From contig CAWCKY010000003.1 in the NCBI GenBank assembly GCA_963796275.1, forward strand, positions 1,536,001 to 1,600,000: a stretch of 64,000 nucleotides of DNA, read 5' to 3'. Under the pieces are notes generated by a model that was not told the origin of the DNA, did no database searches, and saw nothing but the letters and a program-made list of their open reading frames with translations. This document shows, in pieces, positions 1 to 64,000 of the stretch (position 1 is the first letter of the stretch; each line of letters starts with the position of its first letter). Made by a program: the position numbers and the translations under genes. Source of the DNA: an uncultured Acidobacteriota bacterium. GTDB taxonomy: Bacteria > Acidobacteriota > Blastocatellia > RBC074.

Positions 1-279
1 ACGTATGCGAAAAATGAGAGGTTCGCACGAGACGAGGCGATCCGCAGCGCTTCGATGGCGGCGATGACATTGATGATTGCGGCGCAGGCGAAGGGATTGT
101 CGAGCGGACCGATGATCGGCTTCGATCCTGAAGGAGTCAAACGCGAATTCAAAATTCCGGATCGTTATGTTCCGGCGATGTTATTGACGGTCGGTTATCC
201 AGCGCCTGGCAACCCCACGCGCAAACCCCGCTTGCGAGTCGATGAGGTCTTGGCTTTCGACAGAGGGCGGGAGTTTTGA
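1..279 (+). CDS. Nitroreductase family protein, C-terminal part (5'-truncated by window)
   Basis: Frame 1 is open from base 1: [42 protein letters not shown]...MLLTVGYP...RKPRL, a typical nitroreductase C-terminus. Confidence 0.85.
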
Positions 280-590
280 GAAGACTCACTACAAAGACAC
301 ATCGCGGTTATAGACGATCCATGAGCGATGCTTACGTTGATTTGACCTTGAGAGCGGGCGAATCATTCCGATGCATCAACTGAAAAAAACTATACCTTCC
401 TTTTCAGGCCGGGTTTAACAAATCTCTTTGGAAAAGCGCCTGAGTACACATCGCTCCCAGCGCGCCTGGCTTCGATCGGCGATCGCTGAGGGAACCCGGC
501 ACACTGAAAGCGATGCATACTCTGCGTTTTCCATTGGTGGCAGATCGCGTCCGGGGCACTGGAGCGATTCCTCAATGGCTCTCTCGATAG

Positions 591-620
591 CAAAGTGCAT
601 CGGGAACCGAAAAAATTTCA
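591..620 (-). promoter_or_regulatory. Candidate ECF promoter, copy 1 (TGAAA-N16-TGCAC)
   Basis: Minus strand TGAAATTTTTTCGGTTCCCGATGCACTTTG; same spacing as copies at 2750-2779 and 3815-3844. Confidence 0.55.
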
Positions 621-853
621 CCCATTTCGCAAATTTATTTTGCGAAAATGTGCCGGAGAAGGAGAACGAATTTGAAAGGGCGGGGAAGTGCAATAAGACT
701 GTGTCAAAGCGAGACGCTCGGCGCGCTGGCTCGGCGGCTGGTGAGCAAGTGCGAGTGAAGGCCATAAAAGATTGTGGTAGTTACTGAAGGCCCTGGGTGT
801 GGAGGACTTTGCAACAAATCCCAAAGAGACCAAATTTTAGCGATAGTTTTGAC

Positions 854-981
854 GGAAAGACGCAAAGGGAAGGTAACAGAGATCAGAAAGTAGAGTCAGA
901 ATAAAAGGACCTTTCTCCGAATCAATTCTGACTTCTTACTTCTTACATCTGACTTCTATCTCTTCCCATTTGCGTCTTTCC
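854..981. repeat. Imperfect long inverted repeat with internal ~7-nt periodic repeats, downstream of the DUF4394 gene
   Basis: GGAAAGACGCAAAGGGAAG (854-872) pairs with CTTCCCATTTGCGTCTTTCC (962-981); internal ctgactt/cttactt/cttacat units. Confidence 0.65.
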
Positions 982-1033
982 TGCAATCAAATGGCCCTGT
1001 CCCTCATCAAATTACTGTCAATCCAGTATTTGG

Positions 1034-2062
1034 TTATGGCGTTACGGCAAGATCAATCATTGTTTGGAAATTGTTCTCATCAGGGAAACCCACATTGACC
1101 CCGTTGGTGAAAACGTACTGTGCTACATCGGGAGGTATCTGAAGATTGATCTGGGTGGGATCAAAAAAGATAAGCCTTCTGAAATTGACGGCGCCTACGA
1201 GAAAATTGGCTCCGGTTTGCGGATCGGTAACGATGTCTATGGCATTCAATCTATTAAAACCAAGCAATTGGAATCCGCCATCGAACACGCTGCCAATCGT
1301 TCGCAGTCTGCCTCCGCCGGTGTTCGAACTACCATTGGCGGTCCTATCCTCGATCGTTACAAAGAAGCCGCCATTACCTTCAAACCCATAAAAGAGGGTA
1401 CTCGCTGCGCCATTTAAGTTATTGGTATATGCGCCCATGTAGAGTCCAGGAGGGGTGTTAGCCCATATGTCAACCGGATTAGAGAAGAATACAGGGGTTT
1501 GAACCACCACTGTGTTGAAGACGCCTGCTGCGTCCTTGACAACGGCGTAATTTCGGCCGTTGGGACTGATGAGCCGTATCGCATCGGCGACCGGGTTGAA
1601 GTCAAATACTATCTTGTTGCTTCCGCCACTGCCAATTGCCGGTGATAAGTTGCTCACGAGCGTAGCGCTGGCGTCAGCTGTGTTAATGGTATAGAGACTG
1701 CCACCTTCGTTCGCCAAAGCATAGAGTTTACCGTCGGCCGGGCGAATATCGATCCCGAGAACGGGTCCTTGAACATTGGTAATGATACCTATTCTGTTAT
1801 ATGTGTTCGTGAATCCATCGTCCGGATCTCCTAGCGTGAGGGAGTAAAGGACATTGTTGGCTGCGAGGGCGTAATAAATTTTACCCCAAAGTACCTGTGG
1901 CACTTGGAACTGCGCGCTGCGGCTTGGAGCCGGTGAAGCAGGTAGAGTTGATGAATTGAGGTTACTTTTAGCGTCGGCAGAGTGCCTTCCCATAAGACCG
2001 AACGTCAATGAGATGGCTATCGCCAATGTGGCTAATGTTAGTGTTGTTAGTTTCTTTATCAT
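1034..2062 (-). CDS. Secreted DUF4394-domain protein
   Basis: 342 aa, N-terminal signal peptide, motifs GIDIRPADGKLYAL, GSLYTINT and FDFNPVADAIRLIS typical of DUF4394; GGAGG RBS upstream. Confidence 0.8.
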   Translation of the reverse strand: MIKKLTTLTLATLAIAISLTFGLMGRHSADAKSNLNSSTLPASPAPSRSAQFQVPQVLWGKIYYALAANNVLYSLTLGDPDDGFTNTYNRIGIITNVQGPVLGIDIRPADGKLYALANEGGSLYTINTADASATLVSNLSPAIGSGGSNKIVFDFNPVADAIRLISPNGRNYAVVKDAAGVFNTVVVQTPVFFSNPVDIWANTPPGLYMGAYTNNLNGAASTLFYGFEGNGGFFVTIEDRTANGSSNTGGGRLRTIGSVFDGGFQLLGFNRLNAIDIVTDPQTGANFLVGAVNFRRLIFFDPTQINLQIPPDVAQYVFTNGVNVGFPDENNFQTMIDLAVTP

Positions 2063-2749
2063 ATTTTCCTCCGTTTTTATTTATCCCCCAAGACTTCATC
2101 AGTGAACCAAGTAGTTAGCACGGGTGCGGGCAATTAACTATTAGTTGTTGACAAACCAGTGCTTTCGTTAAGTCATGTTTGACTATGCTCGTAATGTGAA
2201 CTCTTGTTCAGGTAGAAGCTTGGGGGCAGGAATAATAGATTCAACCTTTGAATCTCATGAAACAAAGTTGTCGAACTTTGCGCGATATTACTACTAACTC
2301 GCAAATTTTGTAGCTGTTGTGTTGAGGCATCAATGCTGAAAATAAGTAACTAGTTATTAGCGATATATTGACCATGTTCAGATAATACAGTCCGCTATTT
2401 GAGTACCAGCAGGTAACACCTCTACCCGCCGGACGCAAATAGTAATGTTCCTCCGGTGGGGAGGGTTACCTTTTTGACATCGGGACGTTATTGCTCCCTA
2501 TCTTACAAGCGAAGAAGCTGCTCCAGCACTTTAGCCCGCGAGGCAACTTCTTGTGTCATCCTGACAGCCGATTCCGCCCAGGCTTCGGCCTGTTCGTCTC
2601 GATGCTGCCCTAATGAGTCGCCGTAGCCTTTGATCTGCGGGCCGCGCTCTTGGACATGTCGTTGACATAGGCCCATGACAATTTGATTTCTTCACCTGAG
2701 CGCCGTCCGCGGCGACGTGAACGGCCCCTCTGATGCTCCTTCTCAGTAG

Positions 2750-2779
2750 CAAAGTGCATCGAGAGTCGGAACAATTTCA
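2750..2779 (-). promoter_or_regulatory. Candidate ECF promoter, copy 2, just downstream of the anti-sigma gene and facing the DUF4394 gene
   Basis: Minus strand TGAAATTGTTCCGACTCTCGATGCACTTTG. Confidence 0.6.
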
Positions 2780-2865
2780 CCCTCGTCGCAAAAATCTTCT
2801 GGAAAAAGTGCCCGAGAGGAGCATTGACGTCGAACGCGGCAGGGAAGTGCAATCTGGCCAGTCAG

Positions 2866-3759
2866 TTACTGAGTTAACGTGCGGAAGGTATATTTGGCAA
2901 CATGCACATGGCGCCCTTGTGCTGTGAGCCCTTCGAGAGTCAATAAGTAATTATTGGGCTTTAATAGGCTGGTATTGAAACTGAGGGCTAGCATATCCTC
3001 GGAGCTCGGTTTCAGTCCGCTTCTGCTCCATATGCTTTGGCCTTCGGCCATCGAGAGGCTGGCGCGGTAAGATTGAAGATTTGGGTTAGGCTCTAGTTCA
3101 AGCAGGAGAAAGATTGACTTAGATGTGGGCGAGAGCGTGATTCTATTGACCGGTTGGGATGAGTCGATGCCACCGCCTCTCGCGAGGCTCAGAGCGAAGA
3201 CTGGTATTTCGGCCTGGGACCCCGCGGCTTTTTTCAATTCATTGGCCAAGCGCGAGCGCTCGACTCGTTCGCGTTCGAGCTGAGCGGCAAGCGTGTCTTT
3301 CTGCGCGGACAATTGCCGCTCGCGATACTGTATCTCATTTGTTATGTCGCGAGCCGCTTGCTCTCTCGCTTCATACTTGCGCTGCAGCTCCGAGGAACTC
3401 TGTTTGGCCTGAGCCAGTTCGCGGTGCGCGCTTCTCCATTCCCGGATCAGTAGAGCCACTGGCAGCGCGATCGCGAGCGTTACGCCCGCTAGCAAGGCCG
3501 CTCGACGCGCGCGGCTCAACCGCGCGACCCAAACTAACAGCCCTCCCACCCCAATCTGAAGATCGGTGCGCGCCCTCAATGCCTCTTCTGTCGCGATGGT
3601 CCCGAGCCCGGTGCGCAGGTCATCGGTCATCTCCAGTCGGTCAAGGCATTGCGTACAATCCACGAAGTGATCTTCGAAGCTCATCCGCTCTTCAGTGGAT
3701 AGCTTGCCCGACAGGTAGCGGTCGGTAATATTGTGTTCTTCTATGTACGAATGTTCCAT
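2866..3759 (-). CDS. Zinc-finger (zf-HC2/ZAS) transmembrane anti-sigma factor
   Basis: 297 aa; HFVDCTQC (HxxxCxxC) at the N-terminus, one TM helix, coiled coil, beta-rich C-terminal domain; directly follows the ECF sigma gene. Confidence 0.85.
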   Translation of the reverse strand: MEHSYIEEHNITDRYLSGKLSTEERMSFEDHFVDCTQCLDRLEMTDDLRTGLGTIATEEALRARTDLQIGVGGLLVWVARLSRARRAALLAGVTLAIALPVALLIREWRSAHRELAQAKQSSSELQRKYEAREQAARDITNEIQYRERQLSAQKDTLAAQLERERVERSRLANELKKAAGSQAEIPVFALSLARGGGIDSSQPVNRITLSPTSKSIFLLLELEPNPNLQSYRASLSMAEGQSIWSRSGLKPSSEDMLALSFNTSLLKPNNYLLTLEGLTAQGRHVHVAKYTFRTLTQ

Positions 3760-3814
3760 CGATCTCTCGGACTGCGATTGACCCTATCGGATATCCTCAA
3801 GAGTTTTATATGTA

Positions 3815-3844
3815 TAAAGTGTAACCATTCGTCTCAAAATTTCA
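3815..3844 (-). promoter_or_regulatory. Candidate ECF promoter, copy 3, overlapping the sigma stop codon and upstream of the anti-sigma gene
   Basis: Minus strand TGAAATTTTGAGACGAATGGTTACACTTTA; the TGA is the sigma stop codon. Confidence 0.6.
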
Positions 3845-4516
3845 TTGCCCGGCAAAAAAGGAAACAAAAAAGGCAAAAAGAGAAAAAATCCCGGGCCCTT
3901 TGTCTTTTGCCTCATTTTGTTCCTCTTTGCCTTTTTTATCTCCTGTTGCACGCACATAGAGTTCTCTGTAACGTTCTCGCGCACGATGGAGCACGAGATT
4001 AAATTGCGGGCCGGTCAATCCGTGATCCGCACATATTTTTTCCTTCTCTTCTCCGGTGATATAGAACCGGAAGAGCACCTGGACATCACGCTGGTTGGGC
4101 ATCTCCTTGAGAACTTGGCGGACGAGTTCGGCTTTCTCTTTCCGCAGCAACAGCTCGAGCTGATTGGGTGCGGGATGGGGAAGAGATGTTGTTTCTTCGG
4201 TTAGAGTCATAATCTCCCGCCGCGCGGCACGCCGGAAGTACTCGATGACCAGGTTTCTGGCCACGCCGCAGACGAACCCGGACAGCTTCTCCGGCTCTCT
4301 GAGGTCTCCCCGCCGGATCTTTTCCAGGACGAGGCAGAAGGTCTCCTGGTAGAGGTCATCAGCGATGGCGGAGCCGCCGACCTCCCGGCGAATGATGACT
4401 CTGACGCCGCGATTGTAACGCTCAACCAGTTCTGCCTCGGCTTGCCGATCGCCGGCCCTGATGCGGCTGACGAGATCAGCTCCACTGCCTGCCTGGTTTA
4501 TGGCTAGAGTTTCCAC
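3842..4516 (-). CDS. ECF-type RNA polymerase sigma-70 factor
   Basis: Region 2 (LVERYNRGV...ADDLYQETF...FVCGVARNLVIEYFRR) and region 4 (RFYITGEEKEKICADHGL...VLHRARERYREL); GTG start with GGAG RBS. Confidence 0.9.
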   Translation of the reverse strand: METLAINQAGSGADLVSRIRAGDRQAEAELVERYNRGVRVIIRREVGGSAIADDLYQETFCLVLEKIRRGDLREPEKLSGFVCGVARNLVIEYFRRAARREIMTLTEETTSLPHPAPNQLELLLRKEKAELVRQVLKEMPNQRDVQVLFRFYITGEEKEKICADHGLTGPQFNLVLHRARERYRELYVRATGDKKGKEEQNEAKDKGPGIFSLFAFFVSFFAGQ

Positions 4517-4537
4517 ATTCCATTCTCCGGCGACTGG

Positions 4538-7500
4538 TTACCGTTTGCCATCCAGGTTGGCCCATTCACCGACCTGAATGAAGCCTGCCCAATAGTACGG
4601 ATGCCGCGGCTTGGCCTCCTTCAGCATCTCTAGTTGTATTTGCCTCAATGCTTCACCTCGCCCTTCCCCTTTCATCAATCTCCTGTAATAACCCGCCATC
4701 AATCTCCTCGTCTCCCTATCCGACACCGGCCACAAACTCATCACCTGCGTTTGCGATCCCGCCAGCACTAGCGCGCGCCTCAGACCATAGACGCCTTCAC
4801 CGTTCTTGACTTTGCCCACTCCGGTGTCGCAGGCGGAGAGCACTACAAGTTTCGTACCCCAGAGGTCGAGACTGGCTGCCTCCAAGGCGGTCAGCAGACC
4901 ATCATCATCGCTGCCCCGGTGTTGGTTGACTCCGGCCAGGGCTAATCCGGAGCGCACCAGTGGGTTCTCGATCTTGGCAGCCCACTTCATCAGGCGCGGA
5001 TCGGAGATGCGCAGGGGATTGCCGGTGAAGAGGCTCCCGGGATCTGATGGCGGGATCTCCTGATCTTCAAGGAAGAAGCCGTGAGTTGCGATGTGAAGGA
5101 CGCTGGGTGCGTGTGCCTCTTTGAGGGCGGCCTCGGTGGCTTCATCTCGCAGCAGCAGCGATGCCTCTGGAAGTACGGCTTTGATGGCCAGGGCTTCACG
5201 CCTTGTGCCCGGCAGTCCCTGGAAGAAGACCGCTCTTGGATCAATGCGCGCCGCTGCTTCGTCGCTGGGCTGATCTCCGGCTGGCGAATCTGCCGGATTT
5301 TGATCAAGCGGCGTGGCGGCGGCGGTCTCGCCTGTGCCGAAGAGAGGATTGGCCAGGACGAGTGGAGCGCTCTTGCTCGGCTCAGAGGTTTGGAGACTCA
5401 GCAGGTCACGGCCGCTGGTGAGATAGGTGATGGAATAGCGTTCGACCAGATACCTGTTCCGTTCATCGACCAGAGCGGCAAAAGGAATGAGGTTGAGCGA
5501 GCCATCGGGAGCGATCAGCAGGCGGCGCGTGTCGCCTGGCAATTGGGCCAGGAGCGAGCGTACAGGGCGCATGACTCTCTCATCGAGGGCGCGTGCGAGT
5601 TGGTTGACGTCAGTGCGGTTTGAATCGCGCAAGGCTTTGCGCCAGGCGTTTATCACGCGGTCGGTTGGGGCGGCTTCGCCCAGGTCAATCCATTTCGGCC
5701 GACCTTGCGTTGGTAGCAGATAGACGATGTAGTGCGGCGTGCTGCTCTTGTCGGTCTTTGGATCAAGCGGCGAATGGACGGCGAACTCGACCAAGGCGCT
5801 GTTTGCGGGGAGAGCAGCCTGGACAGCGGCGAGCGTGACTAGCTGGGTGTGCGTGCGAAACTCGGCGCTGCGAGAGCTGAGCTCCGCTTCTAGTTTATCA
5901 ACCTCGTCTTCGAGCGCATCGAGTCGTGTCTGGTGGATTTCAGTCTTAGCCGCGTCTGACTCTTTGAGTGTGAGTGCTGCCAACCGCGAGCGGGCATCAG
6001 AGAGTTTACCGAAGAGCTCTTGATCTTGTGGTGTAGCGTGGCGGCGCAGCGCAGTGATCGAATCGGTCATCGCATCGAGACTGCGGCCTTTCCGGCGCAG
6101 CAAGGTCGTGAAAGCAAGATTGAGCGCCTTAGGATCGTTGGGCGCCGCATGACTCTGAAGCGAGAGTGTGAAATCGGTCCCTTTAGAGAAGAGAGACAGG
6201 TAAGCAAGTTTCTGGCGTTCTGAGCCGATGGCGAGATTGAGCCCGAAGTTGCGTTCTACGATAGCGTTCGCGCGTGACAGAAATGTAACGGCCTGAGCGA
6301 CATCACCTTTTGCCGCGTAAAGCACAGCGAGATTGCTGAGATACTCAGCGATATCTGGGTTCTCTGCTCCCAACGCACCCTCTCCAATGGCCAGTGCGCG
6401 CTCGTAGAGTGGCTGTGCCTTATCGTAAGCGCCTATCTTGCGGTAGAGACTGGCCAGATTATTGAGAGAGCGCGCGAGATAGGGGTGTTCCAGCCCAAGG
6501 GTTTTCTCTCGAATGGCGAGCGCGCGTTGAAAGAGTGGCTGTGCCTTTGCATAGTCGCCTCTCTCGTAGTAAAGGGTTGCGAGAAGGTTGAGGGTGCTAG
6601 CGACATTGGGATGTTCTAGCCCCAGAACTTTTTCCCGGATGGCCAGTGCGCGTTGAAAGAGCGGCTCCGCCCTCGCATGGTCGCCTCTATTGCTGTGGGT
6701 GATGGCAATATTGTTGAGAGAAGCAGCGACATCAGGGTGTTCCGGTCCCAGCGCTTTCGTCCTGATGGCCAGGGTGCGCCGATAAAAAGATTCTGCCTTT
6801 GGATAGTCGCCTCTTTCCGCGTAGAGGTTGGCAAGGTTGTTGAGAGAAGCAACGACATCAGGGTGTTCCGGTCTTAGCGCTTTCGTCCTGATGGTCAGGG
6901 CGCGCCGATAAAAAGATTCTGCCTTTGGATAGTCTCCTCTTTCCATGTAGAGGTCGGCAAGGTTGCTGAGAGCATAGGCAACATCGGGGTGTTCTGGCCC
7001 CAGTACTTTCTCCCCGATGGTTAATGCACGTTGATAGAACGGCTCCGCCTTTGCATAATAGCCTCGCCGTGCGTTGAGGCTGCCAAGGTTGATGAGAGAA
7101 ATACCTACGATGCGATGTTCGGGCCCGAGCGATTTTTCCTGGATCGCTAACGTGCGTTGGTATAATGGTTCCGCCCTCGCGTAATCCCCTCTATTGTTAT
7201 AGATATTACCGAGATTGCTGAGAGAAGTGGCTACGTCTGGGTGTTCGGGACCCAGCATTTTCTCTCTAATAGTCAGCGTTCGTTGATAGAGCAGCTCTGC
7301 CCTCGCGTAATCACCCTTTTGGTAGTAGATGAGGGCTAGATTGTTGAGAGCATTAGTGACATCGGGATGTTCCGATCCCAAAACCCTTTCACAAATTTCT
7401 AGCACACGTTCAACTAATGGGCGCGCTTCGTCATACTTACCCGCCTGATACAGCTGGACGAACGCTGTACTTAGCTTACGTGCTTCATGCAAAGCGCGAT

Positions 7501-8011
7501 CAGTCTCTGTCGCAATGCGCAACTCTACCACTTGAATCTCGTATCGTCCGACCATTGCGCTCTTATATTTCGCCATCACGTCCAGCCGATAGCTGCCCGC
7601 CTCATCCGCCACCAATGACGCAAACTCTCGTCCCTGCGGCCTGGCTTCTCCATCAAATTCTGTCATCTGTTTGCCATCCGGTCCAAACAGCTTCACTACT
7701 ACATCGATGCCGCGTTGTTCAATCACCAGCTTGGCATATTGACCGGGAACAAGCGTCAGCTGATAAGAATGAGCCTGATCTTCAATCAACTCTCGTTCAA
7801 TTGATTGGCCCGGTTCGAACAGTCGAGCCTGCTGATTCTCCTGTGCTGGGATGATCACACTTGCGTAGAGTTTTGCTTCTTTGCTGGAGTAGAGCGTATC
7901 AGGAGATGCTTGGATATCAACGAAGGGCACGCTGATGGATAGGACTAGACTGCAATAGAAAGCCCAGTTACAAAACATACTTTGGATTGATCTTGGGACT
8001 GGGCGAACCAT
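4538..8011 (-). CDS. Exported TPR-repeat CHAT (caspase-like) protease
   Basis: Likely start ATG 8011 (GGAGGT RBS; ORF track starts at 8068); signal-like N-terminus, PPC-like domain, about ten 42-aa TPRs (LGPEHPDVA), CHAT domain with HIATHGFF (His 5081-5083) and LSACDTG (Cys 4829-4831), ends HPYYWAGF. Confidence 0.92.
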   Translation of the reverse strand: MVRPVPRSIQSMFCNWAFYCSLVLSISVPFVDIQASPDTLYSSKEAKLYASVIIPAQENQQARLFEPGQSIERELIEDQAHSYQLTLVPGQYAKLVIEQRGIDVVVKLFGPDGKQMTEFDGEARPQGREFASLVADEAGSYRLDVMAKYKSAMVGRYEIQVVELRIATETDRALHEARKLSTAFVQLYQAGKYDEARPLVERVLEICERVLGSEHPDVTNALNNLALIYYQKGDYARAELLYQRTLTIREKMLGPEHPDVATSLSNLGNIYNNRGDYARAEPLYQRTLAIQEKSLGPEHRIVGISLINLGSLNARRGYYAKAEPFYQRALTIGEKVLGPEHPDVAYALSNLADLYMERGDYPKAESFYRRALTIRTKALRPEHPDVVASLNNLANLYAERGDYPKAESFYRRTLAIRTKALGPEHPDVAASLNNIAITHSNRGDHARAEPLFQRALAIREKVLGLEHPNVASTLNLLATLYYERGDYAKAQPLFQRALAIREKTLGLEHPYLARSLNNLASLYRKIGAYDKAQPLYERALAIGEGALGAENPDIAEYLSNLAVLYAAKGDVAQAVTFLSRANAIVERNFGLNLAIGSERQKLAYLSLFSKGTDFTLSLQSHAAPNDPKALNLAFTTLLRRKGRSLDAMTDSITALRRHATPQDQELFGKLSDARSRLAALTLKESDAAKTEIHQTRLDALEDEVDKLEAELSSRSAEFRTHTQLVTLAAVQAALPANSALVEFAVHSPLDPKTDKSSTPHYIVYLLPTQGRPKWIDLGEAAPTDRVINAWRKALRDSNRTDVNQLARALDERVMRPVRSLLAQLPGDTRRLLIAPDGSLNLIPFAALVDERNRYLVERYSITYLTSGRDLLSLQTSEPSKSAPLVLANPLFGTGETAAATPLDQNPADSPAGDQPSDEAAARIDPRAVFFQGLPGTRREALAIKAVLPEASLLLRDEATEAALKEAHAPSVLHIATHGFFLEDQEIPPSDPGSLFTGNPLRISDPRLMKWAAKIENPLVRSGLALAGVNQHRGSDDDGLLTALEAASLDLWGTKLVVLSACDTGVGKVKNGEGVYGLRRALVLAGSQTQVMSLWPVSDRETRRLMAGYYRRLMKGEGRGEALRQIQLEMLKEAKPRHPYYWAGFIQVGEWANLDGKR
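6711..6962. repeat. Two near-identical tandem 126-bp TPR-coding units
   Basis: 6711-6836 and 6837-6962 share long identical runs such as CGCCGATAAAAAGATTCTGCCTTTGGATAGTC. Confidence 0.85.
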
Positions 8012-8443
8012 TCCGATACCTCCGTTATAGCTAAGGTTGATGTAACCGTCCATCTGGTTTAAGGCCAAGACCGCAAGGAGCTAAAGCGACCTCAAGTTGA
8101 CGTTACTTAAGATCACCAGCTGTCAAACGGCACTGTCAAACGGCTGGCCTATTTCCCCTGCGTGAAAGCCCGATGAGTATGTGTCGGGCTGAACCCTATT
8201 AACCGGGATACCTAACCAATAGAGTCCTCTGATATTTGTTTTGCATCTGCATGCGCGGGGCGGCGAATACGCTTGGGGAATGCAACTCGGGGGCTTCATT
8301 ATAGATTGGAGCTTGGAGCTGGCAATATACCTTGATAGAAACTTGAAGGTAAAGGGGGCTGAATCATCCCGGCTACCTCTTAAAGTGACGTTAAATTTCC
8401 GGCTCAGGTAGGCTTCGGTAACTTTAATAAATTTCCTCGATGC

Positions 8444-11131
8444 TTACCTTTTGCCGTCCAGGTTGGCCCATTCGCCGGACTGAATGAATGCCGCCCAGTA
8501 AAAGGGATGCCGCAAGTCCTTTCGATCACGCAGTATCCGCAACTGCGCTTGTCTCAGTCCCTCACTTCGTGCTTGTCCTTGCTGGAGTGCCCTGTAATAT
8601 GGGATCAGAAGTTCTTTCGTCGATTCATCCGAGATTGGCCAGAGGCTCATGACCTGGCTCTCTGACCCAGCTAGCACGAGCGCGCGCCGCAATTCTTGCA
8701 TGGCTGGGCCGCTTTTCACCTCACCAACACCTGTATCGCATCTCGACAGGACAACCAGTTTTGTACCCGATAAGTCCAGATAGGCGGCTTCCATCGCTGT
8801 CAGCAGACCGTTATCATCTCCGCTTTTGCTCTGGTTGGCTCCCGCCAACGCGATGCCCGAGCGCCGCAGAGGATTGGATCCCTGGGCCGCTAACTTGCTG
8901 AGCCTCAGATTGGGGGACTCCTCCGTGACAGGTAGAGAGTCGGCAGGCGGCTCGTAGCGCGCAACGAAGAATTCAGTGACGACGCCCTTCTCCTGCAGAT
9001 CGGCGCCGTACTTGTTCGCTTCGGCGCTGCTCGAAAAAGTTCCGGCGCGCACGCGAAAGAAATCCCCTTTGCCCTTCACGCTGCTTTTGACAATGTATGC
9101 TTCCACGCCCCGCGCTTTGAGCCGCTCGACCTTCTCGTTCGCAGTTTCGAAAGCCGGGGTTGCCTCAAACTGAACAGTGAATGGTTTTGGCTGTGGAACT
9201 TCGGAATTTCCAGGTGAACCGACGCGCAATGGGCCGAACTCGGCAGTTGCAGAATCTTGATTGTCGAGGAAGAAGCCGTGGGTCGCGATATGGAGAATGC
9301 GCGGACCGCGGGCCTGTTTGAGAGCCGTCTCGGTCGCGCCTTCCCGCTGCAGAATCGATGCTGCCGGGAACATTTCTTTGATCGCCAGCGTTTCGCGGCT
9401 CGTGTCAGGCAGAGGGGGGACAAATGTCTGCGCCGGATCTATTCGTTCCAGCGCTTGCTTATCGCCAGGCGGTTTTGCGTTGTTGCGATCTCGTTGTTCG
9501 GCGATGGTGGCGGAACTGCCGAAGTCGGGGTTGCCCACCACAAGCGGAGGGCTCTTGCTCGGTTGCGAAGTTTGCAGCCGCAGCAGATCACGTCCGGTGG
9601 TGAGGTAACTGATCGTGTAGCTCTCGATCAGATACCGGTTCTGTTCATCGAGCAGAGCAGCGAACGGGATAAGATTGAGCGAACCATCAGGGGCAATCAG
9701 CAGACGACGCGTATTGCCAAGTAACGCGCGCACAGGTTGCATCACTTTCTCGTCCAATGCGCGCGCGAGACGGTCGATGCCCGGCCGGTTTGGGCTGCGC
9801 ATCGCATCGCGCCAGAGATGCACCGCTTGATCGATCGCCGCTGCTTCGCCGAGGTCTATCCGCTCAGCTTTACCTCGCGTTGCGAGAAGATAGGCGAGAT
9901 AGCGCGGCGGCATGCTTTTCCCACTCTTTGGATCCACCGGTGTGAAGTAAGCGAATTCGACCAGAGCGCTGTCGGAAGGGAGCTCGGCCTGGATGGCGTC
10001 GAGTGTGGCCGGCTGCATGTTCGCGCGGAATCCGGCGTTGCGCGCGCTGAGCTCTCCTTCGATCTCACTAACCTTAGCTTCGAGAGGCTTAATCAGTTTG
10101 CGAAAACTCTCGGAACTGTACGCGTCCGGCTCTTTAGACCTGAGCTCGGCCAACTGCGAGCGCGCATCGTCGAGTCTATCGACGATATCTTTATCTTGAT
10201 CATACCGCCGGAATGCGGCGAGCGTGTCGATCATCGCATCGAGCCCGCGCACTTTCCGGCGCAACAAGGTCGTAAAAGCCAGATCGAGCGCCTGCTGATT
10301 ATCCGGGGCACTCAGGCTCTGGAGCGATAAAGTCAGGTCTGTACGTCTATTGAATAGATCCAGATAATCAAATTTCCGGCGTTTCGAGCCGGTAGCGAGA
10401 TTCAAGTTGCATTCGTCGATATAGTTGGCGCCCGCCGTAAAGATCATGGCCTGTCCGATATCGCCTTTTGCCGCATAGAGCATGGCGAGCTCGTTGAGAG
10501 CATTACCTGTAACAGGGTGTTCCGTTCCTAGCACCTTTTCACGGATATCTCGCACGCGCCCAATCAATGGGATCGCTTCATCATATTTTCCTGCCAGGAA
10601 TAGTCTGCGGGATCGTGAAACCAGGACGTCGGCTTCATACAAATCGCGTTCATCCTCCTTGGCGGCGCGCAACATAACCGCCTGAATCACATATTGCCCG
10701 GCTGCCGCGTCTTTATTTTTCGCACGCACATCCAGGCGGTAGCTGCCCGACTTTTCCGTGACCCACGAGACGATCTCTTGTCCCTGGATTCTGCTGTCTG
10801 CGTCGAACTCTTTGATCTCCTCGCCGTCCGCTCCGACCAGCTTCACCGCCACGTCGATGCCGCGTTGATCGACCACAGCTCTCACGAATTGACCGGCGAC
10901 GAGATTCATCTGATAAGGATGGGATTGATCCCCAGCCAAATCACGGACTATAGGTTTTCCCGGCATGAGCTGTCTTATCTGCTCGGTTGCCTGCGACGGA
11001 CTGATCACCAAGACGGGAGCCTCTGCATTGTTGGTTATGACATCAGCAGACGCTCGTACCAGAATAAGCGGCAGAATAAGGAATAGTATGAGATTGTATT
11101 TTTGAATTGATCCGGGGAATCGATAAATCAT
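8444..11131 (-). CDS. Exported CHAT protease with short TPR region and an inserted SPOR domain
   Basis: Likely start ATG 11131 (GGAG RBS; ORF track starts at 11215); paralog of the adjacent gene; HIATHGFF (His 9278-9280), LSRCDTG (Cys 8738-8740); 8951-9184 encodes PFTVQFEA...ANEKVERLKARGVEAYIVKS...FFRVRAGTFSSSAEANKYGADLQEKG...FFV, a SPOR-like sequence. Confidence 0.88.
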   Translation of the reverse strand: MIYRFPGSIQKYNLILFLILPLILVRASADVITNNAEAPVLVISPSQATEQIRQLMPGKPIVRDLAGDQSHPYQMNLVAGQFVRAVVDQRGIDVAVKLVGADGEEIKEFDADSRIQGQEIVSWVTEKSGSYRLDVRAKNKDAAAGQYVIQAVMLRAAKEDERDLYEADVLVSRSRRLFLAGKYDEAIPLIGRVRDIREKVLGTEHPVTGNALNELAMLYAAKGDIGQAMIFTAGANYIDECNLNLATGSKRRKFDYLDLFNRRTDLTLSLQSLSAPDNQQALDLAFTTLLRRKVRGLDAMIDTLAAFRRYDQDKDIVDRLDDARSQLAELRSKEPDAYSSESFRKLIKPLEAKVSEIEGELSARNAGFRANMQPATLDAIQAELPSDSALVEFAYFTPVDPKSGKSMPPRYLAYLLATRGKAERIDLGEAAAIDQAVHLWRDAMRSPNRPGIDRLARALDEKVMQPVRALLGNTRRLLIAPDGSLNLIPFAALLDEQNRYLIESYTISYLTTGRDLLRLQTSQPSKSPPLVVGNPDFGSSATIAEQRDRNNAKPPGDKQALERIDPAQTFVPPLPDTSRETLAIKEMFPAASILQREGATETALKQARGPRILHIATHGFFLDNQDSATAEFGPLRVGSPGNSEVPQPKPFTVQFEATPAFETANEKVERLKARGVEAYIVKSSVKGKGDFFRVRAGTFSSSAEANKYGADLQEKGVVTEFFVARYEPPADSLPVTEESPNLRLSKLAAQGSNPLRRSGIALAGANQSKSGDDNGLLTAMEAAYLDLSGTKLVVLSRCDTGVGEVKSGPAMQELRRALVLAGSESQVMSLWPISDESTKELLIPYYRALQQGQARSEGLRQAQLRILRDRKDLRHPFYWAAFIQSGEWANLDGKR

Positions 11132-11503
11132 ACCGATGACTCCGTCAAAACCGTTGGCCATCCAGGTTCGTCTGGGTGAAACTTTCCGATGCCTCCCAGA
11201 ATGTAAAGTTGACAATCCTTATTTCAGAATTTGATGGAATCGAAAATTACTAATTTCTATCTGTAGACACGGAGCGCAAAACATCAGCGAGAGTGAGAAC
11301 TTGCAGGTTGATAATGAGTCGGGGGTCAGATCGGGGTATAAGGTTACTGCTTTAAAGTAATCGGATCGTCAGTCGAACGTGGTTTCTTTTCTCTTCCAAT
11401 TTGTATATGTTCTTCAAACAAGTGTCAAAATTGCTAAGTCATTATCGTAAGTCGTTTAATCAGAACTGAAGTGGTCCTATAGCAATTAATTTTGAGTAAC
11501 TCC

Positions 11504-12496
11504 TCATCGCTCAACTTTGAAATAAAATTCCCTGATATTCACCCATTCACCACGATCGTTATTTCCGCTGAGCATCATGCTGAAGGGGCCGTTCTGCAAT
11601 TGTTTGGCCGGTATTTTCAACACCAGGGACGAGCCCGATTTGACGCGGCCGGCTTTGATATCACCGCGCCTCCATATCTCATTCCCAGCCGAGTTTTGTA
11701 CGGCGGCGCTAAATCTGCTGTATCGATCGGCCGGTAAATCCGGGAAATTCAGGATGACCTGGACCGTCTCATTGCCGGGCGGAATGCGTATCAGCCGCGG
11801 CGCGCTATTCCCCACGCTTCTTATTCCAGGAACTGTCCAGATGAAAGAAGCAATAACTGTTTTTTTCGGCTCCGGTGTGGGCAAAACTTCCGGCTGTTGC
11901 TGTACGATGCTGAATGCCGGCTTGGACTGCTCGTCTGGGAGGTTCTCATCTGCAATCTCCTGCTTCGGCTTTTCTTTTTCTTCAGGGGATGGCAGTGATT
12001 CGTTTTTCGCAATCTCTTGCACGAATGGCGTCTGGAACTCGAATATTTTTACTGCCCCGATAACCACCAAAATCACTAATGCTGCTGCCATCGAGATTCC
12101 AAATGCCAACCTCGGCCCGCGGAACGGCGCGAATAAGGACTCCCAGATTGAGGGAGAAGGTTTTTTTACCAGCTCGTCCGTGTCGTAAAGAACAGCATAG
12201 CCGTATTCCTGTTCGATAGATTCTAGCGGTAGGGTAGTGACCAGGGCTTGGAAAAAACGTACCTGATCAATCCGTGCCGGTGTGGTCAGATAATTACGCT
12301 CAAATCGGACCCGGCCGGATGGAGAAAGTTTGCCGTTGACATATCCCTCTATTAAATCTTGTTCGACGGCCTGGAGCAGATCAAAAATCTCGGGATCAAT
12401 GAAATACTCCATCTCCATCTCTAACTTGTCTTTAATGGATAACTCACCCAACAGATATCGGACCATCTGTTGTTCAATGTCTAATCTTACATCCAT
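11504..12496 (-). CDS. Anti-sigma-like bitopic membrane protein
   Basis: 330 aa; N-terminal YLLGELS...EQDLIEGYVNGKLS...RFERNYL helical repeats, one TM helix, Pro/Glu linker, C-terminal beta domain resembling that of 2866..3759; lacks HxxxCxxC. Confidence 0.7.
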   Translation of the reverse strand: MDVRLDIEQQMVRYLLGELSIKDKLEMEMEYFIDPEIFDLLQAVEQDLIEGYVNGKLSPSGRVRFERNYLTTPARIDQVRFFQALVTTLPLESIEQEYGYAVLYDTDELVKKPSPSIWESLFAPFRGPRLAFGISMAAALVILVVIGAVKIFEFQTPFVQEIAKNESLPSPEEKEKPKQEIADENLPDEQSKPAFSIVQQQPEVLPTPEPKKTVIASFIWTVPGIRSVGNSAPRLIRIPPGNETVQVILNFPDLPADRYSRFSAAVQNSAGNEIWRRGDIKAGRVKSGSSLVLKIPAKQLQNGPFSMMLSGNNDRGEWVNIREFYFKVER

Positions 12497-12815
12497 GGCA
12501 GCCTCAACCTGACTTCTATCTCTATTATCTCTATCATTTGCCCTGACTATCAGCGCAGCTAGCCTAGCTCAGATTTGCTGATAGCTATTTTATTTTTCAA
12601 TGGTGTCATTAATTTAATGTCGTCGGAGTCTCGAGTTTGTCCTTTCTAGTATCGTGTGACAAACTTCCCGAACTCATGTCGGCAAATAGTGCGCGCTCTG
12701 AAAGAGAGCCGAACACTTATTGTAAATTCTATGTTTATTCTAAGTAAACGCAAATTCGCCAAGGATTTCGTAGGATAACAGAAATTTCTAACGAGATGCT
12801 GAAATGAATAGCGCC

Positions 12816-12843
12816 TTGAAATGAGGATATAGAAGTGTATAAT
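12816..12843 (+). promoter_or_regulatory. sigma70-type promoter of tRNA-Pro
   Basis: TTGAAA-N16-TATAAT ending 12 nt before the tRNA. Confidence 0.65.
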
Positions 12844-12855
12844 TGCGGCTTCAAT

Positions 12856-12930
<75 letters not shown>

Positions 12931-13457
12931 CAATGAAATCAAAAGGTTGTGACTTCCATATTGGAAGTTTTACTCTTTTGCGACACTTTCAACTTCGACT
13001 GCACTATCGATAATCAAATTTTTCCATTACGATCTTCACTTCGTTGAATATTGAAAAGAAACTCTGAGCTGCGATGATCTCATGCTATGCCTGTGATAAA
13101 AATCCAGACAGCTTGCTGAAGACTCAGAAACATGTGTTCGGCGCGCGTGCAGGAGCCAGCATAGGAGCACTGGATAGTCTCGACCGCTTCCCACCACATT
13201 CCGAAGGCTGCCAGCTTCCCTAAATATCCGGATCAAGAGCATTCTGTGCGCCAGTTTGATAGGCGGCGGGCCTCGTCGCGGTTCCGAGGCTCTCCTAAAG
13301 AAATTAAGTGTACCGCTTCTGAACGGTCGTATCGTTTATGTTCTGAGCAAGACTGCCGTCCGTCAAACCAGGGCCATCTCAGTCAAAATCATTTGTGGTA
13401 TTATGCAAGGCTTTTGTGCCAAAGAGGTTTACTCATCATCGTTCGATTGGAGAACTA

Positions 13458-14414
13458 ATGCAGACAAGACAACTCGGAAACAGTGATCTTCAGATAACCC
13501 CACTCGGCATCGGCGCGTGGGCGATGGGTGGCGCGGGGTGGCTCTTTTCGTGGAGCCATCAGGACGACTACGCGTCAATCTTCGCGATTCACGCAGCACT
13601 AGACGCAGGGATGAACTGGATTGACACTGCTGCTGTCTACGGCCTCGGCCATTCGGAAGAAGTCGTGGCGAAGGCGTTGAGAGGACGCGCGAACAAACCT
13701 TATGTCTTCACCAAATGCGCTCGCATCTGGGATGAGAATCGACAGATCGGCAAGTCGCTCAAGGCCGATTCCATTCGCCGCGAATTAGATGCCAGTTTGC
13801 TGCGATTAAAGGTCGACGTGATCGACCTTTATCAAATTCATTGGCCCGAACCGGATGAAGAGGTCGAAGAGGGCTGGGCGACGCTCGCTCGCTTGAAAGA
13901 GGAAGGGAAAGTTCGCTGGATCGGCGTGTCGAATTTCAGCCTCAAACACTTGAAGCGCGCGCAGGCTATCTTTCCGATCACATCGCTGCAACCGCCTTAT
14001 TCGCTGATCCGCCGCGAAGTCGAAGAGGATGTTCTGCCATACTGCGCAGAACACAACATCGGCGTGATCGCCTACTCGCCAATGGGGTCAGGACTTTTGA
14101 CCGGCGCGATGACGCGCGAAAGGTTAGCCAACCTGCCTGAAGATGACTGGCGACGCCGCGGCCCACAATTCCAGGAACCGCTCGTCACTCGCAATCTGAA
14201 GATCGTGGGCAAGCTTAAAGAGATTGCCTCTCGCCACCAGCGCAGCGCGGGCGAAGCAGCAATCGCGTGGGTTCTGCGAAACAGCGTAGTAACAGGAGCG
14301 ATCGTCGGAGTCCGGAGCCGGGAGCAGGTCGCCGGGGTCAGCGGCGCGATGGATTTCCGACTGAGCGAGGATGAGATCAATGAGATCAACACATATGCTC
14401 AAAGCCTCGATTGA
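13458..14414 (+). CDS. Aldo/keto reductase
   Basis: ATG 13458 after GGAG RBS; LGIGAWAMGG, WIDTAAVYGLGHSEE, IDLYQIHWP, IGVSNFS, YSPMGSGLLTG. Confidence 0.93.
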   Translation: MQTRQLGNSDLQITPLGIGAWAMGGAGWLFSWSHQDDYASIFAIHAALDAGMNWIDTAAVYGLGHSEEVVAKALRGRANKPYVFTKCARIWDENRQIGKSLKADSIRRELDASLLRLKVDVIDLYQIHWPEPDEEVEEGWATLARLKEEGKVRWIGVSNFSLKHLKRAQAIFPITSLQPPYSLIRREVEEDVLPYCAEHNIGVIAYSPMGSGLLTGAMTRERLANLPEDDWRRRGPQFQEPLVTRNLKIVGKLKEIASRHQRSAGEAAIAWVLRNSVVTGAIVGVRSREQVAGVSGAMDFRLSEDEINEINTYAQSLD

Positions 14415-14665
14415 CGCAGATTACATTTAAAGAGAATTCGATGATGATGAGATTTCTGGTCACATCTGATCCTTTGTTAGTTGTAGTTTCGTATTAGGCG
14501 GTCCCCGGGTTTTTCCGACTCTCTATTTATAACAGACAAAGACTTCGATTGGATTGCAGCCGGGCGATAGGGCCACGATACTTTCCAGATTTGCGGGAGC
14601 ATCATAGATTTCCAGCAGACTCGAATTTTTGATATTCAGTTGGTCGTTTAACGCCCATGCCGAAT

Positions 14666-14770
14666 TGTCACGTAGCGGCAGGGATGAGTCTAATCCGGCG
14701 TTTCAACGCCGGCACCGGCATCCATCGTCGCGTAGCGACGGTGTGAATCGTAGCCGTGGGTTTCAACCCA
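14666..14770. repeat. REP-like palindromic element
   Basis: Hairpins CCGGCGTTTCAACGCCGG, CGTCGCGTAGCGACG and GTAGCCGTGGGTTTCAACCCA. Confidence 0.7.
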
Positions 14771-14992
14771 TTGGTATCTATACAACTCTGATTTTGAAAT
14801 CCCTCGATGGCAAGAGACGGCACAGAATGATAAGCAGCTCCTCTTAGCCCGGTAAAACCGGGCTAAGAGGATGCCAATCATTATGTATAACCTCCCGCAT
14901 TTTAGTTGAATTGCGAGATTCTCTGATTTGTGTTGATTTCAACCCCCGGTCGGCCAGCTCCTCACCTTGCGACGCACCAATGTACCCTTTCT

Positions 14993-15108
14993 TCGCCGCG
15001 TTAGCGGCGGCTGATTGTAGCCGTGGGGTTTCAACCCACGGTAGACACGTGAGATTGTCCCCGCGTCGCGTCAGCGACGCTTGACTCAACCCTCGCTGAC
15101 GCGCAGCG
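14993..15108. repeat. REP-like palindromic element, same family as 14666-14770
   Basis: CGCCGCGTTAGCGGCG, GTAGCCGTGGGGTTTCAACCCACGG and GCGTCGCGTCAGCGACGC. Confidence 0.7.
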
Positions 15109-15110
15109 TT

Positions 15111-15527
15111 TTACTTGCTTTCCGCGTTAAAACGCACGGCTACATTCACGCCGTCGCACCGCGACGAAGAAGGTGGACATTTCATGCGAAAGTTTGGGCA
15201 ATGACAAGGCGGTGAAACGTCGGGCGACATCCATAGCGACGCGGCGGAAGCGAAGCAGGCAATCTTTGTAAAACCGATTGTCTGAAGCTCGATAGATCGG
15301 TCTATTCTTGCCCCCGTTGCCGATGATGGCGAAGGAGGCTTCGGTCTCGACAGGTCGAGGAGGCTACGCTCAGGCAAATTCAACATCTTCAGGTTGACGA
15401 CCTCTGCGCGCGGGGCATGCCTGTTTGGTATTAACTTCGCAATCAGCACATCTGTGTCTCGCCAGATAAGATATGGTCCTAGTAACATCGGCATTTCGGT
15501 GTCACACTCTCGTTTTCTCATTGTCAC
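15111..15527 (-). CDS. Possible hypothetical protein
   Basis: 138-aa ORF whose ATG overlaps the upstream stop codon (ATGA); no recognisable motif. Confidence 0.25.
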   Translation of the reverse strand: MTMRKRECDTEMPMLLGPYLIWRDTDVLIAKLIPNRHAPRAEVVNLKMLNLPERSLLDLSRPKPPSPSSATGARIDRSIELQTIGFTKIACFASAASLWMSPDVSPPCHCPNFRMKCPPSSSRCDGVNVAVRFNAESK

Positions 15528-16216
15528 ATTATGCCAAATTTTTCGAAGGCATCGCTTGCGCTCATACCTTCTTCGATTGCTTTGCGAACAAGTTTTTCGC
15601 CGCGCGCTTTTTCGACGGCTAGCGAGAAGACCTCTTCAATCGCCGTCTGGGGGGTAACAAGGACGCCTTCCATATCGCCGAAGATCAGATCGCCTGGCGC
15701 GATGCTCACACCTTCTATTTCGATCGAGCAGCGAAAATCAATCACCTTACCGCGCGGTCCCTGATCCTGCGCATAACGGCCCCAGGCGAAGGTCGGGAAA
15801 TTCAATCTCTTAATACCCGGCGAGTCGCGAGCGTACCCGTTCATCACGGCGCCAGCCGCGCCCAGCTTCTGCGCGCGCGTGCTCATTAACTCCCCCCACA
15901 GCGCATAGCGAGGTGAGCCGCCCGTGCAGATATATACCTCGCCAACCTTCAGATCATCGAGCGCGCGTAGCATCAGTCCGAAAGGGGCTGCCATCACGGG
16001 ATTCGACTGATTTCCGCTGCGCTCTTCGAACACGTCGGCTTCGAGCACTGGCATTGCACGTCCCAGCACGACCATATCGTCGCGCAGGGGCTGGATCTGC
16101 GGCGGCAGAAATTGTCGCTGCAATCCGATTTTATCCATCACATCGCCGATGACCGCTGTAAACAATTCTTGGCGAATCAGCGCAAACAATTCTGCTTCCG
16201 TTTGCCAATAGACCAT
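15524..16216 (-). CDS. RraA family protein (HMG aldolase-like)
   Basis: TAVIGDVMD, ALWGELMSTRAQKLGAAGAVMNGYARD, PGDLIFGDMEGVLV. Confidence 0.88.
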   Translation of the reverse strand: MVYWQTEAELFALIRQELFTAVIGDVMDKIGLQRQFLPPQIQPLRDDMVVLGRAMPVLEADVFEERSGNQSNPVMAAPFGLMLRALDDLKVGEVYICTGGSPRYALWGELMSTRAQKLGAAGAVMNGYARDSPGIKRLNFPTFAWGRYAQDQGPRGKVIDFRCSIEIEGVSIAPGDLIFGDMEGVLVTPQTAIEEVFSLAVEKARGEKLVRKAIEEGMSASDAFEKFGIM

Positions 16217-16612
16217 CGAAATTCTCCTGACCCGTTTGAGTATCCGAGCATGATTCCCATTTATGTATTATTTGAAATAAATGCAAATGATGTATAAGCA
16301 GTGATCAATAGGCTGGGGAGACGATGATCAACTGCTTTCAACACCGAGCCTGTCCGTTCCAGATCGCAGCAATGATGTATGGCTATACAAATGGATGATC
16401 GGCTTAATTGCTAAAATGCGCATCCATGCCACTACTGACGTAATGGCATGGCGCGCGTCGATATTATCCCGGTCGATTCAGTGACTCTGTCGTCGGGCGT
16501 TTAGATGACCGACTCGTTCATTGCTACCGCAACCTGCTCGGGAACGCGCCGATCCTGGTCATTAAGATGCCAATGACCAGGATCGTATCGGGCTCGCCAG
16601 AAAGTATGGAGA

Positions 16613-17692
16613 TTAAGCCAAGCGCTTCAGTTTAACCACCCGCCCTGCCAGCATCCATTCCGACACATATAGATTCCCTCTCTTGTCCCAGCTCAGGCCG
16701 TGCGGGGCGATGAACTGGCCGTCCACCCATTGGTCAGAAGGTATTTTGTTGGTGGCGCGTTTTTTGGGATCGCCGCTATCGCCGATTTGGGCGACGAGTT
16801 GGTTGTCCTTATCAAGAATCGTCACGCGACCGGCAAGATCGCCGATGGCAACATCCTTGTCTCGGATGCTCAGCACAGATGGCAGACGGAGGAAGTCATT
16901 CTCTGTTCCGTCAACCGTCTTGACATGCTTGCCAGCAAGGGTGAACCACTGCAGACGATGGTTAGCGCGATCGGTCACTAAAACAAGAGGCTCTTTACCG
17001 CGACGGTCGATGATGATCTTGTGCGGAGTACTGAACTTGCCTTCTTCTTTCTCCTTGCTGCATTTGCCGCCCCAGGAGTCGAGATATTCGCCTTTCGCGT
17101 TATATCGGTGAACGTAGTTAGCTCCATAACCATCGGTGACATAGAACTCGCCGTTCGGCAGGGCGGTGATGCCCGTCGGTTTGAATTCGTCCTTCGATTT
17201 GTAGATTCCCGATTGTTCGGGAAAGCCTTTGACCCAGACCGGCTCGCCTTTTAACGTGATCTTTGCAAACTCGTGACGGAAGAGGCTGACCAGATAAATG
17301 AATTCCTGGCCGCCTTCTTCGATCAGTTGCATGTCATGCGTGCCATTGCCGTCCTTGTCCGGCTTCCACTCTTTCCCCAACGAGCGAATGTACTTTCCAT
17401 CCTGATCGAAGACGATAATCGAATCGTCGCCGTCAGTGCTGAAATACACACGATTTTGGGCGTCGACGACCACGCCGCCATGGGTGCTGCCAAATTTCAC
17501 ACCGGCGGGCAGCTTGCCCCAACCACGCACCCATTCATATCGGTGTTTGCCTTCCCCGAGAATGACGGGACCGTCTTCCCGTACTCCGGCGAATGCGCGC
17601 GTCAGATTGGATGAAGCGAGTGAAGCCGCAGTAAAAGTGAGCCCGTGCAGGAAGCGGCGGCGGCCCACGTCTTTCCGATCGGTCAGAACCAT
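16613..17692 (-). CDS. Tat-exported NHL-repeat beta-propeller (peptidylglycine monooxygenase/lyase-like)
   Basis: GRRRFL twin-arginine signal; THGGVVVD, YVTDGYG, FSTPHKI, DRANHRLQWF, PHGLSWD. Confidence 0.8.
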   Translation of the reverse strand: MVLTDRKDVGRRRFLHGLTFTAASLASSNLTRAFAGVREDGPVILGEGKHRYEWVRGWGKLPAGVKFGSTHGGVVVDAQNRVYFSTDGDDSIIVFDQDGKYIRSLGKEWKPDKDGNGTHDMQLIEEGGQEFIYLVSLFRHEFAKITLKGEPVWVKGFPEQSGIYKSKDEFKPTGITALPNGEFYVTDGYGANYVHRYNAKGEYLDSWGGKCSKEKEEGKFSTPHKIIIDRRGKEPLVLVTDRANHRLQWFTLAGKHVKTVDGTENDFLRLPSVLSIRDKDVAIGDLAGRVTILDKDNQLVAQIGDSGDPKKRATNKIPSDQWVDGQFIAPHGLSWDKRGNLYVSEWMLAGRVVKLKRLA

Positions 17693-17939
17693 ATGTTTTC
17701 TCCATTAATTTGTATTTTTAACGTTTGCGACAGCGTTCGTGGAGTAATTTCTACCGCAGTATTCATTGATAGACAACTCTTTTCGGTCAATCTTATTTAA
17801 CAGAAGCCGGGATTCACTCGGCTTAAGCCATCTTTCCGATAACTGGCGGCTGAAGCCGCGCTACTGCTACTGTGTCACAAAACTCCTCGATTTCTTAGGA
17901 AATCGAGAGAAATTCAACTGATATTCAGAGGTGGCGGCG

Positions 17940-18295
17940 CCTTTTTGGGATTGCGGTAGCATGGTACCGCTTTGGTAGTCCATTGCTTTTCCGGCTGTCT
18001 CATTGACAACTAAGCAATCCTCAATCAGTGGTTGTGCAGGCTACTGGATGAGTTTAAGCGACTGCCTGAGACGAGGCACTGACTACCAAAGCGGTACCAA
18101 GCGATGCCGCGGGCGAATTCAGAAAATAAGATTATCGGCTCTTAGCTCCGGAGCGACATATGATGCCGTTCATATGTCGGTCCTCCGGAGCTGGGGCACT
18201 ATTACGAAAATTCTATAAACATAACGCGCCTCTGGCGCTCCCGAATAAAACGAATTCGCAGGCGGCATCACAAGCAAGCTACCGCAATCCAAAGG
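17940..18295. repeat. Nested REP/MITE-like palindromic elements
   Basis: GGATTGCGGTAGC pairs with GCTACCGCAATCC; GGTACCGCTTTGGTAGTC pairs with GACTACCAAAGCGGTACC; an inner CTCCGGAGC...CTATAAACAT unit is flanked by GATGCCGC/GCGGCATC. Confidence 0.7.
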
Positions 18296-18571
18296 CTCCG
18301 CCATCCAGGCGCAGTAAGCAGAACGCATACGCGAATTTCCCAAGATATTCGAGAATATTTGTGACACAGTAGCACTACTTGCCCTGCGGGGAAGCCCGTG
18401 AACCGGGCTAGACAAAAACTTAGCCTTGGTTTACGGATTAATAAACCTATCGATAAACCTATCATTTTTGCCCTGCGATTCCTTCCTTCCATCAGAGCAT
18501 TTTAGAAACGAGCATAGCCTTGAAGCGCGTATACCCTCACTAACTTCGAAGCGGAGATTGGCTTTCAAGCG

Positions 18572-19240
18572 TTAGCGATGAACAACAGCGCGGATATCCT
18601 TGCTCTCCAACACTCGCTTCGGATAACCCTGCCTGGCTACGGTTAACATTGCACGTCCGATCTGTTCTGTGGTGAGCACGTGATCAGGAAAGGCCGCCCG
18701 CATCAAGGGCAACAATGGTTTAGTAAGTGTGTAAAGAATTCGGTAGGAAGCCGTCTTGGATTTAATGCCATGGAGAGGCTCGATAATGCCCGGGCGAAAC
18801 ATATATGCTGCCGCAAAGGGCAGTCGTGAGAGCGCGTTCTCCGTCCTCCCCTTAACTCTAGCCCACCGGATCCGCCCGTTCTCTGAACTGTCAGTGCCGG
18901 CGCCTGACACATAAATAAAGGTCATCTGAGGATTGAGCCGGCATAACACTTCAGCCGCTGCCAGAGTGACTCCATAAGTCAGGCGTTCGTACTCCTCTTC
19001 TTTTATTCCGCCGGAAGAGACGCCGAGGCAGAAGAAACATGCCTCGAAGCCGGAGAGATCGTGCTCGACGGTCGCATAATTCCACAAATCCGAACGCACC
19101 ATCTCCCGCAATTTCGGGTGGCGCGCGCCAGTAGCAGATCGACCCACTGTCTGCACTAGCTGCACCTCCGTATCCAACAGGCATTCGCGCAGAACACCCT
19201 GTCCGACCATGCCGGTCCCCCCAAAGAGTAGAACGTTCAT
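18572..19240 (-). CDS. NAD(P)-binding epimerase/atypical SDR family protein
   Basis: VLLFGGTGMVGQG Rossmann motif, FFCLGVSS, WARVKGRTENAL, FRPG. Confidence 0.88.
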   Translation of the reverse strand: MNVLLFGGTGMVGQGVLRECLLDTEVQLVQTVGRSATGARHPKLREMVRSDLWNYATVEHDLSGFEACFFCLGVSSGGIKEEEYERLTYGVTLAAAEVLCRLNPQMTFIYVSGAGTDSSENGRIRWARVKGRTENALSRLPFAAAYMFRPGIIEPLHGIKSKTASYRILYTLTKPLLPLMRAAFPDHVLTTEQIGRAMLTVARQGYPKRVLESKDIRAVVHR

Positions 19241-19779
19241 TTATTAGCACCTCCTCAGCATTCTGTGACCATCCAACGGCAAGAACAAAACCAGTATCTT
19301 CTCAATTATAGTCACGGCACGCTGGTGAGGTTAGATGGATCCTGAAGGGATGCGAAAGCCTACAGAAATACGATAGACTGTTCTATCGCACCCCTCGAGG
19401 TAATACCCTTGTGTAACAGATCCGGGGCACGCTTCGCTCCAACCCTGGCTGTTTCTCTAACCGCTTCTTCGGGGGCGGGCACGGGCGTTGCGCTCGAACC
19501 CGCTGACATCGCGCTGACGGGGTAACTACCTCACACGACACCCGTTCGCAATGCTGCTTTCGCGCGTGACTCTCGCTATCATCAAGCAGTACATCTGGTC
19601 TCGATTACGGTCAAGGGAGTCTCCTGGTGATTGCGCTGGTCGGATGAACGATGCTCTGAATGGGGCGGCGAGTGGCATGGGCGCGTCGATCCTCGTTATT
19701 ATCATAGATTGCGCGCGCATCAATGTGGGTAAATAGTCGAGACTTAGAACGCGCTCGATTGAGGAGGTTACAAGTGACG

Positions 19780-20208
19780 ATGATTCAACGTGACATATTG
19801 CAGTATCTGGCGTGGGTGATCGCTATGATCGCCACCGTCGGCAGCCTTTTCTTTAGCGAGGTGATGCTACTCCCCCCCTGCGTTCTCTGTTGGTATCAGC
19901 GCATCGCAATGTACCCGCTCGTCCTGATTATCGGAAGCGGAATAATAATGCGAGACAACCGGATGAGGAATTACGCCTTGCCTGTTTGCCTGATAGGGCT
20001 GGCCGTCTCGATCTATCACAATTTACTTTATTACGGGATACTTCCGGAAAGTATTGCGCCCTGCGTTCAGGGTATTTCGTGTACTTCGAAGCAGATAGAG
20101 TGGCTCGGCTTCATCACGATTCCGCTGATGGCGCTAGCGGCCTTCGTCGGCTTGTCATTGTGTTTGCTATTTTATAGATCGGAACAAGAAGGAGAAAGAC
20201 ATGCGTAG
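19780..20208 (+). CDS. Disulfide bond formation protein, DsbB/BdbC family
   Basis: GSLFFSEV...PCVLCWYQRIAMYP, second Cys pair CVQGISC, FITIPLMAL; start at 19774 or 19780 after GAGGAGG. Confidence 0.9.
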   Translation: MIQRDILQYLAWVIAMIATVGSLFFSEVMLLPPCVLCWYQRIAMYPLVLIIGSGIIMRDNRMRNYALPVCLIGLAVSIYHNLLYYGILPESIAPCVQGISCTSKQIEWLGFITIPLMALAAFVGLSLCLLFYRSEQEGERHA

Positions 20209-20866
20209 AGAGATAAAGATTTTGGTTTTGATCGGGGTAGTCGTCGTGATTGCCGCCATGATCGGCGCAAGGCAATACCGAGAATCACTGCAGAGCGAAC
20301 GTAAATCGACTGAGGCTAACGGACCGCTCGTCCGACCGGATAGCCCGACGTTAGGACCGGCGGATGCCCCGGTAACTATAGTCGAGTTTTTAGACCCGGA
20401 ATGCGAATCGTGTCGCGCCTTCTATCCAAGGGTGAAACAGATTTTGAAAGATTACGACGGCAAGGTGAGGTTGGTAGTAAGGTTTATGCCATTACACCAA
20501 AACTCGGCGCTCGCCGCGACGTTTATAGAAGCCGCGGGGGAACAGGGAAAGTATTGGGAGATGCAGGAGATGCTGTTTTACCGGCAACCCGAGTGGGGCG
20601 AACGGCACGGGGAGCCGGAGACCACGCCGAGGGTATCGCCCGGCCCCATGTTCGAGAGGTACGCGATGGAACTGGGTCTCGACGTGGAAAAAATACGAGA
20701 CGCGGTCGCACAAAACCGTTACGCAGCGAAATTGGAGAGGGATAAAAGTGACGGGCGAAGTCTCGGGGTTACTCGAACGCCGACATTTTTCGTTAATGGC
20801 AGACAATTGGCGCGTTTCAGTGAAGAGGACTTGAGGTCTCTCATCGATGAAGAATTAGAGAAGTGA
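20201..20866 (+). CDS. DsbA family thioredoxin-domain protein
   Basis: N-terminal membrane anchor, [23 protein letters not shown]; overlaps the dsbB-like gene. Confidence 0.9.
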
Positions 20867-20921
20867 GAGTTTCGGGAAGCGCGGATCAACGCTCCGCTTC
20901 TTTCTTCCTTCCTATTTGTCT

Positions 20922-21689
20922 TTACGGCTTATTCGATAAGGAGGTCTTGAGTTGTTTGATCGCTATCTCAAGCTGTTCCCTGACGCTTTCATTCTTTTCG
21001 GCAGCGAGGAGCTTATCAAGCGGTTCGATCGCTTTCCTTTCGCCCAGCTCCCCGAGCGAGAGCGCTGCTCCCGTGCGCACCGCCGGATCAGGATCGGAGA
21101 GCGCGACGATCAGAGGATCGACCGCGCGTTTATCTCCTAGCCTCCCGAGGGCAACGGTTGCGCTCGAACGCACGAAAGTGTGAGTATCGCGCAGCATCTT
21201 CAGGACAGCGTCAAACGCTTTGGCATCGCCCATATTGCCCAGGGCGGCGACAGCGCTCTCTCTGTCTTCATCGAGTTGTGAATCGAGTGCGGCGATCAGT
21301 GCTTCGCGCGCCTTCTCGCCTCCGATCATTCCGAGCGCCACTCCCGCGCTGCGGCGGTCGCGCGGGTGACTGCTGCGGAGCATGTCGATCAGCGGTTCCA
21401 CGGCCTTCACCGATCCCAATTGACCGAGACCAAGCGCGGCGGCGGCTCGCACGCTCTGATCGGCGTCCCGCAGCACGGATAGGAGAAGGTCGCCGACCGT
21501 TGGGTCCTCTATCTGGCTGATCTCTTCTACGGCTTTGCGGCGGACGTTGGCATCTTTGTCTTTGAGATCCGCGGTGAGTTTGTTCAGATCGGGTTTATCC
21601 TGCGCGGCTGTCAACCCGGAAACTGCGCTCAATTCAAGGAAAATCACGAGCGCCATGAAGAGGCAGCGGTGAAGACTTCGCTCTTTCAT
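20922..21689 (-). CDS. Secreted HEAT-repeat protein
   Basis: Signal peptide followed by repeated VRxxAAxALGxLG units. Confidence 0.85.
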
Positions 21690-21701
21690 AGATGTCCTCG
21701 C

Positions 21702-22019
21702 TTATTTTATGGACGGCATTCGCGAGACGAACCAGGTGATAATCGCGATGAAGATCATTCCCAGGAATGTGATCGCGAGCATGATCCGGCCAGGCAACAG
21801 AACTAACGGTTTGACATCGCCCGTGCGATTCAGAGCATCGGGAGATGTCTCCGCATCGGAGCGCAAAATACCATATTCGTTGTTGGCGCTGTGAGAGGCC
21901 GAGACCGACGAAGTGTCCGCGTGAAACTTTTTCGTACTTTTTAGCCTGACCAGCCCGCCACTGATGACCTTCGACTTGCGCCGTCGTCGGTTTTCTTTGG
22001 AATTTTCAACCCGCTTCAT
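21702..22019 (-). CDS. Hypothetical protein with C-terminal TM helix
   Basis: 105 aa, basic N-terminus, hydrophobic C-terminus, co-oriented with neighbours. Confidence 0.6.
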   Translation of the reverse strand: MKRVENSKENRRRRKSKVISGGLVRLKSTKKFHADTSSVSASHSANNEYGILRSDAETSPDALNRTGDVKPLVLLPGRIMLAITFLGMIFIAIITWFVSRMPSIK

Positions 22020-22169
22020 AAGTCGCTCAATTAAAGAGGTAATGTATGGGAAAAGTAAGCGAGCCGGAGCGCGCTCGGCCTAGCGCGCATGTTAACGTCT
22101 ATAGTTTGGTCGTAAACCTTGCGCGTGAGTCTCGCGCACTCCCGGTTTGTAATGCTTTCACCCACTGCA

Positions 22170-22742
22170 TCACTGATCGTTGGATGAATTTATCATACTA
22201 CCGCCGCCCAACAGGTCGTTGATCGCTCGCAACCGGATTTTCTTCACTTCGGCTACCCCACGTTCCGTCGATTCTCGGTAGTCGTGCGATATTCCGAGCA
22301 CTATAGCATCGAGAGAGCGCGTCTGTTTGAAAATCGCCTGCTCGATCTTTTTCAGACAATTATTTCGGTCTTTGTTCTGCGATCCCGGCAGCTTGCGCGT
22401 ATAGTCGTCGGCATATCGGATCAATGCCATATAAAGGTCCATATCCTGGGCGGCTGCCTTGAACTGGCTCTCCTGGATAAGTTTATAGGCACTATCGATG
22501 CGGGCATCCGAGACCTTTAGCGTCGCTTCTACACGTCCCTTCGGTTTCTGTTCCTTTAGAATCGACTGCGATTCCGATTCGCTCAATTCTTCCGGCAGCA
22601 GACGGTCGTGCACCTGAAGCGACTGATCGAGTGCCGTCATCGACAATATCGGCGCAATTGTCAGTAGCGAAATGAAGATGGTCATCAACACCATAGCCGT
22701 ATCTCTTTTCCAGGCTGTCAAGACGGAGAATTTGTTGGACAC
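22170..22742 (-). CDS. Hypothetical exported helical protein
   Basis: 190-aa ORF with hydrophobic N-terminal segment; start uncertain. Confidence 0.65.
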
Positions 22743-22788
22743 CGATAAAATATCATTCCTTTATCGGTATGCCAAATAGCAGGCGGAA

Positions 22789-23334
22789 TTATTCCCGGCC
22801 TTCGGCAAGGTCGCCGATGATCGGCAGCTTGGTCCGATTACCGTGGTAAGCCTGATACATCATCCAGATGGTTCCGCCGAGGGCGATCAGCCCCAGACCG
22901 GAGGAGAGGAGGTCTTCGACAACGCCGAGCGGGAGAATGGATATTATATTGATCAAAATATTTAAAGCCACCAGCGCCACCGTGAAAAAGATCGATTGGT
23001 AGGCGTGGAACCGCACGAACGGGTCTTTGTTATAGGGTGTGAGAACCAGGAAGATAATGCCCGTGATGATAAACAGAGGATAACAGAGCATCGCCGCAAT
23101 GTTGGGCTTCAGATCCGCATTCTCGGCCGGAGATTCATAGTGAGCTTGAGAGGGCGGCTGATAGGCCGATGGGCCATAATTCGGCTGCTCCCGCGACGAT
23201 GTCTGGTAAGCCATGGTCGGGGACGTTTCCCCCTGAGGTGGTTCTGCCAGCGGTACTCCGCATTTATTACAGAACCTCGCAGTCTGGCTCACCGTAGCTC
23301 CACATTCTTTACAGATTCTCGTCATATGAATCAC
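22789..23334 (-). CDS. Zinc-ribbon plus DUF4870-like membrane protein
   Basis: CKECG...FCNKCG zinc ribbon; NIAAMLCY...FVRFHAYQS...[10 protein letters not shown]. Confidence 0.85.
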
Positions 23335-23478
23335 TCCTTATATCTCGCCCCGCCGGGGTTCCAAAACCGCATTGGGGGATCCTATTTTGCATCGTGATCG
23401 CAAGTTTTAGAAGGGCTTCAGAGCGGTAGCCGGTTCTCGGCTTTCTTGTTCTAATTGACAATCGACAAATGCTGTCAA

Positions 23479-26400
23479 TCAGAAAGACTGTCCGAATCTG
23501 ATATGAAATGCGCCGCGCGGTTGTCTTAAAATGACTCCTGAATTCGAGAGGTAAAATGGCGGGTCGATCAGGAAACCGTAATCGACGCCGATTGGTCCGA
23601 TCGGCGTGATGATGCGCAGGCCGAGGCCTACCGAATTCGTCATATTACTGAAGTCTATGTCGCCCACTCGCCGGAAGACGTTGCCCAGATCATAGAATGG
23701 CACGATACGGAAGCGCTGCGATAGAGGATATCGCAGCTCGAAGTTAAAGACCGTCAGTGCATCGCCGCCCACCGGCACGAACGTCGGCAGCTCACACGTA
23801 GGGGGAATCTCATCGCACGATCTGCCTTTGCGCGGCTCCAGGACTACCTGTGGCCCGGCAGCCTCGTACCTGAAGCCGCGCAGCGTGGTCGCCCCACCCG
23901 TGAAGAACCGTTCGGTGATCGGTAACCGTCTCTCGCTCTCGTTCTCCCCGATTATCCCATTGTCGTTGCGGTCCGATGGCCGAAACATCCGGGCGAGCCC
24001 GATGCGCGCCGAAAAAGCCAATGTCGTGTTTCCCAATAACGGAAATTGAGGATCGAGAGTTTTATAAGTCTGATATGTCCCGAAAAACTTGTTGAAGGAT
24101 TCATTACCGCCGAACAAGGTGGCGGCAATAGAATTCTCCACGCTGACGAGAGCGCCTCTGGTCGGATTTAGCACGCTGTCCCGATTGTCGCGCGTAAAGC
24201 CCACGGAGACCATCCCGAGCCGGATCGCCCGTTCATTACGCGTCACCTCAGTGTCAGGTAGAGCATCTACGTCATCACCGAACAATTTCGCGCGCTCCAG
24301 GTTGTACCGGAAACGCAACGAAGTACGGTCATCCAATTTGCGTTCGGACTGAATGAATGCTGCGAGGCGCTGGATGCCCAAATCTACATCTTCATCGCTA
24401 TCCTCTACGCTGCCATCATCGGTCAAGACGCGGGGCCTCACAAATGGCTGCAGGTCCGAATTGCGGTTGTAATAGGCGGAGACGGTCGTCGGCAACCGCC
24501 AGCCGAACGGTCGCATGTCGGTGAATGAAAGCTGGCTGAATTGTTCTATCTGGCTGGCGCGCATCCGGAGCGATAAGGAATTGAGGGTGCCGTAGAGATT
24601 CGTATTGGTGATCTCCGTCAAACCTCGGATACCGTCATCCGTCGAAAAACCCAAACCATAAACGAACATCATCGGCTTGGCTTCGGTCAGTTTGATGGTA
24701 ACTTTATGCGCTGACCCATCACCGACGATGGTTGGAACTGAGCTGATGGTGACTTCCCGAAAGGCATTGGTCGCGAACAGATCGCGTTGCGTCCGGCGGA
24801 CCTTAGCCGGGGTCAGCACATCGCCGATTTTGAAATCGAGGTAGCGGTGGACCCAATCCTCGCCGGTCTTCGTAAGCCCCGTGATTTCAATTTCGCCGAC
24901 GATTGCGCGCACTCCCTCATCGATTTTGTATACCAGAATCACGCCTTCCTCGGCCGTATCGCCCAGCTCGAGGGTGGCCTCTGCCTCAAGAAATCCTTGT
25001 TGCTCGTATAGCTGTTTGATCTCCTGTGCGCCGGCCCGCGCTCGCGGACGTGAGAATGCCTCGCCCCGTTGAATCGGGATTACCTCGCGTAACTCCTGTG
25101 CAGATATCAGAGTGTTGCCGCGCAAATTGATCCCGGCGACCGTGGATTGCGGGCCTTCGACCACATCGAAGATGACCACCAGATCATCGCTGTCGGGCTT
25201 CACACCCCAACGCGACTGAACGCGAGCGGTGCGGAACCCCAGATCGCGAAGGCCGCGGCGAATCGTCTCCTCGTCGTTTCGTAACCGGTCATTGCTGGTC
25301 AACCCGCGAACATAGCCGCCGATGAGCGGAAAGTCTTTCAGGAACGGTACGCCGCCTACCTGGCTCGCCTTCTGCGATTGTAATTGCCCCACGATATCGG
25401 GCAGCTTGATCTGATCGGTGCCTTCGATGCGGATCTCCGCCAGATCGTGTTTAGCATTCGGCTGGATATCGTAAAACACTTTCAATTTCTCTCCGCTGCA
25501 GTTTTCCGGATCGCAGCGGAAGTTGACTTCAGCGAAGAAATATCCCTGCTCCTGCAGATATTCGCGCAACCTGCTTTCGCCGAGGCGGGCAAGCGAGCGG
25601 CTGAAACCCTGTGTCATCACAGGAAGCAGTTCGCGCAATTTACTATCCTTCAGCTTCAGGTCTTCGACGGGACTGACGTTCACATCGGCTGGCGGCAGTT
25701 TCGGCCTGGCAGGGCGGTTCGAGGAGATGCCTGTGTCCGCGCCGCCACCCGGCCGCCCGAGCACATCGTCGGGACTGAATCCGAGCGAAAAACGTTTGCG
25801 GCCGCGCAGCTCGACCGTCAGCACGCCGTCATTGTCTCCCTGTCGCGCGGAGGTCCCCCCCTGCGTGAAACTCGCGAGCGCTGAAAAGCGGCTGGTGATC
25901 GTGTATTCGGCGAGCGCCGTTTGAAACTGATCCGCTGCCAGGTTCGTCGAATAGCTCAGGTAGAGATTGCGAGAAAACTGCTGACCGATGGTCAGCCGCG
26001 CCGCCGGATTCGTATTCGGGCGGATCACAGGGTCGATCTGAAAACGGCTGATTCCGAGCAATTCTTCCGTCGGTTTTGAAATAAACCCGGAGGTGACAAG
26101 CGATGCTGCCGCGCCGGCGCCCGATCGCAGAAGGTCCTGACTCGTCATTGAACCGATTTCTGCCCGCCCCGTCGTTATCAGCGCGATGACTTCATCTCTC
26201 GACAGGGACGGTTCGGACTGCAGGTTCAACTCGATCGCATCCACGGGCCCCACAAAACCGATGGTGACGCGATAACCGCCGATCTCGCTCTCGGCGGAGA
26301 GGTTGAGGAACGGCTCGCTATTACCGGCGGGAAACTCGATAGAGCCGCTGGTTATTTCATAGCGCTGCCCGCGGAAGCGCACTGTTCCACCGTCGCTTTC

Positions 26401-29400
26401 AATTCGCCCGACCGGGTCCGGATTGTTCAACGTGCCGTTCAGGTTGATCAGCGCGGAGCCGACGGCATTGATCTGCTTATTTTGAACGATGAGCGAATCG
26501 TCGGCTTCGAGGCGAATATTTAGACTGATAGGAGGGATACCCGCGCGCCGCATCCTGCCCCCACCGAATCCTCCCGATGTCAGGCCGGTCGTCCCGCCGG
26601 CGATCAGGTTGTCCAGATCGATCCTCGGCACGTACTCAGCCTGCGGAATTGTGATCGTCCCGCCCAGCGTCTGCCCTTGTTGCGTGCCGCGCAGCGACAG
26701 ATCGCCATTCGCCGTCGCGGCGATATCCTGATAATTGACTACCAGGTCTCTGCCTTTGATATTAAATCGCCATTCGCTCGGCTGCATCTGTGCAAGCCTC
26801 ACTTCACCGTTCATCTCCAGCTTCCCGTCGTTAGCATTCGCGGTGAATTGATCGAGCGCCATCCGGTCGCCTTCGAGCGTTATACTGCCGGTGCCTTCGG
26901 TAATAATTATGGGAAGATTTTTCGAGGCTAAGCCGAATTCGCTGGCATTGATTCGGCCGCTCAGTTGCGGCGCTCCGGCGGTCCCGGTCGCTTTCGCGTC
27001 GATGACCATCGTACCCGAGAACGTGTAGTCGGGAATTAGTGTCGGAAGCTGTGCGAGATTGACGGTGCCCTTGAGCGTGAAGTCTAATCCGGCATCATTC
27101 ATCAAACCGAGCGTCCCGTTGAAGCTCAGGTCGAGCCCCTGGCCGGTGATGCGGGTACCGCTGACGTTGACCTGTCTCGCTGCGAGTTCGATGGTGACGG
27201 GCGTTTCGATCTTCACCGGCGTCTCTTCCATTTCGAGCTCGACTTTAGTCAGCGTCAGCCCGCCGCGCAGTTGTTCAAAGCTCGCATTGCCGATTTCGTC
27301 TACCGTCGGACCTTCCAGACGCAGACTGCCGCTGAGTTTTCCCTCGACGTTCATCTTGAGGTTGGGCGCAAATAACTCGATTACCGGTGCGACGTTCTGG
27401 TCGACCAGATTTCCTATGATGGTAGCCGGGCGCCCGGGTTTGCGCAGCTCTATGGTGCCCCTGATCACCTCGGGTCTGTCCGGCGCCGCCGTCGTGGAGA
27501 GGATGCCAGTGACCAGGCCGAAAGACAGGCGGCCTCCATTGCCTGTCCTCGCCCCAAATCTCAGGACGCCCGCGTCGCGCCCATTGATTTTAACGTCTTT
27601 CCCTTGTGCGATCAGCCGGAGCTCGAGGCTCTCCCAATCAAGCTCGGATTTTTTATCGGCTATCGTCTTGCCGCTGACAACAAGATCGAGATTTGCGGTA
27701 CCATCCACGCGCGTATCTTTTAGCTCGAAGGCATCCACCAACGACTGAAGCGAGATTTGATCGCTCTTGCCCTGAAGCTTGAATGAAAAATCATCGAGGT
27801 TGAGTTCTCCGCTGGCGCTGAGCTGGCTCTGCGCCAGCCTCACATCCAGGTGCTCGACCTCCGCACGTTTGCCGCTGAATTTCACGCTTGCCGCGGCACT
27901 TTGCGCATCCTGATTAGCAATCCTGCCGTCTACGAGAGTTATCCGCGCCGTCCCGTTGAAATTCGCAGGCAAGCCCGCCAGATTCGCTTCACCTGAAACA
28001 TCTCCTGTAATGAATTGGCTGACATCGGGTGATCCGGCGGCGGCGAGTATCGTTGCCAGATCGACGCGATCGATAATCGCAACGATCTTCCCGCTTTCGG
28101 CTTCCTTAGCGAGCGGAGTGTTCAGATCGAATTTGAGCGAGCCGCCGTCTGTCGTGGAGATCAGGCCTTTCTCGACCCGTATCTCATCGGGCGAAATAAC
28201 GATGTGGCCCGTCAGGGCTCCGAGCAGCGCATCGCGTAATCCGATGGTTGCCGCGTTCACATCGCCTTCAATGATCGCTTTCTCCAGACGGCCGGAGAGA
28301 CGGCCATCGAATTTAAGGTCGCCGATGATCTGCGGTTCGTATTCGGCGATGTATGGGCGAGCGGCTTCGATCGACCTCGCGATCTGGAGGAACTGTTCAG
28401 CCTGCGTTGAGTTGAGCGAGACCCGAAAATCAGATTCTCCATCGATGGAGAGCTTGCCTCCGGCCAGGAGCTTCGACGCATCGGTCGATAGCTGTAACTC
28501 GCCAATCTCGAATACGCCATCGTGCGCCTTGACCGCGACTCGACCGGTGACGGGTATGGCATCGACGGAATCCGGAGCATCGCTCGCCTTGCCGTCAAAG
28601 CTGGCATTGATGGTGCCCGCGAGTGTGCGCAGATCGGCGCCGCTGATGCTGACTTCGGCATCCCCGCTGATCTTACCCATCAGCGGGACCTTATTGCCCG
28701 CGGAGTTCTCGGCTGCAATCAGGGAAAAGACATCATTCGTCTGAATGTCGATGAAGCTCGCTTTCGCCCGGGACGCCGCGCCGCGACCGAGCGGCAGCGT
28801 ATACTCGCCCGAAACGGAGCCGCCCAGCAGCTCTGCTTTTATGCCGTTCAGCGTGAGAGCCGAGTTGTCGAAAACCGCCTGCGTCGTCGCGTTACTGAAA
28901 TTGACTCCCGCGATCGCACCCTGATTGAGTCTCGCCCCGGCCTTCACTTGATAACGCAGGCTCCGGTCGCTCGGGTTGAGAGATATGGTCAGGCCATTGA
29001 GCGTCAGATTCGAGAGCTTGCTGTCCGGCCATTCGACCATGGCGATGTGAGCGTTGGATGCGTTCGCTTGAGCACGGCCAGAGTTATAATCTCCTTTGAA
29101 ATTATCGATGGCGATGCTCCCGATCCGCAGCCTGTCAACCGTCGCAGACTCGGCGCGCACCCGGCTGCTGGCGAAATCTACGCCATTTTCTCGCGATTCC
29201 ACGTTGAACTGTGCAATCTGAACGCCGCGCAGCCTGGTAGTCGCTACCGCCATCTCGTCCGCATTCAAACCGCCGTTGATCTTATAAATCGCGCCTTCAC
29301 CCTCGATCCGTCCTTTGGCGGATGCATGGCCATTCATTGTGGCATCGGCCAGAAAGAGGCGAGCAGCTTCCTCGAGCTTCACCCGTGAATCAAAATCGAA

Positions 29401-30220
29401 GCCATAACGGAAAGCTTTCCAGTCATCGATCTTTCCGTTGGCCGCCAGTTCGGCGATTCCCGCTTTCAGATTGAGATGATCGAATCGGGCGCCTTCTTCG
29501 GAGATATAGCCCGCGAGGCTGAGCTTATCGATTGCGGTCTCTCTGTTCTGATAACTTAAACGGCCGCCCGCGCCCTCCAATTGAAGCGCCATAGTTACCG
29601 GAGCTGCTGCGTGCGGTCGCGCTGCGATTCGGATTCCGGTTAAATCTGTCTCGATCCTGCGGGCGCGGTCTTTCACGTGGATCGCGCTATCCGTGATCGT
29701 CGCCAGCAGTTGCGAGTAGTCGACAGTGATCCGTTCCTTGGGAGAGCGCGCGCTGCGCAATCGCTTGATGTTTGCCCGCCCCTGCTCGTCGATTTCGAGA
29801 TATAGATCGACGCCTTCGAGGTTCAAGCTTTTGAGGACTATCTCACGGCTAAGACTCAGGGCATAGGGCTCGCGGATATCGACGTCCACCTCCACCAGTT
29901 TGAGCGAGGCAATGAGTTGTCCGGTCTCATCATTAAAGATCTTAAAATCGGATAGCCGAGCGGTCTGGGCCTTGAGCGAAATCTTCGTTCCCCCGATCTC
30001 GCTGCGCAGCCCGTAATCTTTCAACGCGGCGTTTAGCTGTTCCGCGACAAGCCGGTTGAATGATTCAGAGCGAACATATACCCATGCGGCAATACCGGTA
30101 CATGCCGATCAGAAGAATGAGTGCCGCGAGCGCAATCAGCGCCCGCTTCAGGGTAGGCAGATACTTACTCCGTGGCACAGATGGGGGTGTGTCAGGTTGT
30201 TCTGAAGATGTGAACTCCAT
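23479..30220 (-). CDS. TamB/AsmA-like protein fused to POTRA domains and an Omp85 (BamA/TamA-like) beta-barrel; one-base frameshift at ~30100
   Basis: 2181-aa ORF 23479..30024: beta-taco repeats, TamB C-terminal signature (LQSEPSLSRDEVIALITTG...RLTIGQQFSRNLYLSYS), POTRA motifs (YLQEQGYFFAEV, LYEQQGFLEAE), ERFFTGGATTLRGF, terminal FGQSF. ATG 30220 encodes the TM anchor in a shifted frame. Confidence 0.88.
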
Positions 30221-30472
30221 CCTTCTCTAAAAACTAAAATACAAAATCAGTGAGATTTTATATCGGGGGTACCACCCTATTCTTTTACAAAGCACGGCGA
30301 TGTTCAAGTCACCGGATGTGATATGGCAGATTCACCTCAAAATTTACAAATGTAAAGATAAAGAAGAGTTTATTTCTTCTTTCATCGTGGTTTTGTTGAG
30401 AGAGTTCTGTTATGAATCGCTTTACTCTCTTGTTTGTAAATTTGCGAGTTCCGAGATTAAAGTTGCCACCTG

Positions 30473-32434
<1,962 letters not shown>

Positions 32435-32509
32435 AAAATCAGCTTGCCGCGCCCATTTTCCCTGCTGCTTCGCTCCTTTTTCTCCGAACCCTCCGAAATC
32501 TATATCTAA

Positions 32510-32614
32510 TCCAGTAATATGGACGAATTTTCTCGTATGGCTTTCAATATAATGGCTGGAAATCCATTTAAATCATTGTTAAAATTACTGCTTTCAACTG
32601 GCATCTAATTTGCC
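32510..32614 (+). promoter_or_regulatory. sigma54 promoter plus upstream palindrome for TonB-dependent receptor 1
   Basis: TGGCATCTAATTTGC (32599-32613, GG-N10-GC); TCCAGTAATATGGA at 32510-32523. Confidence 0.75.
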
Positions 32615-32917
32615 AAATCATTTTTGATCCATCAACTCATAAAGTTATTTAATTAGTACAATTAAAACACGAGAAGTCGAAAGAGAAGAAATTTCGAGTT
32701 CGTCGCATATGCATTCATAAGGTCGTTGCTCTCTTGTTCCAGTGTTACCTCACGATCCACTAGATAGATGTGTAGAGGTGTGTGTTGCCTCCTCGGAGAC
32801 ATTTTACCATCGGTTAACGACAGGAGCAGAGTTTAGTGCGGTCCTAAGCGTTGCTGTATTTCAGATACTCGATGAAATCAGTAACTATCAACGGTTGAAT
32901 GAAAGGATTTCCCTAAC

Positions 32918-35900
32918 ATGAAACGGATAAAATCAGAGATTGACTATCGCGCATTATTTATAGTGGGCGCATCGGTTTTGCTGAGCATATTTGGGGGAGC
33001 GATCGCTCTTGGACAAACGAGCCGCGGTACAGTGTCCGGCACAGTCTTCGACGCCACCGGAGCCGTAATTGTCGGCGCCAAGGTTGAACTGAAAAACAAT
33101 GGAACCGGAGTAGTTCGCGCAGGCCAGACGAACAGTGTGGGCATCTACCGCTTCGACGCAGTCGATCTCGGGTCTTACAGCTTGAAGATCGATATGAATG
33201 GGTTCAAGCAGTTCGTCATCACAGACATCGGCATCGAAGCCAACCGTACCGCCACCATCGATGCCACGCTCGAGGTGGGCGTGGGTGAGATGACCGTGGA
33301 AGTCAACGCATCGACCGATGAATTGTTAATCAAAGATAGTCCGATTCGCGGCGGCAACATCAGCGCAAAAGTGATAGCGACTTTACCTGTTGCCGGACTT
33401 GAGCCACTCTCAGTCGCCCGGACGTTACCAGGTGTCGTTCAGGCAAGTGGAACTGATGTTTTCGGCAATGGCGGTCAGAACACCCAATTCTCCGTCAACG
33501 GACAGCGTCCGCGCGGCAATAACTACTTGCTCGACGGCACAGAGAACAATGACATCTCAATAGGCGGCAACGCACAAACATTCACCATAACAGATGCCGT
33601 CCAGGAAGTTTCGGTTCAGACCAGCAATTTCGGGACAGAGTTCGGTCGTGGCGGCGGAGGCGTCTTCAACGTCATCACCAAGAGCGGAACCAACGAATAC
33701 CATGGCACCGCACTCTGGCAATATCGCTCGCAGCTCTTCAACGCGGTTCCGAATACCGACAAGATTAATGGCAATCCCAAGGATGTATTCAATCGAAATA
33801 TTTATGGCTTCACCCTGGGTGGTCCGATCATCAAGAATAAAACCTTCGCTTTTGGCGCGCTGCAAAAAGATTCAAACCGCTCGACAGCCAGTTACGATTT
33901 CAGAGTGCCGACAGACGATACCGTTAACAGGCTGCGTGCTCTATTTCCAAACAACCCGCGATTAGATCTCTATCTCAATGCAGTTGGGGATCTGCGCGGC
34001 ACCGCCAATCCAACCCAACTCGCGCTGGGTGCAGACCCCGTAACGGACGTTGATCGCGGTGTGGCCACATTTGCCACGGCGAATATCAGCTTAGCAGCAC
34101 CCAGCGATGCCATTCAGTGGTTGACGCGCATTGATCACAACCTGACGGACGCCCATCGCTTATCGTTCCGCTACATCTATGATTCAAGTATAAATTCGCC
34201 TACCGCTGTCGCTTTCCCAGGCTACATCCAGGAGTTTAAAGGTCGCGACCAAAATTTCCTTTTCAGTGACAACTGGACTTTCAGTCCTACATGGACCAAT
34301 GAATTCCGGTTCTCTTATGGGCGCATAGGATTCAATTTCCCGATTTCTGACAAATCTATAGCGCTCGCCCAAACGATGCCGCTCTTTAATATTCCAAACA
34401 TAGATGCGCCGGGCATTGCCACCACTATTCCGCAATTTCGCTTCGCCAACAACTGGCTATTTCAGGAAACGCAGACGAAAGTTTCCGGGTATCACACATT
34501 CCGGTTTGGCGCTGAATTTCTACGGCAGTTGGCCAGACAGCGCCCGCCATTCAACGAACGCGGCTCATACACGTACACGAATACTGGCACTACATACTCA
34601 GGATTCGCGAATTTTCTGGATGATTACAGCGGTCCGTCAGGTGCTTCGAACCGGAACTTCGGCGATGCAGTATATTACCCGAACCTCTTCCGGCACTCTT
34701 ACTTCTTCCAGGATACGTGGAAGACCAGCAAGTCACTTAGTTTGACCCTGGGGTTGCGTTACGAGAACTTCGGCCAACCTGCCAATGGCGCCTTCGACTT
34801 TCCGGCATTCGCCGGGTTAGATCCGGCGCAATTCGGAGTGCCTAACAAGGTGAACACCGATAACAACAATTTCGGCCCTTCTATCGGTCTGGCCTGGTCA
34901 CCCTATTACAAATCAGGATTACTGGGTCGGTTGTTCGGTGAGGGAAAGACCGTATGGCGTGCCGGTTACCAGGTCAGTTATGACACGTTCTTCAACAATT
35001 TGCTTTCGAACATCGCCGCAGATTCGCCAAATTCGCTCAGCACAACGTTCAATGGTGTGGGAACTATGCGCGGGTCATCCGACTTTTTCAACTCGCTACC
35101 GTCGACCGCACGTACGCCGGTCCCGACGGATCAGCAGACAGCGGTCTTCGAGAAGAACATTCGCAACCCATACACACAACGCTGGTCGCTCGGTTTCCAA
35201 CGCGAGCTGCCCAGCAAGCTATTGCTCGATGTCTCTTATATCGGCACGGGCAGTCACAAACTCTTCACCAGTTCTGACGTTAACCCCCGTTTGCCGAACG
35301 GCGAGCGCCTCTATCCCAATCTCGGTATTCGGCGCGTCCGGGCGAGCGAGGGAAATTCGATATACCACGGGATGCAGGTTCAGCTCGACCGGCGCTTCGC
35401 CAACAACTTCCAGCTCACAGGCGCTTATACATTCTCCCGCAACCTCGACAGCACGAGTGAAGTGTTTGGGACCGGCATTTCGGTTGCAGCGCAGACCTCA
35501 GTGCCAACGTTGCAGGGTGGGCTAAGTCTCGATCGCGGGCTGAGCGATTATCATCGTGCCCATCGTTTCACAATTACCTATTTGATGGATATTCCAGGAC
35601 CGAAGAAGGGAATTTTGAGATTCCCATTCGGCGGTTGGTCGATCTCCGGCATCACGACCTTCCAGTCGGGAACGCCCTACTCGATCGCCAATGGCTTTGA
35701 CCGCAACAACGACAGTCTTGCCAATGATCGCCCGGATATCGGGAATCCGAATGCGCCCATCAATACGCGTGCGGTAGTAACACCGACAACTGGTCCGCGT
35801 AGTTGTGCGACGGGATTCAGCAATCCTGACGCACTAACCCTGACCTGCGTAACACCGGCTGATGTCCGCTGGGTCCAGGGAGTTGGATTGCCAAATGGTT

Positions 35901-36172
35901 CGACCGTAGGCCGCAACAGCCTCATTACCGAAGGCGTCAATAACTTTGACGTCAACATTCTCAAGAGTTTCACTATCTCTGAATCGAAGCGGGTCGAATA
36001 CAGGTTGGAGGCATTCAATTTCTTCAACCACCAGCAGTTTTTCAACGTCCCGGGCGCGAATGTGGTAAGTACGCAAGGCCCAGCAAGTGGCTTGCCCTCA
36101 CGGTTTCTGAACTCCGGCTATACCAATGGAGGCAATCGCAATATGCGGATGCAGTTGAAATTCATTTTTTAA
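32918..36172 (+). CDS. TonB-dependent receptor, Oar-like, with carboxypeptidase-regulatory-like N-domain
   Basis: 1084 aa; SVNGQRPRGNNYLLDGTENND, AVQEVSVQTSNF, FFQDTWK, LGLRYE, C-terminal MQLKFIF. Confidence 0.93.
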   Translation: MKRIKSEIDYRALFIVGASVLLSIFGGAIALGQTSRGTVSGTVFDATGAVIVGAKVELKNNGTGVVRAGQTNSVGIYRFDAVDLGSYSLKIDMNGFKQFVITDIGIEANRTATIDATLEVGVGEMTVEVNASTDELLIKDSPIRGGNISAKVIATLPVAGLEPLSVARTLPGVVQASGTDVFGNGGQNTQFSVNGQRPRGNNYLLDGTENNDISIGGNAQTFTITDAVQEVSVQTSNFGTEFGRGGGGVFNVITKSGTNEYHGTALWQYRSQLFNAVPNTDKINGNPKDVFNRNIYGFTLGGPIIKNKTFAFGALQKDSNRSTASYDFRVPTDDTVNRLRALFPNNPRLDLYLNAVGDLRGTANPTQLALGADPVTDVDRGVATFATANISLAAPSDAIQWLTRIDHNLTDAHRLSFRYIYDSSINSPTAVAFPGYIQEFKGRDQNFLFSDNWTFSPTWTNEFRFSYGRIGFNFPISDKSIALAQTMPLFNIPNIDAPGIATTIPQFRFANNWLFQETQTKVSGYHTFRFGAEFLRQLARQRPPFNERGSYTYTNTGTTYSGFANFLDDYSGPSGASNRNFGDAVYYPNLFRHSYFFQDTWKTSKSLSLTLGLRYENFGQPANGAFDFPAFAGLDPAQFGVPNKVNTDNNNFGPSIGLAWSPYYKSGLLGRLFGEGKTVWRAGYQVSYDTFFNNLLSNIAADSPNSLSTTFNGVGTMRGSSDFFNSLPSTARTPVPTDQQTAVFEKNIRNPYTQRWSLGFQRELPSKLLLDVSYIGTGSHKLFTSSDVNPRLPNGERLYPNLGIRRVRASEGNSIYHGMQVQLDRRFANNFQLTGAYTFSRNLDSTSEVFGTGISVAAQTSVPTLQGGLSLDRGLSDYHRAHRFTITYLMDIPGPKKGILRFPFGGWSISGITTFQSGTPYSIANGFDRNNDSLANDRPDIGNPNAPINTRAVVTPTTGPRSCATGFSNPDALTLTCVTPADVRWVQGVGLPNGSTVGRNSLITEGVNNFDVNILKSFTISESKRVEYRLEAFNFFNHQQFFNVPGANVVSTQGPASGLPSRFLNSGYTNGGNRNMRMQLKFIF

Positions 36173-36197
36173 TGCCGATCAAGCTACTCACAACTGC

Positions 36198-36228
36198 GAA
36201 GGGGGTGGCTTCGGCCACCCTTTTTTTA
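36198..36228 (+). terminator. Rho-independent terminator
   Basis: GGGTGGC-TTCG-GCCACCC followed by a T run. Confidence 0.85.
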
Positions 36229-36243
36229 GAAAACTAGATTTAA

Positions 36244-36347
36244 TTCATAATTATGGATTGAATTTTTGTCAATTATTTTTAATATCATTATAAGTAAAGC
36301 TATATCAATACAACGGTATTCAAAAATAAGTTGGCATAGTTGTTGCT
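36244..36347 (+). promoter_or_regulatory. sigma54 promoter plus upstream palindrome for TonB-dependent receptor 2
   Basis: TGGCATAGTTGTTGCT (36332-36347); TTCATAATTATGGA at 36244-36257. Confidence 0.75.
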
Positions 36348-36459
36348 AATTCCACATTTTAGTCCCGCATTCAGTTTTCTTGATTGAGCTCCCATCTAAT
36401 TCTCAATCTTGAGATGAAATTAACAAAATGAGTAGGCTTCAGCCTCTAGGAGGAACTAT

Positions 36460-39400
36460 ATGCTCACAAATCCAGGGTTTACAGCTACGCGATGCAAGAA
36501 ACCTCCGGTTCTTCAGTGCGTGATAATGCTCTGTTTAATGATTCTCTTATCGACTTTTGCAACGGCTCAAGGCATTCGCGGAACGATAAAGGGAACCGTA
36601 ACTGATCCAAATGGAGCAGTTGTAACGGGTGCGACAGTGGCGCTGATGGACATGGCTAAACAAACAACCATCCGCACTGTTAAGACCGATGGAAGCGGTG
36701 TTTATCAGTTAGTTGAAATAGACCCTTCAATGTATCAGATCACCATTACTTCTCCCGGGTTTTCAGATAATAGAATGACGGATATCAAGGTCGAACCGAA
36801 CCGCAACCTAGTCATCGATGTCTCGCTCAGAGTATCGGGGGCAACCGAACAGGTGACGGTGACAGCCGGACAAGAGCTCATCGATCGAGAATCATCAACA
36901 CTCGGCACAACGGTGGATAATCGACGAGTTGTGGATTTACCGCTAAACGGACGAGGGGTATTGCAACTTGCTCAGCTTCAACCGGGAGTGATTCCAGTTA
37001 ACGGTGGACTTGGCATTCGCGTTAACGGCGGTCGGACAGTGGAGAATAATGTACAGCTCGATGGCAGCAATAATAACGAAGTGGCTGTCGGTGGCTCAGT
37101 CGGTGTTCAACCTCGACCTGACGCCGTGCAGGAATTCCGCGTACTTACTTCTAACTTCGATCCAGAATTTGGTCGTAATGCTGGCTCCGTTATCAACGTT
37201 GTGGTCCGCAGCGGTGAGAATTCATTTTCATGGGAACGGCCGCATTTTTTACCGCCCCACCTTTTTGTCGGCAGCGCGTTTCTTCGATCAAAACCTGCCG
37301 GGTAGCACTCCATTGCGTGGGACGGATGACTTCCGACGGCAGTTTGAACGTAAAGATTTTGGCGGCAATATAGGCGGCCCGATCTACCTTCCTCGTTTCG
37401 GTAAAGGGGGGCCAGGGCTTTACAGTGGCAAGAATAAAGCCTTCTTCTTTGTTGATTACGAGGGCCGGCGGCAATTGATTGGTGATACTCGTCTCTTGAC
37501 AGGATTACCGTCAGCGGATGAACGCCAAGGTATCTTCACCCGTATGCCTGACCCCATCACCAACCTGCCGATCCCGTTGCTAGACCCTGCGACAGGTGCG
37601 GCATTTCCGATCATTTCAGGCACTGTTGCACAAGGGCAGACCATTAGGCAACAGATTGATCCTGGCCGTTTCTCACCAATCGCACAATATTATCTAAATT
37701 TCCTGCCGACGCCCGATGCGACCGGAAGAGCGCGCGTAGGTGCCAATGAGATAACCAATTTCGACCAATTGACGACGCGTCTGGATTTCCAACTTAGCGA
37801 AAAACACTCGCTTAGTGGGACATATACATACTTCGATCAGTTAATTGACTCACCATTCGCCTTTGGTGGCGCTTCTGTGCCTGGTTTCGGATCTTTTGAT
37901 CTGCGTACCACACAAAATTATGCAGTGCGTTACACCTTTACGATCAGTCCAACTATCGTGAATTCGTTGACGATCGGTTATGCGCGTAACAACCAGCCGA
38001 GCACAACCCCGCAAAATACGACGACTCCAGATCAAATCGGATTCTCTGCGAATTTTGTTGCAGATCCCCAGTTTGCCGGCCCTCCACGCATCTCTCTAGT
38101 TAATCGCGGTCTGGTCCTGGGCAATACGATACAAGGACCGCAGGCTCGCGTGAGTGAGAACTTTCAGATTCAAGACTCGGTGACTTGGGTCTCTGGGGAT
38201 CATCGTTTCAAGTTCGGTTTCGATGGCACCAAGTATCGTCAGGATCAGGCTTTCTTGTTCGTCAATCAGGGGATTATCAACTTCTCTCGCACGGCGGGGA
38301 CGAAGACGACTGGGGACGATTTTTCAGATTTCCTTCTGGGCGCCTATCCAACATCAGTGCAGTTCGGTTCAAATGGGCTGCGCGATTTTCGTCAGGATTT
38401 CATTGCGGGGTTCGGTCAGGATACGTGGCGAGTTCGCGACAACTTCACACTTACATATGGGATGCGTTATGAATACGTCTCTCCACTCAGTGACAAGTTT
38501 GACCGGGTAGCATATTACCGTCCGGGTACAACCTCTCAAAGTTTGGTTTCCGGTCAATTACAGACACTTGAAGGTGTGCCGATCGTAGTCCCCGCAGGAC
38601 GTCGCGCACCGAACGGTCTGGTTTATGTAGGAGACCCGGATCCGGTACTCGGTGGCACAGTGCCACGCGGCGGTGTCGCGAAAGACATGAATAACTTTGC
38701 GCCGCGTCTGGGCATTGCTTACTCAGTGAGGGCAAATGATGGCTTGTTGGGCAAGCTGAGCGGCGGAAACCAAACAGTCATTCGTGCAGGGTTCGGGATG
38801 TTCTACGGCGCTGTAATTGGCGACACTATTTTGCAACAGCTAACTGCTCCCGGATTCAACGGCACGAATTCGTTCTTTGGACCAGCTGGCGGTACATTGG
38901 CTGATCCGTTCGCGCCTGATCCGTTCCCGAACTTCCAATCGGGCAGGCCCATTCAACAGGTGCCGAATCCATTCGGATCGAGCGCTTTCAATGTCTTCCC
39001 GCCTCTCACGGCGTTCTCGCGTGCGACAGATCCTAATATCCGTACACCTTACACGATGCAGTATAACCTCACTATCGAGCGTGGTTTCGCTAAGGACTAC
39101 GTTGCTACTCTGAGCTACGTTGGGAATCGAGGGGTCAAACTATATGCGCTCGAGCAAGTCAATCCCTCCTTGGGCACGTTCTTTGACGTACCGGCAGGGC
39201 GTACAATCCCAACTCCAACACAGGGCAATGCCAACTTCCGTAGAGGTAACGATGATATTCGAGTAGGACTAAGCCAGATGGTTAGCGCGGGTAACTCGCA
39301 CTATCATTCTTTCCAGGCTCAGTTGCAGAAACGTTTCAGTAAAGGGCTGCTTTTCCAGGGCGGCTATACCTTCTCGAAGTTGATCACTGATTCGGACGAA

Positions 39401-40036
39401 CTGAGAAGTAACTTGGATCTGCTTGATCGGAGTATGACGCGTGGGTTGTCACCGAACGATGTGCCGCATCGTTTTGTTGGCAGCTTCATTTATGATTTGC
39501 CTTTTGGTAAGACAGGCAGTCGTGTGGTACGAACCTTGTTTGGCGGGTACGGTTTTGGTGGCATCGTGACTTTCCAATCGGGTTCCCCATTTAACGTTAA
39601 TAATCCATTTGATACTGTAGGCACCGGCGGAGGCGTAACCAGCTTTGCTGATTTGGGAACATCGTTTCAGCAGGTTGATCCACGGGAGAATGACACCCGA
39701 GCCTTCAACACCGACGCCTTCAGTTCGTTCGGCGATCCGGCCAACGGGTTCGTCCTGTCGCGAGATTTCAGACGCGGCACAGCTGGAAACAACCAGTTCC
39801 GCCTGCAAAACGGCCTCAATAATTGGGATATGATCCTCACCAAAAAGACCCCGCTTTATGGTGATCGCGCTAACCTCGAATTACGGTTCGAGGCCTTCAA
39901 TGTGTTCAATCATACCCAGTTCAACGATGTTGATACCAATTTGCTGAATACGATTCCTACCCGTAACACATTCGGTAACTTTACCTCTGCCCGTGAGGCT
40001 CGCATTATTCAGCTCGGCGCACGGGTCTCCTTCTGA
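36460..40036 (+). CDS. TonB-dependent receptor, Oar-like, split by a one-base frameshift at 37225-37228
   Basis: ORF 36460..37305 (signal peptide, N-domain, plug up to VVRSGENSF) continues as HGNGRIFYR in ORF 37004..40036, ending IQLGARVSF; one extra T in a TTTT run. Confidence 0.88.
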
Positions 40037-40093
40037 TGGAGGGTCGCTATAAGCAGAATCGGTAGGACAATTACAATTTGGCCTTCAAAAATC

Positions 40094-40123
40094 GGGCGTT
40101 GCTGCACTCATCAGCAACGCCTG
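40094..40123 (+). terminator. Putative terminator hairpin
   Basis: GGCGTTGCTG...CAGCAACGCC stem; weak T tail. Confidence 0.5.
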
Positions 40124-40326
40124 ATCTATTAAGTACTATAAGAGCGAGATGAGAAACGCCCTGGTTGTGAAGCTAGTCATTCAGCCTATCGTGTTCCTTT
40201 GGTGGGCCGGCGTGCGTTCGAGAAAAAAATATGAATAGGCTGATGACCTCTCCCAATCAATCGCGAGCTGTGGTAATGGTTGGCCGAACTGGCTGCTATC
40301 CCAAATGAAAAGTTGAGCGAATGACC

Positions 40327-41963
40327 ATGGCCAAAGAGGACGAGACTCCGCGAACCAAATCCTGCCGAAATCGAGAACCTAATCGAGCAGATTCGAGGAA
40401 CGAATCTGGACCCGCGAGCCAAAGAGAAAGTAGAGCGACTGTTAAGAACCGTCCTGACCTTGGCGGAACTGCTCCAAAGGAAGAATACTTCGATCAAAAA
40501 GCTACGTGAAATGATCTTCGGCAAGCGGACGGAGAGACATCAAGCGAGAAAGGCCGAAGGCCAGGAGAAGGCGCCCGAATCCGAGAGGTCGGATGACGGC
40601 CAACCGAAAGCGGCCAGTGATCAAGACGCGCATGCGGAACTGCGCGTAGTTGGAAGCAGGGACAACCCGAAACGGAAAGGGCACGGACGCCGCGCGGCCT
40701 CCAATTACAGCGGGGCAAGGATCGTCAGATGCCGGCATGAACGTTTGAAAGCGGGCGACGACTGTCCAGCATCATGTGGCGGGCGGCTCTACGACCTGAA
40801 GGAGCCTACGGCGTTGATGTAATTCACGGGGCAACCGCTGATCACGGCCACCAAGTTCGAACGGGAGGCGCTGCGCTGCGCCAAATGCCAACGACGTTAT
40901 GTAGCGCCGTTGCCTGAAGGAGTGAAGGATGAGCGGTACGACGCGACCTGTGACGCGACGATCGCGCTAATGAGATATGGCGGCGGTCTTCCCTGGCATC
41001 GACAGGCAGGATTGCAGGCGATGGGCGGAGTGCCATTAGCAGAAGCGACGATGTGGGAACGGTGCGAAGCGACGGCGAACGCCGCGATGGGAATCTTCCT
41101 GCGACTGACGCGCTTGGCGGCCGACGGCGAGGTTATGCACACCGACGACACCTGGGTCAGAATCCTTTCGTGTTTGAAAGAAGACAAGGAAAAGAAAGGG
41201 CGGGCGACAAACACCAGCGGGATCGTAGTGAAGGCCGGAGGGCGCAAGATCGCGCTTTATTTGAGCGGGAGGCGTCACGCGGGGGAGAATCTGGCGGAGT
41301 TGCTCGGAAGCGCGACGAGAGTCTGGCGCGGCCGATCCAAATGAGTGACGCCCTGGCGGCCAACACGAGCGTGGAGAAAGGCGTGATCCGTTCCTGCTGT
41401 CTGGCGCACGCCCGAAGGAAGGTCTTTGAATTGAAGGATGACTATCCGGCCGATTGCGCGGTGGTACTGGACTCATCGGCAAGGTCTATGGATACGAGGC
41501 CGAGACGGCAGAGATGAATGGCGTACGGCGGTTGGCCTACTATCAGGAAAAGAGCGGGCCGGTGATGAGGGAATTGAAGGAATGGATCGAGGCGCGATTC
41601 TCTGACTGCCATGTGGAGCCGAACTCGAATTTGGGCAAGGCGCTGCAATATTGGCTGAGTCATTGGGAAAAGTTGACGGTGTGGCTCCGCGAGCCGGGCA
41701 CGCCGATCGATAATAACGAGTCAGGGCGGGCGTTGAAACAATTCACCCTGATGCGAAAGAACTCGATGTTCTTCAAAACCGAGCACGGGGCGACGGTCGG
41801 TGATGTGTTGGCATCGCTGATCCGGACTTGCCGATTGAATGGCGCCAATGCCTGGGACTACCTGTTAACGATTGTTCGCAACAAGGAGGATGCGCGAAGC
41901 AATCCGCATCTGTACCTGCCTTGGAATTACAAGGGAGGCGAGGCGGGATCGCTGGCGGCTTGA
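40327..41963 (+). pseudogene. tnpC: IS66 DDE transposase pseudogene
   Basis: Fragments LREMIFGKRTE, CPASCGG, MHTDDT, CCLAHARRK, LGKALQYWL, IDNNESGRALK...RKNSMF; in-frame TAA at 40820 and frameshifts near 40350, 41305 and 41470. Confidence 0.88.
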
Positions 41964-42316
41964 GCTTCGGCGCCGGGCAACTTCCGCCACGCGGGCGCGA
42001 AACTGGCCTGATCGGGCAGGCCGTTATAAAGAAGAACCGAGAGCTGTTGCGCCTGGAGTGGGTGGAGTGGCGTGTCCGGATTTTTCGGGCCACCAGCGAA
42101 TGCGCCCCTGGGAGAGCCTGCGGGTAACCAACCAGTATCCGACCCCATCGTAACATAACATTTTGAGGGCCGTGCCGCGGCGATTTCGAAACACAAACAT
42201 GGTTCCGGAGAAAGGATATTCAGCCAACTCGCGTTTGCAAATCACGGCAAGCCATTACGGAAGTCGATCGGCTTGCAGGCGAGAAGGATCCTGAGTTGAG
42301 GGATGAGTTGAATCAT
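41927..42316 (-). pseudogene. tnpB: IS66 accessory protein TnpB pseudogene
   Basis: MIQLIPQLRILLACKPIDFRNG / PFSGTMFVFRNRRGTALKMLCYDGVGYWL...RRLSQGRIRWWP / LQAQQLSVLL...WRKL, joined across frameshifts. Confidence 0.85.
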
Positions 42317-42323
42317 CGAGATT

Positions 42324-42737
42324 TCAATCGCGCAGGAAATCGGCGCAGAGTTGGGTGATGGACGCCAGGTCAAGTGAGGGCAGTGTCAGCGCAAGGCGTG
42401 CGCCGTCGGGCCGTTCAACCAAAAGACGACAACCGGCGGCGAGCGAGGTCGCAAGTGGTCTTGGCTCGGGTATCTTGATTTCAGGCGGCAAAGTGAAAAA
42501 GGCGGTCTGGGGCTTGCGGTGAACGAGGTCAGATCTTTTAGTCTCCGGCTTTTTCAATCGCCCTGGGTCGAGTTTCAAAACGCTGCGGACGAGCGAAGGT
42601 GAATAGCGACTAGCCATTTCCGCAGCGGCCTGGCGGAACTCGTCGGGTATTGGCTGGCGCGTGTATTTGCGGGTTGCTCGCCAAGCCTCCAGGCGGTCTT
42701 TAAGCTTGAGCAGATCAGCAGGAACAGTTGAATCCAT
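42324..42737 (-). CDS. IS66 accessory TnpA-like protein
   Basis: 137 aa, LEAWRATR...IPDEFRQAAAEMA...LVERPDGARL; lies directly upstream of tnpB inside the IRs. Confidence 0.7.
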   Translation of the reverse strand: MDSTVPADLLKLKDRLEAWRATRKYTRQPIPDEFRQAAAEMASRYSPSLVRSVLKLDPGRLKKPETKRSDLVHRKPQTAFFTLPPEIKIPEPRPLATSLAAGCRLLVERPDGARLALTLPSLDLASITQLCADFLRD

Positions 42738-42887
42738 GAAGAACCTCCGAAAGATGAAATATCGATCTAGGAGTGGAGAATAGAGGGTTCAGGGCGGCGC
42801 CGTCACGCCGGCCAACCGAAAGAGTGGTCTACCAGTGAGGCTGCTGGAAGAAGTCAGTCACGCCCCATCTATAGGAAGTCGATTGAT

Positions 42888-43358
42888 ATGAAGACAAGAT
42901 TCATTTTACTTACATTCGCCTTGTGTTTGGGGGTATTTGCAGATGTACTCTCAGCGACCGAATATACTTATGCCGTAGCTTCTCGAGGCTGCATGCAAAA
43001 TGATGCGCGTGCTCTGGAAGTTTATTTGACACAAGAGCATTATAAGGGCGAGGCGTTTCCACCTATGCCTTACATTCGTATAGAGGTAGAGTGGAGCGAC
43101 TGGAAAAACTTGATCGGGAAGGACCTTAAACTTGCACAATTGTCACGACACAAACCGGATCCGCAAACGCCGACCGTGCGCGCGGAGCTGAATCTTGAGC
43201 GGCAGGAGCGGGCATGGTTACGTGGCACGCTTCGCCTGAAGAAGGTAGAGGTGAATAAGCAAGTGGAGGGCTCCTATGAGTTCGCTGGGCCTAATTATCT
43301 TAAATGGACAGGCATGTTCAAAGCGCAATGGGGCAAGGACCAACTTCCTTGTGGATGA
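42888..43358 (+). CDS. Hypothetical secreted protein
   Basis: 156 aa, signal peptide, AGGAAG RBS, two mature-region Cys. Confidence 0.7.
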   Translation: MKTRFILLTFALCLGVFADVLSATEYTYAVASRGCMQNDARALEVYLTQEHYKGEAFPPMPYIRIEVEWSDWKNLIGKDLKLAQLSRHKPDPQTPTVRAELNLERQERAWLRGTLRLKKVEVNKQVEGSYEFAGPNYLKWTGMFKAQWGKDQLPCG

Positions 43359-43635
43359 TGGTGGGTCTTTAGTGAGCAGGTTTGACGCATTACAGGATGT
43401 CAAACTTGCTCACCAAAGGTTCACAACTTATCAATCTAAATCGCAAGAACCAAGATTGGGTGGGACATTTATGCGGCTAACTTCAGTGCCTAATCTTGGC
43501 GCAATTTTTGGCTAGCTAGATTTCAACTTCGAACTCGTCGTAAATCTCCAGGAAATATTATCTAACTTTTTCCTGCCTTTCATTTTTCCTTGGTATCAAT
43601 AGCTCATATCCTTCTTCCGAAAATTTGCATTATAT

Positions 43636-43738
43636 TCCAATAAAATGGAAAGATGCTGCCGACATTCGCAGCGCTAGACGCCTAAATGCAATCCAATCAG
43701 AGAGATAATGGCGCTAATCATCTGGCATATTACTTGCC
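43636..43738 (+). promoter_or_regulatory. sigma54 promoter plus upstream palindrome for TonB-dependent receptor 3
   Basis: TGGCATATTACTTGCC (43723-43738); TCCAATAAAATGGA at 43636-43649. Confidence 0.75.
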
Positions 43739-44020
43739 TGATTATCTGTGATTTCTCTAAGACTTGAAAATATCAAGTGCATATCACGTAGATTGATTTA
43801 AAAATTCAGCACCGCTACATAAAGACACTCAATAAAATTGTTCTTATAGCAATCTTCCACGACCCACGGCGGAGGCTGGTTTAAGTGTTTCCTTGAGATA
43901 TCGCTGGCTACACGGCAATGTAACATTGCCGTGTAAGTCAACGCGGTATTCCTCTGGGTGACCTTCTTAAGCCAGCATTCAACTTAACATCACTTCAAAC
44001 TGCACGATAGGAGGTACTCC

Positions 44021-47584
<3,564 letters not shown>

Positions 47585-47705
47585 ATCGCACGATCCGTGC
47601 GATCTCTCCTGACGCAAACCAGCCGGGTCGCAAAACGCATTTGCGGCCTGGTCGCTTTGCTTGATGTTTTCCCAAAATTCTCTTCCATATTAACCGCGCG
47701 CCCGG

Positions 47706-47735
47706 TTGACACTTTGTGAAAATATGTGCTAATTA
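47706..47735 (+). promoter_or_regulatory. Possible sigma70 promoter of the atp genes
   Basis: Perfect TTGACA at 47706; weak -10 (TGCTAATT) 17-18 bp downstream. Confidence 0.35.
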
Positions 47736-47832
47736 TATCCCCTTAACTGACTGAGATTTGCTAGCTTTGTGGGGATGTTCTGCAGTAAAAGGTTCCGAAT
47801 ATTTGCGCAGAGCGGGGAGGTGAACATCTATC

Positions 47833-48300
47833 GTGACTGTCTTGGCTTTAGCAGGGAACGTTCTGGCCCTCGATGGATCGTTTTTATTCATCTTTATTTC
47901 CATTTTCATTTTGATCTTCATTCTTAATCGCACCTTGTTCAAACCGATCAATCAGGTGTTGGACGAACGCGAGCGGTTGGGAGTAGGCAGGCTTGACGAA
48001 GCGAAGCGGATGCTAGGCCAGTATGAAGAGCGAGTGAGCCGTTATGAGGAGCAGTTACGAGCGGCACGCTCCGAAGCATACCAGCAGCAGGAGGCGCAGA
48101 GACGCGAGGCGCTCTCCGCGAGGCAGGATAAAATTACACAGGTGAAGGCCGAAGCCGTCCGGCAGGTCGCGACCGCAAAAGATGAGATCTCGGGGCAAAC
48201 TGATAAGGCGAGGGAGAGCCTCGAGAAGGAAGCGCTCTTGATGGCTGCCACTATCTCGTCTCAGATTTTGCATCGACAAGTCAGCTCCGGAGGAGATTGA
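47833..48300 (+). CDS. ATP synthase F0 subunit b'
   Basis: TM helix, [17 protein letters not shown], coiled coil; first gene of the atp cluster. Confidence 0.9.
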
Positions 48301-48306
48301 GCCAGC

Positions 48307-48831
48307 ATGCCAGGGACCGATCACATACATCTATTGTTGGCAGGCGGATTCTGGACTTCCCCGATGGGATTTCCGAAACTGGTCAACCTGCTCATCTTCC
48401 TAGGTATTTTGTACTATTATCTGCGCCGGCCGATAAATGAGTATTTCTCTCAACGTTTGGCGAGCGTTCGGCACATGTTGGAACGCGCGGCCAAGGAGAA
48501 AGAGGCCGCGACGATGAAGATGGCAGAGCTCGACGCGCGGCTCAATCGTCTGGACGCCGAGTTGGCGGGGATCAGAGAGCAATCGAAAGTTGAAGTTGTG
48601 GCGGAGCGCGATCGGATGAAGGCTGAAACCGAGCGCGATATCGAAAAACTTCGCATCTCTACGAATCGCGAGATCGAATCCGCCAAACAGGTGGCGATGG
48701 CCGTCCTGCGTGAGTACGCGGCAACCAAGTCGGTAGAGCTGGCGGAACAGCTCATACGGCGTGAATTGACGCCCGAGGACGATGCGCGGCTGCTGCGTCG
48801 CGTCAGCGAAGAAATGGACACGGTGAAATGA
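48307..48831 (+). CDS. atpF: ATP synthase F0 subunit b
   Basis: KLVNLLIFLGILYYYLRRPI, coiled coil. Confidence 0.9.
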   Translation: MPGTDHIHLLLAGGFWTSPMGFPKLVNLLIFLGILYYYLRRPINEYFSQRLASVRHMLERAAKEKEAATMKMAELDARLNRLDAELAGIREQSKVEVVAERDRMKAETERDIEKLRISTNREIESAKQVAMAVLREYAATKSVELAEQLIRRELTPEDDARLLRRVSEEMDTVK

Positions 48832-48939
48832 ACTGGTGATTGGAACGGTTGCAGGAGAGACTGGACGCTGCGCCCCTGCGCCGGCCACCCACTCGCTTCC
48901 CTCCGTGGTTGAAAATCGAAGAATCAAACTTTTGAAGTT

Positions 48940-49485
<546 letters not shown>

Positions 49486-49533
49486 TCGGTTTGTAAAACA
49501 ACCGACAACCGACAACTGACAACCGGAGTCATT

Positions 49534-51078
49534 ATGGCGAACGAAATCAAAGCAGATGAGATAAGTAAAATTATTCGACAACAGATCGAGAACTTCGACG
49601 AGAGTGTGACCGTGTCCGAGGTCGGCACGGTTATCAAAGTGGGCGATGGCATTGCCGAAATTTACGGTCTCGAAAAAGTGATGGCCGGCGAGTTGCTCGA
49701 TTTTGAGAAGGGCGCTTCCGGACTGGCGCTCAACCTCGAGGAAGACAAGGTTGGTGCCGTCTTGTTGGGCGATTTTGAGACGATCAAAGAGGGCGATATC
49801 GTTCGTCGCACCAAGCGCATCATCGAGGTGCCGGCGGGTGAGGCGATGCTCGGGCGCGTAGTCAACGCGCTGGGTCATGCCTCGGATGGTAAAGGGCAGA
49901 TCATCACCAAGGATTTTATGGCGATCGAGCGGATCGCCCCGGGCATCGTCGATCGCCAGCCGGTGAAAGAGCCGATGCAGACGGGTCTCAAGGCAATCGA
50001 CACGATGGTCCCGATCGGACGAGGCCAGCGCGAGCTGATTATCGGAGACCGCCAGACCGGCAAGACTGCTGTCGCGCTCGATACGATCATCAACCAGAGA
50101 GGCGGCGACGTCGTTTGCGTTTACGTAGCTATCGGCCAGAAGTCCTCGACCGTTGCCCAGGTGCAGGCGACGCTCGAAAAGTATGACGCGATGAGCTACA
50201 CGATCATCGTCGCAGCGTCGGCATCCGAACCGGCCGCAATGCAATACCTCGCGCCGTACGCCGGTTGTGCGATCGGGGAATACTTCATGAACCGCGGCCA
50301 AGCCGTGCTTTGCATCTATGACGATCTGTCGAAACACGCCGCCGCCTATCGCGAGATCAGCCTCCTGCTCAGGCGCCCGCCGGGGCGCGAGGCCTATCCG
50401 GGCGACGTCTTCTACCTTCACTCGCGTCTGCTCGAGCGCGCGGCGAAATATAGCGATGAGCGGGGAGGGGGATCGCTGACGGCGCTTCCCGTGATTGAGA
50501 CGCAGGCAGGTGATATCTCGGCTTACATCCCGACGAACGTCATCTCGATAACCGACGGACAGATCTTTCTCGAGTCCGACCTATTCAATTCGGGCATCCG
50601 TCCGGCGATCAACGTCGGCAACTCGGTGAGCCGCGTAGGTGGCAACGCGCAGATCAAAGCGATGAAACAGGTGACCGGTACGCTCAGGCTCGAACTTGCG
50701 CAGTTCCGCGAGCTGGCGGCATTCGCGCAGTTCGGTTCCGACCTCGACGCTGTAACCCAGAAACAGCTTGCGCGCGGGCAGCGATTGACGGAGATCCTCA
50801 AACAGGATCAATACCAGCCGATGAACATCGAGCGTCAGATCGTAGTCATCTGGGCAGCTTCGAATGGTTACGTAGACGATTTGCCGGTCGAAAGTGTCCG
50901 CCATTTCGAGGCCGAATTGCTGAAGTATATCGATAATGCCGGTGGACCGCTGCTCGCCGCAATTCGTGATAAGCGACAGCTCACTGATGATGTGAAACAA
51001 CTACTCCGCTCCACGCTGGATGAGTTCAAGAAACGGTTCCGAGCTCAAGTGAAAGGTGCGGGGAGCATGAATAATTGA
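49534..51078 (+). CDS. atpA: ATP synthase F1 subunit alpha
   Basis: [45 protein letters not shown]. Confidence 0.99.
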
Positions 51079-51152
51079 TGTTGATAATTGATAATTCGTA
51101 TAAATCGTTGCCATAGCGCATACGAACTATCAATTATCAATTCTCAATTCTC
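51075..51152. repeat. Heptamer-repeat hairpin between atpA and atpG
   Basis: (TTGATAA)n arm followed by (TTATCAA)n arm. Confidence 0.75.
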
Positions 51153-51157
51153 TTCTT

Positions 51158-52039
51158 ATGCCAAACTTACAGGATTTACGGCGGCGCGTGCGGGCCGTGA
51201 AAAACATGAGGCAGATCACCAAGGCCATGAAGATGGTTTCGGCTGCCAGGTTGCGGCGCGCGCAGGAACGCGTGGTTGCCGCCCGTCCATACACATCCAA
51301 GATGATGCAGATTCTCGGCGATGCGGCCCGCCGCGCGCCGGATTACAAGAATCCATTGATGACGGGGCATGAGCGCGAAACGCAACAGGAACGCATTATC
51401 CTCGCGCTCGTTACAGCCGATAAGGGGTTGTGCGGCGCGTTCAACACGAATCTCATGAAGGCTGCTCAGGAGTTCCAAAAGAAGAATGCCGATAAGCAGA
51501 TCGAACTCGTATTGATCGGACGTAAAGGCTACGATTACTACCGCCGCCGACCAGTGAAGATCCGGCGCGAACATTTGAATATAACGGGCACGGGCCGGGT
51601 CAATGCCTCCGATGCAACCAAGATAGCAGAGCAATTGATTGCGGATTTCCAATCCGAAGAAAATCCGATAGATCGCATTTTTATACTCTACAATGAATTC
51701 AAATCCGCTCTCTCCCAACGGCCCGTCGTCGAACAGCTTCTCCCCACTGGAAGCGTGACGGAAACGGACCAGGGCGAGTCATTGGTAGATTACGTCTACG
51801 AGCAGCCGGCGGACGCGATCTTCGGCGAACTACTGCCCAAACTGGTGGCCAATCAAATTTATCACGCGTTGCTAGAATCAGTGGCATCAGAACTCGGCGC
51901 TCGCATGACGGCAATGGATTCCGCTTCGAAGAATGCGGACGATGTCATTGAACGGCTGACACTTAATATGAACCGCGTACGGCAGGCCGCGATTACACGG
52001 GAAATCATCGAGGTCGTCAGCGGCGCTCAGGCTCTCTAA
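51158..52039 (+). CDS. atpG: ATP synthase F1 subunit gamma
   Basis: QITKAMKMVSAA, ADKGLCGAFN, SELGARMTAMDSA, NRVRQAAITREIIEVVSGA. Confidence 0.99.
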   Translation: MPNLQDLRRRVRAVKNMRQITKAMKMVSAARLRRAQERVVAARPYTSKMMQILGDAARRAPDYKNPLMTGHERETQQERIILALVTADKGLCGAFNTNLMKAAQEFQKKNADKQIELVLIGRKGYDYYRRRPVKIRREHLNITGTGRVNASDATKIAEQLIADFQSEENPIDRIFILYNEFKSALSQRPVVEQLLPTGSVTETDQGESLVDYVYEQPADAIFGELLPKLVANQIYHALLESVASELGARMTAMDSASKNADDVIERLTLNMNRVRQAAITREIIEVVSGAQAL

Positions 52040-52042
52040 TCA

Positions 52043-52462
52043 TTGCTTTACTGGTTACCGCCCATACTCTGGATGTCAGCCATCTACTTCTTCTCGACCG
52101 ATAATTTTTCGGGCGAGGATACCGGGACGGTGTTCAGAACAATCCTCTATTCGATCTTCCCGTCTCTGACCGAAGGACAGTTTCAATCGTTTCACTTTAT
52201 CATTCGCAAGACCGCACACTTCACCGAATATGGCATTCTCGCTCTGCTCCTCTTTAACGCCTTTAGATCAGGCTCTGCCACAAAATGGAAGCGGTCCTGG
52301 GCAGTCTATTCTTTTTTGATTCTCGTGATCTATGCGCTCTCAGATGAATATCATCAGACATTCACAGAGACGCGAATGGGATCGATCTACGATAGCTTGA
52401 CGGACATCGCCGGTGGTTTCACCGCGCTCTTTTTGCTCTGGTTGTTGAGACGGAAGAATTAG
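52043..52462 (+). CDS. VanZ family membrane protein
   Basis: WMSAIYFFS, IRKTAHFTEYGILA, YALSDEYHQTF...R.GSIYD; TTG start uncertain. Confidence 0.88.
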   Translation: MLYWLPPILWMSAIYFFSTDNFSGEDTGTVFRTILYSIFPSLTEGQFQSFHFIIRKTAHFTEYGILALLLFNAFRSGSATKWKRSWAVYSFLILVIYALSDEYHQTFTETRMGSIYDSLTDIAGGFTALFLLWLLRRKN

Positions 52463-52809
52463 TTAGCTGGATGTTCGATATGGAGGGACTTGACGGGCGA
52501 TGTGACGATGCGCTGACCACCACTGCAAATTTCAATGCGCAACCCGATTCCGAGCCAGCCCATTTTCAGCATACAACCGCCAAAAGTCGAACCGCTCACC
52601 GTCGCTTCGACCGGTTCAGCGAAATAATGGCCGCCCTGAATGAGGACTTTCCCGTTTTCAGGATCTAGAAGAAAGATGTAGTAATCGTTGTTAAGTGTAC
52701 TTGCGCAAACCGTATCGAAAGGAGTCAATGTTCGTAAAGCTACGCCCTCTAGTGAGGAACTTAGTTCAGTGAAGCCGTCTAATGAGCAGTAGCGCGGAAT
52801 ATTGTGCAA
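52459..52809 (-). CDS. Hypothetical protein
   Basis: TTG start after strong AGGAGGAG RBS; compact beta-rich sequence (VLIQGGHYF...GSTFGGCMLKMGW...IVTSPV). Confidence 0.75.
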   Translation of the reverse strand: MHNIPRYCSLDGFTELSSSLEGVALRTLTPFDTVCASTLNNDYYIFLLDPENGKVLIQGGHYFAEPVEATVSGSTFGGCMLKMGWLGIGLRIEICSGGQRIVTSPVKSLHIEHPAN

Positions 52810-53088
52810 GCGCTCCTCCTATTTGGTTAAAAAGTTACCGCCCATTTGCTAAAGCATTACATTCAGAGGAAAGCGGCAATCGACAAATTCACCTTAAATG
52901 GTGACTCCTTTTGTACCCTAGAGGCGTCATACGGTCAAGCGGCAACGCTAATTTGAGAGTTTACGATTCACAAGACAGAACAAAAATCAATTTTGATTGC
53001 ATGTTTTGGGGGAGGCTGCCACTGACTTCTCCTCTAATTTTGTTAAAATGCGGATGGCAAATTCTTATTTGGGGGACAAACGTGAGCT

Positions 53089-53961
<873 letters not shown>

Positions 53962-54159
53962 TCGGAAACACTGGAAATTGTGCAAAATAAAAATCAATTG
54001 AAATAAAAAGTATCTGAGCGGTCCCGTAGGTATCTAATTGACAACGTTCATGATCAAGCTCCCGGGGGTCCTGATACCTCGATCCCAATGATTCTTAATT
54101 TCGCACATTCCTCACTTAACTGATCCGCTAATATGTGATACAAACAGCAGTTGAAAATG

Positions 54160-54237
<78 letters not shown>

Positions 54238-54240
54238 CCT

Positions 54241-56340
54241 TCACCTCGATGCCATCTCCGCCAGTGACCGCGTATCCTGAAACAGTCTGGTGAATTTCTG
54301 ATTCAAGTCGGTAGACATTTTCACACGTTTCCATGCCTGTTCCACTTGTGCGGCATCCTTCAGAAGTTTGGCGGCGCCGTTTCGGTTCGCCGATGCCCCG
54401 GTGGAATCATCTATCGCCTTCGCCGAGCCGAGCATGGCAGTCAGACCATTGAGTATCTGCTGTTCGTCTGCTGTAGGCTTGCGCTCGCCAAGCAGGTCTG
54501 ATGTTCCATCCGGGTTGATCCAGACCCCGATTGTCGCGCCGAAGTCATACTGGCACTGTGTTATCTCACCGATCACCTCCGCAGCCAGCTCTGAGGAATT
54601 ATTCGCTGGCGAATTGCTCGCTGGCGAATTGCTCGCTGGCGAATTGCTCGCTGGCGAAGTCGATGGTTTGCTCGAAGCAGCTGGAGGCGCGGGCGCGGGC
54701 TGTGATCCGTTCAGGTCATTATCGATCAGCGTCTGAGTGTTCTGGAGCACTGTGCCGAATCGCTTATTCATATCCGATCTCATCCTGACCCGCATCCGAA
54801 CCTGCTCGACCAATTTAACATCTTCTTCTACCAGTAAGGCGCTATTGCGTCTGGTGGCGGGATTCGCGGCATTCCTGATATATGCCTGTACGGAATTGAG
54901 CTGAGAACCCAGCGCATCCAGGAGTTGTTTTTCATCGGATGTCGGCTTATGTCCTCCGGTCGCTTCATATGAGCCGTCCTCGTTTATCCGCAAACCGATA
55001 CTGGATCCGAACTCGGTCCGTAGTTCCTCGATATCGCTTTCGACGCGTGCACTCGATACGGCAGCAGCCGAACCGTTTTTGGAGCTCGACGATACAGACG
55101 AGGAAGTGCGATCGGGTGCAGCCGGTCGCTTGGCCGTCGCCGCGGAGCGGGAGTTCGGATATGGGCGCACTTTGTTCTCTCTCGCGCCGTTTTTTGCGCG
55201 AACGATGACTTTCTTGATGAGGCCATCATTATCCGGGATGCTGATAGTAGGGGCAGTCGGATGCGATACCCGCCCCGCCTTGGCCGATGGCGGCGGCACA
55301 CCGCGCAGATCGACCTCAACCTGATCCCCCGATACCGTATGATCGGCGAAAATACGCCAGCCGGCGCCGGGCGTTTTGGCTGTGACCAGAATCATCAGCA
55401 TGCCATCAGGAGTCCGTTCGGAGCGCACATCGTTTACCTCGATAGCCACCTCATTCGCGTCCTTTTCACGCAATGGTTCTTCCCGCGATGGCGGATCGAC
55501 TTTTGGCTGGTTGCGCGTTACAGAAGGACGGAGAATAGTACGTGTCGGCGGAGGATCGGGCGATTCGCTCACGCGAAGCGGTTGGATCAGTTCCAATGCG
55601 AAGAGATGGCCGGGTTCGATGACCACATCGCTGCCTTTCATTAGAAGGGCAATCGTCAATCCCGCCACTGCGCCGATTCCCGCTCCTGCCAGCGCGCCAC
55701 CCGCCGCCGCTCCGATGGCGATTCCTGCTCCGGCACTGGCTCCCGCTATCTTGAGCGCGCCTTTTTTCGTAGAGGGAGTTTTAACATTTCCCTCGTCGTC
55801 GAATCGGTTTTGATCGTTTTCCTCGGCATTCGTAGGTCTACCGCGGATCGGTATGAGCCTGTCGTTTTCCAGCCTCATGTTTTCGAAAGTCAACTGGATC
55901 ACGCCCGAGCGTCGTCGCCGTTTAGCCGGCTGCGCATCGACGATACTTCCCTCGATTATCGTGCCAGCGGGGACGAGCGTGCGGCCTTCTTCGTCGACGA
56001 CTGGAGTCGAGGTGCGTGTCCTGAAACGGTCGCCTATGCGCGATTCCTTGGACGACAACCGGCTCTCCAACTCAACGATCAATTTCGTCCCTTCGGGGAT
56101 CGAATTGGCGCCCGCCGGAACGATCACGGATGCAGTTAAATCGATGACGGGCGCGCGCGTCAGGCGCTGGCTCGCTTCCGCATTTGTCTTTTCAGGCGCC
56201 GCACCTTCCGCTCCGGTTTCCTGACTGGGCGGGCGTGAGAGGCGCTGGGCAGCGATTTGACTCGATGGCGATAACGCTGCGCCGATGATCAAGGTCTGGC
56301 TAAGCGCGATCAAGTGGAAAAGCTTCAGGCATCGTTTCAT
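54241..56340 (-). CDS. Secreted multidomain protein with VirB10/TrbI-like N-terminal domain and two internal ~107-aa repeats
   Basis: Signal peptide; IPEGTKLIVELESRLSSK...VPAGTIIEGSI...glycine zipper...KGSDVVIEPG; low-complexity linkers. Confidence 0.75.
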   Translation of the reverse strand: MKRCLKLFHLIALSQTLIIGAALSPSSQIAAQRLSRPPSQETGAEGAAPEKTNAEASQRLTRAPVIDLTASVIVPAGANSIPEGTKLIVELESRLSSKESRIGDRFRTRTSTPVVDEEGRTLVPAGTIIEGSIVDAQPAKRRRRSGVIQLTFENMRLENDRLIPIRGRPTNAEENDQNRFDDEGNVKTPSTKKGALKIAGASAGAGIAIGAAAGGALAGAGIGAVAGLTIALLMKGSDVVIEPGHLFALELIQPLRVSESPDPPPTRTILRPSVTRNQPKVDPPSREEPLREKDANEVAIEVNDVRSERTPDGMLMILVTAKTPGAGWRIFADHTVSGDQVEVDLRGVPPPSAKAGRVSHPTAPTISIPDNDGLIKKVIVRAKNGARENKVRPYPNSRSAATAKRPAAPDRTSSSVSSSSKNGSAAAVSSARVESDIEELRTEFGSSIGLRINEDGSYEATGGHKPTSDEKQLLDALGSQLNSVQAYIRNAANPATRRNSALLVEEDVKLVEQVRMRVRMRSDMNKRFGTVLQNTQTLIDNDLNGSQPAPAPPAASSKPSTSPASNSPASNSPASNSPANNSSELAAEVIGEITQCQYDFGATIGVWINPDGTSDLLGERKPTADEQQILNGLTAMLGSAKAIDDSTGASANRNGAAKLLKDAAQVEQAWKRVKMSTDLNQKFTRLFQDTRSLAEMASR
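54603..54658. repeat. 15-bp tandem repeat (~4 copies) encoding (SPASN)n
   Basis: Repeated unit TCGCTGGCGAATTGC. Confidence 0.9.
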
Positions 56341-56659
56341 GAATGCTCCTCGGATATATCAACCGCGATGAACGAAGAAAAATAAATTGAATCGCCATCT
56401 TCTTCATTCCATCGTGGCTTATATCTCATTATTTCTATACGTCGTTTGCGTACCACGCGGGCTATAGTTCTACGCCATAGTGAACGCAGCCGCAACCGCA
56501 ACCGTAAAATCCTGCAAATATTGTCTAAAACCGACGAGAGGCGCACGGAGTACATTGTAATTTATCATCCCGCCTTCAGGCAAAGTACATCCTGCGCACC
56601 TCGCGGAACCGTCTTCGCCGGTGTTATTATGAATATATGTTTGGCAGGGCCCCGGATCC

Positions 56660-57670
56660 TTGAACAAGAAAAATATGAAGTCTGTGATATCAGAAGAGGT
56701 TTTCTCTGAATCGCAAATAAAGTCAGGCAGAGAGGATCAGATCAAGTATTTTTTAGGCGTTGACGGTGGCGGCACCAATTGCCGGGCCGTGGTTGTCGAT
56801 GAGTTGTGCACCGTGCGTGGTGAAGGGCGGGCCGAGGCTGCAAATTTCCATCGCGTCGGATTGGAAACGGCGATCAGACACATCGTAATTGCAGTCGGTT
56901 CGGCCTGCAATCGAGCGGGCATCGAGCCGGAGCAGATAACCGCGGCATGCATAGGCCTGGCCGGAGTTTCGCATCCCAATCATCATCGCCGCATGATATC
57001 TGCGCTCAAACAGGCATTACCGATAACCGATGTATTACTGGAGACGGATGCCCGGGTAGCGCTGGCCGGCGCGACCGGAAATCAACCGGGAATCGTGATT
57101 ATCGCGGGAACGGGTTCGATCGCCTGCGGTATAAACGCGCGAGGCCGATTCGCCAGGGCCGGAGGCTGGGGACCAACCATCGGCGATGAAGGCAGCGGAT
57201 CTTATATCGGCCGGCGCGCTCTCGAAGCTATCGTCATGGCTTACGATTATCGCGGGGAACCGACGATGATGATGGAGCCGGTGCTCCGCTACTTCGGAGT
57301 CTCGTCGCCCCCCGAACTGCCTCCAGTGATCTATGATTCGCCCACGGATGTGCAATCCAGGATCGCACAGCTCTCAAAAATCGTCGTCAAAGCCGCGCAG
57401 GAAGGTGACAAAATCGCGCGCGCGATCATTAGGGATGCGGCGGTAGAGCTGGCGAAAGCCGCGATCGCTGTCATCGAGCAACTGAAAATGGAGAAAGATG
57501 CTTTCAGCGTTGCCTACGTGGGAGGAGTCTTCGAATCAGGCGAACTCATTCTATCTACCTTGCGCGAAGAGATTCAGAAAATTGCCCCGCATGCCGAAAT
57601 TGCGCCTCCTATCGATCCGCCTGTGATCGGCGCAGTGAAGCTGGTGATGGGGGGCAAAATTGATAATTGA
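56660..57670 (+). CDS. BadF/BadG/BcrA/BcrD-type N-acetylhexosamine (GlcNAc/MurNAc) kinase
   Basis: LGVDGGGT, IGLAG, IAGTGSI, RAGGWG..IGDEGSG; adjacent to murQ; start uncertain. Confidence 0.88.
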   Translation: MNKKNMKSVISEEVFSESQIKSGREDQIKYFLGVDGGGTNCRAVVVDELCTVRGEGRAEAANFHRVGLETAIRHIVIAVGSACNRAGIEPEQITAACIGLAGVSHPNHHRRMISALKQALPITDVLLETDARVALAGATGNQPGIVIIAGTGSIACGINARGRFARAGGWGPTIGDEGSGSYIGRRALEAIVMAYDYRGEPTMMMEPVLRYFGVSSPPELPPVIYDSPTDVQSRIAQLSKIVVKAAQEGDKIARAIIRDAAVELAKAAIAVIEQLKMEKDAFSVAYVGGVFESGELILSTLREEIQKIAPHAEIAPPIDPPVIGAVKLVMGGKIDN

Positions 57671-57748
57671 TTATTGATAATTGATAATTGATAGCGACAT
57701 GATGATCGATTGCCCGCCGATCATTATCAACTATCAACCATCAATTAT
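57658..57748. repeat. Heptamer-repeat hairpin between the kinase and murQ
   Basis: (AATTGAT)n arm followed by (ATCAAYY)n arm; same unit as 51075-51152. Confidence 0.75.
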
Positions 57749-57750
57749 TT

Positions 57751-58638
57751 ATGACTATAACTGAACAAAATAATCCTCAGACAGCCGGAATCGATCGCCT
57801 GGCCACGCTCGAGGCATTACGCATCATTAACAACGAAGACAAGAAGGTTGCTGAAGCGGTGGAAAGTGTGCTCCCCGCGGTTGCCCGGGCAGTCGATGGA
57901 ATCGTTGATAAGCTCGAACGCGGCGGCCATCTTTACTATGTGGGCACAGGAACGAGCGCCCGGCTCGGAGTTCTGGATGCGGCGGAATGCCCGCCTACTT
58001 TCGGGGTTACGCCCGATCTGGTGCAAGGCATCATCGCGGGAGGTTACGAAGCGTGCTACCGGGCCGTCGAGGCCTCAGAGGACGATCGCGAAGCCGGGGC
58101 GAGGGACTTGCAAATGCGCGGCGTCAATGCCGGAGACGCCGTGGTCGGGATCGCCGCCAGCGGGCGCACCCCATACACTATCGGAGCTCTCACATATGCG
58201 CGTAGCATCGGCGCCCTCACCATCTGCATCACTTGCAACAAGGAGACCGAACTTGCGCGGACTGTCGAAATACCGATCGAGCCGGTAGTCGGTCCCGAGG
58301 TAATCGCCGGATCGACGCGGTTGAAGGCGGGCACGGCGCAGAAGCTTGTTCTCAATATGCTTTCGACGATGAGTATGGTGCGGCTCGGGTACGTGACTGG
58401 CAATCGGATGACCAATCTAAAGACGCGCAATGAAAAGTTGCGCAACCGAGCGCTCGGCATTGTCATGGCTGAATGTAATCTCGATGAGATTGCAGCCCGA
58501 ACCGCCCTTGAGGGCGTAAATTGGGATTTGCGAGTGGTGATTGTGATGCAGAAGGCAAAGGTCAGCCGGGATAAGGCGGAGGAGGCTTTGCGGCAAACCA
58601 ATTTTATTATCGCGAAAGCCATCGATTTGATCGGCTGA
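57751..58638 (+). CDS. murQ: N-acetylmuramic acid 6-phosphate etherase
   Basis: TEQNNP, GTSARLGVLDAAECPPTFG, IAASGRTPY, GPEVIAGSTRLKAGTAQKLVLNM. Confidence 0.97.
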   Translation: MTITEQNNPQTAGIDRLATLEALRIINNEDKKVAEAVESVLPAVARAVDGIVDKLERGGHLYYVGTGTSARLGVLDAAECPPTFGVTPDLVQGIIAGGYEACYRAVEASEDDREAGARDLQMRGVNAGDAVVGIAASGRTPYTIGALTYARSIGALTICITCNKETELARTVEIPIEPVVGPEVIAGSTRLKAGTAQKLVLNMLSTMSMVRLGYVTGNRMTNLKTRNEKLRNRALGIVMAECNLDEIAARTALEGVNWDLRVVIVMQKAKVSRDKAEEALRQTNFIIAKAIDLIG

Positions 58639-58676
58639 GCATCGCGTTTCTCCAAATTAGCAGTAATCGACGGTTT

Positions 58677-60089
58677 ATGAATCATCGTAACAATATTTCC
58701 CAGCCCCCCTGGTCGGTTCCCAACTATCTCGATATTCGCAACAATCATCTGCACATCGACGGCGTCGATGCGATCGAACTCGCGCGCGAATTCGACACGC
58801 CGTTATTCGTCATCTCCGCGTCGCGCATCCGCCACAATATCGGGAAACTGCTCGAAGCGAAAAAGCATCATCAGTTGCTCAAGTTATGTTATGCATCGAA
58901 GGCCAACAATACCCTCGGGGTTTTGCGCGTTGTGCGAGCGGCCGGCATCGATGTCGAGGTCAATTCCGGGGGCGAGCTGTTTAGAGCCTTGCGCGCCGGT
59001 TTCAGACCGGATCAGATAGAGATGAACGGCATTTCGAAGACGGAGAGGGAGATCGCCGAAGCGATAGACGCGGGGATTTACACGATCAACCTCGATTCGC
59101 CATTCGAATTGGAACTCGTCGAACGGGTGGCTAGTAGCATGAAAAAGCGCGCAAACATTTCGGTGCGCCTGGTCGCCGGAGTCGGGACGCGCTCGCATGC
59201 CGGGCTACAGACGGCGCTTTACACCTCGAAGTTCGGCGTCTCTCCCGCGCAAGCCCGCGAGATCATGCTGCGGGCGCTCAAACGGCCCGAACTCATCAAC
59301 CTCGCGGGGCTCCATATTCATGTCGGTTCACAGACGCCGGATCCTGAACCCTATGCTGAAAGCTTTCTCGCGATGTGGGAGCATCTGCTCTGGCTCTATC
59401 GAGAGACCGGTCACAAGTTGCAACACATAAACATCGGTGGGGGTATTCCGGTCAACTATCTCCGCGACGGTTCACAATCTGCGGAGATCAGCGAAAGCGA
59501 GCGCACCATGCTCGGCGCGAGCTTAACTTCCGCTGTAATGATGGAGGCCGCGATCGAAACCGTGCGCGTCTCTGCCCGTGAATCGGGCGCCGAGCATTTG
59601 CTTGAGAATCTGGAGATAGTGATGGAACCGGGGCGCTCTGTGATCGCCGATGCCGTGACAATTCTTACATCCGTGCGCAATGTAAAGCATCGTCCGGAAA
59701 CGGGGGAAGACTGGGTGCTGACCGATGCCGGATACAATTTGATGCTCTCGATGGTGATGTATGGTTGGTATTATCACGCGGTGAACGCCTCACGCGCCGG
59801 CGATCCGCACACCGCGCGTTATCGAATGGCTGGACCATTGTGTGATGGCGGCGATGTCTATTTCGATTTGCATGATGAAGGCCGTCTGCCTGACTGCCGT
59901 TTGTTGCCTGAGAGTGTGCGCGTCGGGGAAGTTATCGCGATGCTGAACGCCGGAGCCTACACTATGTCACAGATGACGGCGTACAATGGGCGCCCGTTAC
60001 CCGCAGCAGTGATGGTCGAAGAGGACGGGGAGGTGAGATCGATCAGAAAGCGGGATAATTACGAAGAGCTGTTGTTGAACGAGCTGTGA
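58677..60089 (+). CDS. lysA: Diaminopimelate decarboxylase-like group IV PLP-dependent decarboxylase
   Basis: YASKAN (PLP lysine), SKFG, HIHVGSQ, NIGGG, EPGRS, GPLCDGGD, GAY...YNGRP; substrate not proven. Confidence 0.75.
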   Translation: MNHRNNISQPPWSVPNYLDIRNNHLHIDGVDAIELAREFDTPLFVISASRIRHNIGKLLEAKKHHQLLKLCYASKANNTLGVLRVVRAAGIDVEVNSGGELFRALRAGFRPDQIEMNGISKTEREIAEAIDAGIYTINLDSPFELELVERVASSMKKRANISVRLVAGVGTRSHAGLQTALYTSKFGVSPAQAREIMLRALKRPELINLAGLHIHVGSQTPDPEPYAESFLAMWEHLLWLYRETGHKLQHINIGGGIPVNYLRDGSQSAEISESERTMLGASLTSAVMMEAAIETVRVSARESGAEHLLENLEIVMEPGRSVIADAVTILTSVRNVKHRPETGEDWVLTDAGYNLMLSMVMYGWYYHAVNASRAGDPHTARYRMAGPLCDGGDVYFDLHDEGRLPDCRLLPESVRVGEVIAMLNAGAYTMSQMTAYNGRPLPAAVMVEEDGEVRSIRKRDNYEELLLNEL

Positions 60090-60141
60090 GAAAGATTTAC
60101 CTCAATACCACAAGAATTCCAAACGACAGTGAGGAGGCACC

Positions 60142-61194
60142 GTGAAACGGATACTGAATTTATCGTATCAGATCGCAACTTTGGCGTTATCCACCGTTAT
60201 CGCAATTCTCGCGTTGGCCTTGCCAGCGCAAGCCCAAAAAACGGTAACACGCCTTTTCGATGGGAGAACCTTCGCCGGATGGGAAGGCAACCTGAACAAC
60301 TTCCGCATTGAAGGCGGTGCAATCATCGCCGGAACGATGAAAGACAAAATCCCACGCAATGAATTCCTGTGCACGACCAGAGAATACGGCGATTTTGTGC
60401 TGCTCTTGAAATTCAGGTTGCTCGGCGATCCGGCGAAAGCTAATGCGGGAATTCAGTTCCGCAGCCGCCGCATCCCGAATGATCACGAGGTCATTGGATA
60501 TCAGGCCGATCTCGGCCAGAACTACTATGGCGCGCTCTACGACGAATCGCGCAGGAAAAAGGTGCTGGCGGGGCCGAATGCCGAGGATGTGAATAAGCTT
60601 CTGAAGAGAGACGATTGGAACCAGTATGAGATTCACGCCGAGGGCCGGCGCATTCGCCTCGCGATCAATGGTCGCCAAACGGTCGATTACACCGAGCCTG
60701 ACGAGGCGATCGAGCAAAAAGGATGCATATGTCTCCAGATCCATGCGGGACCGCCGAGTGAAGCGTGGTACAAAGATATAGCCATTGAATCAAATTCTGA
60801 GCTATCGCAGGAGAGGTCGCCGAGCCCGGTCGAACAGACGATACTGAAAACCGAGCAGGAATGGGAGGATGCGCTCATTAAGTCAGATGTCGCCGCTCTG
60901 GATCGCATCTACGCGGACGGCTTAATTTACACGCACTCAAATGCTAGCGTGGATGACAAGGCGACTTACATCGGTAACATCAAATCGGGTTTCACAAAAT
61001 ACGAGTCTATGAAACGCGACGATATTAAAGTCCGCGTTTATGATGATACGGCCGTAGTCAATTGCCACTGGCAGGTCAATGTTACCGCTCGTGGCAACAA
61101 AATAATCACCGACGCGAGATATCTCCACGTTTATATTAAACAAAACGGCCGGTGGCGTATGGTTGCCCATCAATCGACTCGGATTGCACAATAA
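60142..61194 (+). CDS. Secreted DUF1080 (3-keto-disaccharide hydrolase-like) domain fused to an NTF2-like DUF4440 domain
   Basis: LFDGRTFAGW, NAGIQFRS, GYQADLG, WNQYEI, LQIHAG; then EQEWEDAL...LIYTHSNA...VYIKQNGRWRMVAHQST. Confidence 0.85.
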   Translation: MKRILNLSYQIATLALSTVIAILALALPAQAQKTVTRLFDGRTFAGWEGNLNNFRIEGGAIIAGTMKDKIPRNEFLCTTREYGDFVLLLKFRLLGDPAKANAGIQFRSRRIPNDHEVIGYQADLGQNYYGALYDESRRKKVLAGPNAEDVNKLLKRDDWNQYEIHAEGRRIRLAINGRQTVDYTEPDEAIEQKGCICLQIHAGPPSEAWYKDIAIESNSELSQERSPSPVEQTILKTEQEWEDALIKSDVAALDRIYADGLIYTHSNASVDDKATYIGNIKSGFTKYESMKRDDIKVRVYDDTAVVNCHWQVNVTARGNKIITDARYLHVYIKQNGRWRMVAHQSTRIAQ

Positions 61195-61256
61195 TGTGCT
61201 CGCGCATAACGTATCGCATTCGCGCTTCTTAACTCTGGCCTCATAATGAAAGTAAT

Positions 61257-61390
61257 GACCGCGTAAACGCAGGAACTCCGAAATGAACTTAAAGCGTGAA
61301 ATCTCAAACGCGATGTTCGGAGTTCCGCCTTCAAGCGGTCAGAAACCTATAGTCGGAAAGTGAAGACCGCGTAAACGCGGAACTCCAAGC
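61257..61390. repeat. REP-like palindrome cluster
   Basis: GACCGCGTAAACGC(A)GGAACTCC occurs twice, with an inverted GGAGTTCCGCCTTCAAGCGGTC between. Confidence 0.7.
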
Positions 61391-61463
61391 GCGGGACCCC
61401 AGGCGATTCTTTTTCCCAGGGCTGCTTGAAGGCGGAGCCGCATGCGATTTCTGCGGAGGTAAC

Positions 61464-63221
61464 ATGAACCCGGAAAAACTCAGAAAATTATCAGTCACCA
61501 TGACGGTCGCCCTTGTCTTACTTGTGTTACCCCTTAAAGGCGAACTGAAGGTAAACGAACAAGCCGAAAAATTACGTATCGCGATCTCTTTTCCCACTGA
61601 GCGGAGTAAGACGCCGCTCGACGGACGCCTGCTGCTGATGATCTCTACTGATGGTTCCAAGGAGCCTCGGCAACAGATCGATAATTCGGCAAAAACGCAG
61701 CAGATATTCGGCATCGATGTGGAGGGTTGGAAGCCGGGTCAGAACGCATTCGTCGAGGAAAGCCTGGGATACCCGGTTAAAAGCATGAATCAAATTCCGC
61801 CCGGCATTTACTGGGTGCAAGCCCTGTTGCACAAATATGAAACCTTTAAGAAGGCTGATGGACATACTGTCAAATTGCCTATGGATCGCGGGGAAGGGCA
61901 ACACTGGAATCTCGCCCCGGGCAATCTTTACAGTAAACCGCGACAGATAACGATAGATCCGAAAAAGGCGGAGACCATAGCGATAACTCTCGATCAGGAG
62001 ATACCGCCTATTAACCCGCCGAAAGATACCAAATACATTAAACATATTAAAATTCAGAGCAAGAAGCTGACGGAGTTTTGGGGGCGGCCGATGTATCTGG
62101 GAGCATGTGTTTTGTTACCGCATGGCTTCGATGAACATCGTGAGGCTCGCTATCCGTTGATGGTATTTCACGGGCATTTTCCCAATACTTTCGGCGGTTT
62201 CCGAGAAAACCCGCCTGACCCGAATCTCGAGCCCGATTACAGCGATCGTTTTAAGCTCAAAGGCTATAACAAAATTCAGCAGGAATATGCTTATAAGTTC
62301 TATCAGGAATGGATCGGCCCGAGTTTTCCGCGGTTTGTGATTATCGAGATTCAACACCCCAATCCTTTCTATGATGACTCATATGCCGTTAATTCTGCCA
62401 ATCTGGGGCCATATGGTGACGCCATCAACTTTGAGCTGATCCCGTATATCGAGGAGAAATTCCGCTGCATCGGCCAGGGCTGGTCGCGGTTTACATATGG
62501 CGGTTCAACGGGAGGGTGGGAAGCTCTGGCGACGCAGATGTTCTATCCCGATATGTATAACGGTTGTTTTGCGGCGTGTCCGGATCCGATAGATTTTCGC
62601 GCTTTCACCGTCGTCAACATCTACGAGGATAAAAATGCCTATTACCTCGATAGCAAATGGAAGCGCACGCCACGGCCGGGGCATCGCGATTATCTCGGCC
62701 ACGTCAGCGCGACGCTCGAAGAGATGAACCATCGCGAACTTGTGCTGGGCACAAAGAGCCGTTCAGGCGACCAGTGGGATATTTGGGAGGCGGTCTATTC
62801 TCCTGTCGGCCCGGACGGTTATCCCAAACGAATATGGAATAAGCTGACCGGAGAGATAGATCGTTCGGTTGCCGAATATTGGCGCGAGCGCTACGATCTC
62901 GGCCACATACTCAAGCGAGATTGGCAGACGCTCGGGCCGAAGCTGCAGGGTAAGATTCACATTTACTGCGGAGATATGGATAACTACTATCTCAATAACG
63001 CGGTTTACTTGGTCGAGGAATTTTTGAAGAACACTACCAATCCATTTTACGGCGGCGAGGTAGATTACGGAGATCGCGCAGAACATTGCTGGAATGGAGA
63101 TCACAACCTGCCGAACCACTTATCGCGGTTGAGATACAATCAGATGTATGTCCCGAAGATACTCGAGCGAATAAAGAAGACCGCTCCGGCGAACGCAGAT
63201 TTGACGAGTTGGAAATATTGA
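61464..63221 (+). CDS. Secreted alpha/beta-hydrolase-fold putative esterase
   Basis: Signal peptide, DSYAVNSANLGPYGDA, GGSTGG nucleophile elbow, YCGDMD, EH. Confidence 0.8.
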   Translation: MNPEKLRKLSVTMTVALVLLVLPLKGELKVNEQAEKLRIAISFPTERSKTPLDGRLLLMISTDGSKEPRQQIDNSAKTQQIFGIDVEGWKPGQNAFVEESLGYPVKSMNQIPPGIYWVQALLHKYETFKKADGHTVKLPMDRGEGQHWNLAPGNLYSKPRQITIDPKKAETIAITLDQEIPPINPPKDTKYIKHIKIQSKKLTEFWGRPMYLGACVLLPHGFDEHREARYPLMVFHGHFPNTFGGFRENPPDPNLEPDYSDRFKLKGYNKIQQEYAYKFYQEWIGPSFPRFVIIEIQHPNPFYDDSYAVNSANLGPYGDAINFELIPYIEEKFRCIGQGWSRFTYGGSTGGWEALATQMFYPDMYNGCFAACPDPIDFRAFTVVNIYEDKNAYYLDSKWKRTPRPGHRDYLGHVSATLEEMNHRELVLGTKSRSGDQWDIWEAVYSPVGPDGYPKRIWNKLTGEIDRSVAEYWRERYDLGHILKRDWQTLGPKLQGKIHIYCGDMDNYYLNNAVYLVEEFLKNTTNPFYGGEVDYGDRAEHCWNGDHNLPNHLSRLRYNQMYVPKILERIKKTAPANADLTSWKY

Positions 63222-63225
63222 AAAA

Positions 63226-63408
63226 GAGTTTTCAGTTTTCAGTTTTCAGTTTTTGTTGATGATCGAAACCGCCCAACTAAAAACTAAAAGTGACTGCTCA
63301 GCCTCTTCGCCGCTAACGCGGCGAAGAGGTTGATCAGTTAATTTCAGGTTTTAGGTTTTAGCTGAGCTGTCTCGATTCGGCAACTGAAAACTGAAAACTG
63401 AAAACTAT
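63226..63408. repeat. Heptamer-repeat inverted structure enclosing a REP-like hairpin
   Basis: (AGTTTTC)n ... CCTCTTCGCCGCTAACGCGGCGAAGAGG ... (GAAAACT)n. Confidence 0.75.
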
Positions 63409-63427
63409 TTTCCGAGGAGCCTCATCA

Positions 63428-64000
63428 TTGATCACATGGACGCAGGACTATAACCCGCTCAACTCATGGCCCCTTTCGACGGCTATTTCAGCATTACCCG
63501 TGATTACGCTGTTTTTCGTTCTCGTCGTGCTCAAGAAACGCGTCTGGGTATCGGCTTTATGCGGAATGCTTATGGCCGTCTTCATCGCTCTGCTGGTATT
63601 TCGGATGCCCGCTTCACTGGTGGGGACGGCTGGACTGCTTGGAGTCATTTTCGGGTTATTTCGCATCGCCTGGATCATCATCGCCTCGATCTTTCTTTAC
63701 AATATTGCCGTTGAAACCGGCCAGTTTCAGGTGATGAAAGAATCTATCGCATCCTTATCGTCGGACAAGCGTTTGCAATTGATCCTTATCGCTTTTTGCT
63801 TCGGGGCGTTTCTCGAAGGGACGGGCGGGGGAGGGGCGCCCGTCGCAATTGCCGGTGCATTTCTGATCGGCCTGGGCTTCCCGCCGTTTCAGGCGGCAAC
63901 CCTGTGTTTAGTGGCGAATACGGCTCCGGTGGCCTGGGGAGGCGTCGGCAATCCCATTCGTGTGCTGTCCGGCGTTACCGGGCTCCCTGAGATGACTTTG
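63428..64000 (+). CDS. lctP: L-lactate permease family transporter (3'-truncated by window; absent from ORF track)
   Basis: TTG 63428 after GAGGAG: LITWTQDYNPLNSWPLSTAISALP...IFLYNIAVETGQF...DKRLQLILIAFCFGAFLEG...ANTAPVAWG. Confidence 0.9.
   Translation, partial: MITWTQDYNPLNSWPLSTAISALPVITLFFVLVVLKKRVWVSALCGMLMAVFIALLVFRMPASLVGTAGLLGVIFGLFRIAWIIIASIFLYNIAVETGQFQVMKESIASLSSDKRLQLILIAFCFGAFLEGTGGGGAPVAIAGAFLIGLGFPPFQAATLCLVANTAPVAWGGVGNPIRVLSGVTGLPEMTL

Follow-up and report, generated by a model that had tools for sequence, protein, structure and literature searches.

Introduction

Periplasmic proteases start the release of sigma factors by cutting anti-sigma factors, and SPOR domains read a chemical mark in the cell wall: glycan strands from which amidases have removed the peptides. 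In the SPOR proteins known to us, the domain lies at a terminus, joined either to a membrane anchor or to a wall hydrolase. Its one highly conserved contact with glycan is a Gln in strand 1 (Q270 in RlpA, Q251 in FtsN) that touches MurNAc/GlcNAc (PMC6895207). DdvA of Myxococcus xanthus (DdvA/DdvS, PDB 8rot), a transmembrane anti-sigma factor of an ECF sigma system, carries a TPR-CHAT module with a His-Cys dyad in the periplasm; in PMC11506125 it is proposed to be its own site-1 protease, the CHAT module cutting a flexible linker in the periplasm before RseP-type cleavage takes over. In Craspase (Csx29/Csx30/CASP-sigma of type III-E CRISPR; PDB 8d9g, 7y8t, 8eey), a TPR-CHAT protease likewise cuts the inhibitor of an ECF-like sigma factor: Csx29 cleaves Csx30 and so relieves the inhibition (PMC10028731, excerpts). 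The DegS-RseA-RseP-sigmaE pathway of E. coli is summarised in passages of both papers (PMC10028731, PMC11506125). HetF of Anabaena, the founding CHAT protease, is connected with cell division and is reported to reach the divisome by means other than a SPOR domain (PMC8406250, PMC9457339). Bradyrhizobium A5ECX2, a single sequence of putative function in the extract of PMC3355149, combines an exported caspase-fold peptidase with a presumed peptidoglycan-binding domain, the peptidase being Peptidase_C14 and not CHAT, and the binding domain a C-terminal, non-nested YARHG and not SPOR.

Here we describe a gene from an uncultured member of the Blastocatellia in which a SPOR domain lies inside a CHAT domain, and which we call SPOR-CHAT.

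Results

The SPOR-CHAT gene occupies 8444..11215 on the reverse strand of the window (the whole 64-kb stretch of DNA that was analysed) and has an intact frame of 923 aa counted from a TTG at 11215. The database version of the protein (P0001, 905 aa) starts at ATG 11161, and ATG 11131, with a GGAG 8 nt upstream of it, supplies the Met at which the family consensus starts; one of these two ATG codons is likely to be the true start. The gene and its parts are:

8444..11215, reverse strand: short-form TPR-CHAT gene with nested SPOR (ORF list, Pfam, family alignment)
11045..11131, reverse strand: predicted Sec-type signal peptide, aa 29-57, with a basic n-region, hydrophobic YNLILFLILPLILV and RASA before DV (sequence and hydropathy scan)
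10664..10951, reverse strand: N-terminal beta-sandwich, like pre-peptidase C-terminal and collagen-binding domains (AF2 strands, P0001 residues 71-166)
9983..10657, reverse strand: helical TPR/scaffold region with a single TPR_12 unit (Pfam, AF2)
9248..9772, reverse strand: first half of CHAT, profile positions 2-161, ending with His646, codon 9278-9280 (Pfam, motifs)
9191..9256, reverse strand: linker 1, flexible, from the His strand to SPOR (pLDDT <50, P0001 residues 636-658)
8951..9190, reverse strand: SPOR insert, RNP-like beta-alpha-beta-beta-alpha-beta fold, with the invariant Gln of TVQ, Q682 (Pfam, fold, alignment)
8894..8941, reverse strand: linker 2, flexible, from SPOR to the second half of CHAT (pLDDT <50, P0001 residues 741-756)
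8474..8878, reverse strand: second half of CHAT, profile positions 156-288, with Cys826, codon 8738-8740, in LSRCDTG (Pfam, motifs)

The first-pass annotation had placed a SPOR domain inside a CHAT domain, between its catalytic His and Cys, and Pfam finds both SPOR and a split CHAT above their cut-offs. CHAT (PF12770), a caspase-like domain of the caspase-hemoglobinase fold (clan CD-like), matches in two stretches flanking the insert, with an E of 1.5e-77 and a score of 261.3 bits (cut-off 24). SPOR (PF05036) matches at aa 676-748, nt 8972-9190, over profile positions 2-72 of 76, with an E of 1.4e-10 and a score of 41.8 bits (cut-off 21; 44.2 bits in the whole-genome scan). The catalytic motifs HIATHG (aa 642-647) and SRCDTG (aa 824-829) contain His646 and Cys826, which match the family positions HIATHGFF and LSACDTG in the alignment; the interval originally annotated, 8738..9280, runs exactly from the codon of Cys826 to that of His646. 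The insert boundaries given there were also accurate, with FTVQFEA starting at nt 9181 and FFVARYE ending at nt 8951, and so was the description of the Cys motif as SRC instead of SAC (LSRCDTG, as against LSACDTG in the adjacent paralog at 4538..8068). BLASTP against this paralog aligned aa 209-668 at 55% identity and aa 749-923 at 60% and left the SPOR segment without a counterpart, in agreement with the earlier statement that the paralog lacks the insert. The paralog has eight TPR units, whereas SPOR-CHAT has one.

The full-length AF2 model (pLDDT 77.3, pTM 0.72) found its best PDB folds in Foldseek in the Craspase TPR-CHAT (8d9g_A, E 4e-11) and DdvA (8rot_A, E 8e-7), and it also matched human separase (9hma, E 1e-6); the global TM against TPR-CHAT folds is only 0.24-0.30 because of multidomain flexibility. 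Matches to the N-terminal beta-sandwich were 3afg_B, 5sv5 and 1nqj_B (E 4e-5 to 3e-4). Modelled alone, the SPOR insert reached a pLDDT of 86.6 and its top PDB fold was 6i09_A, the SPOR domain of RlpA bound to denuded glycan (TM 0.77/0.80, rmsd 2.2 A), so that the proposed SPOR fold held up; further matches were 6i05 (RlpA) and CwlC 1x60, with DedD 6ztg at rank 6 and DamX 2lfv lower. Sequence identity to these solved SPOR domains is only 15-22%, and a comparison of the 80-aa insert with the PDB by sequence alone returned no SPOR entry, only a chance match at E 0.94. Judged by the predicted fold, the SPOR call is more than a chance similarity. All 18 of the aligned inserts and relatives have Q682, and in the 99-row family alignment it is nearly invariant. 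The linkers on either side of the domain comprise about 22 and 16 residues, fall below a pLDDT of 50 in the AF2 model and vary in length across the family. This predicted disorder fits a SPOR domain serving as a tether better than one engaged in tight allostery, and with linkers of such length the domain could be without any role in catalysis. The suggestion that peptidoglycan activates the enzyme is thus not favoured by the model, in which SPOR hangs on two disordered linkers (pLDDT <50).

A hydropathy scan showed that the sole segment of SPOR-CHAT with a 19-aa mean KD of at least 1.6 is N-terminal and followed by ASA, and an N-terminal hydrophobic segment of this kind is present in 72 of the 94 family rows that start with Met. 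The product of 8444..11215 is therefore likely, judging from its sequence, to be exported to the periplasm, as was proposed at the outset.

SPOR-CHAT is no singleton: it belongs to a family of more than 100 clusters at 90% identity, annotated merely as 'CHAT domain-containing protein'. The insert is carried by 105 of the 120 best database clusters and measures 76-83 aa (76-78 in all but two); the His-to-Cys spacing ranges more widely, between 167 and 217 aa. The host genome has four intact SPOR-CHAT copies and one broken copy, against a background of 41 Pfam matches to CHAT in roughly 30 genes. Of 87 genomes of the order, 2 were found to have the architecture, and a sample of 400 other Acidobacteriota yielded none; its carriers are limited to a few uncultured Blastocatellia from soil. 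Related loci in genome contigs (78 loci) never had the insert, and those in metagenome contigs (78 loci) had it at 13 loci in 14 ORFs, all of them long forms or fragments on short contigs. A tree whose rows were picked by similarity to the SPOR-bearing query needs 6 changes of SPOR state, 3 of them forced by well-supported branches, which may reflect one gain and several losses or repeated gains. Text searches of the literature found neither the SPOR-in-CHAT architecture in print nor a characterised protein of this design, and the first-pass annotation had known of none. A search of sequencing runs listed no RNA run and returned three DNA runs with only 0.06-0.07 of the words.

What is new at this locus is that the gene belongs to a monophyletic short form (17 rows, SH-aLRT 100) with one TPR unit and with drift at otherwise fixed CHAT positions. 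The clade holds 16 clusters with 64-86% full-length identity to SPOR-CHAT 8444..11215. In the latter, 16 of 268 family-conserved columns are altered, including five near Cys826 at columns at least 90% conserved in the family: A->R directly precedes the Cys, and E->P, G->A, V->M and G->E lie downstream, so that the post-Cys motif reads SGPAMQEL against the family consensus NGEGVQGL. The replacement of SAC by SRC or SGC occurs only in the closest relatives of this gene. Of 169 CHAT columns conserved in long forms, a median of 18 are changed in the short forms; the corresponding medians are 3.5 for the 72 long forms with SPOR and 5 for the 11 without it. In this count the columns were defined on the long forms, and changes shared by one clade are counted many times. 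Among the 105 SPOR-bearing clusters, themselves drawn from the 120 best, 100 have an intact dyad, and four short-form members have lost the His and/or the Cys while retaining SPOR. Within the set of 16 short forms, SPOR is the best conserved part, at a mean pairwise identity of 0.80; the CHAT halves reach 0.75 and 0.76, and the linkers are the least conserved (0.59). It is possible that the protein is an ordinary active protease, given that His646 and Cys826 are both present; it may also be a poor one, and the original designation as a protease has to be softened in view of the changed active-site motif and the four clade members without His and/or Cys.

The gene order in the window is anti-sigma-like gene, SPOR-CHAT, TPR-CHAT, ECF sigma factor and probable ZAS-type anti-sigma factor:

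11504..12496, reverse strand: 330-aa single-pass membrane protein with an anti-sigma-like N-terminal domain without zinc ligands (Pfam, hydropathy)
4538..8068, reverse strand: canonical exported TPR-CHAT paralog without SPOR, 1176 aa, with HIATHGFF, LSACDTG and GEGVYGL all intact
3842..4516, reverse strand: ECF sigma factor, 21 nt past the long TPR-CHAT gene (Sigma70_r2, E 1.2e-11)
2866..3759, reverse strand: 297-aa single-pass protein with H31-x3-C35-x2-C38 (sequence; TM segment by hydropathy)

The sigma factor also scores 53 bits with NCBIfam TIGR02937 (cut-off 42.9), and this neighbourhood supports the connection of SPOR-CHAT with ECF sigma/anti-sigma genes. ZAS anti-sigma factors have as their hallmark an HxxxCxxC zinc motif in the N-terminal domain, followed by one TM helix. 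The 297-aa protein did not reach the Pfam threshold for zf-HC2; from its sequence, it is likely to be the cognate anti-sigma factor of ZAS type. It is a weak paralog of the 330-aa protein (E 8.6e-5), in which zf-HC2 scores 16.7 bits (Pfam cut-off 22.2), the zinc ligands are absent, and a Pro/Glu-rich linker leads to a beta-rich C-terminal domain. NCBIfam has a family name for none of the SPOR-CHAT, 330-aa and 297-aa proteins. The 330-aa protein is a recurrent partner of short-form SPOR-CHAT genes: going by contigs of equal size and not by sequence, the longest contig of 8 of the 15 foreign short-form clusters matches one with an anti-sigma-like ortholog, and sigma orthologs have equal-size matches for contigs of 80512 and 32030 bases. 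A complex prediction for SPOR-CHAT (P0001 aa 61-905) with the periplasmic part of the 330-aa protein (aa 176-330) gave 0.00 in both runs, which were made without controls and speak neither for nor against an interaction. A consensus promoter/terminator scan gave 11 promoter-like sites against 6.3 expected.

We read four other intact SPOR-CHAT loci. At two of them (L195, L199) an anti-sigma-like gene comes after a sigma-like one, and a third (L196) has a sigma-like gene 1.8 kb upstream of SPOR-CHAT; the fourth (L197) has no sigma or anti-sigma gene nearby, which counts against a sigma switch. None of the sigma-like genes at L195, L196 and L199 reaches the TIGR02937 cut-off, and the sigma factors at different loci do not belong to one group. 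In the host genome, 8 of 10 anti-sigma-like paralogs lie less than 1 kb from a CHAT ORF or are fused to one (a fused anti-sigma/TPR-CHAT form is found at C1:218143-221850), whereas random placement puts a mean of 0.37 near CHAT, with a maximum of 4 in 2000 trials. These observations support a link between the SPOR-CHAT family and ECF sigma/anti-sigma genes. PADLOC, run on six neighbourhood proteins, assigned no defence family and only a generic TPR model; the 64-kb window as a whole showed no recognisable defence genes, and no division genes were seen in the neighbourhoods of SPOR-CHAT.

Discussion

SPOR-CHAT resembles several described systems and differs from each. FtsN, DamX, DedD, RlpA and CwlC have the same SPOR fold, and the glycan-contacting Gln is conserved in our insert; they differ in that SPOR-CHAT nests the domain inside another, catalytic domain. 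DegS would be alike in being a periplasmic protease with a sensory appendage (PDZ there, SPOR here) that initiates regulated intramembrane proteolysis of a single-pass anti-sigma factor, but it is a non-homologous serine protease activated by outer-membrane protein C-termini rather than by peptidoglycan, so that the likeness is one of working principle only. HetF lacks a sigma/anti-sigma gene setting and, to our knowledge, a SPOR domain. Craspase, the best structural match, shares about 12% sequence identity with SPOR-CHAT and is cytoplasmic, RNA-guided and activated through Cas7-11, with neither SPOR nor export signal. DdvA has its TPR-CHAT fused to an anti-sigma domain and a TM helix, whereas SPOR-CHAT would be a separate exported protein, with SPOR inserted after the His, only one TPR unit and 180 aa between His and Cys in place of 45 (H862 and C907 in DdvA). 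We find in SPOR-CHAT a signal-like segment only and no anti-sigma domain, the anti-sigma-like domains being encoded by separate genes nearby; any likeness to DdvA would be one of function at most, and SPOR-CHAT falls outside the DdvA type. The text of PMC11506125 uses the word 'peptidoglycan' 0 times and mentions no such link for DdvA.

We tentatively propose, at a little under an even chance, that SPOR-CHAT 8444..11215 is the peptidoglycan-tethered component of a split, DdvA-like proteolytic sigma switch. It would be an exported periplasmic TPR-CHAT of the type that Blastocatellia keep beside ECF sigma/anti-sigma genes, an arrangement that may be a split version of DdvA/DdvS, where TPR-CHAT and anti-sigma factor are fused. 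The SPOR domain is probably a copy of that in a housekeeping SPOR protein of the same lineage, set on two flexible linkers into the loop that follows the catalytic His. It would dock the protein on amidase-denuded glycan strands, at the septum or at sites of wall damage, and so bring the CHAT module close to the single-pass anti-sigma and anti-sigma-like proteins encoded next to it. The long unstructured periplasmic linkers of these proteins are the likely targets of site-1 cleavage, after which regulated intramembrane proteolysis would free the sigma factor. The short-form lineage appears to have lost most of its TPRs while the surroundings of its active site are relaxing, and SPOR-CHAT 8444..11215 itself is most likely a wall-anchored sensor or adaptor, a weak or altered protease, partnering the adjacent canonical TPR-CHAT. 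A stronger form of this idea, which we consider doubtful, makes the short form a wall-state sensor largely without catalysis that licenses cleavage in trans by the adjacent TPR-CHAT at denuded peptidoglycan. The two proteins would pair as two DdvA protomers face each other's active sites, and cutting of the anti-sigma linker in trans would be confined to the places or moments at which denuded peptidoglycan arises, during septation or lytic attack.

Two alternatives keep the protease active. One, which we think unlikely, is that denuded glycan bound by SPOR pulls the loop after His646 and aligns the His-Cys dyad allosterically. The insertion point, the loop immediately following the catalytic His, is as this would have it, and the dyad is intact both here and in 100 of 105 SPOR-bearing clusters; moreover, in excerpts of PMC11506125 the His of resting DdvA faces away from the Cys, and TPR-CHAT proteases are allosterically regulated. 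Against this, the linkers (about 22 and 16 residues) are the least conserved part and are long, disordered in the model and variable, and therefore poor transmitters of a conformational signal, and five family-conserved positions around the Cys are changed. The other, distinctly unlikely, is a HetF-like protease of division or envelope remodelling, targeted by SPOR to the septum, that degrades a regulator of division or wall synthesis, with the sigma genes incidental. SPOR domains do bring proteins to septal denuded glycans (PMC6895207, in excerpt), HetF is reported as a divisome component and PatU3 protease (PMC8406250, PMC9457339), and L197 is without a sigma gene. An incidental neighbourhood is hard to square with an association of CHAT and anti-sigma-like genes far above chance (8 of 10 against 0.37 expected) and of sigma/anti-sigma genes at 4 of the 5 intact SPOR-CHAT loci read, or with neighbourhoods lacking visible division genes.

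It is very unlikely, in our estimation, that SPOR-CHAT is an anti-phage or anti-predator sensor that detects lytic wall damage and triggers an ECF-driven defence, as proposed for DdvA. The PADLOC result (only a generic TPR model for the six surrounding proteins) and the 64-kb window, in which no defence gene was recognised, speak against such a role, even though DdvA/DdvS control a CBASS-CRISPR island in response to an unknown signal (PMC11506125, excerpts), CHAT genes are greatly expanded in the host genome (41 Pfam matches, roughly 30 genes), and the sigma-like gene of L196 weakly resembles a type III-E CRISPR-associated sigma factor (NF041236, E 1.2e-5, below cut-off). That the gene, among some 30 CHAT genes, is a paralog without function and is decaying into a pseudogene seems highly improbable. 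The TPR array has shrunk from 8 units to a single one, changes affect 16 of the 268 family-conserved columns (including the residue before the Cys and four after it), another SPOR-CHAT copy in the host genome is already broken, and four short-form relatives have lost the dyad; yet the 923-aa frame is intact, the short form makes up a clade with good support, whose 16 clusters have 64-86% identity to this gene, its partner gene is conserved alongside, and conservation is much higher in SPOR (0.80) and the CHAT halves (0.75, 0.76) than in the linkers (0.59).

DdvA is the only studied periplasmic TPR-CHAT system, and its activating signal is still unknown. The presence of a SPOR domain inside the catalytic domain of such a protease, beside sigma/anti-sigma genes, points to the processing state of peptidoglycan as a candidate input; if the short form is indeed a sensor that licenses cleavage by its neighbour, naked glycan strands would be the long-sought input of the periplasmic TPR-CHAT/ECF switch. 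In addition, the family spans a natural gradation, with long forms that look active at one end and short forms that lack the dyad yet keep SPOR at the other, which could show a protease turning into a sensor or adaptor. SPOR-CHAT may thus link the state of the cell wall to gene regulation.

Results

The SPOR-CHAT gene belongs to a block of five co-directional genes on the minus strand within the first 12.5 kb of the window.

Genes of the block (window coordinates)
11504-12496 (-), 330-aa membrane protein
8444-11215 (-), SPOR-CHAT gene in question, 923 aa, counted from TTG
4538-8068 (-), TPR-CHAT paralog without SPOR, 1176 aa
3842-4516 (-), sigma factor
2866-3759 (-), 297-aa membrane protein

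In the 923-aa protein, Pfam finds the CHAT domain in two stretches (E 1.5e-77), a SPOR domain between them at aa 676-748 (E 1.4e-10; 41.8 bits for a cut-off of 21) and a single TPR_12 unit; in the 1176-aa paralog CHAT is uninterrupted, SPOR is absent and TPR_12 matches in eight stretches. The catalytic residues His646 (in HIATHGFF, codon 9278-9280) and Cys826 (in LSRCDTG, codon 8738-8740) lie on either side of the insert, and in a BLASTP alignment with the paralog the flanks match at 55% and 60% identity and the SPOR segment is unmatched. The first-pass annotation, which had placed a SPOR domain inside CHAT, between His and Cys, at 8738-9280, is confirmed in every detail: its outer coordinates are exactly the two catalytic codons, the segment it singled out at 8951-9184 is the insert that the adjacent paralog does not have, the Cys motif does read SRC instead of SAC, and the SPOR assignment holds for fold as well as for profile, the best match of an insert model being the SPOR domain of RlpA.

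That model (80 aa, based on an alignment of 18 inserts and relatives; pLDDT 86.6) has the order beta-alpha-beta-beta-alpha-beta, and its top PDB match is the denuded-glycan-bound RlpA SPOR domain 6i09_A (TM 0.77/0.80, rmsd 2.2 A), followed by apo RlpA SPOR and CwlC, with DedD and DamX lower in the list. We conclude that the insert is a true SPOR domain. A PDB search by sequence alone returned no SPOR entry for the insert, which fits the 15-22% identity to solved SPOR domains in the fold search. PMC6895207 describes a single highly conserved glycan-contacting residue in SPOR domains, a Gln on the first strand; it corresponds to Q682 (TVQ) of the window protein and is invariant in 18/18 aligned rows.

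An AlphaFold2 model of the whole protein on a 99-row alignment (pLDDT 77.3, pTM 0.72) shows, from N- to C-terminus, a disordered segment, a beta-sandwich similar to pre-peptidase C-terminal and collagen-binding domains, a helical region (TPR/scaffold) and CHAT. SPOR is well folded in this model (block pLDDT mostly 81-88), and the two segments that join it to CHAT (residues 636-658 and 741-756 of P0001, the 905-aa database form) have pLDDT below 50. The best structural relatives are the TPR-CHAT protein Csx29 of Craspase (E 4e-11), the anti-sigma factor DdvA (E 8e-7) and separases. By hydropathy, the protein has a single strongly hydrophobic segment, at the N-terminus and with RASA after it; this segment is a predicted Sec signal, from which we infer that the protein is exported. 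The family consensus begins at the Met encoded at 11131, with GGAG 8 nt upstream of it.

A sigma-70-type promoter-like site (TTGCCA-16 nt-TATAAT, 11/12 by consensus match; 8298-8325, minus strand) falls within the 375 nt that separate SPOR-CHAT from the long TPR-CHAT gene, which suggests that the latter, together with the sigma and anti-sigma genes, may form a transcription unit apart from SPOR-CHAT. The 330-aa gene is immediately preceded, on the other strand, by a tRNA-Pro (TGG) gene at 12855-12931 (+). Elsewhere in the window, the ORF at 23479-30024 (-), 2181 aa, has TamB (aa 1059-1395), POTRA and Omp85 (aa 1809-2155) and appears from its domains to be a fusion of both subunits of the translocation and assembly module (TAM), and an IS66-family transposase fragment (41454-41963 (+), 169 aa, profile positions 178-283 only) sits between outer-membrane barrel genes.

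The window sigma factor scores above the TIGR02937 cut-off (53 bits vs 42.9). Its ORF has 224 aa; most relatives at ~70-86% identity have 194-196 aa and cover 87% of it, and one of 222 aa covers the whole, so the ORF may have a mis-set start or end or carry a lineage-specific extension. The 297-aa protein encoded after it is likely to be the cognate anti-sigma factor, given its H31-x3-C35-x2-C38 motif, single TM segment and position. The 330-aa protein is a weak paralog of the latter (E 8.6e-5) that shares the N-terminal pattern RYLLGELS...YF.D and has no zinc ligands; it has a single TM helix, a Pro/Glu/Gln-rich linker that varies and a beta-rich C-terminal domain that is conserved. Of its ten paralogs in the same genome, eight are either fused to CHAT or no more than 1 kb away from a CHAT ORF; 2000 random placements averaged 0.37 and never exceeded 4. 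The N-terminus of the fused 1235-aa ORF C1:218143-221850 (+) is anti-sigma-like, matching the 330-aa protein at E 6.7e-6, and CHAT follows it, so that a DdvA-like fused form coexists with split forms in this genome.

We read the loci of the four other intact SPOR-CHAT copies (L195, L196, L197 and L199). At L195 and L199 a sigma-like gene is followed by an anti-sigma-like gene, at L196 a sigma-like gene lies 1.8 kb upstream of SPOR-CHAT, and L197 has neither; the three sigma-like proteins are below the TIGR02937 cut-off. The one at L196 (L196:5140-5727 (-), C3) has a weak, sub-cut-off match to NF041236, the type III-E CRISPR-associated RpoE-like sigma (E 1.2e-5). Unlike L195, the window has no sigma gene ahead of the 330-aa gene. 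Equal sizes of longest contigs give indirect evidence that the short-form block is conserved: for 8/15 foreign short-form clusters this size equals that of a 330-aa ortholog (5433, 11278, 3323, 14751, 7736, 63693, 12268 and 3983 bases), a sigma ortholog and cluster P0003 share 80512 bases, and 32030 bases are common to a sigma ortholog, a 330-aa ortholog and two CHAT forms, one long with SPOR and one without SPOR.

In a cluster search with the C-terminal 324 residues (clusters at 90% identity), an insert is present in 105 of the best 120 clusters, its length being 76-78 aa in all except two and 76-83 aa overall; both His and Cys are kept in 100 of these 105. The database labels them only 'CHAT domain-containing protein', and they come from Blastocatellia/Acidobacteria MAGs and soil metagenomes. 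At 50% identity the family comprises 6 representatives among 1.84 billion proteins (E up to 1e-30). A 1505-aa protein in the representative library, P0283, has 7 distinct stretches that match the query's SPOR part and appears to be a multi-SPOR repeat protein. Within the order (87 genomes), a His-to-Cys match with SPOR occurs, among the matches listed, in only two, G000 and G054. G060, a genome of the same genus and 87% complete, gave no SPOR-CHAT with this query, the one candidate inspected being without SPOR, and 400 other sampled Acidobacteriota genomes, with up to 8 candidates scored in each, gave zero matches at E up to 1e-30. The unpublished genome G064 is one row in the count of 82 of 87 and in the stand-alone SPOR count, and enters nothing else. 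The 9.46-Mb genome of the window holds four intact copies and a broken fifth (C6:1194095-1195977 = L198:8095-9977 (-)), which is a pseudogene of the family, since its frame stops after the first CHAT half and its second piece begins mid-SPOR (VRDKGTFFRVRAGNF...).

At least 60 of the 87 genomes encode, among the matches listed, a stand-alone SPOR protein of ~350-450 aa whose SPOR is 36-55% identical to the insert. The copy in the genome of the window (L201:6589-7785 (+), C6; 398 aa, SPOR aa 44-115) scores E 9.5e-34 with the insert HMM, far ahead of the four other stand-alone SPOR matches scored there; it is, among the matches listed, the closest relative of the inserted SPOR, with kin in most genomes of the order. 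This protein is exported, and its ~280 residues beyond the N-terminal SPOR have no Pfam or NCBIfam match. The inserted SPOR was probably copied from this lineage-specific protein, a direction we take solely from the wide spread of the stand-alone protein and the narrow spread of SPOR-CHAT.

A tree of 118 CHAT regions, insert columns left out, unites the proteins of 857-909 aa as a single clade (SH-aLRT 100; 17 rows) that branches within the long forms (1100-1450 aa), relative to which these short forms have lost all TPR units except one. Of 169 CHAT columns conserved at ≥90% in 83 long forms, a median of 18 are altered in the short forms (8-38 per protein; 18 in the window protein), compared with 3.5 in the 72 SPOR-bearing long forms and 5 in the 11 that lack SPOR, a count biased by setting the columns on long forms and by repeated counting of the clade's shared changes. 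In the window protein the residue before Cys has changed from A to R, and the post-Cys motif from NGEGVQGL to SGPAMQEL, with four residues changed. Clade members P0023, P0026 and P0095 have lost His and P0063 both His and Cys, all four with an unblemished SPOR. SPOR is the most conserved segment within the clade (mean pairwise identity 0.80; CHAT halves 0.75 and 0.76, linkers 0.59). This conservation, together with loss of the dyad where SPOR is kept, indicates that selection in the short-form lineage seems tighter on SPOR and the overall scaffold than on the catalytic site.

Discussion

The nearest studied system to the window block is the Myxococcus xanthus pair DdvA/DdvS. DdvA is described as a transmembrane anti-sigma factor with a periplasmic TPR-CHAT whose His-Cys dyad is at rest and which is proposed to act as a site-1 protease on the linker of the partner protomer, before RseP; its activating signal is not established there (PMC11506125). 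Craspase follows the same logic but is cytoplasmic: according to PMC10028731, its TPR-CHAT protein Csx29 cleaves Csx30, which inhibits an ECF-like sigma factor. CHAT proteins are also mentioned in the context of group ECF54 in a review (PMC8999054). Going beyond architecture, fold, conservation and neighbourhood, we infer from these precedents that the window block could, by analogy, be a split DdvA-like switch, in which the SPOR insert would act as a tether placing the CHAT scaffold on denuded glycan strands. We hold this overall reading, a split DdvA-like switch with a SPOR-tethered CHAT, tentatively, at a little short of an even chance.

SPOR could either tether CHAT or exert tight allosteric control over it. 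The linkers are long, predicted to be disordered and poorly conserved, and we favour tethering, as the role the model and alignment would suggest. Similarly, the SPOR-CHAT protein might be the main protease of the switch or assist the canonical TPR-CHAT next to it. The drift around its active site makes it more likely that the window copy would be a wall-anchored sensor or adaptor for this neighbour rather than the main protease.

The full-text literature covered, which leaves out most subscription journals, yielded no account of SPOR embedded within a CHAT or caspase domain; the closest published item (PMC3355149) concerns one secreted caspase-like peptidase that has YARHG domains at its C-terminus. 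To the nested architecture our analysis adds a partner membrane protein of 330 aa, a probable donor of the SPOR domain, a narrow distribution of SPOR-CHAT and a short-form clade in which the active site seems to be eroding and SPOR is retained.
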